Made by a program: the position numbers and the translations under genes
Shown: in pieces, positions 1-64,000 of the stretch
Position numbering within the stretch: the first letter of the stretch is position 1
Layout of the letters: every line of letters begins with the position of its first letter
Origin: an uncultured delta proteobacterium
GTDB lineage: Bacteria > Desulfobacterota > Binatia > Binatales > Binataceae
Assembly: GCA_963808235.1 (NCBI GenBank)
Contig: CAWEEQ010000004.1
Location: forward strand, 1,152,001 to 1,216,000
Reading direction: 5' to 3'
DNA length: 64,000 bases
Notes under the pieces: model-generated
Told to the model about the DNA's origin: nothing
Database searches by the model: none
The model's input: only the letters and a program-made list of their open reading frames with translations

Positions 1-58
1 TTGTCCAAGGAGAGCGTTAGGGAGAAGTTCCACGCCAGGCGCCTCGGGATTCGCGCAA

Positions 59-1696
59 TCAGCTCTTACGCCGACTCCGATACCTTCGAATCAGCGCGTT
101 CGTTGAGCTGTCGTGCGCTAGAGGGGGCTCGGCGGCGGATTCCAGCTCGGGAATGATCTTTTGCGCGAGCACCTTGCCTAGCTCTACGCCCCATTGATCG
201 AACGAGTCGATATTCCAGACAGTTCCCTGCGTGAAGACGCTGTGTTCGTAGAGCGCGATCAGCTTGCCGAGCGTCTCGGGCGTCAGTTCGTCGGCTAGTA
301 TCACCGTCGAGGGACGATTGCCCTCGAATACGCGATGCGGCACGAGCCAATCTGGAGTTCCCTCGGCTTTGACTTGCTCCGGCGTTTTGCCGAACGCGAG
401 CGCCTCCGCCTGGGCGAAGATGTTGGAGAGCAGAAGATCATGATGCCGACCGAGACGATTCAGCGGCCGATTAAACCCGATGAAGTCGCACGGGATAATT
501 TTCGTGCCCTGATGGATCAGTTGATAAAACGAATGCTGCCCGTTGGTGCCGGGCTCACCCCAATAAATCGGCCCGGTCTGATACTCGATCGGCGCGCCTT
601 CGAGCGTAACGTGCTTGCCGTTCGATTCCATCGTGAGTTGTTGCAAATAGGCGGGGAAGCGTTTCAGGTATTGTTCGTAAGGCAGCACGGCAACGGTTTG
701 CGCGCCGAAAAAGTCGTTGTACCAGACTCCGAGCAGACCCATCAGGACGGGCAGATTTCTATCGAAGGGCGCGGTGCGGAAGTGCTCGTCGATAGCGTGG
801 AATCCGGCGAGCATCGCGCGGAAATTGTCGGCGCCCACCGCGATCATCGTGGACAGTCCAATCGCGGAGTCCATCGAGTAGCGGCCGCCGACCCAATCCC
901 AGAAGCCGAACATGTTTTTCGTGTCGATGCCGAACTTCGTCACCTCGGCCGCATTTGTCGAGACCGCGACGAAATGTTTGGCCACCGACTTATTGTCGCG
1001 GAGCGCGGCCAGGCTCCAATCGCGCGCCGTGTGCGCGTTGGTCATGGTTTCCAAAGTGGTGAAGGTTTTCGACGAAACGATGAACAGGGTTTCCGCGGGA
1101 TCCAGGTCGCGCGTGGCCTCGGCGAAATCGGTCCCGTCGACATTGGACACGAAGCGCATCGTGAGCGAGCGATCGCTGAAGTGCCGAAGCGCTTCGTATG
1201 CCATCACCGGCCCAAGATCCGAGCCGCCAATTCCGATGTTGATCACGTTGCGGATTCGTTTGCCGGTGTGACCGGTCCAGGAGCCGTCGCGGATGCGCGC
1301 GGAAAACGCCGCCATCCGATCGAGCACCTCGTGAACCGCCGGCACTACGTTCTCGCCGTCGACGACGATTGAAGCGCCGCGCGGCGCGCGGAGCGCGACA
1401 TGCAACACCGCGCGCTTCTCGGTCACGTTTATCTTGTCACCGCGAAACATCGCGTCGATTCGCGCGCGCAAGCCAACGTCTTCAGCTAGCGCGAGCAGCA
1501 GCCGTAGCGTTTCATCGGTTACCCGATGCTTCGAATAGTCGAAATAAAGCCCGGCGGCATCGACCGTGAGACGCTCGCCGCGCTTCGGATCTTCAGAAAA
1601 CAGAGTTCTCAGGTGCCGGTTATGAATTTGATTGTAATGCGCCTGCAGCGCCTTCCACGCAGGGCGTTCGGTAAGGGCGGGTGTCGATGCGGGCAT
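59..1696 (-). CDS. pgi: glucose-6-phosphate isomerase
   Basis: 545 aa; [28 protein letters not shown] and DQWGVELGK motifs; AAGGAGG RBS upstream. Confidence 0.97.
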
Positions 1697-1708
1697 GACG
1701 GCCTCCTT

Positions 1709-2584
1709 TTATAATTGCGGCGCCGACGGAATCCGGACGGCAAGGTGACCCTGAAGGTCACCAGCCTGCACCGGCGCGAGACCGCGCGGCGCAAGCATAC
1801 GGAACATGATTAGCGCGCCCGGCACCAGGTAGAAAAGAGAACCGGGCACCCACATGATCGCGCCGGCGACAATCTGATCGCCGAGCGGCGTGAAGCCTGC
1901 GACGCGCGGCATCGTCGCATAGATCGGATAAATCAGGCGATCGGAAAACATGAACATCGCGGCGAGGATCGTGTTCTGCCCGTCGCTAAGAAGCAGGTAC
2001 AGAATCATCGCCCAGCGCGGCCATCGCGGGACGCTCGGCCATGGTTGGATGACAGGGTACCAGTACATAAGCGCGGTCACGAAAAAACATCCGTGCTCGA
2101 CCACGTGCCATCGTTCAGATCGGATCGCGAGCTGAAAAAATGATGGCAGGTGCCAGACCCAAAACGCCACCGAGAAAGCGAACCAACACACGAGCGGATG
2201 AGTCAGCCGTGCGAAGACTCGGCGGACCACGCTCGAGCGCATCGCGGGCCCGAGTACTAACTTGGCGAGAGCCGGCGGCATCGCGCGAACAAAAACAATC
2301 GCGGGCGCGCCGGCCAGCAGCAGAGTCGGCGCGACGAGCATCAGGATCAGATGCTGCGTCATGTGAACTTGGAGAAGTCGATCGTCAAACTCTTCGAGCG
2401 GCGAAGCGACCGCGACCAACAACGTCGCGACTCCCGCGATGAAAGCAGTCAGCCGCCAATTCGGAAAACGACCTGGCATCTGATGATGCAGTCGGCGGAA
2501 ACCGCGAACGTAGATTGCGGCGGCGACGAGCAGCATCGAAGTCGTGCCGAGCGGGGGCGTCCATGATTCGAGTATTGGCGCCAT
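1709..2584 (-). CDS. ctaG: caa3-type cytochrome c oxidase assembly factor (CtaG/Caa3_CtaG family)
   Basis: Polytopic membrane protein with HMTQH, WVWH, HVVEH and DQIVAGAIMWVPG motifs; lies in the oxidase operon. Confidence 0.88.
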   Translation of the reverse strand: MAPILESWTPPLGTTSMLLVAAAIYVRGFRRLHHQMPGRFPNWRLTAFIAGVATLLVAVASPLEEFDDRLLQVHMTQHLILMLVAPTLLLAGAPAIVFVRAMPPALAKLVLGPAMRSSVVRRVFARLTHPLVCWFAFSVAFWVWHLPSFFQLAIRSERWHVVEHGCFFVTALMYWYPVIQPWPSVPRWPRWAMILYLLLSDGQNTILAAMFMFSDRLIYPIYATMPRVAGFTPLGDQIVAGAIMWVPGSLFYLVPGALIMFRMLAPRGLAPVQAGDLQGHLAVRIPSAPQL

Positions 2585-4101
2585 CAGAAATTCGTGCCAA
2601 CCCTTGCCGAGTCGTGCGCGGGAGGTTCACCGCGCGGATGCATCGTCGCGAGGAACGCGACGATCGCGTTGACTTCCGCGGGGCTCAGGTTTTTGCCGTA
2701 GGCCGGCATGTTCCCGCCGCCCTGGATTATTTGCCGGACGATCTGGTCGTGCGTTAATCGCGTCGCGGTGTTGTCGAGCGCGGGGCCGCGCAGTCCGCCG
2801 GCGCCGCCGAGCGAATGACAGTTGCGGCATTGTTTGTTTTGGATCAGGAGCGCGCCTTGCAGTTCGAGCGGGGAGCGGCCTTTGAGGTCGTCGACCGGAG
2901 TGGGCGCGCTGCTCCATGCGTCCATCACCGGCGACCATGGTGAGAAAGTGCCGAGCCAGGTCAGGGTGCCGATTGCGGTCACGATCAGGATGACGAACAC
3001 GACCGAGATCGGACGCCTGCGCCAGCTTTTCTCGCCGGTGCCTGAAATGAAGGGTAGGGCGAAGAGCAATCCGATGACGACCGGCGGACCGGCCAGCATC
3101 AGAAATGTTTCCGTCCATGGAGGCAGGAGCGCGAACAGCGAGAATAGCCAGAGGAAGAAAAGGTCGGGGCGCGGAACGGTTTGAATGATCGTGGGATCAG
3201 GCTGCCCGTTGGGCCCGATTGGACCGGCTATCGCCGCGACCACGAGCAGGCTCGCGATTATCAGACCGGCGAAGACGAGGTCCTTTTGCGCCGCGTAGGG
3301 CATGAACGGCTCGCCGTCGGCGCGTACCAATTCCTGGTACTGGTGGAGATAGGTGTCGCGTCTGACAATTCGACCCGGCATCGGCCATTCGTTTATTCCG
3401 AGCCGCAGTACGAGGAAGAGATGCAGGCCGACGAACCCGATCAGCAATCCCGGAATCACGAAAACGTGGAGCGCGAAAAATCGCGAAAGGGTCTCGCCCG
3501 CGATGATCGGGCCGCCCAGCAGCAGGTGCACGATCTTGAAGCCGACAATCGGGAAGCGCCCGGCGATCGACGCGCCAATGCCGAGACCCCAGTATGCGTT
3601 CTGATCGAAGCGGAGAACCTGGCCGGTGAACGCCATTCCCAGCGTGCACAGCAGCAGCACGCATCCCGCGAGCCAGGTCAGCTCGCGCGGATATTTATAT
3701 GCGCCGAACAGAACCACCTGGATCAGATGCGCGAACATCAGCGCGACCATGAAGTTCGAGCCCCATCCGTGCAGCGCGCGCAGATACCATCCGAGCGGCT
3801 GCTGGTAATTGAGATAGATCAGGCTGTCCCATGCGCGATCCGCGGCGGGAGTGTAAACGGTCGCGAGACAGATGCCGGTGACCACCTGCAGAATGAAGAC
3901 GACCAGGGTGGCGCTGCCGAATACATACCACCAGCTCGCTGAGCTGCGCGGCACCGGATGCTCCGCGACTTCGGCCAGCGTCGAGCCGATCTGAACTCGC
4001 GCATCGATCCATCTGCCGATCGCTTTGAGAGTAGCCGCGCTAGCCTGACGGGAAAGCCGGTCCGCGCGGCGAAACCGCTCCATCATGCTTCGCACTGTCA
4101 T
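2584..4101 (-). CDS. qcrB: cytochrome b of a Rieske/cyt b complex with fused C-terminal cytochrome c
   Basis: Four heme b His (LHGWG..FAHL, ALHVF..GLHL), YPRELTW, C-terminal CRNCH..MP; start placed at the ATG overlapping the Rieske stop (ATGA, 4098-4101). Confidence 0.93.
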   Translation of the reverse strand: MTVRSMMERFRRADRLSRQASAATLKAIGRWIDARVQIGSTLAEVAEHPVPRSSASWWYVFGSATLVVFILQVVTGICLATVYTPAADRAWDSLIYLNYQQPLGWYLRALHGWGSNFMVALMFAHLIQVVLFGAYKYPRELTWLAGCVLLLCTLGMAFTGQVLRFDQNAYWGLGIGASIAGRFPIVGFKIVHLLLGGPIIAGETLSRFFALHVFVIPGLLIGFVGLHLFLVLRLGINEWPMPGRIVRRDTYLHQYQELVRADGEPFMPYAAQKDLVFAGLIIASLLVVAAIAGPIGPNGQPDPTIIQTVPRPDLFFLWLFSLFALLPPWTETFLMLAGPPVVIGLLFALPFISGTGEKSWRRRPISVVFVILIVTAIGTLTWLGTFSPWSPVMDAWSSAPTPVDDLKGRSPLELQGALLIQNKQCRNCHSLGGAGGLRGPALDNTATRLTHDQIVRQIIQGGGNMPAYGKNLSPAEVNAIVAFLATMHPRGEPPAHDSARVGTNF

Positions 4102-4607
4102 ACTTCGGGCTTGCCGAGGGTTGGCAATTCGCCGGCGCGAACCCACAGCCGGCCCTTCTCGACCTTGTATTTATATTGATAGAGCGAACGCGGCGGCGGC
4201 CCCGAGGCGTGCCTGCCATCGGCATAAAATACGCCGCCATGACATGGGCACATGAACAGTTCCGATTCCGCGAACCATCGCACTGGGCATCCGAGATGGG
4301 TGCAGTTGATCGCGAAGACCTGGAACGTATCGCCCGACATCCGGCGCACCCAACACGGAATTTTGGCGGTCTCGCCGTCCCATGCTTTCTTGAACGGGTT
4401 TACATACTCAGCCAGCCGCGTTTGATGTTCCGGATAGTCAGTGAGAGGTCCAAGCGGTATCCAATCCAGCCAGGTGAAGCGGCGCGCGGGAGACAGGACA
4501 TAGCCGAGGATCGGGATCGCGAAGATAGTCACAGCGATCGCGTTGATAACCAGTCCGAACCGAAACAGGAACGTGCGCCGCGATGTTTTTTCGGGTGACT
4601 GATCCAT
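4098..4607 (-). CDS. qcrA: Rieske 2Fe-2S protein of quinol:cytochrome c oxidoreductase
   Basis: Tat motif SRRTFL plus TM helix; CTHLGC and CPCHGG boxes; GPPPRSL. Confidence 0.93.
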   Translation of the reverse strand: MDQSPEKTSRRTFLFRFGLVINAIAVTIFAIPILGYVLSPARRFTWLDWIPLGPLTDYPEHQTRLAEYVNPFKKAWDGETAKIPCWVRRMSGDTFQVFAINCTHLGCPVRWFAESELFMCPCHGGVFYADGRHASGPPPRSLYQYKYKVEKGRLWVRAGELPTLGKPEV

Positions 4608-4878
4608 AAGGGCCGCGATTCGGCTTGAGCTTGATGGCTAATTTACGACGAGTCCACGCAGAAACCCAACAGGTTTTCCAACCGTGCGTGGATTCAATCA
4701 GAAGAGACGCTCAGCTTCGCTCGGGGTTGCGGAAAGAGAAAAGAAAGAGCATCGCGTCGCGGAGGTCCTTCGACTTCGCTGAACTGGGATTGCGACCGGT
4801 GCCGTTGTTAAGTTATGGACCTTTCTCATTACGTGGGGAGGCGAAGAGTCGGTACAGACCGGCGCATGGATACCAGAT

Positions 4879-5442
4879 ATGACACACAGAATTTGTGCCC
4901 CGGCGTCTTTGCGATTCGTCACCATTCTCGTGTTTCTGATTTCCGTTGGCTCCGTGGTTGCCGCTCAGCCGAGTGGCCTTCGGCCCTTGCCGGCACCGGT
5001 GGTTTCGCAGGCGCCTGGAATACGTCTGTTCGGGAAGGGCCGCCACACGTGGTGGGGCATCCAGATGTACGACGCGACGTTATGGATAGTCGGCCCGCGA
5101 TGGTCTGCGGCGCAGCCGCATGCGCTCGATATCGAGCCGAACCGAGCGGTTTCCTCCGACATTTTGGTGAAGAACGCGATTACCGAGATGCGCGATCTCA
5201 AGGTTGGCGACGAGCGCAAACTTCGAGTATGGCAGGAGGAATTGAAGAAGGTTATTCCCAACGTTCAGCAAGGCGATCAGGTCGTCATCTTCTGCTCGGA
5301 CAGCAACCAGACCATTGCGTATTTGAACGGTTCGAGGACCGGCCAGGTTGACGACCCGTCATTCTGCCCGGCGGTCATGAGCGTGTGGCTTCATCCGCAA
5401 ACCAAGCATCAGTCGATGCGCAAATCGCTGCTCGGACAGTAA
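4879..5442 (+). CDS. exported chalcone-isomerase-fold protein
   Basis: Signal-like N-terminus; GKG..WWG.QMYDATLW, DP.FC.AVMSVWL.PQT...MRKSLLG pattern typical of bacterial Chalcone_3-type proteins. Confidence 0.7.
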   Translation: MTHRICAPASLRFVTILVFLISVGSVVAAQPSGLRPLPAPVVSQAPGIRLFGKGRHTWWGIQMYDATLWIVGPRWSAAQPHALDIEPNRAVSSDILVKNAITEMRDLKVGDERKLRVWQEELKKVIPNVQQGDQVVIFCSDSNQTIAYLNGSRTGQVDDPSFCPAVMSVWLHPQTKHQSMRKSLLGQ

Positions 5443-5469
5443 TGGAAGGACGTCGCGTCCGGATACGTT

Positions 5470-6186
5470 CTAGTGACTCCGCGCTACGGGTCCGGGAGCT
5501 GGAGGACGCTTTGAGGCCAGCCATGCTACCAAGTCCGACACTTGAGCAGACTTCAGGGGTTGTCCGGAGGGGTATTGCTTCCAGCTGGGATGAGGCCAGT
5601 CGGGGCGGCCTGCGATTACGAGCGTGCGAAGATATTGGTCGCTGACGAGCGACAGGTAAGAGGCGTCGACGATCGATCCGGCGGCCGATCCGCCTTTGCC
5701 GTCGGCGCCGTGGCACGATTGGCAGTTGGCCGAATAGACCTGCGCGCCTCGATTCGGATCGCCTGAGTCCGTGCTCGCATATGATGGAGCGCCCTGCGCC
5801 GAGTTGGCGGGACCGGCCCACGTCTTGCGCATCGTGGCGATCAGAATGTCGATCTGTTTGTTGGTGAGAGAACCGCCGGCGCTCAGTGCAAACGGAGGCA
5901 TCGCGGTGCCGCGAACTCCGTCGGCGACTGCCCGACGTATCGAGGCGTCATCAGCGATCCCGAGATAATCGGGATTGTTGAGAGCGATCGCGGCGCCGAA
6001 CTTGCCGTCGGCGCCATGGCATCCGGCGCAGTTCTCACCGTAGAGCTGCGAGAAATCGGTAATCGCCGAGGGGCGCAGAGGAACGTCGGCTGGCTTGGGG
6101 CGTCCGGGGAGCGAGTCGCAACCGGTGAGCATGATTGTCGCAAGCAGCGCGATCGCCAGCCGCGATTTAATCGGGCGCGAGGTCAC
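5470..6186 (-). CDS. diheme cytochrome c lipoprotein
   Basis: Lipobox LTGC; CAGCH and CQSCH heme motifs; operon context. Confidence 0.9.
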   Translation of the reverse strand: MTSRPIKSRLAIALLATIMLTGCDSLPGRPKPADVPLRPSAITDFSQLYGENCAGCHGADGKFGAAIALNNPDYLGIADDASIRRAVADGVRGTAMPPFALSAGGSLTNKQIDILIATMRKTWAGPANSAQGAPSYASTDSGDPNRGAQVYSANCQSCHGADGKGGSAAGSIVDASYLSLVSDQYLRTLVIAGRPDWPHPSWKQYPSGQPLKSAQVSDLVAWLASKRPPAPGPVARSH

Positions 6187-7034
6187 TAATGATCTCCGCG
6201 TTCTCTATCATCAGGTTTCGGGCCGAGACCGGGGGCTTCGATGCCGGTGCGAATTGCGAATGGGACATGCTGAAGCGTGTGGACTCGCTCAGTCAGGTTG
6301 ACGACGAAACCGGCGACGGCGCCGAACGCAATCTGACACAGGATGAACCATCGCCATTCGATGCGGGCGTCGAGGAGCGGATTTATCACGCTGAGCGAAG
6401 ACCAGAGCAGGCCGGTCCAGAGCAGCGGTGCGACAATCGCGGCCCAGAGCGCAGGGTAGCGCGGGAACATCGGAAGCATCACGCCGTAAAGCAGTCCGAC
6501 CAGTATCGATGCGATCGCGTGGATGACGAGGGCGGCAAAAAATGCCTCCGGAATAAACGATGAGAGCGTCGCGGTGTCGGCGTGGGCGAGATTCGCCATC
6601 GCAGTCGCGGCGAGGATATTGATCGTGTACCAGGGGCTTCCGTGAAGCGCGATGCCTTGCAGAATCGCAAGTATCGCCATCACGAGACCGCCCGCGATTC
6701 CGCCCTTGATACCGGCAGAGTAGGGGTAGATTTCGAGCGGGAGGACGGCACGATTACCCATCTGGCCTACGCGCAAGTAATCGACCTCGACTTTTGCGGG
6801 CACGATGACGTCCGGGGCAGGTTGAATCGCGACTGTCTCGCGATGTTCTAGAGGCAGCACTTCGCGGAACCATCCGACTGCGCCCGCCGCGGTGAGCACG
6901 ATACCGACAAAGCTGACCACGACGCTGGTGACGAGGCCCGCAAACGACAGCATTATGCCGAGCGCCATGATCATCGGCCACTCGGTCGAGGCGGGAACTT
7001 CGATTACTCTGTCGGTATTTTCCTCAATAGCCAT
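6186..7034 (-). CDS. membrane protein with oxidase subunit IV-like N-terminus
   Basis: N-terminal P..WP.-two-TM segment plus further TM helices; tightly packed in the oxidase operon. Confidence 0.65.
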   Translation of the reverse strand: MAIEENTDRVIEVPASTEWPMIMALGIMLSFAGLVTSVVVSFVGIVLTAAGAVGWFREVLPLEHRETVAIQPAPDVIVPAKVEVDYLRVGQMGNRAVLPLEIYPYSAGIKGGIAGGLVMAILAILQGIALHGSPWYTINILAATAMANLAHADTATLSSFIPEAFFAALVIHAIASILVGLLYGVMLPMFPRYPALWAAIVAPLLWTGLLWSSLSVINPLLDARIEWRWFILCQIAFGAVAGFVVNLTERVHTLQHVPFAIRTGIEAPGLGPKPDDRERGDH

Positions 7035-7043
7035 TGGTCCGGC

Positions 7044-7646
7044 TCAGCGGCCGATCACGTAGACAGTTATGAATACTACTACCCATACCGCATCGACGAA
7101 GTGCCAATACCATGAGAGAACATCGGTACGCTCGATGTGGCGACGATCCATGTAGCCCAGCGTAGTCAGAATCATTACGAGCAATATCAAAATGAGACCC
7201 ACCGTCACGTGGAGCGCGTGCAGGCCGACGAGTGAGTAATACGTCGTGCCGAAGAGATTGGTGCTGATGGTCAAGCCTTCGCGATAGATGAGGCGGCGCC
7301 ATTCGAGGGCGGTGCCGAGCATGAATTCGAGGCCGAGCGCGAACGTCACCAGCCACCAGATGCCGAAGGAGCGAATCGAGCCGCGTCGGAGCGCGCGAAC
7401 TGCCAGGACGATCGTGATGCTGCTCGAGAGCAGGCAGATGGTATTCACGATCGGCGGCGAGAGTACGTCTCTTGGATACGGACCGGTGAGGCTCTTGCCG
7501 ATGTAGAAGACGTAGGCGGCGACGAAGATCGAGAAGAATGCGGATTCGGTGAGGATCAGGGCGAGCACGCCGACTTTGCCCTTGTACGGCATCGTGAGTT
7601 TCCAATCCGATGGTGCGCCGCCAATTGTGGTCGGTGCTGCGGACAT
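7044..7646 (-). CDS. ctaE: cytochrome c oxidase subunit III
   Basis: ILTESAFF, NTICLLSSS, GLHALHV, YWHFVDAVW; GGAG upstream of ATG 7646. Confidence 0.93.
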   Translation of the reverse strand: MSAAPTTIGGAPSDWKLTMPYKGKVGVLALILTESAFFSIFVAAYVFYIGKSLTGPYPRDVLSPPIVNTICLLSSSITIVLAVRALRRGSIRSFGIWWLVTFALGLEFMLGTALEWRRLIYREGLTISTNLFGTTYYSLVGLHALHVTVGLILILLVMILTTLGYMDRRHIERTDVLSWYWHFVDAVWVVVFITVYVIGR

Positions 7647-7702
7647 CAAGAGGTGCTCCGTTGTGTTGGGGCGCATGCACATGGTGATGGATGCCGGGCT
7701 AA

Positions 7703-7737
7703 CCTAACCCCTAACCCCTTCCCTTGAGGGAAGGGGA
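7703..7737. repeat. REP-like palindromic element (CCTAACCCCTAACCCCTTCCC-N4-GGGAAGGGG)
   Basis: 9-bp GC-rich hairpin with CCCTAACCC leader; related copies at 39876-39907 and 43153-43179. Confidence 0.6.
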
Positions 7738-7851
7738 ACAATCGTAACGATTGTGCATGCGTCGCAGAATCCTCACCTGCCGGCCGCATTGCGGCCAGCC
7801 GCCTCTCCTGCGAAATAACGGGCGAGGTAGGGTGACGGAAAGGAATCGGGT

Positions 7852-9534
7852 TCATTCGTATCTCCAGTCGGGATCTTCCGGGTGTTTCAGGTCCCAGAGC
7901 GGGCGGCGGCTGCGGACGACTGGGGGTGTGGCGAAGTTGTATTCGGGTGGGGGCGAGGTCGTCGTCCATTCCAGCGTCCACGCGTCCCACGGGTCGTCGC
8001 CGGCTACTTTGCCGGAGCGGAGGGACTTCGCGACGTTGATGATCAGGATCAGTACGGCGACGCCTTGCAGGAGCGCGCCGATTGACTCGATGAGGTTAAG
8101 GGTGTCGAGGCCGCGGCCTGGCTGGTAGGTGTAGATGCGGCGCGGCATTCCTTGCATACCGGCGAAATGCATGGTGTCGAAGGTAAGATGGAAGCCGATC
8201 AGGAATAGCCAGAAGTGCCATTTGCCTAATCGTTCACTGAGCATTCGGCCAGTAGCCTTTGGGAACCAATAGTATATTGCGGCGAATATCATGAAGACGA
8301 TCGCGCCGACTAGTATGTAATGGAAGTGGGCGACTACGAAGTAAGTGTCGGTGAGTTGCCAATCGAATGGCGCGACGGCGAGCATGATGCCGGTCAGGCC
8401 AGCGATCAGAAACTGAAACAGAAAGGCGATGCTGAACAGCATCGGCACTTTGAAACGAATCTTTCCGCCCCAGATGGTGCCGAGCCAGTTGAAGATTTTT
8501 ATGCCGGTCGGCACGCCGACCAGCATCGTGGAGGTCGCGAAGAATGCGTTGCCGGCGGGGGTCATGCCGACCGAGAACATGTGATGCGCCCAGACGCTCA
8601 TGCTGATGAACGCGATCGCACACGAGGCGGCAACCATCACGTGGTAGCCAAAGATCACCTTGCGTGAGAATACCGGGATGATCTCGGAGGCGAAGCCGAA
8701 AGCCGGAAGGACAAGGATGTAGACCTCGGGATGGCCGAAAATCCAGAAGAAGTGCTGCCACAGGATCGCGGAGCCGCCGGCCTGGGTGTCGAAGAAGTGT
8801 GCGCCGAGGAAACGATCTAGGAGGAGCATCGCCTGCGCGGCGGAAAGCGGCGGCAGCGCGATCAGCATCATGAAGGACACCACCAGCGAGAGCCACACCA
8901 GCACCGGCATCTTGGTGAGGGTCATTCCCTCGCATCGCATCGAGAAGGTCGTGGCGATGAGATTGATCGCGGTCGCGGTCGAACCGACGCTCGTCAGAAA
9001 GATACTCAGTATCCAATAGTCAGTGCTGTTGCCGCGCGAGAAGGCGCGCTCGGTGAGTGGTGCGTACGCGAACCATCCGACGTCGGGCGCGCTGCCCGCG
9101 CCGTATAGGCCGTCGCCGGCTACATAGCTGAAGTAAATGAGCAGTGCGCCGAAGAACCATAGCCAGAAGCCGAATGCGTTGAGCCTCGGGAAGGCGAGAT
9201 CGCGCGCACCGATCATCAGCGGGACCAGGTAGTTGAACAACCCGGTCAGGATCGGCATCCCGACCAGGAAGACCATCGCGGTACCGTGCATCGTGAGCAG
9301 GCGGTTGAAGACCTCGGGCGGCACGATGCCGGCATTGGGGATGGCGAGTTGCAGGCGAATCGTCATTGCCTGTAGGCCCGCGACCACGAAGAAGAACAGG
9401 CCGCAGCCGATATACATCAGGCCGAGGCGCTTGTGATCGACGGTGACGACCCATCCGTGGACTTTGCCGAGGATCGGCAGCGCGCGCAGATCGTCGGCGC
9501 TGAGTGCGATCTCGTGTTCGATGCTGCCTGCCAT
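7852..9534 (-). CDS. ctaD: cytochrome c oxidase subunit I (type A1)
   Basis: GHPEVY, WAHH, VAHFHY, PTGIK and MPRR motifs. Confidence 0.97.
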   Translation of the reverse strand: MAGSIEHEIALSADDLRALPILGKVHGWVVTVDHKRLGLMYIGCGLFFFVVAGLQAMTIRLQLAIPNAGIVPPEVFNRLLTMHGTAMVFLVGMPILTGLFNYLVPLMIGARDLAFPRLNAFGFWLWFFGALLIYFSYVAGDGLYGAGSAPDVGWFAYAPLTERAFSRGNSTDYWILSIFLTSVGSTATAINLIATTFSMRCEGMTLTKMPVLVWLSLVVSFMMLIALPPLSAAQAMLLLDRFLGAHFFDTQAGGSAILWQHFFWIFGHPEVYILVLPAFGFASEIIPVFSRKVIFGYHVMVAASCAIAFISMSVWAHHMFSVGMTPAGNAFFATSTMLVGVPTGIKIFNWLGTIWGGKIRFKVPMLFSIAFLFQFLIAGLTGIMLAVAPFDWQLTDTYFVVAHFHYILVGAIVFMIFAAIYYWFPKATGRMLSERLGKWHFWLFLIGFHLTFDTMHFAGMQGMPRRIYTYQPGRGLDTLNLIESIGALLQGVAVLILIINVAKSLRSGKVAGDDPWDAWTLEWTTTSPPPEYNFATPPVVRSRRPLWDLKHPEDPDWRYE

Positions 9535-9552
9535 TGCGGGATGTGCCTGCGC

Positions 9553-10650
9553 TCAGCGGAGCGTTGCCAGGTAGGCAACGAGGTCGTCGAGATCCTTGTC
9601 GTCGAGATTCATCGCGGGCATCAGCGCGCCCGGCTTCATCCGAGACGGATCGCTCACCCAGATTTTCAGGTGCGCGGGAGTATTCATCGCTACCCCGGCG
9701 CCGATCGTCTCACGCGCCATCAGGTGCGTGAGGTCGGGACCGAAGCGGCCGTCAGCCGCGGTGCCGCGAATGGTGTGGCAGCTAACACAAGCGGTGGACT
9801 CGAAGACCGCGCGGCCGTGCGACGCCGACGCGTCGAGTGCTGGCGGCTGCTTCTGTGCGGCTGCCCAGCGCTGAAAATCGGCGTGCGGCTCGACGACGAC
9901 GCGGAGCAGCATCATGGCGTGCTCGGTTCCGCAGTACTCGCCGCATTGTCCGAGATAGGTTCCCGCGACTTGCGGATCTATCCACATGGAATTTTTTTTG
10001 TTCGGGATCACGTCGGTCTTGCCTGCCAGGCGCGGCACCCAGAAGCTGTGCGCGACGTTGGCGGACTCGAGCTCGAGGAAGGTCGGCGTGGGACTCTGCG
10101 GATCGCTCAGCGGGACATGAAGCTCGTTGGCGGTGACGATGCCGAGACCGGGGTATCGGAACTCCCACCACCATTGATGTGCGATCACGCGGACACTGAG
10201 CGCTCCGGGCGGGCGGGGCGCGGCCTGGACGACGTAAATAGTCCGCGCCGTGACCAGGATGAGGACGAATACAATGATGATGGGCACCGTCGTCCACGCG
10301 AATTCGATCGGGTTGCTGCCGTAGACCTGGGGCGGTTCGCGGCCGTCGTCTCCGGGGCGCGCTCGAAAGCGAACCACGCTATAGGCGAGCAATCCCGCCA
10401 CGATCAGAAAGATCACGGCGGTTATGGCGATGACGAAGAATGCGACCGTGTCGATCTCGCGAGCGGGGGTCGAGACAGGATTGAAGATGCTGCTCGGAGG
10501 AATTTTCGCGTTGGAATCGCCCATCCCCCAATCGTTGGCGAATGCGGGAATTGGAGCGGCGACGAGGAGGGCGACCGTCACGCACAAGCGTTTGCTCCAA
10601 CGTTTCGTGAGTGCGGACAAATTTCTTTCGAGCCGCGACGTTGAGTGCAT
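9553..10650 (-). CDS. ctaC: cytochrome c oxidase subunit II with fused cytochrome c (caa3-type)
   Basis: HQWWWEF, HSFW, CuA motif CGEYCGTEHAMM, C-terminal CVSCH. Confidence 0.96.
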   Translation of the reverse strand: MHSTSRLERNLSALTKRWSKRLCVTVALLVAAPIPAFANDWGMGDSNAKIPPSSIFNPVSTPAREIDTVAFFVIAITAVIFLIVAGLLAYSVVRFRARPGDDGREPPQVYGSNPIEFAWTTVPIIIVFVLILVTARTIYVVQAAPRPPGALSVRVIAHQWWWEFRYPGLGIVTANELHVPLSDPQSPTPTFLELESANVAHSFWVPRLAGKTDVIPNKKNSMWIDPQVAGTYLGQCGEYCGTEHAMMLLRVVVEPHADFQRWAAAQKQPPALDASASHGRAVFESTACVSCHTIRGTAADGRFGPDLTHLMARETIGAGVAMNTPAHLKIWVSDPSRMKPGALMPAMNLDDKDLDDLVAYLATLR

Positions 10651-10764
10651 TGCGATGCGCTCCAGCCGGCGAATTACGATCCCGCTGGAATCAGTAGCAC
10701 AAAATATTTTTTAGCACTAAGCAGAGCGGCGCCGGCCGGAGAAGCGATGCGAGCAGATCGCGAA

Positions 10765-11706
10765 TCAGTTGGCGGTCGCCGCGACGATCGCATGATCGTA
10801 ACGGGGCAGAATCATCACTTCGGACATTCGGGTTTCGGGATCGAGCCTGATGATATAGGCAGGAAAGCCGGTTTGGATTACCGAGACGTTGGTGCGCGCG
10901 TCGCAGCCGCATCGCGCGGCCATAGCGTCGTTGATCGCGGAGAGCTTGTCGAGGCTGAGCGCGGCGAGTTGCAGGTTGGCGCCGTCAACAGAGAGCGTCA
11001 AGGTCGATTTGTCGATTTCGACGTTCGAGGCGAGGGTGGTGCCCGACACGGTCGAAGTCTTGACCACCCATTGGGTGAACTCGTGGTCGTTCATGCCATG
11101 AACCTTCGGATAATTCTTGCGCAATTCGGAGATAGTTGCGCCGAGCGAGCGCTTCTTCGCACCGGCGTCGGCAAATACCTGCTCATCGGCCATGGCCCAG
11201 ATTTGCTTTGACCATCGCGAGAGCAGAGCCGGATCGGCGCCGGGTAGATTCTGATAGTCGGTTGCAGCCCGTTCTGCTCCCGCCAGATCGCGCGCCTCGA
11301 GCGCGGCCTCCACTTCCTGCGCGTCCTTGCGGCGGGCAGCCTCATCGATTCGGGCCATGATGGTGGCGCTCTGACTGCCGGGCTCCTTCATGGCGTCGGC
11401 GCATACACTGCGTTGTTCGGCGATCGTGAAGGACGGCCGGCCGAGCATGAAGTCGGAGAGGCACAGATCGTCCTTGACCTCGCGCCGCTCGCTCGCGCTG
11501 AGCTTGTCTTGGTTTGCGGAGAGGGTGACGAGCTGTTGATGCGCTGCCGCGTAATTGCCCGCTGCAATCTGGCTTCGTGCCGAGGTGAGTGCGGACGGAG
11601 CGCATCCCCATATAGAGGATGCGAGGGCGGTGGCGGCGCCAAATTGGAGCCCAATACGGACTAAGTTGCGGCAGGTGGATGAGTATGGGTCTGAATCGCG
11701 TCGCAT
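10765..11706 (-). CDS. hypothetical Cys-containing lipoprotein
   Basis: Lipobox-like IWGC after a hydrophobic stretch; coding-like ORF; start uncertain. Confidence 0.6.
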   Translation of the reverse strand: MRRDSDPYSSTCRNLVRIGLQFGAATALASSIWGCAPSALTSARSQIAAGNYAAAHQQLVTLSANQDKLSASERREVKDDLCLSDFMLGRPSFTIAEQRSVCADAMKEPGSQSATIMARIDEAARRKDAQEVEAALEARDLAGAERAATDYQNLPGADPALLSRWSKQIWAMADEQVFADAGAKKRSLGATISELRKNYPKVHGMNDHEFTQWVVKTSTVSGTTLASNVEIDKSTLTLSVDGANLQLAALSLDKLSAINDAMAARCGCDARTNVSVIQTGFPAYIIRLDPETRMSEVMILPRYDHAIVAATAN

Positions 11707-12197
11707 GGATTGATTATGCTCCACGGAGAGGCCTCTTGACCACTGGATTTGTTTCTCGCCGATTACGAGCCCACGCCTGTATCGCGATGAGTCGCGGCGC
11801 GGCGCGAAATCGCAACCCGATCCGTGCAAACGGCGGCGGGATCAACATCGTCTTTACAGGCAGCGCCGCGGCGGGCACTTCGCCGAGCAGGACGGCCGTC
11901 AACTTCGGTACCTATCGCGCCGTGCTGGAGCAATGAAGTGGTCGATTCTGCACATTGATTGCCGCATTGAGGCAACGCTTACTGTAGTCACTGCCTGTTC
12001 TTACGATTCTCCAAATACACGATTTCCAAAATGTATTCGGAAGCAGACTCGCAGATTCGTCGGATGGACTCCGAGGTGAGCATTCGACCGCCGAGTTCTG
12101 AGCCGCTCAGTGTACCGCGATGAGACACGGTGGGTCTCAGAATCGCGATCCCGATCCGCTTTGACCTCCGCTAGATGCCTACCCTCGCAGATCCGCA

Positions 12198-12213
12198 TGG
12201 CATGAGTGCTGCA
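12198..12213 (+). promoter_or_regulatory. sigma54 (-24/-12) promoter upstream of the flp pilins
   Basis: TGGCATGAGTGCTGCA has exact GG-N10-GC spacing and matches TGGCAC-N-TTGCA. Confidence 0.75.
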
Positions 12214-12300
12214 CCTACCTCCACTTGTAAGGTTTCACGCGGCAAGACGGACGAAGTTATCAAGCGGTGCTGATCCAGTAGGGAGATGAGAGAAAAGACG

Positions 12301-12480
12301 ATGAGATATCTGTACCAAATGATCGTAAAAACTCGCGAGAGCCGGAGAGGTCAGACCATGACCGAGTACGTGCTGATTATCGCGGCAATCGCAGTAGCTG
12401 GTTACACGGCTTACGTCGGTCTCGAAGGCGGAATCAACGGCATTATCGCCAACGTGACCGCGACTCTGACGGCGGCGTAA
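12301..12480 (+). CDS. flp: Flp family type IVb pilin 1
   Basis: RRG|QTMTEY prepilin/Flp motif plus hydrophobic helix; alternative start 12286. Confidence 0.92.
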   Translation: MRYLYQMIVKTRESRRGQTMTEYVLIIAAIAVAGYTAYVGLEGGINGIIANVTATLTAA

Positions 12481-12648
12481 AGCGCCGGGACCAAGAGTAA
12501 TGCGGACTGGTTATATGAACAGCCACTCAAACTCGAGCACCGAACCAAAAGTATCGATTCGATGAATATGCTCCATACCAGCGCGGCAAACAGCCTGGTG
12601 CGTGAAACGAAATAGAAGCGCTGAGTTAACGCGTAAGGAGGAAACCTA

Positions 12649-12828
12649 ATGAACTATCTGAACAAGTTGATCGTCAAAGTTCGCGAGAGCAGGAAAGGCC
12701 AGACCATGACCGAATACGTGCTCATTATCGCGGCGATCGCAGTAGCAGGTTACACGGCCTACGTCGGCCTTGAAGGTGGAATCAACAACATCATCTCCAA
12801 CGTAACCACAACGCTGAAGGCTGCGTAA
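12649..12828 (+). CDS. flp: Flp family type IVb pilin 2 (absent from ORF track)
   Basis: Read by hand: MNYLNKLIVKVRESRKGQTMTEYVLIIAAIAVAGYTAYVGLEGGINNIISNVTTTLKAA, 59 aa; AAGGAGG RBS. Confidence 0.92.
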   Translation: MNYLNKLIVKVRESRKGQTMTEYVLIIAAIAVAGYTAYVGLEGGINNIISNVTTTLKAA

Positions 12829-12870
12829 AAAAGCCCCCAAGCCCGCGAGTCTGAATGTAGGCGAGCGGGA

Positions 12871-12900
12871 TAGCGGCGGGGTCCGAGTGCCCCGCCGCTA
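12871..12900 (+). terminator. strong hairpin after the pilin genes (mRNA stabiliser or partial terminator)
   Basis: TAGCGGCGGGG-N8-CCCCGCCGCTA perfect 11-bp stem; no U-tract on the + strand. Confidence 0.55.
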
Positions 12901-12934
12901 AACCTAGAGAGAGAGATGAGTGAGAGTTTGAACG

Positions 12935-13388
12935 GTGACTTCAGGAAAGCAAATCGCAGCCCCGAATCCGATGCCTCGAGCGGGGACAATCGATGGCGGA
13001 ATTTGCGCTCCTGGCGCCGCTTTTTCTGTTCGTGGTGTCCGTCGCGATCACCTTTGCGGTGATCGGGCAGTCGGCGCTGGCGGTCAGCCAGCTTGCCTAC
13101 AACGGCGCTCGCCACGCAGCCGTAAATCCGCAACTCAGCTCGGCACAAGTGCATACCTACGTCATGTCGGGAGCAACCGGAGCGCCGTCGATCACGGCGG
13201 GCAACGGAGCGCATCTGACCGTGACCGCCGTGCAGGCCCCGTTCGGCCAGCCGGTGACGGTGACGGTCGCATACGATCTCTCCGGCAACGCAATCGTCTC
13301 GAGCATGATGAAGCTCTTCACCGGGCTCGGCTTCCGACAAACGTTTCCGACTTCGCTCAGTTCGACGGAGGTCGTAATGCGCGAGTGA
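12935..13388 (+). CDS. tadE: TadE-like pseudopilin (apparent frameshift in leader)
   Basis: RG|QSMAEF..P motif and GAR.A; leader joins GTG 12935 if one C is removed from CCCC 12960-12963; uninterrupted ORF from 12993. Confidence 0.8.
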
Positions 13389-13461
13389 TCGAATGAACTC
13401 TGCCCGGTTTGGGGGTCACGATCCGCGCGCAAGCGGATGGTGCAAAAAAGGGGGGCAATAG

Positions 13462-14598
13462 ATGAGACGACCGATTATTTTCGTAGTACTGGCAGGACTC
13501 GGCGCGGTGCTGGCCGCGATGGTGGTTTTTTCCGCGCTCAGAAACCGCGAATCCGAAGTGCAACAAGCGATGGCGCACACGGTGGAAGTCGTGGTCGCCG
13601 CGCGCGATATCCCGATTGGCGAAAAGCTGCAGCCCGACGCGGTCAAGACCGTCCGATGGGCTCGCGACGGCGTTCCGCAAGGCGCCTTTACCAATCCGCA
13701 AGCCGTAGTCGGCTCGTTTGCCAAAAGCCAGTTCGTCGCCAACGAGCCGGTGGTCGCGGCCAAGCTGTTTACCGGTGAGAAGACCTCGGGCGTGATGCCG
13801 CTTTTGATTCCGCCCGGGATGCGCGCGATGTCGGTGCCGGTTGACGAAGTCGCCGATATCGCAGGATTTGTCGCGCCGCATACCCGCGTCGACGTTCTGG
13901 TCGCGGTCTCGGGCAGCGGCCCCGGCGAATCCTCGTTTTCGCGGATTGTCCTCCAGAACATCGAGGTGGTCGCCGTCGCCCAGGAAATCGAACACGTCAA
14001 GGATGAGCCGCAGGTGGTCAAGGTGGTGACGCTGCTGGTCAGCCCGCCAGACGCCGAGAAGCTGACCCTTGCGAGCCGCGAGGGAACACTGCGTCTGGCG
14101 ATGCGCAACTACGGCGACAGCAAGATTATCGCAACCAGTGGAGTCGCGATGAGCGAGCTCATGCACAACGGCGCCGCGACCGTGCCCCTGGTTCAGCAGC
14201 AGCCCGCAATTTCGATGAGAGTTAGCGCGAGCCCGGCGCATCTCAATGCCGACGGCCGCACCCCGCTTCGGGTCGAGGTGATGCGCGACGGCAAATCGTC
14301 CGAGGCGATCTCGTTTTTGAAGTCCGGACGCATCCGGCCCACTTACGATCGACCGCCCGATACCGCCCCGGCCGTTTCCGCGCCGCCGAATGTTGCTGGT
14401 CCGTCGCCCGAGTCCGACGAGTCTCCGGCCACGTCGCCGGCGGGCTCCGCCGCGAGCTTGGCAGGGTCCGGCGGGAACGCCTTTGCGTTAAGCCAGACCG
14501 CGCCGAGCACCGACCATACATCCGTAAACCTCGCGCCGCCGCTCAAACCGGGGGAACCGGGTTACCAGGCGGCGCCGAAAACTTACGTAGTCCACTGA
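13462..14598 (+). CDS. cpaB: Flp pilus assembly protein CpaB/RcpC
   Basis: TM plus SAF domain (VVVAARDIPIG), GMRAMSVPVD, RVDVL, GTLRLAMR; Pro/Ser-rich tail. Confidence 0.93.
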   Translation: MRRPIIFVVLAGLGAVLAAMVVFSALRNRESEVQQAMAHTVEVVVAARDIPIGEKLQPDAVKTVRWARDGVPQGAFTNPQAVVGSFAKSQFVANEPVVAAKLFTGEKTSGVMPLLIPPGMRAMSVPVDEVADIAGFVAPHTRVDVLVAVSGSGPGESSFSRIVLQNIEVVAVAQEIEHVKDEPQVVKVVTLLVSPPDAEKLTLASREGTLRLAMRNYGDSKIIATSGVAMSELMHNGAATVPLVQQQPAISMRVSASPAHLNADGRTPLRVEVMRDGKSSEAISFLKSGRIRPTYDRPPDTAPAVSAPPNVAGPSPESDESPATSPAGSAASLAGSGGNAFALSQTAPSTDHTSVNLAPPLKPGEPGYQAAPKTYVVH

Positions 14599-14640
14599 AA
14601 GAGTGAGAGAGGGTTCAGTTCGCAGCTCAGGGGGAAGCTA

Positions 14641-15339
14641 ATGGAAGCACGCACAATAATGGATCTCTGCAAGCCGGTTCTACTGGGAGTCTTCATGCTG
14701 ATCGCCAGCGCCGCTCCCGCCCGCGCGCAAGCCGCCAAGCCAGGCGCCGCCGGCGCGCAGTGGATTCCGGTGTCGATCACAGCCGGCGAGACTTACACCA
14801 TCGAAAACATCAAGCTGGGAACCAAGCCCGCATTTCGCATCGCCCAGAATCCGAACGCCTTTGTATCTTACGATTCGGTCCCGGGCAGACTCACGATGCT
14901 CAGCGCCGCGGCAGGCCGATGGATAGTGACGGTCACCAACACTTCCGATCAGACTGTCAACTATGACGTGAACGCGTTTGCGGCGGCGAAGCCGGATGCG
15001 CCACTGACGCCGGGCACTCCACCGCCGACGATTAGCGATAGCGGGCTTGCCCCACGCCCGGGCGCAGGAGCGGCCACGCCCGTATCGAGCTTTGCTGCGA
15101 TGCCCGAGCTGGGGACAATTTCGTCGCTGCGGCCGCCTTCCGCATCCTCTTCGCATGGCGATCCTCAAATGGTGCAACCGTCTTCGTCCTACGAGGCTTC
15201 ATTGAGGGATCCCGCCGGACCTCAGGCGTACGCGCCAAGCCAAACGGCAAGCTCATCGATAAATCCTGTCGCGTCGTCGCCCGCGCGATATCGAACCGAT
15301 CCATCAGTCCAGGATTCCGGGGCACGTTTACAGCACTGA
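14641..15339 (+). CDS. cpaC: N-terminal part of CpaC secretin (signal peptide, pilus N domain, linker), frameshifted
   Basis: Signal peptide APARA|Q; removing one G from GGGG ~15319-15322 reads through (DSGHVYSTDSISGGKHYLPDDAMSL) into the secretin ORF. Confidence 0.7.
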   Translation: MEARTIMDLCKPVLLGVFMLIASAAPARAQAAKPGAAGAQWIPVSITAGETYTIENIKLGTKPAFRIAQNPNAFVSYDSVPGRLTMLSAAAGRWIVTVTNTSDQTVNYDVNAFAAAKPDAPLTPGTPPPTISDSGLAPRPGAGAATPVSSFAAMPELGTISSLRPPSASSSHGDPQMVQPSSSYEASLRDPAGPQAYAPSQTASSSINPVASSPARYRTDPSVQDSGARLQH

Positions 15340-15379
15340 TTCGATTTCCGGCGGAAAGCATTACCTGCCCGACGATGCG

Positions 15380-16498
15380 ATGTCGTTGATGACCGGGACT
15401 TCCGAAATTATCGACTTCGAACGCCGCATCACGCGCATCTCGGTCGCGGACTCGAAAATTGCCGACGTGCAAGTGATCAATCCCTTTCAGTTGAACCTGA
15501 TTGCTCACCAGCCGGGTGCTACCACGCTTTCCATCTGGGATGACCAGGGGCGCTACGACGAGAGGATGGTGCGAATCGACGCGAGCGGCCGGCAGCAGGT
15601 GATGCTGAACACGATCATCGCAGAGCTCGATCGCAGCACGCTGGAGAACCAGGGAATCAACCTGTCAGTCGCACTGACCAAGTTGGGTGTGTCGCTGGTC
15701 GGCATGCCGGGCAACGTGGCGACTCCCTATACGTCAAACTCAAGTCTCTCGTCCTCGACCACCAACTCCTCGGGCAGCACTACCTCAAGCGGAGGCCTGT
15801 TGCCTTCGGGCGGCTCGCTGATTCCGCTGCTGCTCTCGTCCAATCTTACTTACGGCCTGGCGGCGCAGAACTCCAACGTCCAGTGGCAGGGATTTTTTCA
15901 ATTCCTTGAGCAGCACAGTCTCGGCAAAGTCCTTGCCGAGCCGCATCTGCTCGCGAACTCGGGCGAGAAGGCGAAGTTTCTCTCCGGCGGAGAGATTCCG
16001 ATCGTAATCGCGCAGGCGCTCAACTCTACGATTGTCTTCAAGACCTTCGGAACCTCGGTCGAATTTATACCGACCGTAATCGGCCGCAACGAGATCGAAC
16101 TGTTGGTCAAGCCCGAGGTCTCCGAGCCTGACTTCGCCGAGGGCGTGAACCTGTTCGGCTTCACCGTTCCCGCTTTCGTCACGCGCAGAGCGGAGACCCT
16201 GGTGCGCCTCAGAGACGGCCAGACCCTGATCATCGCCGGACTCATCCTCCACGAAAAGACTTCCCAGGTGCAGAAGGTGCCCTATCTCGGCGATATCCCG
16301 TGGGTGAAGGGTCTCTTCCGCACCACCTCCTGGTCCAACAAGGAAACCGACCTCGTGATGAGCGTGACACCCGAGATTGTCCGGCCGCTGCCTGAGAACG
16401 GGCAGGTCTATCTGCCGACCAGCGTCGGAGAAATGACTCCGGAAGAGATCAGAACCAAACCAATAACTCCGGCTGAGGCGGCGCGGCCGCGTTTCTAG
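15380..16498 (+). CDS. cpaC: CpaC/RcpA secretin core
   Basis: LAEPHLLANSGEKAKFLSGGEIP, GQTLIIAGL, KVPYLGDIP..LFR secretin motifs. Confidence 0.92.
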   Translation: MSLMTGTSEIIDFERRITRISVADSKIADVQVINPFQLNLIAHQPGATTLSIWDDQGRYDERMVRIDASGRQQVMLNTIIAELDRSTLENQGINLSVALTKLGVSLVGMPGNVATPYTSNSSLSSSTTNSSGSTTSSGGLLPSGGSLIPLLLSSNLTYGLAAQNSNVQWQGFFQFLEQHSLGKVLAEPHLLANSGEKAKFLSGGEIPIVIAQALNSTIVFKTFGTSVEFIPTVIGRNEIELLVKPEVSEPDFAEGVNLFGFTVPAFVTRRAETLVRLRDGQTLIIAGLILHEKTSQVQKVPYLGDIPWVKGLFRTTSWSNKETDLVMSVTPEIVRPLPENGQVYLPTSVGEMTPEEIRTKPITPAEAARPRF

Positions 16499-16518
16499 GC
16501 GATACGGGGAATTATCGA

Positions 16519-17742
16519 GTGGCAGTCCTTGGATCAAACGGCGAAGGCCGGCACAGCACGATGAAGGTGATGCTGGTCGGCGAGCCCGGTGATCAGCGCA
16601 CGCAGCTGAAATCGGTGCTGGCGGCGCTTACCGAACCGGAGCTCGAGATTATCGAAGGTGAAGCGGCAACCGCTGCGAACCTTTCGGAAAACGTCGGCGC
16701 GCCACCAGACGCGACCCTGGTGATGCTCACCGGCAACGACGAGGCGGGGCTGAATTTTCTGCAAGCTCAGGCGCTCAATTCGCCGCGTCCAATTCTGCTC
16801 GCGGTACTGTCGGCGCGCTCGGCGGGAACTATGAAAAAGGCGCTCCGCTCCGGCGCCGACGAGATTTTGTTCCTCCCGCTCGACCCCGGAGAGGCCACCC
16901 GCGCGCTGCTGAAAATAAGCGAGGCGCGATGGCGAACCGAACGGCGTGAGGGCGGCGTAGTCGTTTCAGTCGTCAGCCTGGTAGGCGGAGTCGGGGTCAC
17001 CTCGCTCGCCGCGAACCTGGCGCTGGCGTTGCAGTCACTCCATCAGCGGGTCGGATTGCTCGATCTCGATCTGCAGACCGGCGGGCTCGCGGTCTTTCTG
17101 AATCTCGATCCGGAAGTGACGATCATGCCGCTGGTCCGTCTCGACCGCAAACTCGACTCGATTCAGCTCGAATCCGCCCTGACCAAGCATAGTTCCGGGG
17201 TCTACCTGCTCGCCGCGCCCAAGCGAATCGAGGAGGGCGAACTGATCTCCGACCTGACCGTCGGCACGGTGCTCGATCTGATGCGCCAGCTGTTCGACTA
17301 CGTGATTGTCGATTGCGGAGACCACGTCGACGAAAATGCCGTCGCCGCATGGGAGCGTTCCGAGCAACTCTTTTACGTGCTGAATCAGTCGATCGCGGCT
17401 GCGCGATGCGCCTGGCGGTTCATCGATCTGTTCGAGCGCCTGGGTCTCACCAGTCTCGAGCCGCGCTTCATTCTGAATCGCTACAACCCATCGCATCCGC
17501 TCACCGAGAAGGCAATCGAATCCACGCTGGCGAAATCTATCTACGCGAAGATTCCGGCCGACAGCCGGACCTTTGAAAATATCGAGATGAAGGCGCAAGA
17601 CCTTTTTCAAGTCGCGCCCAATTCCCCGGTCGCCCATGCGGTTCTCCAACTCGCCAACCAGATCCTGCCTCGCGCTGAACTGGCGGCGCCGCGTGAGACT
17701 GGATTTATGTCGCGGCTGAAATCCGCATTCAACCCGCACTGA
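16519..17742 (+). CDS. cpaE: CpaE/TadZ pilus localisation protein (receiver-like plus MinD/ParA-like)
   Basis: ALRSGADE receiver remnant; degenerate GGVGVTS Walker A; DLDLQ.G; FDYVIVD. Confidence 0.88.
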
Positions 17743-17776
17743 CAGGTACGGCATCGAGAGAGACGAGGTACTTACC

Positions 17777-19165
17777 ATGGGATTGACCGAGAGACTCACC
17801 AACTCAGGCCACGGCGGCCGTCCCGCCGAGGTGTCAGGCAGCGCCGCGGGCTCGCTTATCGGCGCAACCGTCCGCCGGCGCAAAGATGCGATCGCGGACA
17901 GCTCGCGGCGCCTCAAGGTCAAGGTCCACAACAAGCTTTTCGAGACCATCGACGTCGCGAAACTAGAATCGCTCGAGCCTGCGATGGTCTCCATAAAGGT
18001 CACCGCCGCGATCAACGACATACTCAACGAAGACGGCCGCCTCCTTACCGATACCGACCGCGCCCGTCTGATCGACGAACTCAAGAACGAGCTGCTCGGC
18101 CTCGGACCGCTCGAGCCTCTGCTCCACGACGACGAGATCACTGACATCCTCGTCAACGGCCACAACCAGGTTTACGTCGAGAAACGCGGCAAGCTGCATG
18201 CGACCGATGTCGTGTTTCAGGACGATCAGCATCTGATGCTGATCATCGACCGGATCGTTTCGCGAGTCGGACGGCGAGTCGATGAATCCTCGCCGATGGT
18301 CGACGCGCGCCTGCCCGACGGCTCGCGTATCAACGCGATCATACCGCCGCTGGCGCTCGACGGGCCCGCGCTATCGATTCGCCGCTTCGGCAAGCATCGT
18401 TTCGATATCGGTGCGCTGGTCGAGAAAGAAGCTCTCACCTGGGACCTGGTCGAGTTCCTGCTCGCAGTAGTTCGCGCGCGGCTGAACGTAATCGTCTGCG
18501 GCGGCACCGGCTCGGGCAAGACGACCATGCTCAATTGCCTGTCCGCATTCGTTCCCGAAGACGAGCGAATCGTGACTATCGAGGATTCGGCGGAACTCTC
18601 CTTGCAGCAGCCGCACGTCGTTCGGCTCGAGACTCGGCCGTCAAATCTCGAAGGCCGCGGCGAGGTGACGCAGCGCGATCTGGTCAAGAACTGTCTTCGA
18701 ATGCGTCCCGACCGAATCGTGGTCGGCGAGGTCCGCGGCGCCGAGGTCTTCGACATGCTCCAGGCGATGTCCACCGGCCATGACGGCTCGATCGCAACCA
18801 TCCACGCCAACAGCCCGCGCGAATGCCTGGGGCGGCTCGAAATGATGATGCTGCTGTCGGGAGTCTCGATTCCGCAGCGCGCGATGCGCCAGCAGATTGC
18901 GTCGGCCATCAACGTCATCGTGCACGTCAGCCGCCTCTCCGACGGCTCGCGCAAGGTGATGAAGATTTCCGAGATCAGCGGCATGGAAGGCGAGATGATC
19001 ATGATGCAGGATCTCTTCGAGTTCGTCCGCACCGAGACCACCACCACCGGAAAAATTGTCGGAAATTTCAAATCGACCGGCATTCGATCGTCTTACAATC
19101 AGCGGCTCGAAGTCGCCGGATACAAGACCGAATCCAAGGTGATCAAAGCCCAGGCCGCGCGATGA
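17777..19165 (+). CDS. cpaF: CpaF/TadA pilus ATPase
   Basis: [36 protein letters not shown]. Confidence 0.96.
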
Positions 19166-20124
19166 GGCTCGACGAGATTCTGATTCCCGGCGCGGTCGCC
19201 GGATTCTTTCTGATCGTCTGCGCGCTGCTGTATCTGCGCACCGGCCGGCGGCCCGCCGTCAATCGCGGCGTGATCAGGAGAATGTCGCGGCCCGATGAAA
19301 CCGCCGCCAATGACATCACCAAGACCGATCGCTATCGGCGCACCGGTCAGGAGCTGCTCGGATGGCTCTACAAGCGCAATCTCCTCCGACGACTCGAAGA
19401 GAACCTCTGGCAGGCCGGAATCTACGTCCGAGTCGCCGACGTTCTGCTCGTGATCCTGATGATGTTCGCGGCCGGCCTTTCCGCGGGTCAGGCGATTTGG
19501 GGCGACGCGATGATCTCGATTGCGATGGGCGCCGGGATGGGGAGTTTGCCGATATTCTATATCCGGATCCGCAAGCAGCGCCGGCTGAAAGCTTTCGCCA
19601 AACAACTGCCCTACGCTCTCGACCTGATCAAATCATCGCTAGAGGCCGGCCACTCCTTGCTGCGCGGATTGCAGGTCGTGGTCGCTGAATATCCCGACCC
19701 GCTCGGCACCGAGTTCCGCTCCGCCATCGAGCAAAGCCGGCTCGGCCTGCCACTTCCGCGCGCGCTCGAAGAGATGCTCAAGCGGGTGCCGCAGGACGAT
19801 CTGCGCCTGCTCGTGGTTGCGGTCCGGGTCCAGTCCGAGGTCGGCAGCTCGCTTGCCGTTATCATCGGGCGGCTTTCGGAAATCGTGCGCACCCGCCAGC
19901 GCCTGCAACAGCAAATCAAGGCGCTGACCGCGCAATCGAAGATGAGCGGAATCGTGGTCGGATTCCTGCCGATCGTGATGCTTGCCGCGTTCAGCATCAT
20001 CCAGCCGAGCTATACACACGTGCTCTTCTACGAACCGAGCGGTATCAAGATCCTCAAGGTCGCAGGCGTCCTGGACATCATGGCCTTTCTGTCCATCCGC
20101 AAGTTGCTCAAGGTGAAGTACTAG
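19162..20124 (+). CDS. tadB: TadB platform protein
   Basis: T2SSF domain ([20 protein letters not shown]); ATGA overlap with cpaF stop. Confidence 0.92.
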
Positions 20125-20126
20125 CT

Positions 20127-21062
20127 ATGTCCGCGATCTACGCAAGCTTGACGATATTCCTTCTATGCGGCGCGATATCGCTCTCGATCTACGTCGCAAT
20201 CTACGGCGGTCATCGGCCGTTCGACGAACGCATCTCGGATATGGGCGTCAAGATGCGCGTCGCCTATGGAAATCCTCTCGACCTCGATATGGAATCCGAC
20301 ACCTTCGCGCGTTCGCTGTTCCGATGGGTCGCCAAGCGTATTCCGGAACCCGCATCAAACACTCCCCAGGCCGAGAAGATGGCGCAGATATTGGTTCGCG
20401 CCGGATTTCGCGACCCCGGCGCCGCGCGCATCTTTCATTTCGTCCGCCTGGCGTGCACGGTCGGACTCGCGATCGTTGCGGTGACGGCCTCGATCATCAT
20501 GGGCTTTCATGGAATCAAGCCGCTCGTCTTCATGATTGTTGGCGCCGCGGTTGGCGCGTTCGCCCCCAGCTACTACCTGACCCGCAGGGCCGGGAAGCGT
20601 CAGCAGGAAATCGCAAGCCAGCTTTCCGACGTCCTTGATTTGCTCGTCGTATGTGTCGAGGCAGGCCTTGGCTTGAGCGAAGCCATCAAGATTGTTGGGA
20701 GCGAAACCGAACGCCAGAACCAGAAGATCGGTTTCGAGCTGTCGCTGGTGTCGTCGGAGTTGGCCTCCGGAAACTCGCTCGGCCAGGCGCTCAGAAGTTT
20801 CGCGGACCGCACCGCCGTCGAGGACATCAGGCCGCTCGCCGCAACCCTGGTGCAGAGCGAGAAACTCGGCGCGCAAATCGGTCCCGCGCTACGCTCGATC
20901 TCCGACACGCTGCGCACCACTCGCCGGCTGCGCGCCGAAGAGGCCGCCGCAAAAACCACCGTCAAGATTCTCTTTCCGCTGGTCCTCTTCATCCTTCCCG
21001 CAATGATGAGCGTAATAATCGGCCCCGCGATGATTCAAATCATGCAAACCCTGGGCAAGTAA
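20127..21062 (+). CDS. tadC: TadC platform protein
   Basis: LDLLVVCVEAGLGL, AEE.AAK..VKILFPLV.FILP. Confidence 0.93.
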   Translation: MSAIYASLTIFLLCGAISLSIYVAIYGGHRPFDERISDMGVKMRVAYGNPLDLDMESDTFARSLFRWVAKRIPEPASNTPQAEKMAQILVRAGFRDPGAARIFHFVRLACTVGLAIVAVTASIIMGFHGIKPLVFMIVGAAVGAFAPSYYLTRRAGKRQQEIASQLSDVLDLLVVCVEAGLGLSEAIKIVGSETERQNQKIGFELSLVSSELASGNSLGQALRSFADRTAVEDIRPLAATLVQSEKLGAQIGPALRSISDTLRTTRRLRAEEAAAKTTVKILFPLVLFILPAMMSVIIGPAMIQIMQTLGK

Positions 21063-21119
21063 CCCCGTTCGCCCGGATGCCCTTGACGCGGCCCCATCGC
21101 GCGCCGTATCCGATCGATC

Positions 21120-21602
21120 ATGGACGATCCCGCACGTTCGCGCGCGCTTGAACTGTGGAACGAGGCGATGCGCTTTCATATGAGCAACGATCTCGATCGC
21201 GCGGTCGCGCTGTATACCAAATCGATCGAAGTTTTCCCGACCGCGGAGGCATATACGTTTCGCGGTTGGGCGTTCAAGAGTATGGGACGCATCGACGACG
21301 CGATCGCCGAATGCCGTCGCGCGATCGAAGTCGATCCAACCTTTGGAAATCCGTACAACGATATCGGCGCATATCTGATCGACAAGGATCAACTGGACGA
21401 AGCGATCGAATGGCTCGAGAAAGCCAAGCAGGCGCCGCGTTATGATCCGCGCCATTATCCATTCATGAATCTCGGCCGTATCTACGCGGCAAAAGGAATG
21501 ATGAACCGCGCGATCGAGGAATTCGAAGGCGCGCTCGAGCGCGCGCCGGGTGATCCCGGATGCTTATCCGCGCTGGCCCAGCTGCGCGCGTGGTTGAACT
21601 GA
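21120..21602 (+). CDS. tetratricopeptide repeat protein
   Basis: Consecutive TPRs (AEAYTFRG, GNPYNDIG, FMNLG); no signal peptide. Confidence 0.85.
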   Translation: MDDPARSRALELWNEAMRFHMSNDLDRAVALYTKSIEVFPTAEAYTFRGWAFKSMGRIDDAIAECRRAIEVDPTFGNPYNDIGAYLIDKDQLDEAIEWLEKAKQAPRYDPRHYPFMNLGRIYAAKGMMNRAIEEFEGALERAPGDPGCLSALAQLRAWLN

Positions 21603-21648
21603 GTCTCATCGGATCGCGATTCGTCGGGAACCTACGCGGGAACATATT

Positions 21649-22095
21649 ATGGTCAAGGCGGGAGAACCGGCGCCCGATTTCACTCTCTCGGCGCACAATA
21701 GCGAGCAGGTTTCTCTGAAAACTCTTCGCGGCGCCAAAGTGCTCTTGTGGTTCTTCGTCGAGGCCGGGACGCCGGGATGCACGCTCGAGGGACGCGGATT
21801 TCGCGACCATCAGTCGTACTTCGACGAAAGCAATATCAAGCTCGTCGGCGTGAGCTTCGACACGCCCGAGGCCAACGCCGCCTTCGCAGATAAGCACCAA
21901 TTCAAGTTCCCGCTGCTGAGCGATACCGATCATGCCGTCGCGATGGCCTACGGCGCGTGCGCGGGAACCGCGGCAAGATATCCCGACCGCGTGAGTTTTC
22001 TGATCGATGAGCGCGGCATGATCGAAAAAGTGTACGATCAGGTCGATCCGCGCGACCATCCCGCGCGCGTCCTCGCGGAAGTTCTTGACGTCTGA
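21649..22095 (+). CDS. bcp: peroxiredoxin, BCP/PrxQ family
   Basis: G.PAPDF.L, TPGCT, GVSFD, FPLLSD, R.SFLID. Confidence 0.88.
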   Translation: MVKAGEPAPDFTLSAHNSEQVSLKTLRGAKVLLWFFVEAGTPGCTLEGRGFRDHQSYFDESNIKLVGVSFDTPEANAAFADKHQFKFPLLSDTDHAVAMAYGACAGTAARYPDRVSFLIDERGMIEKVYDQVDPRDHPARVLAEVLDV

Positions 22096-22207
22096 TTCAA
22101 TCGCGCGACCGCCAGTCTTGTGGTAGCGGTCGCAGCCCGCAGATCCCACCCATTGGAGTCCGGGGCGGCACAATAGTGTCGTATCCTGATTACTCGACGG
22201 CATCGCA

Positions 22208-23551
22208 ATGCCGCATCAGCGGCCGCATCACGTCCGATGCTCAGTTGTGCCTAATACAGACAGCCGTTCAGTCAGTGTCCCGAATTGGCGACGGTGGCCC
22301 GTCACTTGCTCTCATTGTGGATTGTCGGTCGCTATTCGCGGGCCGAAAGCGAGAGCACTGTTGCAGCATCCCGACCCAAATTCGACCATCGCCGATCGCT
22401 TCGTGTCGACAACCGCTACAGTCGAGGACGGCGCAAATGGGAACGGGACTGACGCTGAGAGCGAGATGATCGGCTTGGACCGTCTTGCGCTCGGTTCGGA
22501 ACGGCTCGGAGGTATGGTCGTGCGGTCGGCGCAGGTGCGCAAGGTGCTCAAAGCGGTGTCGCGCCTCAGTCCCTACAAGGCGACCGTGCTGATTTCAGGC
22601 GAGTCGGGCACCGGCAAGGAACTGGTCGCGCGCGCGCTGCACACGCTCGGTCCGATGCCGGGTGGCCCATTCGTGACGTTCAATTGTTCCAACCTGGTCG
22701 AGTCGCTGGCGGAGTCGCAGTTGTTCGGCCACGTCCGCGGCGCGTTCACCGACGCTCGCGAGGAGTCGCAGGGTTATTTCAGATCGGCGAACGGGGGCAC
22801 GCTGTTCCTCGACGAGATCGCGGAACTGCCGCTCAAACTGCAACCCAAGCTGCTGCGCGCGGTCGAGACTCATGAGGTGCAGCCGGTCGGATCGTCGCAC
22901 AGCTACAAGGTAGACATACGGCTGGTGGCGGCGACCAATCGCGATTTGCGCGCGATGGTAAAGTCGGGGCAATTTCGCGATGACCTTTACTACCGGATGA
23001 ACACCGCGGCGATTTTCATCCCGCCGCTGCGCGAGCGCCGCGAGGCTATACCGGCGTTCATCGGTTATTTCATCCAGCATTACAACCGCCTGTTCGGCAA
23101 AGAGGTCCTGGAAATTTCACGGCGCGCGGTCGAAATCCTGTGCGCCTACCAGTGGCCCGGCAATGTCCGCGAGCTTGCGCATGCGATCGAGAGCGCGGTC
23201 ATCCTGAGCGAGAATGCCAAGCTCGGCGTTGCCGATCTTCCCGAGCAGATTGTCGACGGAACCGGCGCGGAACTGCTTTACCCGCAGGAAGAGTCATCGC
23301 CCCGCAACAGCCATGCGAGCGACCGAGCCGCACATCATCCAGCGGCGATAACGCTGGGCGACGAGCCACCCGAATTGCTGCTCGACGACGTGATCAAAAA
23401 GACCCTGGTCCGCTCGCTCGAAGAGACCGAGGGCAATCGCCGCCGCGCCGCCGATTTGCTCGGCGTGTCGCGCTCGACACTTTACCGGATGCTGACCCGC
23501 TACGGTCTGGCCGAGAATCCGCGCCGCATCGCCGGCGAGCACCGCATCTGA
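22208..23551 (+). CDS. sigma54-dependent transcriptional activator (AAA+ and Fis HTH, no receiver domain)
   Basis: GESGTGKE, ESQLFGH.RGAFTDA, LFLDEI, FRDDLYYR, WPGNVREL, C-terminal HTH; true start may be downstream (e.g. TTG 22361). Confidence 0.92.
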   Translation: MPHQRPHHVRCSVVPNTDSRSVSVPNWRRWPVTCSHCGLSVAIRGPKARALLQHPDPNSTIADRFVSTTATVEDGANGNGTDAESEMIGLDRLALGSERLGGMVVRSAQVRKVLKAVSRLSPYKATVLISGESGTGKELVARALHTLGPMPGGPFVTFNCSNLVESLAESQLFGHVRGAFTDAREESQGYFRSANGGTLFLDEIAELPLKLQPKLLRAVETHEVQPVGSSHSYKVDIRLVAATNRDLRAMVKSGQFRDDLYYRMNTAAIFIPPLRERREAIPAFIGYFIQHYNRLFGKEVLEISRRAVEILCAYQWPGNVRELAHAIESAVILSENAKLGVADLPEQIVDGTGAELLYPQEESSPRNSHASDRAAHHPAAITLGDEPPELLLDDVIKKTLVRSLEETEGNRRRAADLLGVSRSTLYRMLTRYGLAENPRRIAGEHRI

Positions 23552-23615
23552 TCCTCGCCGCTCTTCGCCCTCACCGGTGGAAAATCGCGCGCAGTTCGAT
23601 AAGAATTCCATCTTG

Positions 23616-23915
23616 ATGCGCCCGGGCCTGAAATTGCTGATCGCGATCGTCGCGCTTGGTACGACGACTGCTCAGTCCGATCGGGTATTTGCAGGTTCGC
23701 CGCCGCCGGATCTGGTCAAGCTCGAGCGGCAGGTCTCGCTCGAACTCGCGCACGTGCGCGACAATGGCCCAACCGACGACACCAGGCGCCGCCAGCTCTT
23801 CGAAGCGAAGCAACTCGAGCAAAAGGGCGAGGACGCGATCAAATCAGGCGACTACAAATCCGCCGAAGACAGCCTACTGCACGCGCGCGTGCTCCTGCGC
23901 CAACTCACCGACTGA
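23616..23915 (+). CDS. small exported helical hypothetical protein
   Basis: Signal-peptide-like N-terminus, coding-like composition. Confidence 0.6.
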   Translation: MRPGLKLLIAIVALGTTTAQSDRVFAGSPPPDLVKLERQVSLELAHVRDNGPTDDTRRRQLFEAKQLEQKGEDAIKSGDYKSAEDSLLHARVLLRQLTD

Positions 23916-23987
23916 CGCGGCGTCTCCGAACCGGAGACGCATTCATCGGGGCATCGGGTTCTGGTAAGTTCTAACTACGGCTCTGCG

Positions 23988-25142
23988 ATGAATGGCCCCG
24001 ATCAAATCTGGTCCGAAGCTTTGCGCACGCTAGAGCGCGGACGTTCGTTTGCACTGGCAACGGTTGTAAATGTTCGCGGTTCTACGCCACGCGAGGTCGG
24101 CGCGAAGATGATCGTTCGCGAAGACGGTCAGTTCGGCACAATCGGCGGGGGATGCGGCGAGGCGGAAGTTTTCCGTAAAGCTCGAGTACTACTTGAAGAA
24201 GGCGGCGCGTCGCGCCTGGCCGAGGTCGATCTGACCGGCGACTTCGATCAGCGCGAGATCGGCACCTGCGGCGGAATCATGGATGTCTTCGTCGATCTAT
24301 GGTCTCCCGCGCGAGATCTTGCGGTTGCGCGCCAGTTGGCTGACGCCGCGGTGCGCAGTGCGCCGGCGGCGCTTCTGACGCTTGTCGATCCGGGTTCGCG
24401 AGCCGAGATGCCGGCGGGAACGCGCGCGTTTATTGATCCCAAAGAGGCAGGCGCGGCAGGCGCCGCAACATTTGATCTGCCCGCGGCAACGCTCGCGCAG
24501 ATTGTCGCGCGCACCGCCGATGCGATTCCGGCGTTGCTCGAGGTCGATGGCAACGGGGCGCTGAAACCGATCACCCGTGTGGAAGCGAGCGGCAGCGCGC
24601 GTCTGTTCGTCGATCCAATCATCGGTGCGCAGCGGCTGATAATCGTCGGCGCCGGGCATATCGCCGTGCCGTTAAGTGCGCTCGGCGCGATGCTTGGGTT
24701 TCGCGTGACGGTGATCGACGATCGTGCGTCGTTCGCGAATCGGGAGCGGTTTCCCACCGCCGACGAGATAATTGTGAAACCGTTCAAAGCCGCGATTGAA
24801 TCGCTCGGCCTGGACGGTCACTGCTACCTGGTTTCAGTCACGCGCGGCCACGCGTTCGACGAAGAAGTGGTGCGCGCGGCGCTGATGCAACCATGCGGAT
24901 TTGTCGGAATGATCGGCTCGCGCCGTCGGGTCAAGGCGACGCTCGAGAGAATCGGAGCGACTGGAGTGCCGGCCGAGCGACTGAACGATGTCCATGCGCC
25001 GCTCGGCGTCGCGATCGGCGGAGAGACGCCCGAGGAGATCGCGATCTCGATAATCGCCGAGATTATCCGTGAGCGCCGCACTTCGGCCCGCGACGAGTTC
25101 ACGCTCGGTGTCCGGTTCGGTCGCCTCAAAAGCTCGAAATAG
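23988..25142 (+). CDS. xdhC: XdhC/CoxI family molybdoenzyme maturation factor
   Basis: GSTPR.VGAKM, GTIGGGC.E, CGG.M.V, GAGHIA, TRGH..D, GMIGSRRR, ETPEEIAISI. Confidence 0.92.
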   Translation: MNGPDQIWSEALRTLERGRSFALATVVNVRGSTPREVGAKMIVREDGQFGTIGGGCGEAEVFRKARVLLEEGGASRLAEVDLTGDFDQREIGTCGGIMDVFVDLWSPARDLAVARQLADAAVRSAPAALLTLVDPGSRAEMPAGTRAFIDPKEAGAAGAATFDLPAATLAQIVARTADAIPALLEVDGNGALKPITRVEASGSARLFVDPIIGAQRLIIVGAGHIAVPLSALGAMLGFRVTVIDDRASFANRERFPTADEIIVKPFKAAIESLGLDGHCYLVSVTRGHAFDEEVVRAALMQPCGFVGMIGSRRRVKATLERIGATGVPAERLNDVHAPLGVAIGGETPEEIAISIIAEIIRERRTSARDEFTLGVRFGRLKSSK

Positions 25143-25145
25143 GCA

Positions 25146-25751
25146 ATGGCTAGCCGGGTAGAGGGGATAATTCTGGCGGCGGGCGAATCGCGGCGGATGG
25201 GATATCCGAAGCCGCTTCTTTCGATCGACGGGCAAACTTTTATCGAAAAGATCGTGGCGACGATGCTCGCCGTCGTGCCGAGGCTGGTGATCGTGCTGGG
25301 TGCGTATGCCAATCGAATCCGGCCCGTGATTCCACACGACCGTCGGATCGAGATCGTCGAGAATCCGAACTATTCGCGCGGGCAGCTTTCGTCGTTGAAG
25401 ATTGGACTTGGCGCTGTTCAAAAGGACTCCGCCGGTGTGATCGTGCATCTCGGCGACCATCCGATGGTGCGGGTCGAATCGTTTCGTGCGATTGTCGAGT
25501 CGTATGGTCGCACTGCCGGGCCAATTGTGATCGCGCGTAACGCAGGCCGGCGCGGCCATCCGGTACTTTTCGATCGGTCTGTGTTCGCCGAGCTTCAGAG
25601 CGCCCCAGAGAGCCAGGGTGCGCGATCAGTCGTGAACGCCGACAATTCGCGCGTGCAGTATATTGACCTGGACGACCCGGGAATCAATCTGGATCTGGAC
25701 ACGCCCGCCGATCTGGCGCGCGCGGGCCTGCCACCGCCTCCGAGAACTTAA
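25146..25751 (+). CDS. mocA: molybdenum cofactor cytidylyltransferase-like nucleotidyltransferase
   Basis: ILAAGESRRMG.PK, GD.P, GHPVLF, DLDTP.D; follows xdhC. Confidence 0.85.
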   Translation: MASRVEGIILAAGESRRMGYPKPLLSIDGQTFIEKIVATMLAVVPRLVIVLGAYANRIRPVIPHDRRIEIVENPNYSRGQLSSLKIGLGAVQKDSAGVIVHLGDHPMVRVESFRAIVESYGRTAGPIVIARNAGRRGHPVLFDRSVFAELQSAPESQGARSVVNADNSRVQYIDLDDPGINLDLDTPADLARAGLPPPPRT

Positions 25752-25806
25752 AGGGTTTGATTAAGAAATGAGGCTCCGAAAAGGCGGAAATCGGGTCGAA
25801 AATTGT

Positions 25807-25831
25807 GTAACCGTTAGGACGACAATGCGTA
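25807..25831 (+). promoter_or_regulatory. ECF sigma promoter GTAACCG-N14-CGTA (probably autoregulatory)
   Basis: AAC-N16-CGT ECF pattern directly upstream of the ECF gene; same motif at 51822-51846. Confidence 0.7.
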
Positions 25832-25844
25832 TTAATAAACAGTT

Positions 25845-26480
25845 ATGTTGGGCCTGTCGGCGAAAAGAAGGGCAGGGTGGCGATTGACCGACAAACCCGA
25901 CGAGGAACTGATAGCAGAAGTCCTTGCCGGGCAGACTGATTCCTTCAGCGAGCTTGCAGGACGACATCGCCAGCGCGTCGAGCGGCTTTGCCGGCGTTTT
26001 TTCTCCGACGAGGAGATGGCGCGTGATATCGCGCAGGAGAGTTTCATCCGCGCCTTCACCGCGCTCGCGACTTATCGCGCGGAGATGCCTTTTGGCGGAT
26101 GGCTGCGCGCGATCGTGGTGAATCTCTGTTACGACGAGCTGCGCCGGCGGCGGCGACGGCCCGAGGAGTTGGTCGGTGATTTCAGCGCACCGGAAGTACA
26201 ATGGATGCAGTTGGTAAACGGTGCGACACCCGAGCAACTTGTTGGCGAAGCGGAAGAGCGGCGCGAATCGTACGACCTGGCGCATCGCCTGCTCGACACG
26301 CTCAAGCCTGAGGATCGAATGGTAATGGTCTTAAAAGAAAGCGAAGAACTGAGCGTCAGCGAAATCGCGGAGACGCTCGGATGGAGTGAAGCAAAAGTAA
26401 AAATCCGCGCGTTTCGCGCGCGGCAGGCGCTTCGCAAACAGGCGGAGCGGATGCTGGCGGCGTCGGGACGCACGAGGTAA
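25845..26480 (+). CDS. ECF (sigma-70 family) RNA polymerase sigma factor
   Basis: DIAQESFIRA, F.GWL..I..N region 2; SVSEIAETLGWSEAKVK region 4; alternative start TTG 25884. Confidence 0.92.
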   Translation: MLGLSAKRRAGWRLTDKPDEELIAEVLAGQTDSFSELAGRHRQRVERLCRRFFSDEEMARDIAQESFIRAFTALATYRAEMPFGGWLRAIVVNLCYDELRRRRRRPEELVGDFSAPEVQWMQLVNGATPEQLVGEAEERRESYDLAHRLLDTLKPEDRMVMVLKESEELSVSEIAETLGWSEAKVKIRAFRARQALRKQAERMLAASGRTR

Positions 26481-26485
26481 AAATC

Positions 26486-26944
26486 ATGAACTGTTTTGAA
26501 TCACGGCAAGAGTTTCCGGCCCTGTGGCGCAAGCGTGCGACGGTTGAGCGTCGGGCGGAGATATTGGCTCATCTGAACGGCTGCGCGAAGTGCGATCACG
26601 CGTTTCGGGTCTTCGCGTTGACGGCGCCGGTGCTGCATTCGGAATCCGAGCCGCACCAGGCGGCGCGCGCGTCGGCAGCGCCGCGGCGCGAGTTCTCACT
26701 GGGCGATCGTCCGCGGCGATTCGCGTCGATCTCGCGTGAAGCGCCGACTCCGCAGCGTTGGATCGCGATGTCAGCGGCAGCGGCCATATTCGTTTTCGCG
26801 AGCAGCGTGGCTTTTTACTCGGTAGACGTACCCCGCCAAACGCTTGGTGACGAACTGACGCCCGAGGCGAGTGCCAATTACGAGGCCGCCTCCGATCCGC
26901 TGGCGCCGGAAATGCCCACGACAGAGAGCGACTTTGCCAGCTAG
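26486..26944 (+). CDS. ZAS-type anti-sigma factor
   Basis: MNC..., HLNGCAKC (HxxxCxxC) plus one TM helix; follows the ECF gene. Confidence 0.85.
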   Translation: MNCFESRQEFPALWRKRATVERRAEILAHLNGCAKCDHAFRVFALTAPVLHSESEPHQAARASAAPRREFSLGDRPRRFASISREAPTPQRWIAMSAAAAIFVFASSVAFYSVDVPRQTLGDELTPEASANYEAASDPLAPEMPTTESDFAS

Positions 26945-27371
26945 ATCGAATCTCTGGCTCGGACTCCTGGTCGGCGTTTCGGGCTTGCTAATCGGTTTCG
27001 CCGTTAGCACGCTGGCGTACCGCTATCGGATTCTGCGGGTACCCGGACCATCGATCATGGAGCGGATGAGCCGCGATCTGCAATTGACCCCGGCGCAGCG
27101 CGATCGAGTCAGCGATATATTCCGCGATTCGCGATTCAAAGTGCGGGAGGCGCACCTCGAATTCCAGCATCATCGCCATGAGTTGTTCTGGCAGGCGCTC
27201 TCGCAGGTTCGCCAGGCGCTTACGCCAGAGCAGCAGAAGTTATTTGATCGCGATTTCGCGCGGCCATGGGCCGAGCACGGCGCCGGCGACCATGAGCACG
27301 GTAGCGGTGACCATGAGCACGGGATGGCTGACGATTTCGCGGAGCCGATGCAGAGTCCGTCGCCGAAGTAA
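26934..27371 (+). CDS. periplasmic LTxxQ (Spy/CpxP/ZraP-like) protein with His-rich tail
   Basis: N-terminal TM, LTPAQ and LTPEQ motifs, GDHEHG twice; TTG start overlapping the anti-sigma end. Confidence 0.75.
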   Translation: MPARSNLWLGLLVGVSGLLIGFAVSTLAYRYRILRVPGPSIMERMSRDLQLTPAQRDRVSDIFRDSRFKVREAHLEFQHHRHELFWQALSQVRQALTPEQQKLFDRDFARPWAEHGAGDHEHGSGDHEHGMADDFAEPMQSPSPK

Positions 27372-27383
27372 CGATACGCGCCG

Positions 27384-27950
27384 CTAGAGCGCGCCCATCT
27401 GCTTCAGAGTTTTTTCCGCTTCCGCCGAGATAGAAGGATTTTTCACGCTGTCGGCTAGCGCAATTCGTAGAAACTTGAGGGCGTCGTCGTGCTGGCCGCT
27501 CTGGGCGAGAAGTTCTCCAATTCGCAGAGCGGCAAAAGAATTCGTGGGATCGATCTCGTACGCCTTGCGGTAGTAGACCAGTGCATCGTCGATCCTGGGC
27601 GGCGAATACGACATGTACGCCTCGCCGATATTCAGATAGGCGCTGATCTGCTTGGGCTGATACTTGATCAGTTTCTGATAAACTTTTATCACGTCGTCAT
27701 GATCGGAACGCGAGTCGTAGTAGAGGCCAAGATAAACGTAAGCGTCGCCAAACGTGGGGTCGATTTCCGTCGCCTGCCAGAGCAGCTTTACCGCCGCGTT
27801 ACTGTCGGTCATTTTGATTGCGGCCTCGACGAGCGAGCGCGCCTTGGCGGTGTTGGAGTCCTGGGCCCGCGCGGAAGCCGGCAAGACCGCCAGCGCGAGC
27901 ATCAGGAAAGCAACTAGTGATAGCGGTTTCAGCCGGGTTCGATCTCGCAT
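27384..27950 (-). CDS. exported TPR protein
   Basis: Signal peptide ASARA|Q followed by TPRs. Confidence 0.82.
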   Translation of the reverse strand: MRDRTRLKPLSLVAFLMLALAVLPASARAQDSNTAKARSLVEAAIKMTDSNAAVKLLWQATEIDPTFGDAYVYLGLYYDSRSDHDDVIKVYQKLIKYQPKQISAYLNIGEAYMSYSPPRIDDALVYYRKAYEIDPTNSFAALRIGELLAQSGQHDDALKFLRIALADSVKNPSISAEAEKTLKQMGAL

Positions 27951-28073
27951 GGCGTCGGGTCGCGCACAACAGCTAATAGAATGGTGGCATGAAAGGACCG
28001 CGCTGCAAAGGTACTAGCCGCGCGCGCAGGAGGGCATGACTTCCGCGCCTGACGAAGGCGAGCCGAGCGAGTT

Positions 28074-28889
28074 ATGAAGGAGCATCGTTTCAAGGCCAAC
28101 GGACTCGAGCTCAACTGCCTCGACTATGGCGGCGAAGGCAAGCGCGCGATGCTATTCATTCACGGCGGTTCCGCGCACGCGCATTGGTGGGACTTTGTCG
28201 CACCGGCGTTCTGCGGAGATTTCCATGTGCTTGCACTCGATCAACGCGGTCATGGCGAGAGCGAATGGGCTGCGGATTGGGAATATGGCTCGCGGCATTA
28301 CGTGTCGGACCTCGACCAGGTGATCGACGGATGGGGCTTTGGCGCGCCGATCCTGGTCGGCCACTCGATGGGTGCGCATAACGTGCTGGCATATGCGGCT
28401 CAGCACAGTGAGAAGCTGCGCGCCATGGTCGTGATCGACAGCCCGGCTGATTACTCGGAGTATGCGGTAGAGTTTTTGCGGAGCTATGCGGAGAAACCGC
28501 CGCGGCGCTTCGAATCGCTCGAGCAGGCGACCCGCAACTTCAAGGTGTTGCCGCGCGAGACGCTGGCGAAAAAAGAAATTCTAGATCACGTCGCGCATCA
28601 CACCTACAAACGCCTCGCCGATGGTGCGTGGACGCATAAGCTCGATCGACGCACCCTTATTCGCGAGCCCTCGCGCGTGTGGGATTCGCTGCATCGCATC
28701 GCGTGCCCGTCGCTGGTCGTGAAGATCGCGAAGAGTCCGGTGCTCGATCGTGAGGCGGCAAAAAAGATGGTCGCGGCGCTGCCCAACGGCCGCCTCGCAG
28801 TGCTGGACGACTCCTATCATCACGCGATGCTGGATAATCCGGCGGGATTGATCGCGGTCATTCGTGACTTCGTAAAAGATCTGAAATGA
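28074..28889 (+). CDS. alpha/beta hydrolase
   Basis: HGG, DQRGHG.S, GHSMG nucleophile elbow, C-terminal His. Confidence 0.9.
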   Translation: MKEHRFKANGLELNCLDYGGEGKRAMLFIHGGSAHAHWWDFVAPAFCGDFHVLALDQRGHGESEWAADWEYGSRHYVSDLDQVIDGWGFGAPILVGHSMGAHNVLAYAAQHSEKLRAMVVIDSPADYSEYAVEFLRSYAEKPPRRFESLEQATRNFKVLPRETLAKKEILDHVAHHTYKRLADGAWTHKLDRRTLIREPSRVWDSLHRIACPSLVVKIAKSPVLDREAAKKMVAALPNGRLAVLDDSYHHAMLDNPAGLIAVIRDFVKDLK

Positions 28890-29716
28890 CGGCGCCGCAT
28901 AGTCATCTCCTCGAGGGCTCGCCGCGCCTGCATTACCTGGAATGGAATCCCAATGCCGAGCAGACGATCGTGCTGCTGCATGGCAACTCCGCGAATGCAT
29001 GGTGGTGGGATCCTGTGGCGGGTGCGGCCAGCACAAAATTTCGGCTGCTCGCGCTCGATCAACGCGGGCATGGCGATAGCGAATGGGTGAGGCCGCCGTC
29101 GTACTCGCCACTAGACTACGCGCGCGATCTTGCGAGGTTCGTCGAGCATGTAAGCGCCGGCCGGCAGAAGCCGGTGGTGGTCGGTCACAGCATGGGCGGG
29201 CTCAACGTGCTCGCGTTTGCGCTCCAAAGTCCCGAAGCTGCTCGCGGGGTGTTGGCGATCGACATCGCGATCACGTCGAGTCGTGGGCGCGATCGTTATC
29301 TTAGGCGACTCAAGGCGCTGCCGCTTGTGACCTATCCCGATCTCGACACGGCGAAGGCTCGTTTTCGCCTGATGCCGGATGAAGGCGGAATCGCGATCGG
29401 GATATTGCACGAGATCGCGGAAAAAAGCCTCGCGCGAACTGAAGAAGGGCGATGGACGCTCAAGTTCGATCGCGAGAGCTTTCTGGGCGGCGATGGGCTC
29501 GCGGTGCTGGACACGATCAAGGAGATTCGGATTCCGATGATGCTGGTGCGCGCGGAGCGGAGCAGAATCATGACGGTGGAAGGATTGGAGAGTGCGCGGG
29601 TCGCGAATCCGCAGCTCCGCGCAATTACGATTCCCGACGCGCATCATCACGTACTGCTGGAGAAGCCCGAGGAGGTTGCACGCGCGATCGAAACGTTCGC
29701 GGCGAGCCTCGACTAG
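28886..29716 (+). CDS. alpha/beta hydrolase (tandem paralog)
   Basis: LLHG, DQRGHGDS, GHSMGG, AHHH; ATGA-coupled to the previous gene. Confidence 0.9.
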   Translation: MTAPHSHLLEGSPRLHYLEWNPNAEQTIVLLHGNSANAWWWDPVAGAASTKFRLLALDQRGHGDSEWVRPPSYSPLDYARDLARFVEHVSAGRQKPVVVGHSMGGLNVLAFALQSPEAARGVLAIDIAITSSRGRDRYLRRLKALPLVTYPDLDTAKARFRLMPDEGGIAIGILHEIAEKSLARTEEGRWTLKFDRESFLGGDGLAVLDTIKEIRIPMMLVRAERSRIMTVEGLESARVANPQLRAITIPDAHHHVLLEKPEEVARAIETFAASLD

Positions 29717-30147
29717 AAAACTTTTTCCATTTGGCGATGCGCGATGCCGGCTTCCTCGAAAACGCCGCCGACCCGCGTGAAGCCTTCTTTCAAGTAAAAT
29801 CCTTCAGCTGAAACTTGCGCATGCAAGATGGCTTTTCGCGACCCGCGCGACTGCGCCCGATCGATCAGAAAGCGAAGGATATCGCGGCCGACTCCGGTCC
29901 CGCGATATTCTGGCAGCACGGCCATGCGGCCGATCTTTACTTCATCGCCGTGGTCGAGCATCCGGCCGCATCCGATCGCGGCGCCGTCCATAGTCGCGAG
30001 CGCATGGAACGCGCGCGCATCGTCGTCGTCGAGCTCGATCTCTTCGGGAACACGCTGCTCTTCGATGAAGACGCGGCGCCGGATCGCATAGGCGCGCGCC
30101 ATGTCGGCGGGCGATTCGATCGCGATCACTTTCACCTGGCGAGCCAC
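29713..30147 (-). CDS. GNAT N-acetyltransferase (ElaA/YjcF-like)
   Basis: IR..VF..EQ, KIGRMAVL.EYRG.GVG, LHAQ, F.EAGI.H..M. Confidence 0.88.
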   Translation of the reverse strand: MARQVKVIAIESPADMARAYAIRRRVFIEEQRVPEEIELDDDDARAFHALATMDGAAIGCGRMLDHGDEVKIGRMAVLPEYRGTGVGRDILRFLIDRAQSRGSRKAILHAQVSAEGFYLKEGFTRVGGVFEEAGIAHRQMEKVF

Positions 30148-30268
30148 GTAACTTTCAGTAGCGTGCGAATCGTGAAGCGTCAAATGCGCTTATGGCTGAA
30201 AGCGAGGCTTATGCTACGCTCCGCGCAAGGGGGCGCGATTGGATCCGGAGTTGGCGCGGGAGACATTG

Positions 30269-31249
30269 ATGCCGCAAATTTCCGAAACGATATTGGCGCC
30301 CGAACTCGAAGGCGGGCAATGGATTCAGCACGGCCCGGTCGCGCTCAAGGATTTGCGCGACAAGGCGGTCGTGCTGGTCGATTTCTGGGACTACACCTGC
30401 GTCAATTGCATCCGCACGTTACCTTACGTGGTGGGATGGAATCGCAGGTACGCCGGGTCGGGTCTGGTGATCGTCGGCGTGCATGCGCCCGAATTTTCGT
30501 TCGCGCGCGAGGGTTCTCATGTCGCGGAGGCGGCGGCGCGTTTTGGCCTCGAATACCCAATCGTGCTGGATAACGAATACGCAATCTGGCGCGCGTACTC
30601 GAATCGATTCTGGCCGGCTAAGTACCTGATCGATTCCAAGGGACGAATCCGCTACTACCATTTCGGCGAGGGCGCCTACCAGGAAAGCGAAGTAGCTATT
30701 CAGGGATTGCTGCGCGAACTGAATCCCAATGTGAGTTTGCCGCCGCCAATGGAACCGGTGCGCGACACCGATCGTCCCGGCGCGGTCTGTTATCGCGTTA
30801 CGCCGGAGCTATATCTCGGACACGCGCGCGGACAATTCGGAAATCCTGAAGGCATCGCGCGAGACAAGCCGCATGACTATCGCGATATCGGGCCGCACAT
30901 GGAGGGCATGAGTTATCTTGCCGGGCGATGGCGCGTCGAGCAGGAAGCGGCACGCGCCGAGGCAGTGGGTGCGGCGATTTCGCTCAAGTACACGTCGAAG
31001 GACGTCAACCTCGTGATGGCCCCGCCGGCGGGTGTGAGCGTTCGCTTGGAGATCGTGCTCGACGGCGCGCAGCGTGCCGGCGACGACGTCAAGTTTGACC
31101 GCGAGCGCGGCTTCATCAATGTCGATCGGCCCAGGATGTATAGCTTGGTCGCTAACGATTCGGTCGTTTCGGGAGCGGTTACGCTGAAGGCGGAGCAGGC
31201 CGGCGTTTCGCTGTACGCGTTCACATTTATCTCCTGCACCGTCACGTAG
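30269..31249 (+). CDS. redoxin with DipZ-like C-terminal domain
   Basis: DFWDYTCVNC, GVHAPEF, WPAKYLID, HFGEG.Y, TPELYLG, YAFTF; no CcdA TM domain. Confidence 0.85.
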   Translation: MPQISETILAPELEGGQWIQHGPVALKDLRDKAVVLVDFWDYTCVNCIRTLPYVVGWNRRYAGSGLVIVGVHAPEFSFAREGSHVAEAAARFGLEYPIVLDNEYAIWRAYSNRFWPAKYLIDSKGRIRYYHFGEGAYQESEVAIQGLLRELNPNVSLPPPMEPVRDTDRPGAVCYRVTPELYLGHARGQFGNPEGIARDKPHDYRDIGPHMEGMSYLAGRWRVEQEAARAEAVGAAISLKYTSKDVNLVMAPPAGVSVRLEIVLDGAQRAGDDVKFDRERGFINVDRPRMYSLVANDSVVSGAVTLKAEQAGVSLYAFTFISCTVT

Positions 31250-31281
31250 CGTGCCGATTGCGCGTGGAGGGCGAATTCACG

Positions 31282-32079
31282 ATGGCAGAGCGAGTGGAGA
31301 GGGCGAGCGATCAGCAAATTCGGGAAGCTGCCGAGATGATCATGGCGGCGCGATACCCGATCGCGCTGACTGGTGCGGGGATGTCGGTCGAGAGCGGAAT
31401 CCCGCCGTTTCGCGGGCCGGGCGGACTATGGACCAAGTACGGCGAGCCGCCGATGAATGGGTTCCAGCGTTTCATGGCCGATCCGAAAAAGGCTTGGGAA
31501 GATCGGCTGACCAAACGCAACGATGAACTCTTCAAACCGCTTGCGGTTGCGAAGCCGAATCCTGGTCACATCGCGCTGGTGGAGTTGGAGCGCCACGGAG
31601 TCCTGCGCTTTATGATCACGCAAAACGTGGATGACCTCCACAAGCAGGCGGGACAAAAGGCGCTTGCGGAAATTCACGGCAACTGGACGCTGATTCGATG
31701 CCTTGATTGCAACTCGCGCTTTCATGGAGACGCGATCAGTCTGGAGAAGTTGCCGCCCGAATGTCCACGATGCGGAGGCCTGCTGAAGTCTGACACGGTC
31801 TCGTTCGGTGAACCGATTCCGATCGACGTGCTGAAGATGTGTGCGGAACATTCGGCGCGTGCAGACCTGGTAATCGTGGCGGGAACTTCCGCGACAGTTT
31901 ATCCGGCTGCGGGATTCGCGCTCGAAGTAAAGCAGCGCGGTGGAATTTTGATCGAAGCAAATCTTTACGAATCGGAGATCACGCGGATATGCGACGCGAG
32001 CCTGCGCGGGACCTCAGCGGATGTGCTGCCCAGGCTGGTGAAATCAGTCGAGGAGATTCGCCGGGAAAAGATGTCGTAG
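31282..32079 (+). CDS. cobB: NAD-dependent protein deacylase (sirtuin)
   Basis: TGAGMS.ESGIP.FRG, TQNVD.LH, EIHG, CxxC..CxxC zinc ribbon, GTS..VYPAA. Confidence 0.92.
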   Translation: MAERVERASDQQIREAAEMIMAARYPIALTGAGMSVESGIPPFRGPGGLWTKYGEPPMNGFQRFMADPKKAWEDRLTKRNDELFKPLAVAKPNPGHIALVELERHGVLRFMITQNVDDLHKQAGQKALAEIHGNWTLIRCLDCNSRFHGDAISLEKLPPECPRCGGLLKSDTVSFGEPIPIDVLKMCAEHSARADLVIVAGTSATVYPAAGFALEVKQRGGILIEANLYESEITRICDASLRGTSADVLPRLVKSVEEIRREKMS

Positions 32080-33942
32080 TTACTTTGAGGGTGAGATCGC
32101 CATTGCCTCGATGTAGCCGTCCGCGGGCTTGGGCAACGGCTTGCCCGCGGTCGGGCGTTCGCGGAGCAGGACCATCTCGTCGCTGCCGTCGAGCGAAGTC
32201 GGGTTGCTTATCATGACGATGTCGAATCGGCTCCGCCCGGCTTGAGGAAGCGCGTCGAACAGACTGCGCCAGGCGATAAGGTACTCAGGCATATTTGGAT
32301 CGCGGATCGAGGTGATCGGAATCGTGCGACGGCTGTAGAAAGCAACGTCGTAGTTCATCGCGTTCAGATAGCCGACCCGATTGCCGTCCACGATTTTCAT
32401 CGCATGGTCGGTGAAATCCCTGAGCGAAAGAGTGTTGGCGATTGCGGGCACAACGACAACGTTGACCGCAACCGTGATGAAGAGCATCGCGGCGACAGTC
32501 CCGAGTACCATGCGTTCGATTCGCGGACGGATGCGAAGCAAAAATAATCCGACGACGATCAACGCAAAAGGTATCGCCACGGAGACAAACCATTGCTCTG
32601 CCGCGGTGCGAGTCAGGATGCGCTGAAAGGACGCGGCGTGCACGTTTATCGCCGCGAATAGATCAGATACGGGCTGGGGCCGGATTATTAGCATCGCAAG
32701 CGCCACCACCGCGCCCACGCCGGCTAGCAGCATCGCGAAGCCGCACAGCCTGCTCGTCCATCGGACTAACGTGCGCGTGACCTCGGGACGGGCGACCGCG
32801 TCAGATACATAGATCGCGACGAGCGTGGCGAGAGCTGGATACAGGCACAGCAGATAGACGCCGCGTTTGCTCTGCGGAAAGTTGTAGAAGACGAGCACCG
32901 AGACGAACCATACCAGGATGTACTTAAGACGCGGATCGAGCGCGCGAGGCTGCCGCGCGGTTTGGATGGCGACTATAGGCAGCAGAATCGTCCACGGCAT
33001 GAAACCGGCGAGCAGAGCCAGCTCCATATAGTAGAAGGGATGAAGGTGGCCTTCGTGGAAATCGTTGCCGCCGGCGAAGCGAAGAACATTTTCGGTGAGA
33101 ATTTGCTTGCGGAAGAAACCCGCGCCGCCTTCGACGTATGCCGCGACATACCATCCTCCGGCCAGAACGAGCACCACCATTGAGCCGCGGATGAGACCCA
33201 TGCGGCGAAGAAAGTCCCATCGACTTTCGATTGCGATCCAAATCAAGGCGACCATGCCGGGAAGAATCAGACCGATGGGCCCCTTGGTCAAAGCGGCAAG
33301 TGCTATCGCCACATAGAGCAGCATCCTGCGGCGGGTCAGTCCTTCGGCCATAAAAATAAATTCGAAGAACGCGACTTCCATAAAGAAAGTCAGCGTCATA
33401 TCGATGCGCGCGCCGGTTGCGGATTGCAGATACTGAAACGTGGTCGCGAGGATCAGCGAGGCGATGAGCGCGATCACGTCGTCGAACAGACGGCGGACGT
33501 AGAGGTAGCAGACGATTACTCCGGCGATCGCGAGGAATGCAGATGGCAGACGCACCGAGAATTCATTGACGCCGCCTGCGACTAGCGAGACCAGGGCGGC
33601 GAACCAATGCATCAGGAGCGGCTTGGAGGGAATTTCGATTCCCGCGCGTTGAGGCAGGATCAAACCGCCGCCGTGAACGATAGCGAAGACGGTCACCGCC
33701 TCGCGGGGTTCGCCCTTGGTGTAGAGCGGATAGCCGCCGAGGTTCACGAGATATAGCGCGACGCCCACGATCAGCAGGATCGGAACGGCGTGGCGTGGTT
33801 CGGCGAGATAGCGGAGCCATTGTGGGTGGTCGGGCATCGGCGCAGCGGCAACGGCGGCGGAAGCAGAATCGTCAGATGACGCGCCGCCAGCTTGGTGCGC
33901 TGTAAATTCGCCGATTTGAGTAGTTTCCTCTCCGGGTTTCAT
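32080..33942 (-). CDS. ArnT/PMT-like (GT-C) membrane glycosyltransferase
   Basis: E.R, KP L..W, RLPS, LTKGP.G, HPFYY, K..YL.P motifs; many TM helices. Confidence 0.85.
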   Translation of the reverse strand: MKPGEETTQIGEFTAHQAGGASSDDSASAAVAAAPMPDHPQWLRYLAEPRHAVPILLIVGVALYLVNLGGYPLYTKGEPREAVTVFAIVHGGGLILPQRAGIEIPSKPLLMHWFAALVSLVAGGVNEFSVRLPSAFLAIAGVIVCYLYVRRLFDDVIALIASLILATTFQYLQSATGARIDMTLTFFMEVAFFEFIFMAEGLTRRRMLLYVAIALAALTKGPIGLILPGMVALIWIAIESRWDFLRRMGLIRGSMVVLVLAGGWYVAAYVEGGAGFFRKQILTENVLRFAGGNDFHEGHLHPFYYMELALLAGFMPWTILLPIVAIQTARQPRALDPRLKYILVWFVSVLVFYNFPQSKRGVYLLCLYPALATLVAIYVSDAVARPEVTRTLVRWTSRLCGFAMLLAGVGAVVALAMLIIRPQPVSDLFAAINVHAASFQRILTRTAAEQWFVSVAIPFALIVVGLFLLRIRPRIERMVLGTVAAMLFITVAVNVVVVPAIANTLSLRDFTDHAMKIVDGNRVGYLNAMNYDVAFYSRRTIPITSIRDPNMPEYLIAWRSLFDALPQAGRSRFDIVMISNPTSLDGSDEMVLLRERPTAGKPLPKPADGYIEAMAISPSK

Positions 33943-34100
33943 TTTGGAACGGCACATAGCGACGCGGCGCCATTTTGCACCGCGCTTCGCTCCGAATAAC
34001 ATACCGGCACGAGAGCAAATTTGCAGGGTCCGGGCATCGCGCATTTCGCAGGCCCCGATCCTGAGATCTCAAAATCAAAGCGCTACAGGAGCTTGCTGCC

Positions 34101-34928
34101 ATGAGACTCGAAGACAAAGTGGCGATCGTGACGGGATGCGCGCGCGAGCGCGGAATTGGGCGGGCGATCGCGACGCGGCTTGCGCAAGAGGGCGCCCACG
34201 TCGTGGTCGCGGACTATTGCCGCTCGATCGCGGAATATCCGGACGCGAAGTTCGGGCAGATGGAGGAACTCGAAGGTGTGGCGGCAGAAATTCGCAAGCT
34301 TGGGCGACGAAGCCTCCCGGTCAAGGTCGATGTGACCGACGAGGCCGAGGTGACTCAAATGGCGGCGGCCGCGATGAAGGAATTTGGCCGGGTGGATATT
34401 CTCTGCAACAACGCCGGCGGCGGAGTCGGCGGGGGGCCTGTGATTCAGCAGACGCTGGATTCATGGAATCGCACCGTTGCAATCAACCTGACCGGAACTT
34501 TTCTGTGCGCCAAACACGTTGCGCCAAAAATCATTGCGGGCGGACGCGGCGGCAGGATTATCAACACCGCGTCGATCGCCGGAAAACGCGGCGGCCCGAT
34601 GATGGCGGCCTACTCGGCGGCCAAGCACGGCGTGATCGGGCTTACCCGAAGCCTCGCGCTGGAGCTGGGAGCGTTCAAGATCACTGTCAACGCGGTATGC
34701 CCGGGATTCGTGGAGACGCAACTTTTCGAGGGGCTGATCAACATGGTCGGCTCGACGCGCAACATGAATCGCGAGCAGGTGCTCCAGACGTTCGTGAATC
34801 AAGTGCCGATGGGCCGGATGCAGACCGGCGAAGACGTCGCGAACGTGGTTGCGTTCCTGGCGTCAGAAGACGGCGGATACATGACCGGGCAGGCGCTGAA
34901 TATCTGCGGCGGCGTCGAGGTGCATTGA
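34101..34928 (+). CDS. SDR oxidoreductase (mycofactocin-SDR-like insertion)
   Basis: TG.AR..GIG, NNAG, YSAAK, VNAVCPG. Confidence 0.9.
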   Translation: MRLEDKVAIVTGCARERGIGRAIATRLAQEGAHVVVADYCRSIAEYPDAKFGQMEELEGVAAEIRKLGRRSLPVKVDVTDEAEVTQMAAAAMKEFGRVDILCNNAGGGVGGGPVIQQTLDSWNRTVAINLTGTFLCAKHVAPKIIAGGRGGRIINTASIAGKRGGPMMAAYSAAKHGVIGLTRSLALELGAFKITVNAVCPGFVETQLFEGLINMVGSTRNMNREQVLQTFVNQVPMGRMQTGEDVANVVAFLASEDGGYMTGQALNICGGVEVH

Positions 34929-34949
34929 GGCGCGCGTAGGCGCCCCTGA

Positions 34950-35153
34950 TCAGTATTCGGTTTTGACGCGAGCGCGGCCGGTATCGTCGTAGAGGTACAC
35001 GTCGGCCGGATTTTCGTCGCGGGTTTTCTTGTGCGAGCCGTCGCAGAACGGCTTGTTTTTAGAAAGTCCGCACGCACAGATGTAGATCGGCAGCTCGGTG
35101 CCTTCAGGAACTTCGTAAGGAGAATTTTTTTCGTGTCTGATCAATCGGGCCAT
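34950..35153 (-). CDS. CDGSH (NEET) 2Fe-2S protein
   Basis: [14 protein letters not shown]. Confidence 0.93.
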
Positions 35154-35260
35154 GGATAGTCCCTCGGTCTGAGTTTCGATTTCGCAGCGGCTTCAATGAG
35201 TCACTAAAGTCCAGGCGGCGCGCAGAGTCAAATGAGCACGGGGCCTTCAAAGTCAGCGAT

Positions 35261-36250
35261 TCAGATCATCGGTTCGTGGATTGCTTCGGCGGCTTCGGAA
35301 GCGGGGTGCTTGCGATGCGGATCGGCGCCGAGGACGAGAGCCACAACTCCGCTTACAGAGATTAGGATGCCGACAACCTCGCGCGTGGTTGCGCGCTCGC
35401 CGAGGAATATCACGGCGAAGAGAATTGAGAGGATTGGAATGCCGGGGACTACCAGCGCGGTTGTCCATGCAAGCGAGAGGCGGTTGATGGCTCCGTACCA
35501 CGTCAGCGCGCTCATGAAGTAGATGAAGAAGCCGGTAACCAAGATTATGCCGAGCGAGTTCAAGTCGGTGAGTTGCACGAGCGATGCGCGGCGGAACAGA
35601 AGCAGCATCGCGGTGAGAACGATCGAGGCATAGAGGAAGCGGCCGCCGGTGATCGAAGTGGGCGTCAGCGGCGGCATCAGCTTCAGACCCATCACGTGCG
35701 ACGCCTGCCAGAAAAGTGGAGTCATGAAGACGAGAGCGGCCGCCCAAGCGGGTGAGAATGCTCCGCCGGTGCCGAACACCGAGCCGATACCGACCAGCAC
35801 GATCGCGGTCGCGAACAACTGGCGAATCGACGGGCGCTCGCCGACGAAGATTGTCGAGAGCACCAGCGAGTAGACCGGCTCAGTCTGCAAGAGCAGAACG
35901 CCGGCCACGGCGCCGATTCCCGTGAGTCCGTAGGTCAGAGTGAGGCTCGTCATCACGGTTCCCGCCATCGACATCACGAACAGGCGCGCGCGATAACGCG
36001 GGTCGACGATCAGTTTCAGCTCGCCGCTGAAGTAAAGCAGCGGGGCGGTGCAGATCGAGGCGAATACGACGGCGCCGGTGCAGAAGAGCAGGGGATCCAG
36101 GTTGACGGCGCCCCATCGCGTGATCACCGGCTGGCCGGCGCCGATAACCGTATTGATGACGCAGAGCGTCAGCCCGACCTGAAATGCTCGCGAGCGACGG
36201 GCCACCGCCGCGCTGGCGAGCGCATCGGCCGGTGAAACGCTAGTCGCCAC
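35261..36250 (-). CDS. DMT/EamA family transporter
   Basis: About 10 TM helices, two repeats ending in (F/L)GER. Confidence 0.85.
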   Translation of the reverse strand: MATSVSPADALASAAVARRSRAFQVGLTLCVINTVIGAGQPVITRWGAVNLDPLLFCTGAVVFASICTAPLLYFSGELKLIVDPRYRARLFVMSMAGTVMTSLTLTYGLTGIGAVAGVLLLQTEPVYSLVLSTIFVGERPSIRQLFATAIVLVGIGSVFGTGGAFSPAWAAALVFMTPLFWQASHVMGLKLMPPLTPTSITGGRFLYASIVLTAMLLLFRRASLVQLTDLNSLGIILVTGFFIYFMSALTWYGAINRLSLAWTTALVVPGIPILSILFAVIFLGERATTREVVGILISVSGVVALVLGADPHRKHPASEAAEAIHEPMI

Positions 36251-36253
36251 GTG

Positions 36254-37039
36254 TTACCCGCGGGACATCGCAATTGCGACGACCGCGACGCCTACGATGA
36301 TTCGATAAATCGCAAAGGGCTGATAAGTGCGGGTTCGGACAAAGCTCAGCAACCCGGCGATCGCAGCGATTCCGAAGGCGGCTGAAGCCACAAAGCCCCA
36401 CCCGAGCTGAGCGGTCAGGCCGGCGTGGAGAAACTTATGCAGCTCGAGCATCCCGGCGCCCGCGATGATTGGGGTCGCCATCAGGAAGGAGAAATTTGCC
36501 GCATCGGCGCGATCGATCCCCAGCAGACGGGCCGTGGTGATGGTGGCGCCGGAGCGCGAGACGCCAGGGATAATCGCGAGCGCCTGGCTGAGGCCGATCA
36601 GGAGGGCGTCGAGGAGACTAATATCTTCTATTTTGCGCTTTTTGGAACCAATCCAATCAGCCGCCCATAGCAAGATGCCCATCACGGCCAGCGTGATCGC
36701 GATCAGAACCGGCGAGCGAAAGATCGTTTCGGCTTGTTTCTCGAGCAAAACCCCGATGATCGCACCGGGAACGGACGCAACTACGAGCAGGTAAAGCAGG
36801 CGTCGTGGAAGCGGCCGCCCGTCGGCCAGCGACATGCCCATGTCGAGCCACTCTCGCCAATAATAGATGAGCAGCGCCAAGAGTGTGCCGAGATGGAGTG
36901 CGACGTCGAATGCCAACCCCGGATCCTGCCATCGCAGGAGCCATGGAACTATTATAAGATGGGCTGAGCTTGAGACCGGGAGAAACTCCGTCAAGCCTTG
37001 GACGATGCCCAGAACGATTGCTTGAAATATAGAAATCAT
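36254..37039 (-). CDS. uppP: undecaprenyl-diphosphate phosphatase
   Basis: QGLTEFLPVSSSAH, PGVSRSGAT. Confidence 0.96.
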   Translation of the reverse strand: MISIFQAIVLGIVQGLTEFLPVSSSAHLIIVPWLLRWQDPGLAFDVALHLGTLLALLIYYWREWLDMGMSLADGRPLPRRLLYLLVVASVPGAIIGVLLEKQAETIFRSPVLIAITLAVMGILLWAADWIGSKKRKIEDISLLDALLIGLSQALAIIPGVSRSGATITTARLLGIDRADAANFSFLMATPIIAGAGMLELHKFLHAGLTAQLGWGFVASAAFGIAAIAGLLSFVRTRTYQPFAIYRIIVGVAVVAIAMSRG

Positions 37040-37145
37040 AGTATTTTCAGGTACTTAGCCTTGAAACTGAGTATCTTGAGCTTGTTTGATCGAGTACAAT
37101 TGACCTTGAAAGGCGCATTTGAGTGAATAACTGTCGAGTTTCTCC

Positions 37146-37173
37146 TTGATCGGCGCAGGACTTGGTTTAGAAT
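37146..37173 (+). promoter_or_regulatory. putative sigma70 promoter
   Basis: TTGATC-N16-TAGAAT upstream of AGGAGG and ATG 37228. Confidence 0.45.
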
Positions 37174-37227
37174 TGTTGCTCGTTAGCACGGGGACGGAGA
37201 CGAGGTTGGCAGGAGGTCCTTAAATCC

Positions 37228-37551
37228 ATGAATCGAGGCCTTAAAGGGAAAGTGATACCCCTTCGGGAAGGGAGCGCGGTCGAAGCGGACGGCGCGCTCG
37301 ACCAGTCTGGCGTTTGGGATGACATCCGTCCGGGCGAACCGCATCCGTTTCCGGTTGTTTCAACACTGCCACGTCTACCGGTGATGATCCCCGACGAGAT
37401 CCTTGATTACTACGGATGGGTTTTCTGCCAGGGCGGGTTCCTTAATCTCCAGATGACGTTTGAGCAGTTCCTGGCGGTCGTCGCGGCGGTGAGTCCCGCG
37501 TGCCTCAGTCCCGAATACGACGCGAGCGAGGCGTCGTACCCCAACGACTGA
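37228..37551 (+). CDS. small acidic hypothetical protein
   Basis: 107 aa, strong RBS, flanked by promoter-like and terminator-like signals. Confidence 0.7.
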   Translation: MNRGLKGKVIPLREGSAVEADGALDQSGVWDDIRPGEPHPFPVVSTLPRLPVMIPDEILDYYGWVFCQGGFLNLQMTFEQFLAVVAAVSPACLSPEYDASEASYPND

Positions 37552-37583
37552 CGGCCGAGAATCGAACAATACTGTACTTTTGA

Positions 37584-37619
37584 TGCCCGCCCGGGCCTGC
37601 TTGGGCGGGCATTGCTTTT
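37584..37619 (+). terminator. intrinsic terminator-like hairpin
   Basis: TGCCCGCCC-N10-GGGCGGGCA followed by TTGCTTTT, between convergent genes. Confidence 0.55.
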
Positions 37620-37676
37620 GGCGCCCGCAGTTTTTTTCGTGCCTCGGGTCCGACGTATTATCTGTCATTTGTCTTA

Positions 37677-38381
37677 TCAATCATCTGCATCTGTCCGCGC
37701 ACCCTTTTTTGCATGACTAAGAAGGCTGTTTCTGATCCACACGCTCGGCAACCCCGAAGCGTCGGCGGGCGATTTGAGTCCGTTATCTTGCGCGATTATC
37801 TGCCAATTGTCTTCGTTGCCAGTGGCGCGCCGGGCAAGCGCCTTCAGATCCTCGTTGGGGAGCAGGGCATAGTTAACGCCGCCCTCGCTGGGAGTTCCGT
37901 TGGAGGGCGGAAATTTGGCGGCGAGCTGTTCCATTTTGTCGAACAGATTCAAGCGAGTGCTGGCTTTGTATTTGGGAAGCTCGTCGTCAGAAATGTCTTC
38001 CGTGCGGACGTTGATGATGACTCGCGAACGGCGAGGGCCTTGCGGCACGACCTCGACCTCGTAGCGATATTGCGGATGCACTCCGACGATACTTCCGAGC
38101 ATACCGCCTTGCACGTCGGCGTCGCGCCACAGCGTGACGAGCTTGTCGTCGGGCTTGACCTCGAAGAGCACGCCCTCGCCGCGCAGCACGTCCTGGGTCA
38201 GAAGGAATGAATCGTTGGACGGATACGGAAAGTCGCGCTGCTCGCCCATAGCCGCATCGGTACCGCCACCGGCGGCGCGATTGGCGTAGTAGCCCGCGCA
38301 TCCGACAGCGAGCAGCATTAGAGAATAGATCGAGAGCTTCGAAATTTGACGGATCACAAACCACGCGCGACTCAGCACCAT
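37677..38381 (-). CDS. lipoprotein with C-terminal LysM-like domain
   Basis: Lipobox AVGC; C-terminal EDLKALARRATG...WQIIAQDNGL resembles LysM; start uncertain. Confidence 0.6.
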   Translation of the reverse strand: MVLSRAWFVIRQISKLSIYSLMLLAVGCAGYYANRAAGGGTDAAMGEQRDFPYPSNDSFLLTQDVLRGEGVLFEVKPDDKLVTLWRDADVQGGMLGSIVGVHPQYRYEVEVVPQGPRRSRVIINVRTEDISDDELPKYKASTRLNLFDKMEQLAAKFPPSNGTPSEGGVNYALLPNEDLKALARRATGNEDNWQIIAQDNGLKSPADASGLPSVWIRNSLLSHAKKGARTDADD

Positions 38382-38496
38382 GCTAGGAAACCATGCGAAT
38401 ACCGCGTGCGCAAGACGACGACTCAGCGCGGGGCTCGACTTTGCGCGCGGATGAGATTGCACGATTCGTTCGCAGACGGTAATCAAAGATACCCTT

Positions 38497-39858
38497 ATGA
38501 CTGCCCAACAGAATGATACATCGCGTCACGTGATGGCCGTGGTCGGCGCGGCGACGGCGGGTTCGGAAATTGCGCGGATTTTGGCGGAACGCGGCGCGCT
38601 GGTGATCGTATTCGAGCAGAACCCGCGGCCGTACGGCAAAATCGAAGACGGTCTGCCGCGATGGCACGTTAAGCAGCGCCACGACGAATACGAGGAGATC
38701 AACAAGCGCCTCGATCACCCTAATATCGAGTACGTGCCAAAGACGCGGATGGGGCGCGATCTCGATTTCGAGGAACTGCGCTCGCGATGGGGCCTGAACG
38801 GAATCGTGCTATCGCACGGCGCGTGGCGGGATCGGCCATTTCCAGTCGAGGGAGTGGACGAGTTCATCGATCGCGGCCTGGTCTATCAGAACAAGCTGAT
38901 TTACTGGTTCAATCATTATCTCGAAAAGGCGTATGACGGTCCGCGCTACGAGCTTAGCCCGGGCGTTACGGTCGTTGGCGGAGGGCTCGCGTCGATCGAC
39001 GTAGTGAAGGTCTTGCAAATCGAGACCGTGCTCACGGCGCTGAAGACGCGTGGAATCGAGGCGGACATGCTCGCGCTCGAGCGCGAAGGAATCGAGCCGG
39101 TGCTCAACGCGCGCGGGCTCAAGTACACAGACCTGGGTGTCGCACCGTGCAAGCTGTTTTATCGGCGGCGCGTACTCGACATGCCGCTCTCGGATATTCC
39201 TCCCGATGCGCCTGCGAAGCGAGCTGAAGCGCTCAAGATGGCGCGCGCGAAGATCCTTGAAAAGGCGCAGCGCAAATTTCTGTTCGAGTTCCAGGAGCTC
39301 CGCGCGCCCAGCGGCGTGATTACCGAAGGCGGCCTCATGGTTGGAGTAAATTTCAGCCGCACCGAAGTAGCGGACGGGCAAGTGCGAATCGTGCAGGAGA
39401 ATGCGGAAACGGCGCGCGCGAAGCTGACGATCAGCTCGATCGGGAGCATCCCGGAGCCGATCCCCGGAATACCTCAGCAGGGCGAGGTGTATACCTACGT
39501 CGATCGAAATGTCGGGCTCCTCATGGACGGACCAACGGCGGTATACGCGGCCGGCAACGTGCTGACGGGCAAAGGCAATATCAAGGACTCGCTGGAAAGC
39601 GGCACCGAGATTGGCATCCGCGTTGCCGAAGCATACCTGGGTCTGTCGGGAGAAGAATCGAGGCTCGCGGAGGGTGCGCGTAAGGAAGCGGCGGCGTCCG
39701 GCGAAAAAATTGCGGGCGCGATGAACGTGCGGCCGAAAATTTCGGAAGCGCAAGTCGCGGAACTGCTAAAACGGGTGCGCGAACGCCAGCGCGCGGTCGG
39801 CTACGAAGGCAGCTATCGCGCCTGGATCGGCAAAGTCACTCCGCCCGATCTGCAGTAG
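38497..39858 (+). CDS. FAD/NAD(P)-dependent oxidoreductase (ferredoxin-NADP+ reductase/FprA-like)
   Basis: VVGA..AG FAD site, PYG.I..G.P..H, VVGGGLASID, YRR, AG.V.TG.GNI. Confidence 0.75.
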   Translation: MTAQQNDTSRHVMAVVGAATAGSEIARILAERGALVIVFEQNPRPYGKIEDGLPRWHVKQRHDEYEEINKRLDHPNIEYVPKTRMGRDLDFEELRSRWGLNGIVLSHGAWRDRPFPVEGVDEFIDRGLVYQNKLIYWFNHYLEKAYDGPRYELSPGVTVVGGGLASIDVVKVLQIETVLTALKTRGIEADMLALEREGIEPVLNARGLKYTDLGVAPCKLFYRRRVLDMPLSDIPPDAPAKRAEALKMARAKILEKAQRKFLFEFQELRAPSGVITEGGLMVGVNFSRTEVADGQVRIVQENAETARAKLTISSIGSIPEPIPGIPQQGEVYTYVDRNVGLLMDGPTAVYAAGNVLTGKGNIKDSLESGTEIGIRVAEAYLGLSGEESRLAEGARKEAAASGEKIAGAMNVRPKISEAQVAELLKRVRERQRAVGYEGSYRAWIGKVTPPDLQ

Positions 39859-39875
39859 GTAGTTCGCGCAATTTT

Positions 39876-39907
39876 CTCTCCTTTCCAAGGAGAGGGTTAG
39901 GGTGAGG
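39876..39907 (-). repeat. REP-like palindromic element
   Basis: CCTCACCCTAACCCTCTCCTTGGAAAGGAGAG on the minus strand. Confidence 0.6.
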
Positions 39908-39909
39908 TT

Positions 39910-40147
39910 TCACGCCCGCCGTCCCAACCTCGTCAAATTGCCGTCTCGAGGATCCAGCTGCCATCCAATTCCCACGGTCACCAGATTACGCAAACCTCTC
40001 CGGACAGTGACTCTCCTATCAAAGGAGATCGCACCCTTCCAAAGGGGTAAGTCCTTCCGCAGACCGAGAGCAGAATACCGTCCTCGGGATTTTGCGATTG
40101 ACACCGGGTGCAGGGGTCAGCCCCTGCCGCCAGCCGCGCAGGCGTGA
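39910..40147 (-). ncRNA. candidate highly structured noncoding RNA (family unassigned)
   Basis: 10-bp terminal stem, nested long-range stems, several hairpins and possible pseudoknots; non-Watson-Crick positions are G-U on the minus strand; folded by eye only. Confidence 0.55.
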
Positions 40148-40257
40148 CTAAGATTCTTCGTTGTTGTGCATAATCCCGAAAACATTTTGCGCGCCAAGTT
40201 TTGCGTCGCCGGGCGCACGCCTGTAGGCTTTGCCTATCAGGCCAACGGAGGTGCGGT

Positions 40258-41505
40258 GTGGACGAACTCAAGCGAACTGATCCCGAAATTTTCAAGCTCA
40301 TCCAGGAAGAAGAGCGCTACGAGATCGATTCGATTCGTCTAATCCCTTCGGAGAATTACGTCTCCAAGGCGGTGCTGGAGGCAACCGGATCGATTCTCAC
40401 CAACAAATATTCCGAGGGCTACTCAGGGCGCCGCTACTACGAAGGCCAGCGCTACATCGATCAGATCGAAACGATTACAGTCAATCGCGCGAAGGCGCTG
40501 TTTAAAGCCGATCACGCCAACGTTCAGCCGTATTCCGGCTCTCCCGCGAACCTCGCCATATACTACGCGCTTGCCAAGCCGGGCGAGAAACTGATGGGCC
40601 TTGCGTTGCCGCATGGCGGCCATTTGAGCCACGGATGGGGCGTGACGCTCTCGGGCACGTTGTGGACCGCGGTTCCTTACGAGGTGGACCGCGAGACCCA
40701 GCGCATCGACTACGATGCGATGCGGTCGCAGGCGCGCAAGGAGCGCCCGCGAATCATCATCGCCGGCACCACCGCATACCCGCGTCAGCTCGACTTCAAG
40801 ATTTTCGCCGAGGTGGCGAAGGAAGTCGGCGCCTACCTATTGGCCGACATCTCGCACATCGCGGGACTGATCGTCGGCGGTGTGCATCCTGATCCCTCGC
40901 CTTTTGCCGACGTGATGATGACCACGACGCACAAGACGCTGCGCGGTCCGCGCGGCGCGATGATCCTGTGCAAAGCGGAGTTCGCCGAACGTATCGATCG
41001 CGCGGTTTTTCCGGGGCTTCAGGGCGGGCCGCACAATCACACCACCGCCGGAATCAGCGTGGCGCTCAAGGAGGCGGCGACGCCGGAATTCAAGCAGTAT
41101 GCCGCCAATGTCGTCCGCAACGCGAAGACACTTGCTGATGAATTGCTCGCGCGAGGCCTCACGCTAGTCTCGGGCGGCACCGACACTCACCTGATACTTA
41201 TCGATCTGCAGGGCAAGAACGTGACCGGCCGCAAAGCCGCGAAGGCGCTCGACGCCGCAGGCATCGTCTGCAACTTTAACACCGTTCCCTACGATCCGCG
41301 CAAACCGTTCAGCCCGAGCGGGATCAGACTCGGCACGCCCGCAGTCACGTCGCGCGGAATGGGCGACGCCGAGATGCGCCAAATCGGAAAGTGGATGGAC
41401 GACGCGCTCTCCCACGTCAACGACGAAGCAGCGCTGAAACGCATCGCAGGCGAAGTCACCGAGATGTGCCGTAAATTCCCCGCGCCAGGCATCGCGCCGA
41501 CTTAG
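40258..41505 (+). CDS. glyA: serine hydroxymethyltransferase
   Basis: LIPSEN, NKYSEGY.G.RYY, ANVQP, TTTHKTLRGPRG, GIRLGTPA; GGAGG plus GTG start. Confidence 0.97.
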   Translation: MDELKRTDPEIFKLIQEEERYEIDSIRLIPSENYVSKAVLEATGSILTNKYSEGYSGRRYYEGQRYIDQIETITVNRAKALFKADHANVQPYSGSPANLAIYYALAKPGEKLMGLALPHGGHLSHGWGVTLSGTLWTAVPYEVDRETQRIDYDAMRSQARKERPRIIIAGTTAYPRQLDFKIFAEVAKEVGAYLLADISHIAGLIVGGVHPDPSPFADVMMTTTHKTLRGPRGAMILCKAEFAERIDRAVFPGLQGGPHNHTTAGISVALKEAATPEFKQYAANVVRNAKTLADELLARGLTLVSGGTDTHLILIDLQGKNVTGRKAAKALDAAGIVCNFNTVPYDPRKPFSPSGIRLGTPAVTSRGMGDAEMRQIGKWMDDALSHVNDEAALKRIAGEVTEMCRKFPAPGIAPT

Positions 41506-41636
41506 TCGACAGCCGCGCCATCCCGACAATCCCAGGAGAATTCCCGCCTATTAAGTCTGCGCAATTGGTGGTATCTCCACGTCCGTAGCTGTTTATTTCT
41601 CGGAAATTGTTTCGGGGGAGGGAGGACTAGACGGAG

Positions 41637-42134
41637 ATGGAAGGATTCTCGGTACGTTTATCGCTAGTTGCGGCAGGATTGTTTGCGATCGCGCTGACCC
41701 TGGCGCCGGCAGGATTTGCTATCGCCCAGGACGCGAATGACGCGGACGCGACGGAGCAGACCGAAGCTAAAGTCCCGAATATTTCCGGCTGTTGGCAAGG
41801 CAACGCCTTCAACGACAGCCAGGGCAATACACTCATCACGTTCTTCTTCGGGCAGAAGAAAAACAAACTCAGCAAGAAACAGAGCACCTTCGATCTCGGA
41901 GGTAGCGTGTCTGTGCATGGTCCGATCTCGGGCGCGGTGAAGGCGACTAAATTCAAGTTCAAAGGCCCAGTAGCCGGGACCGGCTTCGATCCACGCACTA
42001 TCAAAGGAATCGGATTCTTCCAGAGCGACAACAGTCTCAGCGGAAACTACCAGTACGCCGGCAAATGCTTCGAGAATCAATTTACGGGCGGCGACTTTTC
42101 CAAGGTGATATTTCTTGGCGCGACTTGCCCATAG
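41637..42134 (+). CDS. exported hypothetical protein (beta-rich, 3 Cys)
   Basis: Signal peptide, strong RBS region, coding-like. Confidence 0.7.
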   Translation: MEGFSVRLSLVAAGLFAIALTLAPAGFAIAQDANDADATEQTEAKVPNISGCWQGNAFNDSQGNTLITFFFGQKKNKLSKKQSTFDLGGSVSVHGPISGAVKATKFKFKGPVAGTGFDPRTIKGIGFFQSDNSLSGNYQYAGKCFENQFTGGDFSKVIFLGATCP

Positions 42135-42136
42135 GG

Positions 42137-42381
42137 TGATGAATTGCGCTCAGTTCGCGGTCAAGGTGGTCCGGGACGGTGGCGACTCCGACACCACCTG
42201 ATACTGATCGATCTGCAGAACAAGAACGTGACCGGCCGCAACGCGGCGAAAGCGCTGGACGCCGCGCGCATCGTCTGCAACTTCAACGATCCGCGCAAAC
42301 CGTTCAGCCCGAGCAGGCTCAGACTCGGCACGCCGGCAGTTACGTCACGCGGGATGGGCGACGCGGAGATGCGCCAGATCG
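42137..42381 (+). repeat. degenerate duplicate of the glyA 3' region (~41137-41386)
   Basis: HLILIDLQ.KNVTGR.AAKALDAA.IVCNFN(12-nt deletion)DPRKPFSPS..RLGTPAVTSRGMGDAEMRQI. Confidence 0.9.
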
Positions 42382-43074
42382 CAGCGATTAACCCGGTTCT
42401 CGATAACCTTAAGATCGCTAGTCCGCAAAGAGAAAGTTCTTACAAGACATTGTCTGCGCTGAAAGAGCAATTCCTCGATCAGTTTCCTGGAGGTTTTCAC
42501 GGAAGGGAGTACCAATTCGCGGAGAGAAACTACAAGGTTGAAGCGCACGAACTAGCGAAGAAACTACTTCGTCGCACACATTTCGAAAAGGCACTCGCAT
42601 CGAAGAGGTTCGATGAACTCTTCGAGAATACCAGAAAAGTAATGCAGGCGACGAACTTGGTATTTCCCAATGAGAAGATGAACTTTACTGACGGACTAAG
42701 AAAGCTGCCTTTTCAAGAAGAGTTCTGTACAACTCTTTACGATCTGCTTTTCGACGAGGGCGATCTGAAACGACGATTCCTGTCCTTCTGTAGAGTCCTC
42801 GATGAGATTGGATCAGCGAAATGGACAGTTGCCACTTATTTTCCGTTTATCATGTACCCCGGCGAACATATGTTTATCAAGCCAATCGTTACTTCGAGAG
42901 CCGCAGAGGTCTGTGCATTCGAATTGAACTACAAACCGCAGCTGAATTGGCTGACATACGAGAAACTCCTATTATTTTCGCAATATCTCAGGAAAGAACT
43001 CTCAGATCTGAAACCTCGCGATATGATTGATGTTTCAATCATTCATATGGTGCACGGGCGAAGGGCAGGCGTGA
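42144..43074 (+). pseudogene. chimera of a glyA fragment and an N-truncated AT-rich foreign gene
   Basis: FPGGF...ER.YK, KWT.ATY, FIKP, PRDMID; removing one T at 43033-43035 gives DVQSFIW..stop 43074, as I recall for DUF3553-associated proteins. Confidence 0.6.
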
Positions 43075-43152
43075 ACATTTGCGCTAATGCAAAGCGGAGC
43101 GAGAGGAACCGTCGCCCCGACCCCATAAGGGCGCGGCTCAGCGCTCCAGCAT

Positions 43153-43179
43153 CCTAAACCCTCTCCGATCGGGAGAGGG
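43153..43179 (+). repeat. REP-like palindromic element
   Basis: CCTAAACCCTCTCC-GATCG-GGAGAGGG. Confidence 0.55.
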
Positions 43180-43667
43180 CGGCGCGCCTCCGCGCGCCGG
43201 GCGCGGGCGCCCGCATACCCCGACCTGCAAGCCGTCCCAGCTCGCGACAGCACCCCTTTCCTTCATTCTCTGATACTGCCCCGAATGAAAGATGTATTTC
43301 CTATTCCAGCCAGCATCAGCCGCAAATCGGCGATTTGTGGAATTCTGTCTCCGTGAGTATCCCAATGAGTCATCGGAAAACATCTGACAATCACCACATC
43401 ACATTCCGGCAAGGTGAAGTGGATCGTCACGACCGCGCAATTCCTGAACCGAAGAATCCTCGACGAGCGTCAGAATCCCCAGTAAACACGGAGCTTGGCT
43501 GCACTTCTGCATTTTCCCGCATCGTGAAAATCTTCATCGGCGATCGCAGCAAGGCAACTAACGGCAGGGTGAAAAGATCATCCGTCTTTTTGCTTTTCCT
43601 TCGTGTTTGTCGGCCCAACTAGTGATGCGCCTTGACATCGCGGGCGCAGCGACGGGATAAAATCCTC

Positions 43668-44753
43668 ATGGCGCAAATTAAAATTGAACGCGGCCTTCAC
43701 CTCGGAATTCCTTACACGCCCGATATGCAGACGGGCGAAAAACGGCCCGAGCCCACCTGGAGCGGGATTCGCGACCAGGTGCGCGATGCGGAGGCGCTCG
43801 GCTACGACACCTTGATCGCGGTCGAAACGCAGCACGACCCATACCTCGAGTTGGCGATTGCCGCACAGGAGCCTGCGAAGATCGAGCTCGCGACTGGAAT
43901 CGCGCTCGCATTCACCAAGAGTCCGGTTGCAACCGCGTATACTGCGTGGGATTTGCAGCGGATGAGTGGCGGACGATTGAATCTTGGACTCGGTTCGCAA
44001 GTAAAGGGTCACGTGATGCGCCGATTCGGGATGCCGTGGTCGAAGCCGGCGCAGCGGATGAAAGACTACGTGGGTGCGATGCGCGCATGCTGGAAGACGT
44101 GGCAGACCGGCGCGCCGCTGGATTTTCGCAGTGAGCACTACAATCTGTCGCTGATGACGCCCAACTTTGCGCCGCCACCGATCACGTCGAATCCGCAAAT
44201 CCCGGTGCTGATCGCGGCGGTGCAGGCGCTGATGCTTCAAGTCGCAGGCGAAGTGTGCGACGGCGTACGACTGCACGGAATCGTGACGCGAAAATATCTC
44301 GATCAGGTAGCATTTCCCAATCTGAAGAAGGGCTTCGAGAAATCAGGCCGGCCGGCCGCCGAATGGGGCAGCTTCCAGATTGGCGGCGGCGGGTTTCTGT
44401 GCGCCGCGAAGGACAAGGATTCGCTCGCGCGCGCAGTCAGCGCAATGAAATCGACAATCGCTTTTTACGGATCGACCCGCTCATACCGCTCCAGCTTCGA
44501 GATCGACGGATGGGGCGATACGGCCGATCAGTTACACAAGCTGTCGGTGCAGCAGAAGTGGCCGGAGATGGCGAAACTGGTGACCGACGAGATGGTGCAC
44601 GCGTTCGCGGCAACGGGAACCTACGACGAGATTGCGCGAGTGATCAAGAAACGGTTTGCGGGCGTCAACCGGCTCTCGTTCGACATGCCGATCAAGAACG
44701 ATCACGATCGCGGAGTGCTGAAGGAGATCATCCAGGACCTGCGCCGGCCCTGA
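43668..44753 (+). CDS. LLM-class, probably F420-dependent oxidoreductase (TIGR03617-like)
   Basis: ETQHDP.L, TGIA.AF..SP, AWDLQ..SGGR..LGLGSQVKGH, LMTPNF.P, AFYGST..Y. Confidence 0.85.
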   Translation: MAQIKIERGLHLGIPYTPDMQTGEKRPEPTWSGIRDQVRDAEALGYDTLIAVETQHDPYLELAIAAQEPAKIELATGIALAFTKSPVATAYTAWDLQRMSGGRLNLGLGSQVKGHVMRRFGMPWSKPAQRMKDYVGAMRACWKTWQTGAPLDFRSEHYNLSLMTPNFAPPPITSNPQIPVLIAAVQALMLQVAGEVCDGVRLHGIVTRKYLDQVAFPNLKKGFEKSGRPAAEWGSFQIGGGGFLCAAKDKDSLARAVSAMKSTIAFYGSTRSYRSSFEIDGWGDTADQLHKLSVQQKWPEMAKLVTDEMVHAFAATGTYDEIARVIKKRFAGVNRLSFDMPIKNDHDRGVLKEIIQDLRRP

Positions 44754-45455
44754 TCACGCGGCGGGCGGGTTGATGTCGGACCACAGGCGGCGCATCAACT
44801 CGATATGAGTTTCGACCGCCCAAAGAGTCTCGGCGGCGGCACTCTCGGGAATCGCGCGGAAGATCGAACCGGCGCTCGAGTCCCCGTGATCCCTGTCGAC
44901 TTTCACGTGAACGCTGAAGAAGAGTAGCGCGTCGTCGGAGAGTTTGTAATGGCGGCGGAGCCCGTCGATCACGCGCACGTAAGCGTCGGGGTTGAAGAGC
45001 TCGGAGCCGAGGCTGATTCCGGCCAGCGTGACGTACCACGGCCTCGACTCGGCGAGCCAGTACATCCAGTGGACCATCGCGGTCGCGTCGGTGGACATCG
45101 GAGCGTGGAGCAGCTCGTCGCGGGGAATTCCGATCGCCTCGCCGAATTCGAGATAGAGTTCGAGATGGGACCGGCCCGCGCCGGAGACGCGGCCGAGTTC
45201 CTCTTCGATCAAATTTTCCACGATTGCTTTGCGCGCTGGGAAATCGTCGCACTTCGCGTAGATGAGGCCGAGGATATTGGCGTTGTGCGCCTTGTTGCCG
45301 ATGAAGAGCTGAGTCGCCCAGTGGCGGAGCTGTGGCTGGGAAAGCTCGCCGCGCTCAATCTTCTCGATGGTCGGATGCGATCGGAGGGTTCGATTATTGC
45401 GCTCGAGTTTTTCGATCAAAGACTTAAGTTGGCGAGTTCCTTTTTCAACGTCCAC
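44754..45455 (-). CDS. heme-oxygenase-like diiron protein (PqqC/TenA/CADD family)
   Basis: ENL.EE.G...H, central E, FF.VH...D..H ligand set; overlaps the ligase stop; GGAGG RBS. Confidence 0.82.
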   Translation of the reverse strand: MDVEKGTRQLKSLIEKLERNNRTLRSHPTIEKIERGELSQPQLRHWATQLFIGNKAHNANILGLIYAKCDDFPARKAIVENLIEEELGRVSGAGRSHLELYLEFGEAIGIPRDELLHAPMSTDATAMVHWMYWLAESRPWYVTLAGISLGSELFNPDAYVRVIDGLRRHYKLSDDALLFFSVHVKVDRDHGDSSAGSIFRAIPESAAAETLWAVETHIELMRRLWSDINPPAA

Positions 45456-47118
45456 GATCAATTCCTCCGGTGTTGCTCTCGGCGGTGGAATTGCGTTCGC
45501 GGCTCACTTTCCTGGCTATATCCGCGCGCAATTCCACTTTTCGGACTTTGCCGACGTTGGTGAGCGGCAATTCGCGGACAATTTCGATTCGCTCAGGCCA
45601 TTTGAATTGAGCGACGCCGCGCGCGGCAAGATATTCGCGCATCGAGACGATGTCGAACGCGATGCGATTTCTGAGCGTCAGGTACGCGCATGCTTTCTCA
45701 CCGAGCACATCATCGGGCATCGCGACCACCGCGGCAGCATCGATCGCCGGATGAGCGATCAGGTGGGCTTCGATTTCCTCGGCGCTGATTTTCTCGCCAC
45801 CTCGATTGATCAGATCCTTGATCCTTCCCTCGACGACAAGATTTCCGGAAAGATCAAGCCGCACAACGTCACCGGTTCGATAGTAGCCGGCGAGATCGAA
45901 GGCTTCGCGATTGCGCTCGGGCGCGCGGAAGTAGCCGCGAATCGTGTATGGGCCACGACACCATAGCTCGCCGACCTCACCGGGGGCGGCGTCGCTTCCG
46001 TCGGGCTCGACGATCCGGATTTCGTCGCCGGATGAGACGGGCCGACCTTGCGTTTTGAAGGCCACTTCTTCCGGGTCGTCCAGGCGAGTGTAGCAGAGCA
46101 ACCCTTCTGCCATTCCCAGCACCTGTTGCACCGCAATGTGCGGGAAACTGGCTTTCAAACTGCGCGCCGTGTGCTCCTGGAGCCGTTGTCCGCCTACGGT
46201 GACCACGCGAAGCGACGACGAAAAGTCGGTACCGAAAGACTCCGAACAGCCGAGCAGTCCGAGCGCGACGGTCGGCACGCAGGGCAGATGGGTTACCTGC
46301 TCGCGGCCGATCACCTGCGCTAGATCGGCGGGCTTGGTCGATTGGCAAAGGATCGCACGCGCTCCCGTCAGCATCGCGCCGAGTAATCCGGGGCAGGCTA
46401 GTGGGAAATTGTGTTCGACGGGCAGCGCGATGAGTATGCGCGAATCCGGAGTTAGGCCGGTGACCTTCGCGGATACGCGTGCGTTGTAAAGAAAATCCGC
46501 ATGGGTGCGGGGGATAAGTTTCGGCATCCCGGTGGTGCCGCCCGAAAGGAGGAACAACGCTACGTCGTAAGGATCGTCGTTCGCAGATCCGATGCGACGG
46601 GAGCCGGCGTCGCGATCTTGCAAGCAAACGCATCCGTCGCCTGGCGTCGTCGAGAAGACCGATTTCAACATGGGCAGTTCGGCTACCAGCTCGCGAGCGA
46701 GGGCGGCGTGATCGAAGCCGCGATAGTCGGGAGCGATGGCGATGGCGTTGGCGCCGGCGAAGGAAATGAGGTACTCGAGCTCCGCTTTGCGAAACGCAGG
46801 TAGCGCCATGATCGGAATCGCGCCGATTTCGAGGCAGGCAACTGTCAGCGTCGCGAAATCGATGCAGTTGGGAAGCTGGATGACGATGCGATCGCCGCGA
46901 GCGACGTTTTCGCGATCGAGCAGCGCGGCAATATGCCCGGCTTCATCGAGGAGCTGCGAGTAGGTGAGACTTCGGGTCGAGTCGACCAAGGCGATTGAGT
47001 TGGGTCGTTGGTCAGCCGCGCGGACAATCGCCTGGGGAATCGTTTCGGCGTTCCAGAAGCCCTCGCGTATATATCGCTCGGCGAATTCGGGCGGGAATGG
47101 CGTGCATCCTTCGAGCAT
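45445..47118 (-). CDS. aryl-acid adenylating enzyme, EntE/PchD family, salicylate-type pocket
   Basis: LSGGTTG.PKLIPRTH, HNFPLACPG, QQV.GMAEGLL, YRTGD, INRGGEK, T.VGK. Confidence 0.88.
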   Translation of the reverse strand: MLEGCTPFPPEFAERYIREGFWNAETIPQAIVRAADQRPNSIALVDSTRSLTYSQLLDEAGHIAALLDRENVARGDRIVIQLPNCIDFATLTVACLEIGAIPIMALPAFRKAELEYLISFAGANAIAIAPDYRGFDHAALARELVAELPMLKSVFSTTPGDGCVCLQDRDAGSRRIGSANDDPYDVALFLLSGGTTGMPKLIPRTHADFLYNARVSAKVTGLTPDSRILIALPVEHNFPLACPGLLGAMLTGARAILCQSTKPADLAQVIGREQVTHLPCVPTVALGLLGCSESFGTDFSSSLRVVTVGGQRLQEHTARSLKASFPHIAVQQVLGMAEGLLCYTRLDDPEEVAFKTQGRPVSSGDEIRIVEPDGSDAAPGEVGELWCRGPYTIRGYFRAPERNREAFDLAGYYRTGDVVRLDLSGNLVVEGRIKDLINRGGEKISAEEIEAHLIAHPAIDAAAVVAMPDDVLGEKACAYLTLRNRIAFDIVSMREYLAARGVAQFKWPERIEIVRELPLTNVGKVRKVELRADIARKVSRERNSTAESNTGGIDRGR

Positions 47119-47135
47119 CGTCGTGCGTACCGCGA

Positions 47136-47798
47136 CTAGCGGGCAGAGAGCGTCCCGGCGATCATGCGGAAGCATTCGTCCATGATGCGGCCGCGCTGTT
47201 CGTAATCGCGTGCGGGGTCGTACCAGGTGTAGAACCAGTTCATGGCGCCGAAGAGCAGTGAGGTGAGGATGCGCGTTTGCTCGCGATCGAGCGTCTTGTT
47301 GCGATGCGCGGCGCAGGCTTCGAGCAGGCGGCGGCAGATGCGCGAGTACTCACGCTTGAGCCGCGTGATGTCGGCAGCATAACGGCCGGTGAGCGAATCA
47401 GCTTCGCGCACGAGCACTTTCATCTCGGCGAGATTCTGCATGTGGTACTCGAGATGGCTGCGGATGAAGAGGCGGAGGCGCTCTTCGGGTTCTTCGGTCG
47501 CGGACATCCGTTCTTCGGCGAGCGCGACCAATTGTTCGAATGCGCGGCGCGAAATAAGGTACAGAAGCTCCTCCTTATTGCGGAGGTAATAGTAGATGCG
47601 CGGGAATGATATTTTCGCGCGCGCAGCGATGTCGCGAATCGAGGCGAGGCCGAAGCTCTTTTCCGCGAAAACCGCCGCCGCCGAACGCAGGATGTGATCG
47701 ATATTCGCGTCGTAGCGTTCGTCATGGGCAATCGCGCGCGAGGGCGGCTTGATGCTCGCGATCTTTTTTGGCGCCGATTGCGCGTTTACTTTTTTCAC
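47136..47798 (-). CDS. TetR/AcrR regulator (KstR2/PaaR-like C-domain)
   Basis: HTH SIRDIA..A.IS...IYYY.NKEELL; LFGAMNW..TWY. Confidence 0.9.
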   Translation of the reverse strand: MKKVNAQSAPKKIASIKPPSRAIAHDERYDANIDHILRSAAAVFAEKSFGLASIRDIAARAKISFPRIYYYLRNKEELLYLISRRAFEQLVALAEERMSATEEPEERLRLFIRSHLEYHMQNLAEMKVLVREADSLTGRYAADITRLKREYSRICRRLLEACAAHRNKTLDREQTRILTSLLFGAMNWFYTWYDPARDYEQRGRIMDECFRMIAGTLSAR

Positions 47799-47835
47799 TG
47801 CGCACCCCTTTGTAGCATGGTCCTGAAAACGTCAA

Positions 47836-48567
47836 TCAACTGAAGCGGCGGCCGGCGGCGGGATCCGGGATGGGAATCTCGAGTTTGGTCAGCAGATTGT
47901 TGACCTCCGCCGTGAACTCATCGCGCATCTGCTCGTTGCTGCGACGCCGAAGTCCCCATCGCACGTAGTCGAATTGGCGCTTGGAGCCGGATTTGCCGAA
48001 CATGTCGAGGCCGGCCGGGTACCACTTTGCGAGATGCTTTATAAAGAGCTCGCGTCCGCGACCGCCTTCGCGATTCAGGTAACGGCGGATCAATCTGTAT
48101 CCGAATGCGGCGTGACCGAGTTCCTCTTTATGCACGCGCTCCGCGATTCGTGCGAGCGGTTCGTAACTGCACCCCACCCACTCGAAGCCCATGTAGGCGC
48201 CCTGGCGATCGGCGAAGAAGCTGAAAAGGCCGTATTCAAGCCAGTCCTCGGCCTGATCGCGCATTTCGAAAATGTAGATCGGCATCGGCGACGCCATGAA
48301 CTCCGCGTCGACTTTTACGGCGAGGTCTTCGAGCAGCTTCATCCAATAGCTCGCGTGACGAACCTCATCGGACCAGAATGCGGCGTACTCGGCCTTGTCT
48401 TCCGCCGTAGGAGCCAGCGCGAGTGGCTTCAGGAGCGTGCGCTCAGGCGCGAGCATATATTCTGATTCGATGCGCGATTGAATCGAGAGCATCCGGATCA
48501 GCAAATCTTTGTAGTCGGCGGGAAGGCTGTCGGGCCCTGAGAAGCGGATTTCCGTTGCGTCGCTCAT
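47836..48567 (-). CDS. PaaA-like ferritin-fold diiron protein (stand-alone)
   Basis: AP..EDK, DEVRH, SYEPLAR...V.KEELGH, W.P.GLDMFG, WGLR.RSNE.MR..F. Confidence 0.78.
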   Translation of the reverse strand: MSDATEIRFSGPDSLPADYKDLLIRMLSIQSRIESEYMLAPERTLLKPLALAPTAEDKAEYAAFWSDEVRHASYWMKLLEDLAVKVDAEFMASPMPIYIFEMRDQAEDWLEYGLFSFFADRQGAYMGFEWVGCSYEPLARIAERVHKEELGHAAFGYRLIRRYLNREGGRGRELFIKHLAKWYPAGLDMFGKSGSKRQFDYVRWGLRRRSNEQMRDEFTAEVNNLLTKLEIPIPDPAAGRRFS

Positions 48568-48699
48568 CGACTATTGTGCCCCTCGCGAAATATTGTGGAC
48601 TCACGAAGACGGCTCCACAAGCCGCGCAGTTCTGCTGTTCTGAACGATAGTTCACACCCCAATTGCCGGTCAATCCACGAAATTCAAGCTGGTACTTCG

Positions 48700-49458
48700 T
48701 CATCCCGACATGGTCAGGCCGCCGCTAACGCTCAGCACCTGACCGGTGACGAAGTCAGAATCGGAGGAAGCAAAGAATGCAACCGCGCCGACGAGGTCCG
48801 CAGGCTGCCCGAGGCGGCGAAATGGAATGCCGCGCGCCATCGATTCGAGGACTTTTTCGCGTCCCGCCATCGCAGTTTTGAGCAGCGCAGTTTCCGTCGG
48901 CCCCGGGCATACCACGTTGACGTTGATATGGCTGGCGGCCAGTTCGCGCGCCAGCGTTTTGGAGAAACCGATTATGGCGGCTTTGCATCCCGCGTAGACT
49001 GCTTCGCCGGTCGATCCGACGCGGGCCGCGTCGGAGGAGATCGAGACGATCTTGCCGCTGCCGCGCGATTGCATCCGCGGCGCGATCGCCTTGCAGCAGT
49101 TGAGGACGCCGCGAAAGTTGATCGCGATCAGCTGGTCCCAGAGCTCGGGGCCGGTTTCGAGGAACGGCTGGAGGACGTCCCATCCGGCATTGTTGATCAG
49201 GATGTCGATAGGGCCGAGTTCGCGTTCGACGCGATCGGAGGCAGCGAGCGCATCGTCGAGTTTTGTAACGTCGAGCCGGAGCGCGATCGCCACAGCGCCG
49301 GTGGAACGAATCCCGGCGGCGGCTTGCTCGGCTGAATCGAGCTGAATATCGGCGAGCGCGACTTTTGCGCCTTCGGAAGCGAGCCGCGACGCGATCGCTT
49401 GCCCAATCCCTTGTGCCGCGCCAGTTACGATTGCGACTTTGCCGTTAAGTCTGGTCAT
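48700..49458 (-). CDS. SDR, BadH-like (2-hydroxycyclohexanecarboxyl-CoA dehydrogenase-like)
   Basis: NNAGWD..PF, SDAARVGS.GEAVY..CK, FSKTLARE, VCPGPT.T, TGQVLSVSGGLTM. Confidence 0.85.
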   Translation of the reverse strand: MTRLNGKVAIVTGAAQGIGQAIASRLASEGAKVALADIQLDSAEQAAAGIRSTGAVAIALRLDVTKLDDALAASDRVERELGPIDILINNAGWDVLQPFLETGPELWDQLIAINFRGVLNCCKAIAPRMQSRGSGKIVSISSDAARVGSTGEAVYAGCKAAIIGFSKTLARELAASHINVNVVCPGPTETALLKTAMAGREKVLESMARGIPFRRLGQPADLVGAVAFFASSDSDFVTGQVLSVSGGLTMSG

Positions 49459-49480
49459 GCGAGATGCCTAACTGGCGAAC

Positions 49481-50236
49481 TTAACTCGCAATCCATCCGC
49501 CGTCGATGATGAAGGGTGCGCCGGTGGCGAACGGCGCTGCGTCACTCGCGAGGAACAACGCGGTCTGCGCAATTTCGTCGGCCGAGCCGACGCGGCCGAG
49601 GACGGAGCTGCGCTGGATAAACTTTGGTTGCATCCCGTCGGGGCCGGTGATTCGATCGACCATCGGGGTGTGGATGACGCCTGGGCAGATGCAGTTGACG
49701 CGTATGTTGTAGCGGCCGTACTCGAGCGCTGCGACGCGAGTGAGTGCGATGACCCCCGCCTTGGCCGCGCAATACGCGGCGGCGCCCTTGAGTCCCACGA
49801 TTCCCGCGACCGACGCAGTGTTGATGACCGCGCCACCGCCGCGCTCGACGATTTTCGGGAGCCCATACTTCATTCCGAGCCATACGCCGCGAAGGTTGAT
49901 CGCGATCACGCGGTCGAAAGCCTCTTCGCTAAGTTGCGCGATGAAACCGGACTCACCTTCGATTCCCGCGTTATTGTAGAGCACGTCGAGACCGCCGAAT
50001 GCGCGCGCCGTCTGCTCGACCATCGCACGCGCGTCCTCGGAGTCCGACACGTCGGCGCGAAGCGAAATCGCCTCGCCACCGGCGGCTTTGATCATCTGTG
50101 CGGTTTCGGCCGCCGACGCTTCGCCGACATCGACGGCGGACACCTTAGCGCCCTCGCGCGCGAACAGGAGCGAGGCAGCGCGGCCCATTCCAGAGCCCGC
50201 GCCGGTAATCAATGCGACCTTTCCTTGAAGTCTCAT
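49481..50236 (-). CDS. SDR oxidoreductase
   Basis: TGAGSGMG, NNAG, YCAAK. Confidence 0.92.
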   Translation of the reverse strand: MRLQGKVALITGAGSGMGRAASLLFAREGAKVSAVDVGEASAAETAQMIKAAGGEAISLRADVSDSEDARAMVEQTARAFGGLDVLYNNAGIEGESGFIAQLSEEAFDRVIAINLRGVWLGMKYGLPKIVERGGGAVINTASVAGIVGLKGAAAYCAAKAGVIALTRVAALEYGRYNIRVNCICPGVIHTPMVDRITGPDGMQPKFIQRSSVLGRVGSADEIAQTALFLASDAAPFATGAPFIIDGGWIAS

Positions 50237-50357
50237 GCGCTTTCTCTCCAAAACAGGTTCAGAATCCGAGCGGGTTCATCCGGCGCGAAGAGTAGCGCAC
50301 TTCAAGCATTTACGGTTAGCGTCATATTTCGATAGCGCCGAGAGAGGAGGAAAACCA

Positions 50358-51161
50358 ATGATGCAATTCAACGGCAAGGCGGGGCTGGTGACCGGCGGAG
50401 GATCGGGAATCGGGCGCGCAACCGCGATCGGGTTTGCAAGGTTGGGCGGGAGAGTCGCCGTGGCCGATATCAACGGGGAGAATGCCAACAAGGTGGCGGC
50501 GGAAATCGCGGGCGCAGGCGGCAAGGCGATTGCAATCGTTTGTGACGTCACGCGGGCCGCGGATATCGACATGATGATCGCGCGGACTAATGCGGAGTTC
50601 GGGCGGATCGACCTGCTCCACAATAATGCATTCGGACTGCCGGCGGCCGCATCGAGCAGCCAGGTAGCGTCGCGAACAGCAGACGTGACTGACGAAATCT
50701 GGAACTACATGATCGAGGTCGGTCTGAGCGCGGTGTTCAGAGCGATGAAGCGCGTGCTCCCGATCATGCGCGCGCAGGGCAGTGGCGCGATAGTGAACAC
50801 GGCGTCGATTTCGGGACTGCGCGCAGATTACGGAATACCGGCGTACAACGCGGCGAAGGCAGGCGTGATAAATCTGACCCGAGCGGTGGCGATCGAATAT
50901 GCGCCCTACGGGATACGCGCCAACTGCATCTGTCCGGGCGCGATCGACACGCCACTGCTGGCACCGGCGCTGTCGCAACCGGGATTCGCGGATCGGATAA
51001 GGGAAGCTATTCCCGTGGGCCGGCTGGGTAAGCCCGAAGAAATGGCGAATGTGGTGCTGTTTCTCGCGTCAGACCTTGCGTCGTTTGTAACCGGTGCGTC
51101 GTTCGTCGCGGACGGCGGGCAGTCAGCGAAGACCGGCAGCCCGTCGTTCATTCCGGAGTGA
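50358..51161 (+). CDS. SDR oxidoreductase
   Basis: TGGGSGIG, YNAAK, ICPG; GAGGAGG RBS. Confidence 0.92.
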   Translation: MMQFNGKAGLVTGGGSGIGRATAIGFARLGGRVAVADINGENANKVAAEIAGAGGKAIAIVCDVTRAADIDMMIARTNAEFGRIDLLHNNAFGLPAAASSSQVASRTADVTDEIWNYMIEVGLSAVFRAMKRVLPIMRAQGSGAIVNTASISGLRADYGIPAYNAAKAGVINLTRAVAIEYAPYGIRANCICPGAIDTPLLAPALSQPGFADRIREAIPVGRLGKPEEMANVVLFLASDLASFVTGASFVADGGQSAKTGSPSFIPE

Positions 51162-51164
51162 AAT

Positions 51165-51204
51165 ACAAAAGGACGGAGTCGCGGCTTAGAGCCGCGACTC
51201 CGTC
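51165..51204 (-). terminator. intrinsic terminator (possibly bidirectional)
   Basis: GACGGAGTCGCGGCT-TAG-AGCCGCGACTCCGTC 15-bp stem with T-tract on the minus strand. Confidence 0.8.
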
Positions 51205-51231
51205 GGGTTGGGGAGTTGGGGGAGGTCGTCT

Positions 51232-51766
51232 TTACTCAGTGGGAGTTGAAGAGCTCTCGCCTTGCGCGAACAGGGCATGCATCTCGGCGTGAATCGAGTC
51301 GAGCTTGGCCTTGGTCGCGGACACCTGAGCGAGCTGCGCCGGAGTGAGCACGTTGCGGATCGCGATCGCGTCCTGAACCTGCTCGTTGGTCATCTGAGCC
51401 TGCAGCGTCGGTGATCTGCTGAACCGGTGCGGACAGATCGGTGGCAGCGACCGAGCCGGTCGAAGTATACTTCGCCGCGATTTGCTCCTTGGCGGCTCTG
51501 AGCTGCTGGTACTCAGCCTTTCGCGCGGCGCGGCGGCTCTCGAAGATAGTGTGGATCTGTTGCTTCTGCGCGTCGGTCAGATTCGCAGTCTTCAACAGAA
51601 GTGGGAGGGGGACGCCGAGCGTGCTCATGCCGCCGCGCATGCCATGATGGCCCATATGGCCACCGCCGAATCCGCCTGAATTAGAAGATGCCACGTGCGC
51701 CACCGCGGCGACCAGGACAAGCGCCATAGTTGCCGGAACGATCGCGCGAGAAAACTTCGAAACCAT
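51232..51766 (-). CDS. Spy/CpxP-family periplasmic LTxxQ protein (apparent frameshift ~51410)
   Basis: Signal peptide, GHMGHHG, LTDAQ; removing one base restores TLQAQMTNEQ..VLTPAQ..stop 51232; AAGGAG RBS. Confidence 0.8.
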
Positions 51767-51821
51767 AAAAACTCCTTGTGATGGTCGCCACCTTCGTTGG
51801 GGCAACGCTCTCACATGAATG

Positions 51822-51846
51822 TACGTTAAGCGAAAAAACCGGTTAC
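51822..51846 (-). promoter_or_regulatory. ECF sigma promoter GTAACCG-N14-CGTA
   Basis: Same -35/-10 words and spacing as 25807-25831. Confidence 0.7.
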
Positions 51847-51862
51847 GACTTTGCCGAGTCAG

Positions 51863-52711
51863 CTATGCTCGACGGGTCGCCATCAGGCGGTTTGCATCCG
51901 GATAGCTCACGGACCCATCAAACATAGAGGCGTAAGTGCCCGTGCCGAGCAATTCTCCCGCTACCTTTCGCACCGTGCCCATGGCGGCGAGAGTTGGCGA
52001 CGTTCCGACGCTAAGTCGTGCGACGCCGAGCCGCTCGAGTTCCGAAACATTTGGAATGCCTGGCGACGCGAGCAAATTCAGCGGTCCTTCGAGCGCGGGC
52101 ACGATTCGCGCGATATCAGCAGGCTTAACGACGCGTGGCACAAAGAGACAGTCGGCGCCCGCGCCACGGTATGCATTCGCACGGCGCACTGCGTGATCGA
52201 AGCGGCTGTCCTCGACACCGACCGCGAGCAGATACACGTCGGTGCGCGCATTGATCACGATTGGAACGCCGCTCGAGTTGGCGGCTTGGCGCGCCGCTCG
52301 CACGCGCTCGATCGCAACGTCCAAATCGTAGAGTGAGTGCGAGCCGTCGTGAATCTGATCTTCGAGATTAATTCCGATGGCGCCCGCGTCGATTACGCGG
52401 CGAACGGTATCGGCCACTTCGCGTGCGTCGCGTGCGAAGCCGGACTCGATGTCCGCGGAAACGGGAACGGTTACAACTCGAGCGATACGAGCGATCGCCG
52501 CAATCATTTCATCGCGCGGCATCGCTTCGCCGTCGGGATAGCCGACCGAAAAGGCGACGCCGGCGCTAGTGGTTGCGATCGCGCGGGCGCCGGCCTCTTC
52601 GATAACCCGGGCACTCATCGCGTCCCACGCATTGGGCAGGACGAGAATCCTCGAGCCGACGTGCATCGCGCGAAATGCTTCCGCCTTGGCGCGTTGTGTA
52701 TCCTGATTCAT
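51863..52711 (-). CDS. isocitrate lyase/PEP mutase family protein
   Basis: LPNAWD..SA, ATTSAG, ADIESG, GINLED, INARTD, AGADC.F. Confidence 0.9.
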   Translation of the reverse strand: MNQDTQRAKAEAFRAMHVGSRILVLPNAWDAMSARVIEEAGARAIATTSAGVAFSVGYPDGEAMPRDEMIAAIARIARVVTVPVSADIESGFARDAREVADTVRRVIDAGAIGINLEDQIHDGSHSLYDLDVAIERVRAARQAANSSGVPIVINARTDVYLLAVGVEDSRFDHAVRRANAYRGAGADCLFVPRVVKPADIARIVPALEGPLNLLASPGIPNVSELERLGVARLSVGTSPTLAAMGTVRKVAGELLGTGTYASMFDGSVSYPDANRLMATRRA

Positions 52712-52795
52712 GTTGCCTCCGTCTGCGGGTCGATCTGTCGATACATACAACACCGCAGCGAGCCAGGTGTGAAATCGCGCGAACAAGATTGTGCA

Positions 52796-55700
52796 TCAAT
52801 GAAAATCGTGCGAGGGCGGAATCTGACCGGCGATGGTGATTTCCTCGAAGCGCCGCGCACGAATCGCAGTTACACCGTCGACCTGTTGCAACACGCCTTC
52901 GGCAAGCAGGATTCCGGCGCTGCGGAGCAGGAGGCGATGTTTCTGGAAAAGATCGGGCGTGACGATCAGGTTGGCAATGCCGGTCTCATCTTCCAGGGTG
53001 AGGAACAAAAAGCCCTTCGCGGTGCCCGGGCGTTGGCGCACGATCACGACTCCGGCGGTCTTCACCCACGATTCGTGTTTGGCGCGCGTGAGATCGTCGG
53101 CGCTGAGCACGTGCTGCGCGCGCAGCTTCTCGCGCAGGTAGGTCATCAGATGCGGCCCGGCAGTGAGGCCGGTCGCGGCGTAGTCGGCCAGCGTTTCATC
53201 AATCGGCGACATCGATGCGAGCGGAGCCGCGCCCGGCCGGGGTTTCACGCCCGCAAGCAGGCTCGCCGGATCGCGCTCGACCGCGGCCGCATTCCACATC
53301 GCGTCGCGCCGCGTGAGTCCGAAACTTGCGAATGCGCCCGCATAGGCGAGCGCGTCGATTTCGCGGCGGTTGGGGCCGACTCGCGCGGTAAGATCGGCAA
53401 TCGAATCGAACTGGCGGCGAGCGCGCTCAGTTTCGATTCGAAGCCCAATTTCCTCGCGCAGGCCGGTGACGTAGCGCAGCCCCATGCGCATCGCGAGTTT
53501 TGTTGTCCGTGCCATCTCGAGCGTGCATTTCCAGTCAGAACGAGTCACGTCGACAGGCAGCGCAGTCGCGCCGTGGCGCTCGGCGTCTTTCACCAGCGTC
53601 GAGGGATGATAGAACCCGAGCGGATAGCAGTTGAGCATCGCGGCAAAGAACGCCGCCGGATGATGATACTTCAGGTACGCCGACGCATACGCGATCAATG
53701 CGAAGCTGGCGGCATGCGATTCGGGGAATCCGTACAGCGCAAACGACGTGATCGATCGAACAATGTCATCGGCGATGTTGCCTTGGAGGCCGTTGCGCAA
53801 CATCCCGGCGCGCAAGCGCGCTTCGATCTTTTCCATTCGCTCGGCCGAGCGCTTGAATCCCATCGCGCGGCGCAGCTCTTCGGCCTCGCCACCGCTGAAA
53901 CCCGCCACCGTCATCGCCATTCGCAATAGCTGCTCCTGAAAAAGCGGGACGCCGAGTGTGCGGCGCAGGATCGGCTCGAGCGAAGGATGCGGATACTCGA
54001 CCGGGGCGCGATTGTTGCGGCGATCGAGATAAGGATGGACCATTTTGCCGACGATTGGGCCGGGCCGGATTATCGCGACCTCAACCACCAGATCATAAAA
54101 CCGCTCGGGCTTCATCCGCGGCAGCGTCGCCATCTGCGCGCGGCTCTCGACCTGGAAAACGCCGACCGTGTCGGCGCGGCGAAGCATCGCGTACACCGCG
54201 GGGTCATCTGATGGAAGATGCGCCAGATCGATCTCGACGCCCTCGTGCGTGCGGATCATCGGAATTGCCTCTTTCAGCGCCGCCAGCATCCCGAGTCCGA
54301 GCAGATCGATCTTGATGATGCCGAGATCGGCGCAGTCGTCCTTGTCCCATTGGATTACCACGCGGCCCGGCATCGAGGCCGGCTCGAGCGGAACGATTTC
54401 ATCGAGCGGCTGCGCGGCGATCACCATGCCGCCGCTATGCTGTCCGAGATGACGCGGGACGCTCTGAATCTTGCGCACCAGCTCGACCAGCATCCGGATT
54501 CGCGGCGCTTCCGCATCGACTCCCCCGCGCCGCAGCAGTGCCACGAGATCATCGTGATGATCGCGGAACTCGTACACCTGGTTGAGCTTGGCGAGCCGGT
54601 CGACCTGCTCGAGCGAGAAACCGAGCGCCTTGCCAACTTCGCGAACCGCGCTCCGGGTGCGATAGGTGATCACGTTCGCAGTCATCGCGGCGCCGCGCGC
54701 GCCGTAGCGGCCATAGACGTACTGGATCGCTTTCTCGCGATCGTCGCCGCTGGGCAAATCGAGATCGATATCGGGCCATTCGCCGCGTTCCTCGGAAAGG
54801 AAACGCTCGAAGAGGAGCTCCATTTTCACCGCGTCCACGGCGGTGATTCCGAGCGCATAGCAAACCGCGCTGTTGGCCGCGGAGCCGCGTCCCTGCACCA
54901 TGATTGCGTTCTCGCGGCAGAACTGGACGATGTCCCAAACGATCAGGAAGTAGCCGCCGAGTTTGAGCCGTTCGATAATTCCAAGTTCATGCTCCAGTTG
55001 GCGTCGCGTGCGATTGTCGACCGCGCCGCGCCATCGCTCGCGCGCGCCGGCGTAGGTGAGGATTCGAAGATAGCTGTCGACTGTTTCGCCGGGCGGCAAC
55101 GGATAGTCGGGGAAGCGGTAACCCATGTCGCAGAGCTGAAATGTGCATCGCTCGGCAATGGCGCGCGTCGCGGCGACGGCGTGCGGCAAATCGCGTAAAA
55201 TGGCGGCCATCTCGGCCGGCGACTTCAGATGACGCTGACTGTTCACCCACAACGCACGACCGGCTTCCTCGAGCGTGGTTTTCAGCCTGATGCAGGTCAT
55301 CACGTCGAGCAGTTTGCGGTCGGCGCCTGCATGACAAACGTCGTTGCTCGCGACGATTGGAATTTTCATCGCGGCGGCGAGCGCGGCTAGCTTGCGATTG
55401 AGGCGCTCCTCACCGGCGTCGAGATGGCGTTGCAAATCGATATAAAGATTCGCCGCGCCGAAAATCGTGCGCAGCCGATCGCTCAATGCACGTGGATCTT
55501 CGCCGCGAATCAGCATCCGCGCGAGCGGACTCATCACGCCGCCGGCAAGACAGATGAGCCCGTTGCCGTAGCGCTCCAACTCATCGAGGGTGATGCGGCT
55601 TTCACCCTTACTCGGATAAACGGGCGCCGCGAACGAGCCGTCGCGTGTGCGCGCGCCCGGATTCAGGATGCGCATCTTCGAGTCTGTGATCATCCGGCAG

Positions 55701-55969
55701 AGATTTTTGTAGCGCTCGCGATCGGGAACCAGGACATACAGGCGCGAGTTGTCGTCGAGAGTCAGCTCCGTGCCGACGATTTGGCGGAGCCCCGCATTTT
55801 TTGCGGCAAGATAGAAACGCGGTGCACCGTAGAGGCCGTCGCGATCGCCCATCGCGAGCGCGCTGTAGCCGAGTTCCGCGGCGCGGATTGCGAGATCTTC
55901 GGGCGTGCTCGCGCCTTCGAGGAAGCTGAATGCGCTGCGGGCGCGAAGTTCGATGTAGTCGGAGTTCAT
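52796..55969 (-). CDS. dnaE2: error-prone DNA polymerase DnaE2 (ImuC)
   Basis: S.FSFL.GAS, GRGSAANS, PDIDLD, KIDLLGLGML, YGFPESHA, OB-fold, C-terminal SHDFH. Confidence 0.95.
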   Translation of the reverse strand: MNSDYIELRARSAFSFLEGASTPEDLAIRAAELGYSALAMGDRDGLYGAPRFYLAAKNAGLRQIVGTELTLDDNSRLYVLVPDRERYKNLCRMITDSKMRILNPGARTRDGSFAAPVYPSKGESRITLDELERYGNGLICLAGGVMSPLARMLIRGEDPRALSDRLRTIFGAANLYIDLQRHLDAGEERLNRKLAALAAAMKIPIVASNDVCHAGADRKLLDVMTCIRLKTTLEEAGRALWVNSQRHLKSPAEMAAILRDLPHAVAATRAIAERCTFQLCDMGYRFPDYPLPPGETVDSYLRILTYAGARERWRGAVDNRTRRQLEHELGIIERLKLGGYFLIVWDIVQFCRENAIMVQGRGSAANSAVCYALGITAVDAVKMELLFERFLSEERGEWPDIDLDLPSGDDREKAIQYVYGRYGARGAAMTANVITYRTRSAVREVGKALGFSLEQVDRLAKLNQVYEFRDHHDDLVALLRRGGVDAEAPRIRMLVELVRKIQSVPRHLGQHSGGMVIAAQPLDEIVPLEPASMPGRVVIQWDKDDCADLGIIKIDLLGLGMLAALKEAIPMIRTHEGVEIDLAHLPSDDPAVYAMLRRADTVGVFQVESRAQMATLPRMKPERFYDLVVEVAIIRPGPIVGKMVHPYLDRRNNRAPVEYPHPSLEPILRRTLGVPLFQEQLLRMAMTVAGFSGGEAEELRRAMGFKRSAERMEKIEARLRAGMLRNGLQGNIADDIVRSITSFALYGFPESHAASFALIAYASAYLKYHHPAAFFAAMLNCYPLGFYHPSTLVKDAERHGATALPVDVTRSDWKCTLEMARTTKLAMRMGLRYVTGLREEIGLRIETERARRQFDSIADLTARVGPNRREIDALAYAGAFASFGLTRRDAMWNAAAVERDPASLLAGVKPRPGAAPLASMSPIDETLADYAATGLTAGPHLMTYLREKLRAQHVLSADDLTRAKHESWVKTAGVVIVRQRPGTAKGFLFLTLEDETGIANLIVTPDLFQKHRLLLRSAGILLAEGVLQQVDGVTAIRARRFEEITIAGQIPPSHDFH

Positions 55970-55982
55970 GTCGCGAGCCAAG

Positions 55983-57705
55983 TCAGTCGTAGGCACCGTC
56001 GAGGAACCATTGGTCACGAGTTCAGATCGCGGAAGACGCGATACACGCCGCCGTCTTCGAGCGCGAGTTCATAGTAATCGCGAGCGAAACCGCATTTCGT
56101 GGCGCCGTTCATTGCCGTTCGCGCAGCGCGTTCGGAAGAACCATTGAGATGCGGGTTGGGTGAGGATGTTGATGTGAGCGAGGACAACGCCTTCAAGTTT
56201 TGCGCGGATACTTCGCGCGGATGCGCTCCGAACATGCGCCCGTCGTGTAACTCCAGGCCGCGCTCTGCTGCGGCGAGACTTTTTTGGCCGGATGAATCTG
56301 CCTGCATATCCGCGACGCTTCCAAGCCACCATTCGCCGTCGCGGCGCCATGGGCCGGCGATCGAGATCACCCGCGCGCTGAGATTCTCTCCGCGAACGAA
56401 TTCCGGAATTTCCCGCGAGCACATCACTTCGATCTCCCGCGCCGGCCGAATCGCGCGTATCACCAGTTGAGTCACACTTTTCGCGGCTCCGTTTTCAGAA
56501 ATTAGCGGCGGTGCGGGCGGCGCAAACGGATCGAGCCGCATCGCTTCCGGCCGATGCGAATTTTCCGCGCTGATTGCGCCAACGTTGCCGGGACCGCATA
56601 GCGCGGACAGGCGCGCGATCGTGGTCTGCAACTTGTCCGGCGCGGGACACGGCGGGAGAAACATATCGGCCTGCGCGGGACGCGGAACGCGCTGTGCAAT
56701 CTCGATTCGAATCGTTTCAACCGCAGCCTCGGGCGGCGCGGTTTCGAGATTCAGGTTGATGAGAGTGAGAATCGCGCGGACGTCGTTCGATGGCGCCGCG
56801 ACCGCGACCCGGCGGCTGAAACTGCGATGACCGCTCATCCCGAACGCCAGCGTGATATCGCCGGCTACCAGTCCGCGAAGCGAAAGCCGCTCGGCGAGCC
56901 GCTCGAGCATCGTGCGCATGACAAATCCGAGCGGCTCCAGGTTTTCGATTCCGTATTCGAGCTCGATTGTTTCAGTGAAGAGCTCGGCGCGGCGGCGGGG
57001 CACCAGCGGTGCATGACTTCCGCCGCGCGCCAATCTGACCAGCTCCACGCCGGCGCGGCCAAGCCGCGTGCCTATTGCGTCAGGACTAAGCCGCGCCAGT
57101 TCGCCCAGCCGACGCATCCCCCATCTTGCGAGCGTGGTCTCGAGATCGTCGCCGCGATCTGATTTTCCGAGAGCGAGCATGTCGAGCGGCAACCAGTTCA
57201 GGAACTCGCGCTCGCGCCCGGCTTCGATCACGCGCACCCCGCCGCATCGCGCGGCCAGATGCGCCAGTTCCTTGTTTGAGGCGATGCCGATGGCGGATTG
57301 CATGCCGACTCTTCGCACACATCGCGTAATTTCAGCGGCGATTTCTTCTTCGCCGCGGTAGATGCGATTCAATCCCGCGAGATCGAGCCAAACGCATCCC
57401 GGCACACCCGACTCGACCACCGGCGAAACCGATTCGGCCGCGTCGAGCAACGCCGAATGCGCCGAACTTTCCGCGGCTGACGAGCTATGGACAACAATCA
57501 GATCGGAGGAGACGGTGCGCGCTTGCGCGATCGTCATCCCGGGGCGGATTCCGAGCTCACGCGCGCAGTTCGAGACGGCGTCGAGGTCGGCGTGCGGGGC
57601 GAGGCTTCGCGCGATCGCCAGCACCTTGCCTTCGAGCTCGGGATTCGAGCGCACCAGCGCTGCGATCGAAAAATCGGCGACCAGGATGCACGCGATACGA
57701 GCCAT
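55983..57705 (-). CDS. imuB: ImuB inactive Y-family polymerase (apparent frameshift ~56016)
   Basis: GIRPGM, SP.VE, LAAR; C-terminal GPWR..GEWW, RDYY; removing one T restores QWFLDGAYD-stop. Confidence 0.9.
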
Positions 57706-57720
57706 CGGGACAACACCATG

Positions 57721-58614
57721 CTAGCTGCGCGATGCGGCGCGAGTGACAAAATCATGAAGACGAGAATCGGCAAGTTCTGTAAGACCAACAAAATCTTTAA
57801 ATTCAATTGGATCGATCAGCGCGCGGACGCGAACGTGCCGTCCCGTCCCGCCCATCTTGTTTCGCGCGACCATCGCATCCATCGCGAGTCCGTCGAACGT
57901 TACGGGTGAGCCCGGAGCGAGCCGGCTGAATGACGTCTCGGCGCGAGTGGTCGCGAGACTCAGCGCCGCGAACGTACCGCACATCCGCCATGGAGCGAGC
58001 GCGATCACGGCTGCGCCACTGCGCTCGGCGGCGCGCGCGATTCGCAGCGCTGAGGAATGCGCGAGCGCGCGGGGAGCCTCGCCGAAATCGATCACGACCA
58101 GGCCGAAGCCGCCCGCCTCGAGCACGAGCTCGGCCGCTTTGACGATTGCGGATTGCCGTCGCGCGAGCGCGCTGGCTGCGAAGCGCGGCGGGAAAGTTGT
58201 GCGCGAGATCCTCGATGCCGACGTCATCGACGCCCACAGCATCCTGCGCAGCTCGACCCCGGCCGCGGCCATGCTCTCCGGATCGAAACTGCCCGAACTG
58301 TCGAGCCATGCGGCGACCTCGCCACGATGGGTGGCTGTGGCGGCAAACGATGCGGCTAGCGAGGTCTTGCCGGAACCGGGTAGGCCGGTGATTTCGCTGA
58401 TTCGCCCGCGCGGGATTCCGCCGTCGACTAGCTCGTCGAGGGGAGCGAGTCCGGAGCTTAGGCGGCGGTTCTTAACAGTAAGCTCGCGACCGCGAAAAAC
58501 TCCTGAAAATTCAAGTAGTTGCGGCTTTTCGACCGAGGTATGCGACGGCAACCTGATAGCCGGAATCCGGGTGGTAGAGGGGTCGTTCCACAGAGGTTTT
58601 GGCAATGCGGCCAC
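57721..58614 (-). CDS. imuA: ImuA'/RecA-like protein
   Basis: SG...LD.L..GG.PRG..SEI.G..GSGKTS, GGFGLVVID; first gene of the cassette; GTG start chosen because the track's TTG is the -35 box. Confidence 0.85.
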   Translation of the reverse strand: MAALPKPLWNDPSTTRIPAIRLPSHTSVEKPQLLEFSGVFRGRELTVKNRRLSSGLAPLDELVDGGIPRGRISEITGLPGSGKTSLAASFAATATHRGEVAAWLDSSGSFDPESMAAAGVELRRMLWASMTSASRISRTTFPPRFAASALARRQSAIVKAAELVLEAGGFGLVVIDFGEAPRALAHSSALRIARAAERSGAAVIALAPWRMCGTFAALSLATTRAETSFSRLAPGSPVTFDGLAMDAMVARNKMGGTGRHVRVRALIDPIEFKDFVGLTELADSRLHDFVTRAASRS

Positions 58615-58620
58615 ATATTC

Positions 58621-58650
58621 AGTTTTCGCTCTTTCTTCGCTTTTTGTCAA
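58621..58650 (-). promoter_or_regulatory. imuA promoter with 11-bp-period direct repeat (candidate SOS operator)
   Basis: TTGACA-aaa-AGCGAA-gaaag-AGCGAA-aact on the minus strand. Confidence 0.6.
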
Positions 58651-58672
58651 ACCAAAAATAGGTGGGGATCGA

Positions 58673-59911
58673 TCATTCTTCCATCTGGACGCGGGTGGTG
58701 CCGTGCAGGAACGGATCGAATCGGCGGACGAGAAAGCTGCTCAGGAAAAGTTTCGCGAACGCGATTGTCGGTGCGCTGGTGACAATCCGACTGGCGAGTG
58801 AGTTAGACGCCGCGAAGCGCGGGCCGACTTGCTGCAGATCCTGGATCGTCACTATCTCGGGCCATCGCTCGGCCTGAATATTGCGCGCGGCAAAATCGAG
58901 CGTGGCGGCGTCGGAGCGCATCGCGAGTGCGCGTCCGAGACGGTTGCCCGCGACGATCGCGTCACGCAGTGCGACGTTGATTCCCTGTCCGCCGACCGGC
59001 GACATCGGATGCGCCGCGTCGCCGATGAGGAGCAAGCCAGGCGCGGTCCATTCGCGCAGCCGTTCGCATATGACGTCGAGCAGAAAAGGATGGGTGAGAG
59101 CACCGCGATTTGCCGCGAAGAATTGCCGCAAGTCATCCGACACATGCGGCGTCATCTCGGAGAGCCAACCGTCGGCGCCCATTTTGCGGAGATCGCCGAA
59201 AGTGCCCTTGTCGATTATCCAACCGAACTGCATGTGACCTTCGGGCGAGGGATAGATGATGAGCAGGTGGCCGCTCCCGAGGTAGGCGCGACCGATGCGC
59301 CCGTCGAGAAAATAACCGGGGACGTGGCCCCACATGACGTCGAAGCCCTGCATGATCCGGTCTTGCTGGAACGCGGCGCGCTTACGAATGACCGACGCGC
59401 GTCCGTCGCATGCGATAACGAAGTCGGCGCGAAAATCGCGCGGACCGGCGGCGGTATCGGCGCGGACTCCGACCACGCGATTATTTTCCTCGATCAGATC
59501 GCGCACCGTGGTTCCGCGCTCGAGCGTGAAGCCGGGAAATTTGGCCGCCTCGGCGACGATCATTTCGAGCATTGCGGGCTGCGGCACGACCAGCGGCTGC
59601 GGGTCGAGATTCGCGATCGGAATCGAGATCAGCCGCCGCTCGCCGCGAAAAATCTCCACTGTCTCAAGCGACCGATGAGGCAGGGCGTCGAACTGGCGGC
59701 GAAGTCCGGCCTCCTGGAGCGCGGCGATTCCCGACGGCATCAGCACTTCGCCGCGGAACTCGCGCGAGAAATCGCTCTGTCGTTCGAGCAGGGTGACAGA
59801 GACGCCGCGCCGTGCGAGCAGGTAGGCGAGGGTGGCGCCCGCCGGTCCGGCGCCTACGACGATGGCGCGCGAGGTATGCGGATTGGCGATCGATGACTCG
59901 TCGTTGGGCAT
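58673..59911 (-). CDS. FAD-dependent monooxygenase/oxidoreductase (UbiH/PheA-like)
   Basis: GAGPAG, DF.REFRGE, ACDG..S, IGDAAHPMSPVGGQGIN. Confidence 0.9.
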   Translation of the reverse strand: MPNDESSIANPHTSRAIVVGAGPAGATLAYLLARRGVSVTLLERQSDFSREFRGEVLMPSGIAALQEAGLRRQFDALPHRSLETVEIFRGERRLISIPIANLDPQPLVVPQPAMLEMIVAEAAKFPGFTLERGTTVRDLIEENNRVVGVRADTAAGPRDFRADFVIACDGRASVIRKRAAFQQDRIMQGFDVMWGHVPGYFLDGRIGRAYLGSGHLLIIYPSPEGHMQFGWIIDKGTFGDLRKMGADGWLSEMTPHVSDDLRQFFAANRGALTHPFLLDVICERLREWTAPGLLLIGDAAHPMSPVGGQGINVALRDAIVAGNRLGRALAMRSDAATLDFAARNIQAERWPEIVTIQDLQQVGPRFAASNSLASRIVTSAPTIAFAKLFLSSFLVRRFDPFLHGTTRVQMEE

Positions 59912-61164
59912 CAAAGTTCTGCTTCCATATCTCGGCGGCGGTTCTCGCCGACGTAGGCGAGCGTGACGCCGATAATTCCGGCCGCCGGAATTGCTATTGC
60001 CGCTCCCGCAAATATTGCACGGGGAGCGAAAACCGCGAACAGCGGCGAAATCAACATGAGGCCGGTTGCATGGCCACCGCGATAGATCAACGAAATAACG
60101 CCCATGACTCGACCGAGCACGTCGTCGGCAATTCGCTCTTGCGCGGCGGAGGTCAGCAAGATCAATCCCGCGCTTTGTCCGAGCGCGGCGAGAAATGCGC
60201 CGGCCACGGCGAGCGGAAAGGAATGGCTCATCGCGAACAATCCGAACGCGGGCAGGTACAGCATCCAGGCCATCATGCTGGCCCGGGCTTTGTTCTTTGC
60301 CGGGTAGCGGGTGAGGATCGCGCCGGCGGTCACGGAGCCGATCGCATATCCCACCATCACGATTGAATAACCGCCCGCGCCGCGATGAAAAACGTCGCGC
60401 ACCAGTTCCGGCACGCCGGCGATCCAGGTGCCCGAGGAGATCGTTACCGAGACTCCAAGAGAGATCACTGCCGCCGCCAGTGTCGGTATCGGACGGATCG
60501 CGGCGAACGCCTCGCGAATCCTCGGCCTTTCGGTGTCGAGGCTGATGGCGCTTGCGTCGCGTCGGGCGATACCGCTGATGAGGGCGGCGGAGACGAAAAA
60601 GGAAATCGAGTTGAGCGCGAAGAACGCGCTGAGCGGAACGATTGCGAGCAGTCCTGCCGCCGCGGCCCATCCGCCGATCGATAGCGCGCTCGTCGTCGCG
60701 CCGATGAGGCCGTTGGCTTTCTGCACATTGCCGCGATCGACCAGCGCAGGCACGATCGCGTTGTAGGCGGGCACGAAATACGCGGTTGCGGTCTCGAGCA
60801 GGAAAGATGCAACCACCAATCCCCAAATCGGCAGTTGATTGGTGAGGCCGGCGATTGCGATCGGAATCAGAGTCAGTCCGCGTACAAGATCCGCGGAGAT
60901 CATCACGCGCTTTCGATCCCACCTGTCCGCCACGATCCCGCCGTGAAGGCCGAACACCAACGCCGGTACGCTGTCGGCCAGGCGCACGGCGACCACGCCG
61001 AGCGGCCCGCCTTTCTCCAGCGCGATCCACATCAGTGCGATGTAATGAAGTGCGTCGCCGAACTCGCTTGCTGCGACGGCGAAGAACACGCGGCGAAAAT
61101 CGCGCCGGCGGAGCAGCACCAACGGCCCCTGCGGCATCGGGTGATCGTCGCCCGTGGAAGGCAT
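59911..61164 (-). CDS. MFS transporter (MFS_3/DHA3-like)
   Basis: G.VADRWDRKRVMI.ADL.R motif A; 12 TM helices; LGRVMG. Confidence 0.9.
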   Translation of the reverse strand: MPSTGDDHPMPQGPLVLLRRRDFRRVFFAVAASEFGDALHYIALMWIALEKGGPLGVVAVRLADSVPALVFGLHGGIVADRWDRKRVMISADLVRGLTLIPIAIAGLTNQLPIWGLVVASFLLETATAYFVPAYNAIVPALVDRGNVQKANGLIGATTSALSIGGWAAAAGLLAIVPLSAFFALNSISFFVSAALISGIARRDASAISLDTERPRIREAFAAIRPIPTLAAAVISLGVSVTISSGTWIAGVPELVRDVFHRGAGGYSIVMVGYAIGSVTAGAILTRYPAKNKARASMMAWMLYLPAFGLFAMSHSFPLAVAGAFLAALGQSAGLILLTSAAQERIADDVLGRVMGVISLIYRGGHATGLMLISPLFAVFAPRAIFAGAAIAIPAAGIIGVTLAYVGENRRRDMEAEL

Positions 61165-61178
61165 TGAAGGGAGACGGA

Positions 61179-62189
61179 TTAGACTTCGCGGGAGGTTTGG
61201 TCGTCTATCAGAGTGGCGAGGCCGTCGCGGTAGGGAGTTGGTTTCAGGTCGTCGACGATTGCGCGGGCGATTGCTATTTGCTCGGCAGCCAGGCGTCGGG
61301 ACTCGGATACTATTTTCGGATCGCGGAGCAGGTCCAGCGCCCGTTTGAGGGTTGCGCCTTCCATTTTGGTTCCGTTTTGGAACAGCTTGCGTAGCTCGGG
61401 GATTCGTTCGACGCCTAGCACTACTGGAAGAGACGGAATACCGGCGCGCAGATCGGAGCCTACTGGTTTGCCGATTTTTTTTTCAGGGCCGAGGATGTCC
61501 AGCAGGTCGTCGACCATCTGGAACGCGAGGCCAATCGCGGTTCCGAGCTTAGCCATCGCGTCGATGGTCCTGCCTGACGCGCCGGCGAGATCCGACGCTA
61601 CCTTGCCGCCAGCGTAAAAGAGCGACGCAGTTTTTCGATTGATCACGGCTATGTAGTCTTTCAAGGTTGCGGCGGCGCTGTGGCGGAAGCGGGTTTCCAT
61701 CACTTCGCCTTCGGTGAGTTGGATGCATGCCTGCGCGGCAGTGCGGATCATTTGCTCTTCGAAGCCAGCGCACAGTTCGAACGCGCGGCAGAATAGATAG
61801 TCGCCGGCGATGAGCGACGGGCCGAAGCCGTAGCGCGCGAACGCGGACGGCTTGCCACGCCGGAGCAGGCCGCGGTCGATGATGTCGTCGTGCAGCAGGG
61901 TTGCCGAATGGATCAGTTCGAGCGCGATTGCTGCGTCGACGGCCATCTCGACTTTCGAATCGGCGCCGCCGCAAGCCCGATAGACGAGAAGAATGAAGGT
62001 CGGACGCAGCCGCTTACCACCCGCGTCGACGAGGTAGTGACAAATTTCCGCGATGATCGATTCGCTCGAGTCGAGCAGCCGTGACAACTTCACTTCGGCC
62101 GACGCTAGGTCGGCCTCGACCAGACGCGCCGGGCTAAGCGGCTCGGGCGAGGATGCGTCGGCGAGTTGGGTTGCTTTGGCTCTTTTCAC
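61179..62189 (-). CDS. polyprenyl diphosphate synthase (IspB/HepT-like)
   Basis: GGKRLRP, LLHDDIID...RRG, KTA, FQMVDDLLD. Confidence 0.93.
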   Translation of the reverse strand: MKRAKATQLADASSPEPLSPARLVEADLASAEVKLSRLLDSSESIIAEICHYLVDAGGKRLRPTFILLVYRACGGADSKVEMAVDAAIALELIHSATLLHDDIIDRGLLRRGKPSAFARYGFGPSLIAGDYLFCRAFELCAGFEEQMIRTAAQACIQLTEGEVMETRFRHSAAATLKDYIAVINRKTASLFYAGGKVASDLAGASGRTIDAMAKLGTAIGLAFQMVDDLLDILGPEKKIGKPVGSDLRAGIPSLPVVLGVERIPELRKLFQNGTKMEGATLKRALDLLRDPKIVSESRRLAAEQIAIARAIVDDLKPTPYRDGLATLIDDQTSREV

Positions 62190-62214
62190 TTTTTCAATAT
62201 TTCACAGTCGCAGG

Positions 62215-62967
62215 TTAGCGGAATAAATCGGCTTCGGCGGGCCGAATCAAAACCTTCGCGCTGCCTTCGTGGGGTTCGTACTTGTAGCCGCGCATTACGA
62301 CGGCTGGAGTTGCACCGGCTTTTTCCATGAGCAGGCCGGCGGCGGAGGCGATCTCGTCGGCGATGGCGACGACGGTGTGATGCAATTCGCGGCCGCCCAA
62401 GTCGGTGGTGCCGCGCAAATCGAGAATCGGATTCATTCCGGCGATTCCGAGACAGACTTCGGTCAGCCCGTCGCGCCATGGACGGCCGAACGTGTCGGTC
62501 ACCATCACGGCGACCGTGACGCCGAGGCGGCGGCGGATTTCGTCACGCATCTTGCGCGCGGACGCGTCGGGATCCTCGGGCAACAGGATGGCGCTGTCAG
62601 TTTCGAGGCTGTTGGATTCGTCGACGCCGGCGTTGGCGCAGACCCATCCGGGGCCCGTCTCGACGATAATCACGCCATGATCGTTGCGCACGATTCGGCT
62701 GGTCTGACGCAGTACGACTTCGACCGCGCGCGGATCTTTTTCCCATCGGGTCGCGAGATTTTTTGCGAATTCGGAGGGTTCGAAATCTCTCAAATCGACC
62801 ACGCGGCCCTCGGCCTTGGAGATTACCTTCTGGCAAACGACAAGGATATCGCCGGCTTCCAGACGCAAGCCGGTTTGTTCGATTCCGCGGATGATTAGCG
62901 CGGAGAGATCGTCGCCCGCCTTAATCATCGGGATGTGCTCAATCGCGGTGAGACTTATCGTGCGCAT
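62215..62967 (-). CDS. cofE: coenzyme F420-0:L-glutamate ligase
   Basis: GDDL, KVISKAEG, VCANAGVD.SN, LLP.DPD.SA, DTFGRPWR.G, IADE.A. Confidence 0.93.
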   Translation of the reverse strand: MRTISLTAIEHIPMIKAGDDLSALIIRGIEQTGLRLEAGDILVVCQKVISKAEGRVVDLRDFEPSEFAKNLATRWEKDPRAVEVVLRQTSRIVRNDHGVIIVETGPGWVCANAGVDESNSLETDSAILLPEDPDASARKMRDEIRRRLGVTVAVMVTDTFGRPWRDGLTEVCLGIAGMNPILDLRGTTDLGGRELHHTVVAIADEIASAAGLLMEKAGATPAVVMRGYKYEPHEGSAKVLIRPAEADLFR

Positions 62968-62983
62968 CGAAGCGAACAGCCTA

Positions 62984-63949
62984 CTATACCTTAAGCTCTC
63001 GCAGAACCACTTCGGCGAGGCGGGCGGCGCGCTCGGAAGTTGCCATGATGGTGTCAGTCGCGACCGCGCGCATCCCGAGGCGTTCGATCGGCTCGATGTA
63101 GCGGCGGTCGGCGTCGTCAAGAACGAACAGTCCCGCAATGTCGCGATAGAGGCGCGCGACACCGAGCGGCGAGACTTCCATCTTAAGTCCGCGGAGCATC
63201 TTGTCGGCGGGACCCTTGATTGTGCGGCCACCTACGATCGGGGTGATTGCGGCGACGCGTGATTTCTGACGCGCAAGAGCCTCGCGAACGCCGGCTAGTT
63301 GCAGTATCGGTCCGAGCGATACGAACGGGTTCGACGGCGCGAGAATGACGGCGGCTGATTTTCGGATCGCGTCGAGCACTGGGGGTGCGGGATGCGCGTC
63401 GCGAATTCCGCGCAGCTCGATTTTTTCGACGATGCCGCGGGCGCGGCCACGGACGAAATATTCCTGGAACGGAATCGCAACCTTGCCGCGCAGCTTCACG
63501 AAAGTGCGCACACGATCGTCGCTCATCGGCAAGATTCGCGAATGCACTGAGAACGCGCGCGCGACTTCCGCGGTGATCTGCGTCAGCGACGCACCCTGGC
63601 GCATCCGATCGGTGCGATATAGATGCGTTGCGAGATCGCGATCGCCAAGACCGAACCACGGCCTGCCGTAAAAACGCTCAAGGCTGGGTAATACGTTGAA
63701 CGATTCGCCGTCGAGGCCCCATCCTTGCGTGCGATTCACCACGCCGGCGAGAGTGTAGGTGACGGTGTCGATGTCCGGCGAGACGTGGAGCCCGTAAAAG
63801 GTTTCGTCGTCGCCGGTATTAACGACGACGGTCAACCTTTCGGGATCTACTCGGCGAGTCAGTCCGCGGATGAACTTAGCTGCACCCACTCCCCCCGCTA
63901 GCGTGGTGATCTGCTGCGTGAGGCGGGGACGCGATCGGCCGCGCTCCAT
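62984..63949 (-). CDS. cofD: 2-phospho-L-lactate/PEP transferase (F420 biosynthesis)
   Basis: LAGGVGAAKF, NTGDD, SPD.DTV.Y, LGDRDLATH, PFQEY, PSNP.VS..PIL, KGPADKM. Confidence 0.95.
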   Translation of the reverse strand: MERGRSRPRLTQQITTLAGGVGAAKFIRGLTRRVDPERLTVVVNTGDDETFYGLHVSPDIDTVTYTLAGVVNRTQGWGLDGESFNVLPSLERFYGRPWFGLGDRDLATHLYRTDRMRQGASLTQITAEVARAFSVHSRILPMSDDRVRTFVKLRGKVAIPFQEYFVRGRARGIVEKIELRGIRDAHPAPPVLDAIRKSAAVILAPSNPFVSLGPILQLAGVREALARQKSRVAAITPIVGGRTIKGPADKMLRGLKMEVSPLGVARLYRDIAGLFVLDDADRRYIEPIERLGMRAVATDTIMATSERAARLAEVVLRELKV

Positions 63950-64000
63950 TGGGTGCCTTTCTTCCGTAGAGCTTTTTGTAGAGCGTGGTGCGTTCGACGG

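Follow-up and report, generated by a model that had tools for sequence, protein, structure and literature searches.

A TetR-linked operon of the Binataceae that may activate a salicylate-like aromatic acid to a thioester and oxidise it

We interrogated the gene content of a 64,000-nucleotide stretch of DNA (the window) from an uncultured soil-dwelling member of the Binataceae, calling genes from Pfam and NCBIfam profile scans. The locus of interest contains the following features, in window coordinates.

43632/43668-44753, plus strand: F420-type LLM gene (TIGR03617, 361.6 bits against a cut-off of 278)
44754-45455, minus strand: HDO, an HO-like diiron protein (PF14518, E 3.7e-27)
45445-47118, minus strand: DhbE-family adenylating enzyme, the ligase below (PF00501 and PF13193)
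47136-47798, minus strand: TetR regulator (Pfam TetR_N and TetR_C_24)
47836-48567, minus strand: PaaA_PaaC-family protein of 243 aa, PaaA-like below (PF05138, E 8e-21)
48641-48654, no strand assigned: candidate palindromic operator TGAAC-N4-GTTCA, overlapping the -10
48644-48673, minus strand: sigma-70-like promoter TTGACC-18-TATCGT upstream of the PaaA-like gene (9/12 consensus matches)
48700-49458, minus strand: SDR with BadH as its best model (TIGR03206, 311.3 bits against a cut-off of 431.2)
49481-50251, minus strand: SDR2, a classical SDR and first gene of the minus-strand run (adh_short_C2, E 1.6e-66)
about 50358-51161, plus strand: SDR3, divergent (SDR Pfam match from residue 51 of a long ORF)
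51172-51204: terminator-like hairpin with a 15-bp stem, between the operon and the PEP-mutase-type gene
51863-52786, minus strand: PEP-mutase/isocitrate-lyase superfamily protein (PF13714, E 1.9e-84)

All eight genes of the original prediction, which was made from the DNA letters, are present in the order and on the strands that it gave (Pfam, NCBIfam). It had also noted the absence of NRPS, carrier protein, isochorismate synthase, paaBCDE and boxAC, and Pfam scans of 16 + 47 picked ORFs of the window likewise found no NRPS, carrier, chorismate-binding, PaaBCDE or BoxAC proteins; PP-binding domains have 10 matches genome-wide and 0 within the window. The internal gaps of the operon are at most 132 nt, leaving no room for an extra gene. 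Because enoyl-CoA hydratase, ring-opening hydrolase, aldehyde dehydrogenase, thiolase and thioesterase are all missing from the operon (Pfam), it does not encode a complete catabolic route. Two gene starts were corrected. That of the ligase is the second Met, at 47118, where its alignment with DhbE begins, and that of HDO is a GTG at 45455, eight bases after a GGAGG, giving a protein of 233 aa as in the orthologues. The HDO and ligase genes share 11 nt where the former starts and the latter stops, suggesting that they are translationally coupled.

The original prediction depended on the genes co-occurring elsewhere, and six of them do: SDR2, the BadH-like SDR, PaaA-like, TetR, ligase and HDO keep the same order in 33 of 35 type-1 Binataceae species loci with full flanks. 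The BadH-like SDR and TetR are present in 35/35 of these loci each and SDR2 in 33/35. The arrangement thus recurs in dozens of species and is more than chance. Ligase and PaaA-like genes are paired in three arrangements spanning two phyla: PaaA-like, TetR, ligase (type 1; 58 species loci, all from a single family), ligase directly followed by PaaA-like (type 2; 7 species loci, 17 loci altogether), and PaaA-like then ligase in Chloroflexota (L066 and L108-110). Synteny is just as strong for the flanking housekeeping genes glyA and DnaE2 as for the cluster. In one type-2 genus, over 1 Mb separates HDO, TetR and both SDRs from the ligase and PaaA-like pair; there SDR2 still adjoins the BadH-like SDR, TetR and HDO, with a ZIP metal transporter between TetR and HDO. 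HDO also occurs without the rest of the cluster in ten genomes, among housekeeping genes in the three inspected. The HDO and SDR module is therefore separable from the ligase and PaaA-like module, which weakens the idea of a single pathway. Every family genome with a PaaA-like orthologue also has HDO (69/69), although related genomes are not independent samples. The PaaA-like protein is found in 70 of 165 family genomes, in 42 of the 96 of high quality, and in 33 of 46 within its own genus, where both it and HDO are absent from 12 genomes, most of them small. Given this patchy distribution, the operon is most likely an accessory trait.

The F420 LLM gene, originally read as part of the pathway, instead belongs to the adjacent glyA unit as a convergent neighbour of the operon. 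It lies directly downstream of glyA in 23/33 loci, on the other strand from the operon; in genome G001, which has a split cluster, its orthologue is unlinked and sits among unrelated genes; and 107/165 family genomes carry it, including genera without the cluster. Its closest solved relatives are Mer enzymes. The third SDR likewise proved to be an optional neighbour, with an orthologue in only 13 of the 35 full-flank loci. The PEP-mutase-type gene is a possible, unproven associate, present in 22/35 type-1 loci and adjoining SDR2 at the split HDO locus in 2/3 type-2 genomes inspected.

The ligase has 5wm2 ('Salicylate-AMP ligase', E 3.3e-147), PchD and DhbE as its best solved relatives and scores 531 bits against TIGR02275, under the NCBIfam cut-off of 723. 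The salicylate-type pocket proposed for it is borne out: HNFPLAC and GMAEGLL are both found and align with the matching stretches of DhbE, PchD and 5wm2, and Cys occupies the position equivalent to Ser240 in 58/71 type-1 orthologues. Type-2 and Chloroflexota pockets differ (Ala or Ser; GMAEGFI), which means that the ligase and PaaA-like module does not have one uniform substrate. The genome holds no ligase paralogue at E 1e-40. PMC5416915 describes a DhbE-like enzyme, Ccb2, that forms salicylyl-CoA without a carrier, a precedent for the CoA transfer proposed here; we regard the enzyme of this operon as a probable aryl-CoA ligase.

Both diiron enzymes named in the original prediction, which are unrelated to each other, keep complete sets of metal ligands. 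In the PaaA-like protein, E34, E68, H71, D120, E149 and H152 are invariant across 18 sequences and align with the EAGH, D and EESFH positions of PaaA. It scores 78 bits against the PaaA model TIGR02156 (cut-off 280), and the top Foldseek matches of its AF2 model (pLDDT 92.6) are PaaA chains, the nearest being PaaA in complex with CoA esters (TMq 0.81). We infer a stand-alone ferritin-fold di-iron protein and putative oxygenase. A homodimer model scored 0.74 against 0.04 for the best control (pLDDT 90), and three runs fully agree in contacts; the mark it reached is also reached by 20/30 solved homomers and 1/23 solved monomers. The modelled protein is thus probably a single-subunit, homodimeric oxygenase. 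Likeness to the solved PaaA-PaaC pair may itself be reflected in the homodimer pass. The genome, which is 93% complete, gave no PaaB match. Neither a reductase nor a ferredoxin is encoded in the type-1 operon, and this genome lacks orthologues of the FNR and Fer2 partners found elsewhere. Such electron carriers adjoin relatives: L054 and L059 have an FNR-type reductase, L136 a 2Fe-2S ferredoxin and L126 a Rieske protein. Aryl-CoA-type PaaX regulators adjoin relatives in L112 and L126. An intradiol dioxygenase and a hydrolase next to some type-2 pairs look incidental; in this genome the hydrolase-RRM pair is found elsewhere, without the ligase.

HDO is nearest to CADD both by sequence (82.9 bits against TIGR04305, cut-off 200) and by fold (AF2 pLDDT 88.8; top Foldseek match CADD 8va9, TMq 0.81). 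Its invariant residues include E86-88, H99, E154, H185, D189 and H192. CADD has a sacrificial Tyr27 (PMC9522330), which aligns with Ile32 of HDO. The HDO orthogroup is limited to Binatia, with identity of at least 70% that then falls to at most 36%. Of the SDRs, the one originally called BadH-like does have BadH as its best model, but its 311 bits fall below the cut-off of 431, so that only a resemblance stands; the next best NCBIfam model is FabG (236 bits). The closest solved relatives of SDR2 include cyclohexanol dehydrogenase, levodione reductase and BbsD, and a conserved promoter-like block, GCTAAC-N17-TGCGCTA, lies upstream of its gene.

Among NCBIfam models, the TetR protein matches SACE_7040 and the Bacillus FadR-type acyl-CoA regulator, both weakly. 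Of the 58 type-1 species loci, 54 carry an exact copy of the palindrome TGAAC-N4-GTTCA, 42-109 nt ahead of the PaaA-like gene, and the other four retain a GAAC-N4-GTTA core; the palindrome is also exact in 38/45 type-1 metagenome loci and, about 30 nt upstream of the ligase, in 3/17 type-2 loci. Within the window it has one match against 1.21 expected, which is not significant alone. A promoter consensus scan, weak alone, gave 3 sites in 9.6 kb against 2.2 expected; the promoter draws its support from the conserved operator over its -10. The site is conserved, and we regard it as a candidate TetR operator, with TetR binding and the ligand as predictions.

We tentatively favour, at somewhat less than an even chance, an accessory, TetR-repressed operon of the Binataceae in which a salicylate-like aromatic acid is activated to a thioester and oxidised in that form, with O2. 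Judging from its pocket, the DhbE-family enzyme would adenylate a 2-hydroxy or similarly ortho-substituted benzoate; the acyl group would then pass to CoA, as in the Ccb2 precedent, because a carrier protein is unavailable. The PaaA-type di-iron oxygenase, as its fold, ligands and gene coupling suggest, may epoxidise or hydroxylate the aryl-CoA ring with electrons from a general ferredoxin/reductase. In the least certain step, HDO and the two alicyclic-type SDRs would process an oxygenated, possibly non-aromatic intermediate. TetR would bind the TGAAC-N4-GTTCA site, which overlies the internal promoter's -10, and the aryl-CoA or the acid would release it. CoA thioester formation and dearomatisation are both predicted activities.

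The same genes could serve a carrier-free biosynthetic cluster, in which HDO makes or tailors an aromatic acid (compare CADD and pABA), the ligase activates it, and the PaaA-like protein and SDRs modify it further to give a small metabolite or a molecule resembling a cofactor. The proximity of HDO to CADD speaks for this, as do the coupling of the ligase and HDO genes, the missing downstream catabolic genes, the ZIP transporter of the split arrangement and, judging from published abstracts, the mostly biosynthetic roles of characterised HDOs; without PabB and salicylate synthase in the genome, an unconventional source of aryl acid is conceivable. However, the CADD Tyr27 is replaced by Ile, the operon lacks a transferase, an exporter and any other tailoring gene, and catabolic operons typically combine TetR control with a ligase and an oxygenase. 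The patchy distribution, including loss from small genomes within the genus, would suit an accessory trait whether catabolic or biosynthetic. We consider a biosynthetic role unlikely.

About equally unlikely is an interleaving of two unrelated functions, ligase with PaaA-like on one side and HDO, TetR and the two SDRs, acting on another substrate, on the other, with the type-1 order a lineage-specific accident of vertical descent. The separate loci in one genus, the solitary HDO of 10 genomes, the equally syntenic glyA and DnaE2 flanks and the confinement of type 1 to one family would all fit. Against it, an operator-controlled promoter heads PaaA-like, TetR, ligase and HDO, which are tightly packed with overlapping or near-abutting genes; the palindrome also precedes ligase and PaaA-like in 3 type-2 loci, where TetR would lie elsewhere; and HDO accompanies the PaaA-like orthologue in all 69 genomes. 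It is highly improbable that the ligase serves a distant siderophore-type NRPS/PKS assembly line as a stand-alone aryl-adenylating enzyme, the outcome that would have undone the original prediction. The ligase does belong to the DhbE/PchD family, and two NRPS-containing loci are present in the genome, as is a free-standing carrier (C1:130496), but both loci are PKS-NRPS hybrids whose NRPS part opens with a condensation domain after PKS modules, with no Cy domain or aryl carrier in either. Genome-wide, neither an aryl carrier nor a synthase for isochorismate or salicylate was found, TrpE being the only chorismate-binding enzyme, and the ligase keeps its PaaA-like partner across three arrangements and two phyla.

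The operon is probably an undescribed way to oxidise an aromatic acid, with catabolism or detoxification a more likely purpose than biosynthesis.

We examined the gene content of the window, which spans G000:C4:1152001-1216000 in the source genome (G000, contig C4), an assembly of 4.59 Mb in four contigs that is 93% complete and whose proteins have close relatives labeled Candidatus Binatus or Binataceae. Pfam and NCBIfam scans recovered every member of the gene set named in the original prediction. Pfam scans also bore out its list of absences, as no NRPS, carrier protein, chorismate-binding enzyme, PaaBCDE, or BoxAC is encoded in the window. The HDO gene starts with GTG, eight bases past GGAGG, and overlaps the stop codon of the ligase gene by 11 nt. 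Further along the window, a 785-aa ORF (58673-61030) carries an aromatic-ring-hydroxylase type FAD_binding_3 domain in its C-terminal half, and its first ~380 residues have no Pfam match.

Genes of the cluster and its neighbors, in window coordinates
43632/43668-44753, plus strand: F420-type LLM oxidoreductase (LLM), above the TIGR03617 cut-off
44754-45455, minus strand: heme-oxygenase-like dimetal protein (HDO), PF14518
45445-47118, minus strand: DhbE-family adenylating enzyme (ligase), from Pfam/NCBIfam scans
47136-47798, minus strand: TetR regulator, from Pfam/NCBIfam scans
47836-48567, minus strand: PaaA_PaaC-family protein of 243 aa (PaaA-like), from Pfam/NCBIfam scans
48700-49458, minus strand: SDR with BadH as best NCBIfam model, below its cut-off (BadH-like SDR)
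49481-50251, minus strand: second SDR (SDR2), from Pfam/NCBIfam scans
about 50358-51161, plus strand: third SDR, divergent, from Pfam/NCBIfam scans

A pattern scan with one genome per species returned 70 loci encoding a PaaA-like relative: 58 with the gene order of the window (type 1), seven in which the ligase gene directly precedes the PaaA-like gene and HDO and SDRs are missing (type 2, 63-70% identical), four from Chloroflexota, and one distant locus from Methylomirabilota. The expected co-occurrence holds for most of the set but not for the third SDR. Full 10-kb flanks are available at 35 type-1 loci. All of them have the BadH-like SDR, PaaA-like, TetR, ligase, and HDO genes, joined in 33 by SDR2 in the same order and strand, but the third SDR is found in only 13. 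The flanking genes glyA, encoding SHMT, an FprA-like reductase, and DnaE2 are nearly as syntenic as the cluster, and within-family synteny alone is thus weak evidence of function. The ligase gene is directly followed by the PaaA-like gene in type-2 genomes, at a locus without HDO or SDRs, and the PaaA-like gene is followed by the ligase gene on the Chloroflexota contigs (L066, L108-110). Three type-2 genomes encode an 80%-identical HDO elsewhere, in a run of SDR2, BadH-like SDR, TetR, ZIP-family transporter, and HDO, which a PEP-mutase-family gene precedes in two of the three. The ligase and PaaA-like genes are a firm module, and the HDO, TetR, and two SDR genes are a looser one. In the type-2 runs (L090, at 10129-10851; L091; L092), the ZIP-family metal transporter gene occupies the place that the ligase gene holds in type 1, between TetR and HDO, and could provide a metal supply for HDO; a 74%-identical ZIP is encoded elsewhere in the source genome. 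An intradiol dioxygenase and an alpha/beta-hydrolase encoded beside type-2 pairs were rejected as a clue to downstream steps, since the source genome lacks an orthologue of the dioxygenase and carries the hydrolase-RRM pair elsewhere, with no ligase beside it.

Within the family, the PaaA-like protein is encoded in 70 of 165 genomes (69 orthologues and one protein 37% identical) and HDO in 79; these tallies include the unpublished-flagged genomes G022, G162, and G167, whose omission shifts the counts by at most three. Of the 96 high-quality genomes in the family, 42 have the cluster, which occurs in 10 of 30 genera. In the genus of the source genome, 33 of 46 genomes have it, and neither the PaaA-like protein nor HDO is encoded in 12 others, mostly small (2.7-4.2 Mb). 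The cluster is therefore accessory. All 69 genomes with a PaaA-like orthologue also encode HDO, and HDO occurs alone in ten; in the three of these looked at, its gene lies among housekeeping genes. An alternative view of these patterns, in which the cluster consists of two unrelated modules interleaved by descent, seems to us quite unlikely.

The original prediction rested its substrate on two pocket motifs, HNFPLAC and GMAEGLL. Both are present in the ligase and align with the pocket of PchD (HNFTLCC/GMAEGLI) and of the salicylate-AMP ligase 5wm2 (HNFALAC/GMAEGLL), not with that of DhbE (HNYPLSS/GMAEGLV). The rule for the salicylate subgroup, which we take, together with its numbering, to be that of the DhbE structure paper, places Phe, Cys, and Leu/Ile at DhbE Tyr236, Ser240, and Val337. 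The ligase has these residues of the PchD/YbtE/MbtA type, and the pocket Cys is retained in 58 of 71 type-1 ligase orthologues. It carries PF00501 and PF13193, that is, full-length AMP-binding N- and C-domains that match DhbE, PchD, and salicylate-AMP ligase end to end: the 557-aa form of the ligase aligns with 5wm2, 7tyb, and 1md9 over residues 1-540, and the alignment with DhbE begins at the second Met. With 531 bits against a cut-off of 723.55 for TIGR02275 ((2,3-dihydroxybenzoyl)adenylate synthase), the ligase is, by its sequence, a DhbE-family relative and not a DHB-AMP ligase equivalog.

NRPS-linked members of the salicylate-activating subgroup come with a carrier/NRPS and a salicylate synthase. 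Neither belongs to the ligase described here, as no aryl carrier or NRPS partner is encoded in the window, and no PabB, MenF, salicylate synthase, or isochorismate synthase was found in the genome at its 93% completeness. The sole chorismate-binding enzyme scores as TrpE. The two NRPS loci of the genome are PKS-NRPS hybrids that are PKS-primed and have neither a Cy domain nor an aryl carrier, and the ligase is without a paralogue in the genome. It is thus highly improbable that the ligase serves a distant NRPS. An AurF-family N-oxygenase gene (E 3.3e-79; G000:C4:2066291-2067268, L095) adjoins a PKS-NRPS hybrid that comes with thioesterases and a phosphopantetheinyl transferase. From the missing carrier protein and the precedent of Ccb2, we infer that the ligase may form a CoA thioester. 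In celesticetin biosynthesis (PMC5416915), Ccb2, which resembles DhbE and salicylate-AMP ligase, forms salicylyl-CoA with no carrier protein involved; Ccb2 differs in supplying an acyltransferase in antibiotic biosynthesis, and no acyltransferase is encoded in the operon.

The PaaA-like protein has the ferritin-like fold and the Glu, GluxxHis, Asp, GluxxHis di-iron site of PaaA, with E34, E68, H71, D120, E149, and H152 invariant and aligned to the PaaA metal ligands. Its AF2 model (pLDDT 92.6) best matches PaaA chains solved with CoA esters (TMq 0.81), followed by SSO1313, BoxB, and PaaC. It scores 78 bits against a cut-off of 280 for PaaA itself (TIGR02156). No PaaB, C, D, or E gene lies beside it, and PaaB (PF06243) has no match in the 93% complete genome. 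A homodimer model (pLDDT 90) scores 0.74 against 0.04 for the best control, a result that may be partly owed to likeness with the solved PaaA-PaaC pair; the passing mark is reached by 20 of 30 solved homomers and one of 23 solved monomers, and the runs agree in their contacts. An exhaustive profile search gave 646 matches at E 0.001, a count that fell to 49 at E 1e-30. Most matches are 235-265 aa long, and the PaaA-like subfamily is small, with 49 representatives among 1.84 billion at the latter threshold. Eight longer matches were scanned for fusions and contained no informative extra domain, one of them being PaaX fused to a true PaaA, and a word search for longer forms gave one partial match. 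A candidate ligase-PaaA fusion, the protein P0111, was rejected because its gene call looks frameshifted. Relatives of the PaaA-like gene adjoin genes for an FNR-type reductase (L054, L059), a 2Fe-2S ferredoxin (L136), or a Rieske protein (L126), and PaaX-type regulators are encoded beside them in L112 and L126.

Two other regions of the source genome encode related proteins. A second stand-alone PaaA_PaaC-family protein (254 aa, 26% identical; G000:C4:3119699-3120463, L097) is encoded directly after two hot-dog dehydratase genes (FAS1-like DH, MaoC). A separate cluster at G000:C4:82-100 kb (about 86-91 kb, L098) encodes a regulator with HTH and shikimate-kinase-type domains, a 411-aa enoyl-CoA hydratase-family protein, and a 474-aa ORF with a weak match to the PaaA-like query. 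It is likely a Box-type benzoyl-CoA cluster, in which the names BoxR, BoxC, and BoxB come from context, not from model matches.

HDO scores 95.7 bits with PF14518 (cut-off 28.9) and has the heme-oxygenase-like helical fold with three carboxylate and three His ligands that defines the HDO superfamily; the ligand positions E86-88, H99, E154, H185, D189, and H192 are invariant, giving a full set. Its fold matches CADD, PqqC, and UndA, and CADD is nearest in both sequence and fold. HDO shares fold and full ligand set with CADD and with the superfamily members UndA, BesC, SznF, AetD, and FlcD. CADD sacrifices Tyr27 in making p-aminobenzoate (pABA), according to published work (PMC9522330). Ile32 of HDO aligns with this residue, and HDO scores 82.9 bits against 200 for the CADD-type pABA synthase model (TIGR04305). 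The orthogroup is limited to Binatia, within which identity is at least 70% and then falls to at most 36%. A second HDO of 230 aa, encoded between a DsbD-like gene and gyrB (G000:C4:2989811-2990500, L093), scores 133.7 bits with the CADD family model, nearer to its cut-off of 200 but still short of it. As TrpE is the only chorismate-binding enzyme and PabB is lacking, the two CADD-like HDOs are candidate sources of p-aminobenzoate. The second HDO was rejected as a universal pABA synthase, being present in only 68 of 165 family genomes, mostly in cluster-bearing genera, and in none of the ten genomes of the type-2 genus. The 7.1-Mb Chloroflexota genome that holds L067 (G005) has 19 matches to the HDO query at 23-36% identity, an unusual expansion of heme-oxygenase-like proteins.

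The operon SDR originally called BadH-like does have BadH as its best NCBIfam model, but its score of 311.3 bits is under the equivalog cut-off of 431.2 (TIGR03206). BadH is a 2-hydroxycyclohexanecarboxyl-CoA dehydrogenase, and its partners BadK and BadI are absent here.

A promoter-like TTGACC-18-TATCGT lies upstream of the PaaA-like gene, with the -10 element covered by the palindrome TGAAC-N4-GTTCA (48641-48654). This palindrome has one match in the window and is not significant alone; it is the recurrence of its position across loci that argues for an operator. The exact palindrome occurs 42-109 nt upstream of the PaaA-like gene in 54 of the 58 type-1 species loci, and the other four retain GAAC-N4-GTTA. 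Among 45 type-1 metagenome loci, 38 have it exactly, three more have one mismatch, and two have no upstream sequence. It is also exact in 3 of 17 type-2 loci, about 30 nt upstream of the ligase gene. Its location over the promoter of the PaaA-like gene indicates that the regulated unit of type 1 comprises the PaaA-like, TetR, ligase, and HDO genes. With TetR_N and TetR_C_24 domains and a palindromic site at the promoter, the regulator has the marks of an acyl-CoA-responsive TetR, and its ligand may be the aryl-CoA or the acid. A generic repeat search within the operon gave nothing useful, and no second copy of the operator was found upstream of SDR2. A different promoter-like block (GCTAAC-N17-TGCGCTA, 50285-50325, minus strand), distinct from the TetR-type palindrome, is found there in at least 12 of 15 aligned loci; SDR2 and the BadH-like SDR thus have a promoter-like block of their own. 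A strong terminator-like hairpin (51172-51204) ends the neighboring unit.

The F420 enzyme, which the original prediction counted as part of the pathway, was taken out of it. LLM belongs to the TIGR03617 family (361.6 bits, cut-off 278.15) in a genome with F420 biosynthesis; cofE (F420-0:gamma-glutamyl ligase) and cofD, at 62215-63910 of the window, are reported about 12 kb away. Its nearest solved relatives are Mer enzymes. LLM converges on and abuts HDO in 26 of 33 loci, but it is directly downstream of glyA on the same strand in 23 of the 33, and an 82%-identical orthologue in the genome G001 lies among polysaccharide and methyltransferase genes, unlinked to the cluster. In addition, LLM is encoded in 107 of 165 family genomes, including genera without the cluster, against 69 with the cluster (the LLM tally includes the unpublished G022, G162, G168, and G169). 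The glyA linkage, the separation in G001, and the wider distribution together place LLM outside the pathway, and a false lead is thereby removed. glyA shares its strand with the genes of the 453-aa FprA-like flavoprotein and of the Mer-like LLM (38497-44753), and the synteny of the three in most relatives suggests that they form a C1-related unit. LLM was rejected as a missing methylene-THF reductase, as a MetF-type gene is present elsewhere. In the window, about 2.1 kb found in no related locus is inserted between glyA and LLM (41506-43631), which adjoin each other in 23 of the 33 related loci with LLM. GC is lower near the insert (0.536 for 42-44 kb), and it contains a secreted-looking 165-aa ORF as well as another ORF that repeats the SHMT C-terminus in its first ~80 residues and continues with unrelated sequence.

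We tentatively read the cluster as a TetR-repressed accessory operon, a reading that we consider possible and a little short of probable. The ligase would activate a salicylate-like acid as its CoA ester, the minimal PaaA-type oxygenase, with a presumed electron donor, would oxidize the ring of this ester, and HDO and the SDRs would then act on the product. The gene set contains no hydratase, ring hydrolase, aldehyde dehydrogenase, thiolase, or thioesterase, which counts against a complete catabolic route. So does the absence of a reductase from the type-1 operon; nor does the source genome encode orthologues of the FNR and Fer2 partners found at other loci. The roles of HDOs are known mainly from natural-product and cofactor biosynthesis. 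A carrier-free biosynthetic cluster, as an alternative for the same genes, is unlikely in our judgment. A more ambitious form of the catabolic reading is rather doubtful. Here the ligase and PaaA-like protein would represent a third, minimal aerobic aryl-CoA ring-oxygenase architecture, a homodimeric single subunit without PaaB/C/D or BoxA-like partners, and in Binataceae HDO and alicyclic-type SDRs would replace the hydratase and aldehyde-dehydrogenase steps of Paa/Box, giving a new CoA-dependent dearomatizing route for salicylate-like acids and the first catabolic role of an HDO.

By analogy, the operon may work in a way akin to the salicylyl-CoA route to gentisate and to the two 'hybrid' pathways, Paa and Box. 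It belongs to none of the systems compared, since the PaaA, DhbE, CADD, and BadH equivalog cut-offs are all missed. The phenylacetyl-CoA 1,2-epoxidase PaaABC(D)E of E. coli (3pvr, 3pw8, 4ii4, 4iit) acts downstream of an acid-CoA ligase, and its catalytic subunit has a ferritin fold with metal ligands at the same six positions. However, PaaA is about 310 aa against 243 aa here and pairs with PaaC, whereas a homodimer is predicted here, and PaaG- or PaaZ-type follow-up enzymes are lacking. In the benzoyl-CoA 2,3-epoxidase BoxAB with BoxC (3per, 3pm5), the aryl-CoA ring is oxygenated by a di-iron protein of this fold class, to which the matches are weaker. BoxB, however, measures about 475 aa and works with its own reductase, BoxA, and with BoxC, which cleaves the ring. 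The antimycin 3-aminosalicylate system (AntF/AntG and AntHIJKL) combines an aryl-acid-activating enzyme with a PaaA-type oxygenase acting on the activated aryl thioester; it uses a carrier protein and a full five-subunit PaaABCDE-like set, neither of which is in the operon. The salicylyl-CoA route is encoded by sdgABCD in Streptomyces sp. WA46, with SdgC as salicylyl-CoA 5-hydroxylase. The hydroxylase of this route is not known to be a ferritin-fold di-iron protein. In the route, which is mentioned in PMC13215587, salicylate is activated as a thioester and then ring-oxygenated, as proposed here. The operon has no gentisate dioxygenase, and HDO and SDR genes are not known to belong to that route. 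The literature searched on salicylyl-CoA, PaaA-like proteins, HDOs, and Binatota yielded no description of this gene set, nor of an HDO within a ligase and oxygenase operon.

Two 'hybrid' types of aerobic aromatic pathway, Paa and Box, are known, which first form a CoA thioester and then epoxidize the ring; both have multi-subunit oxygenases. If our reading is true, a conserved, self-sufficient 243-aa oxygenase of the PaaA type, tied to an aryl-acid ligase, would add a third and simpler form, and a single-subunit oxygenase of this type would be easy to express and assay. HDOs would also gain a role beyond those known, as part of a repressor-controlled operon with a ligase and an oxygenase. The host family is common in soils and peat, and no member of it is known in culture. 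The main text of the Binatota genome survey (PMC8262859), the one survey of the family, contains none of six terms searched for and does not mention aromatic metabolism. If the operon serves to turn over salicylate or related phenolic acids of plants, it would thus give this little-understood group a further trait.
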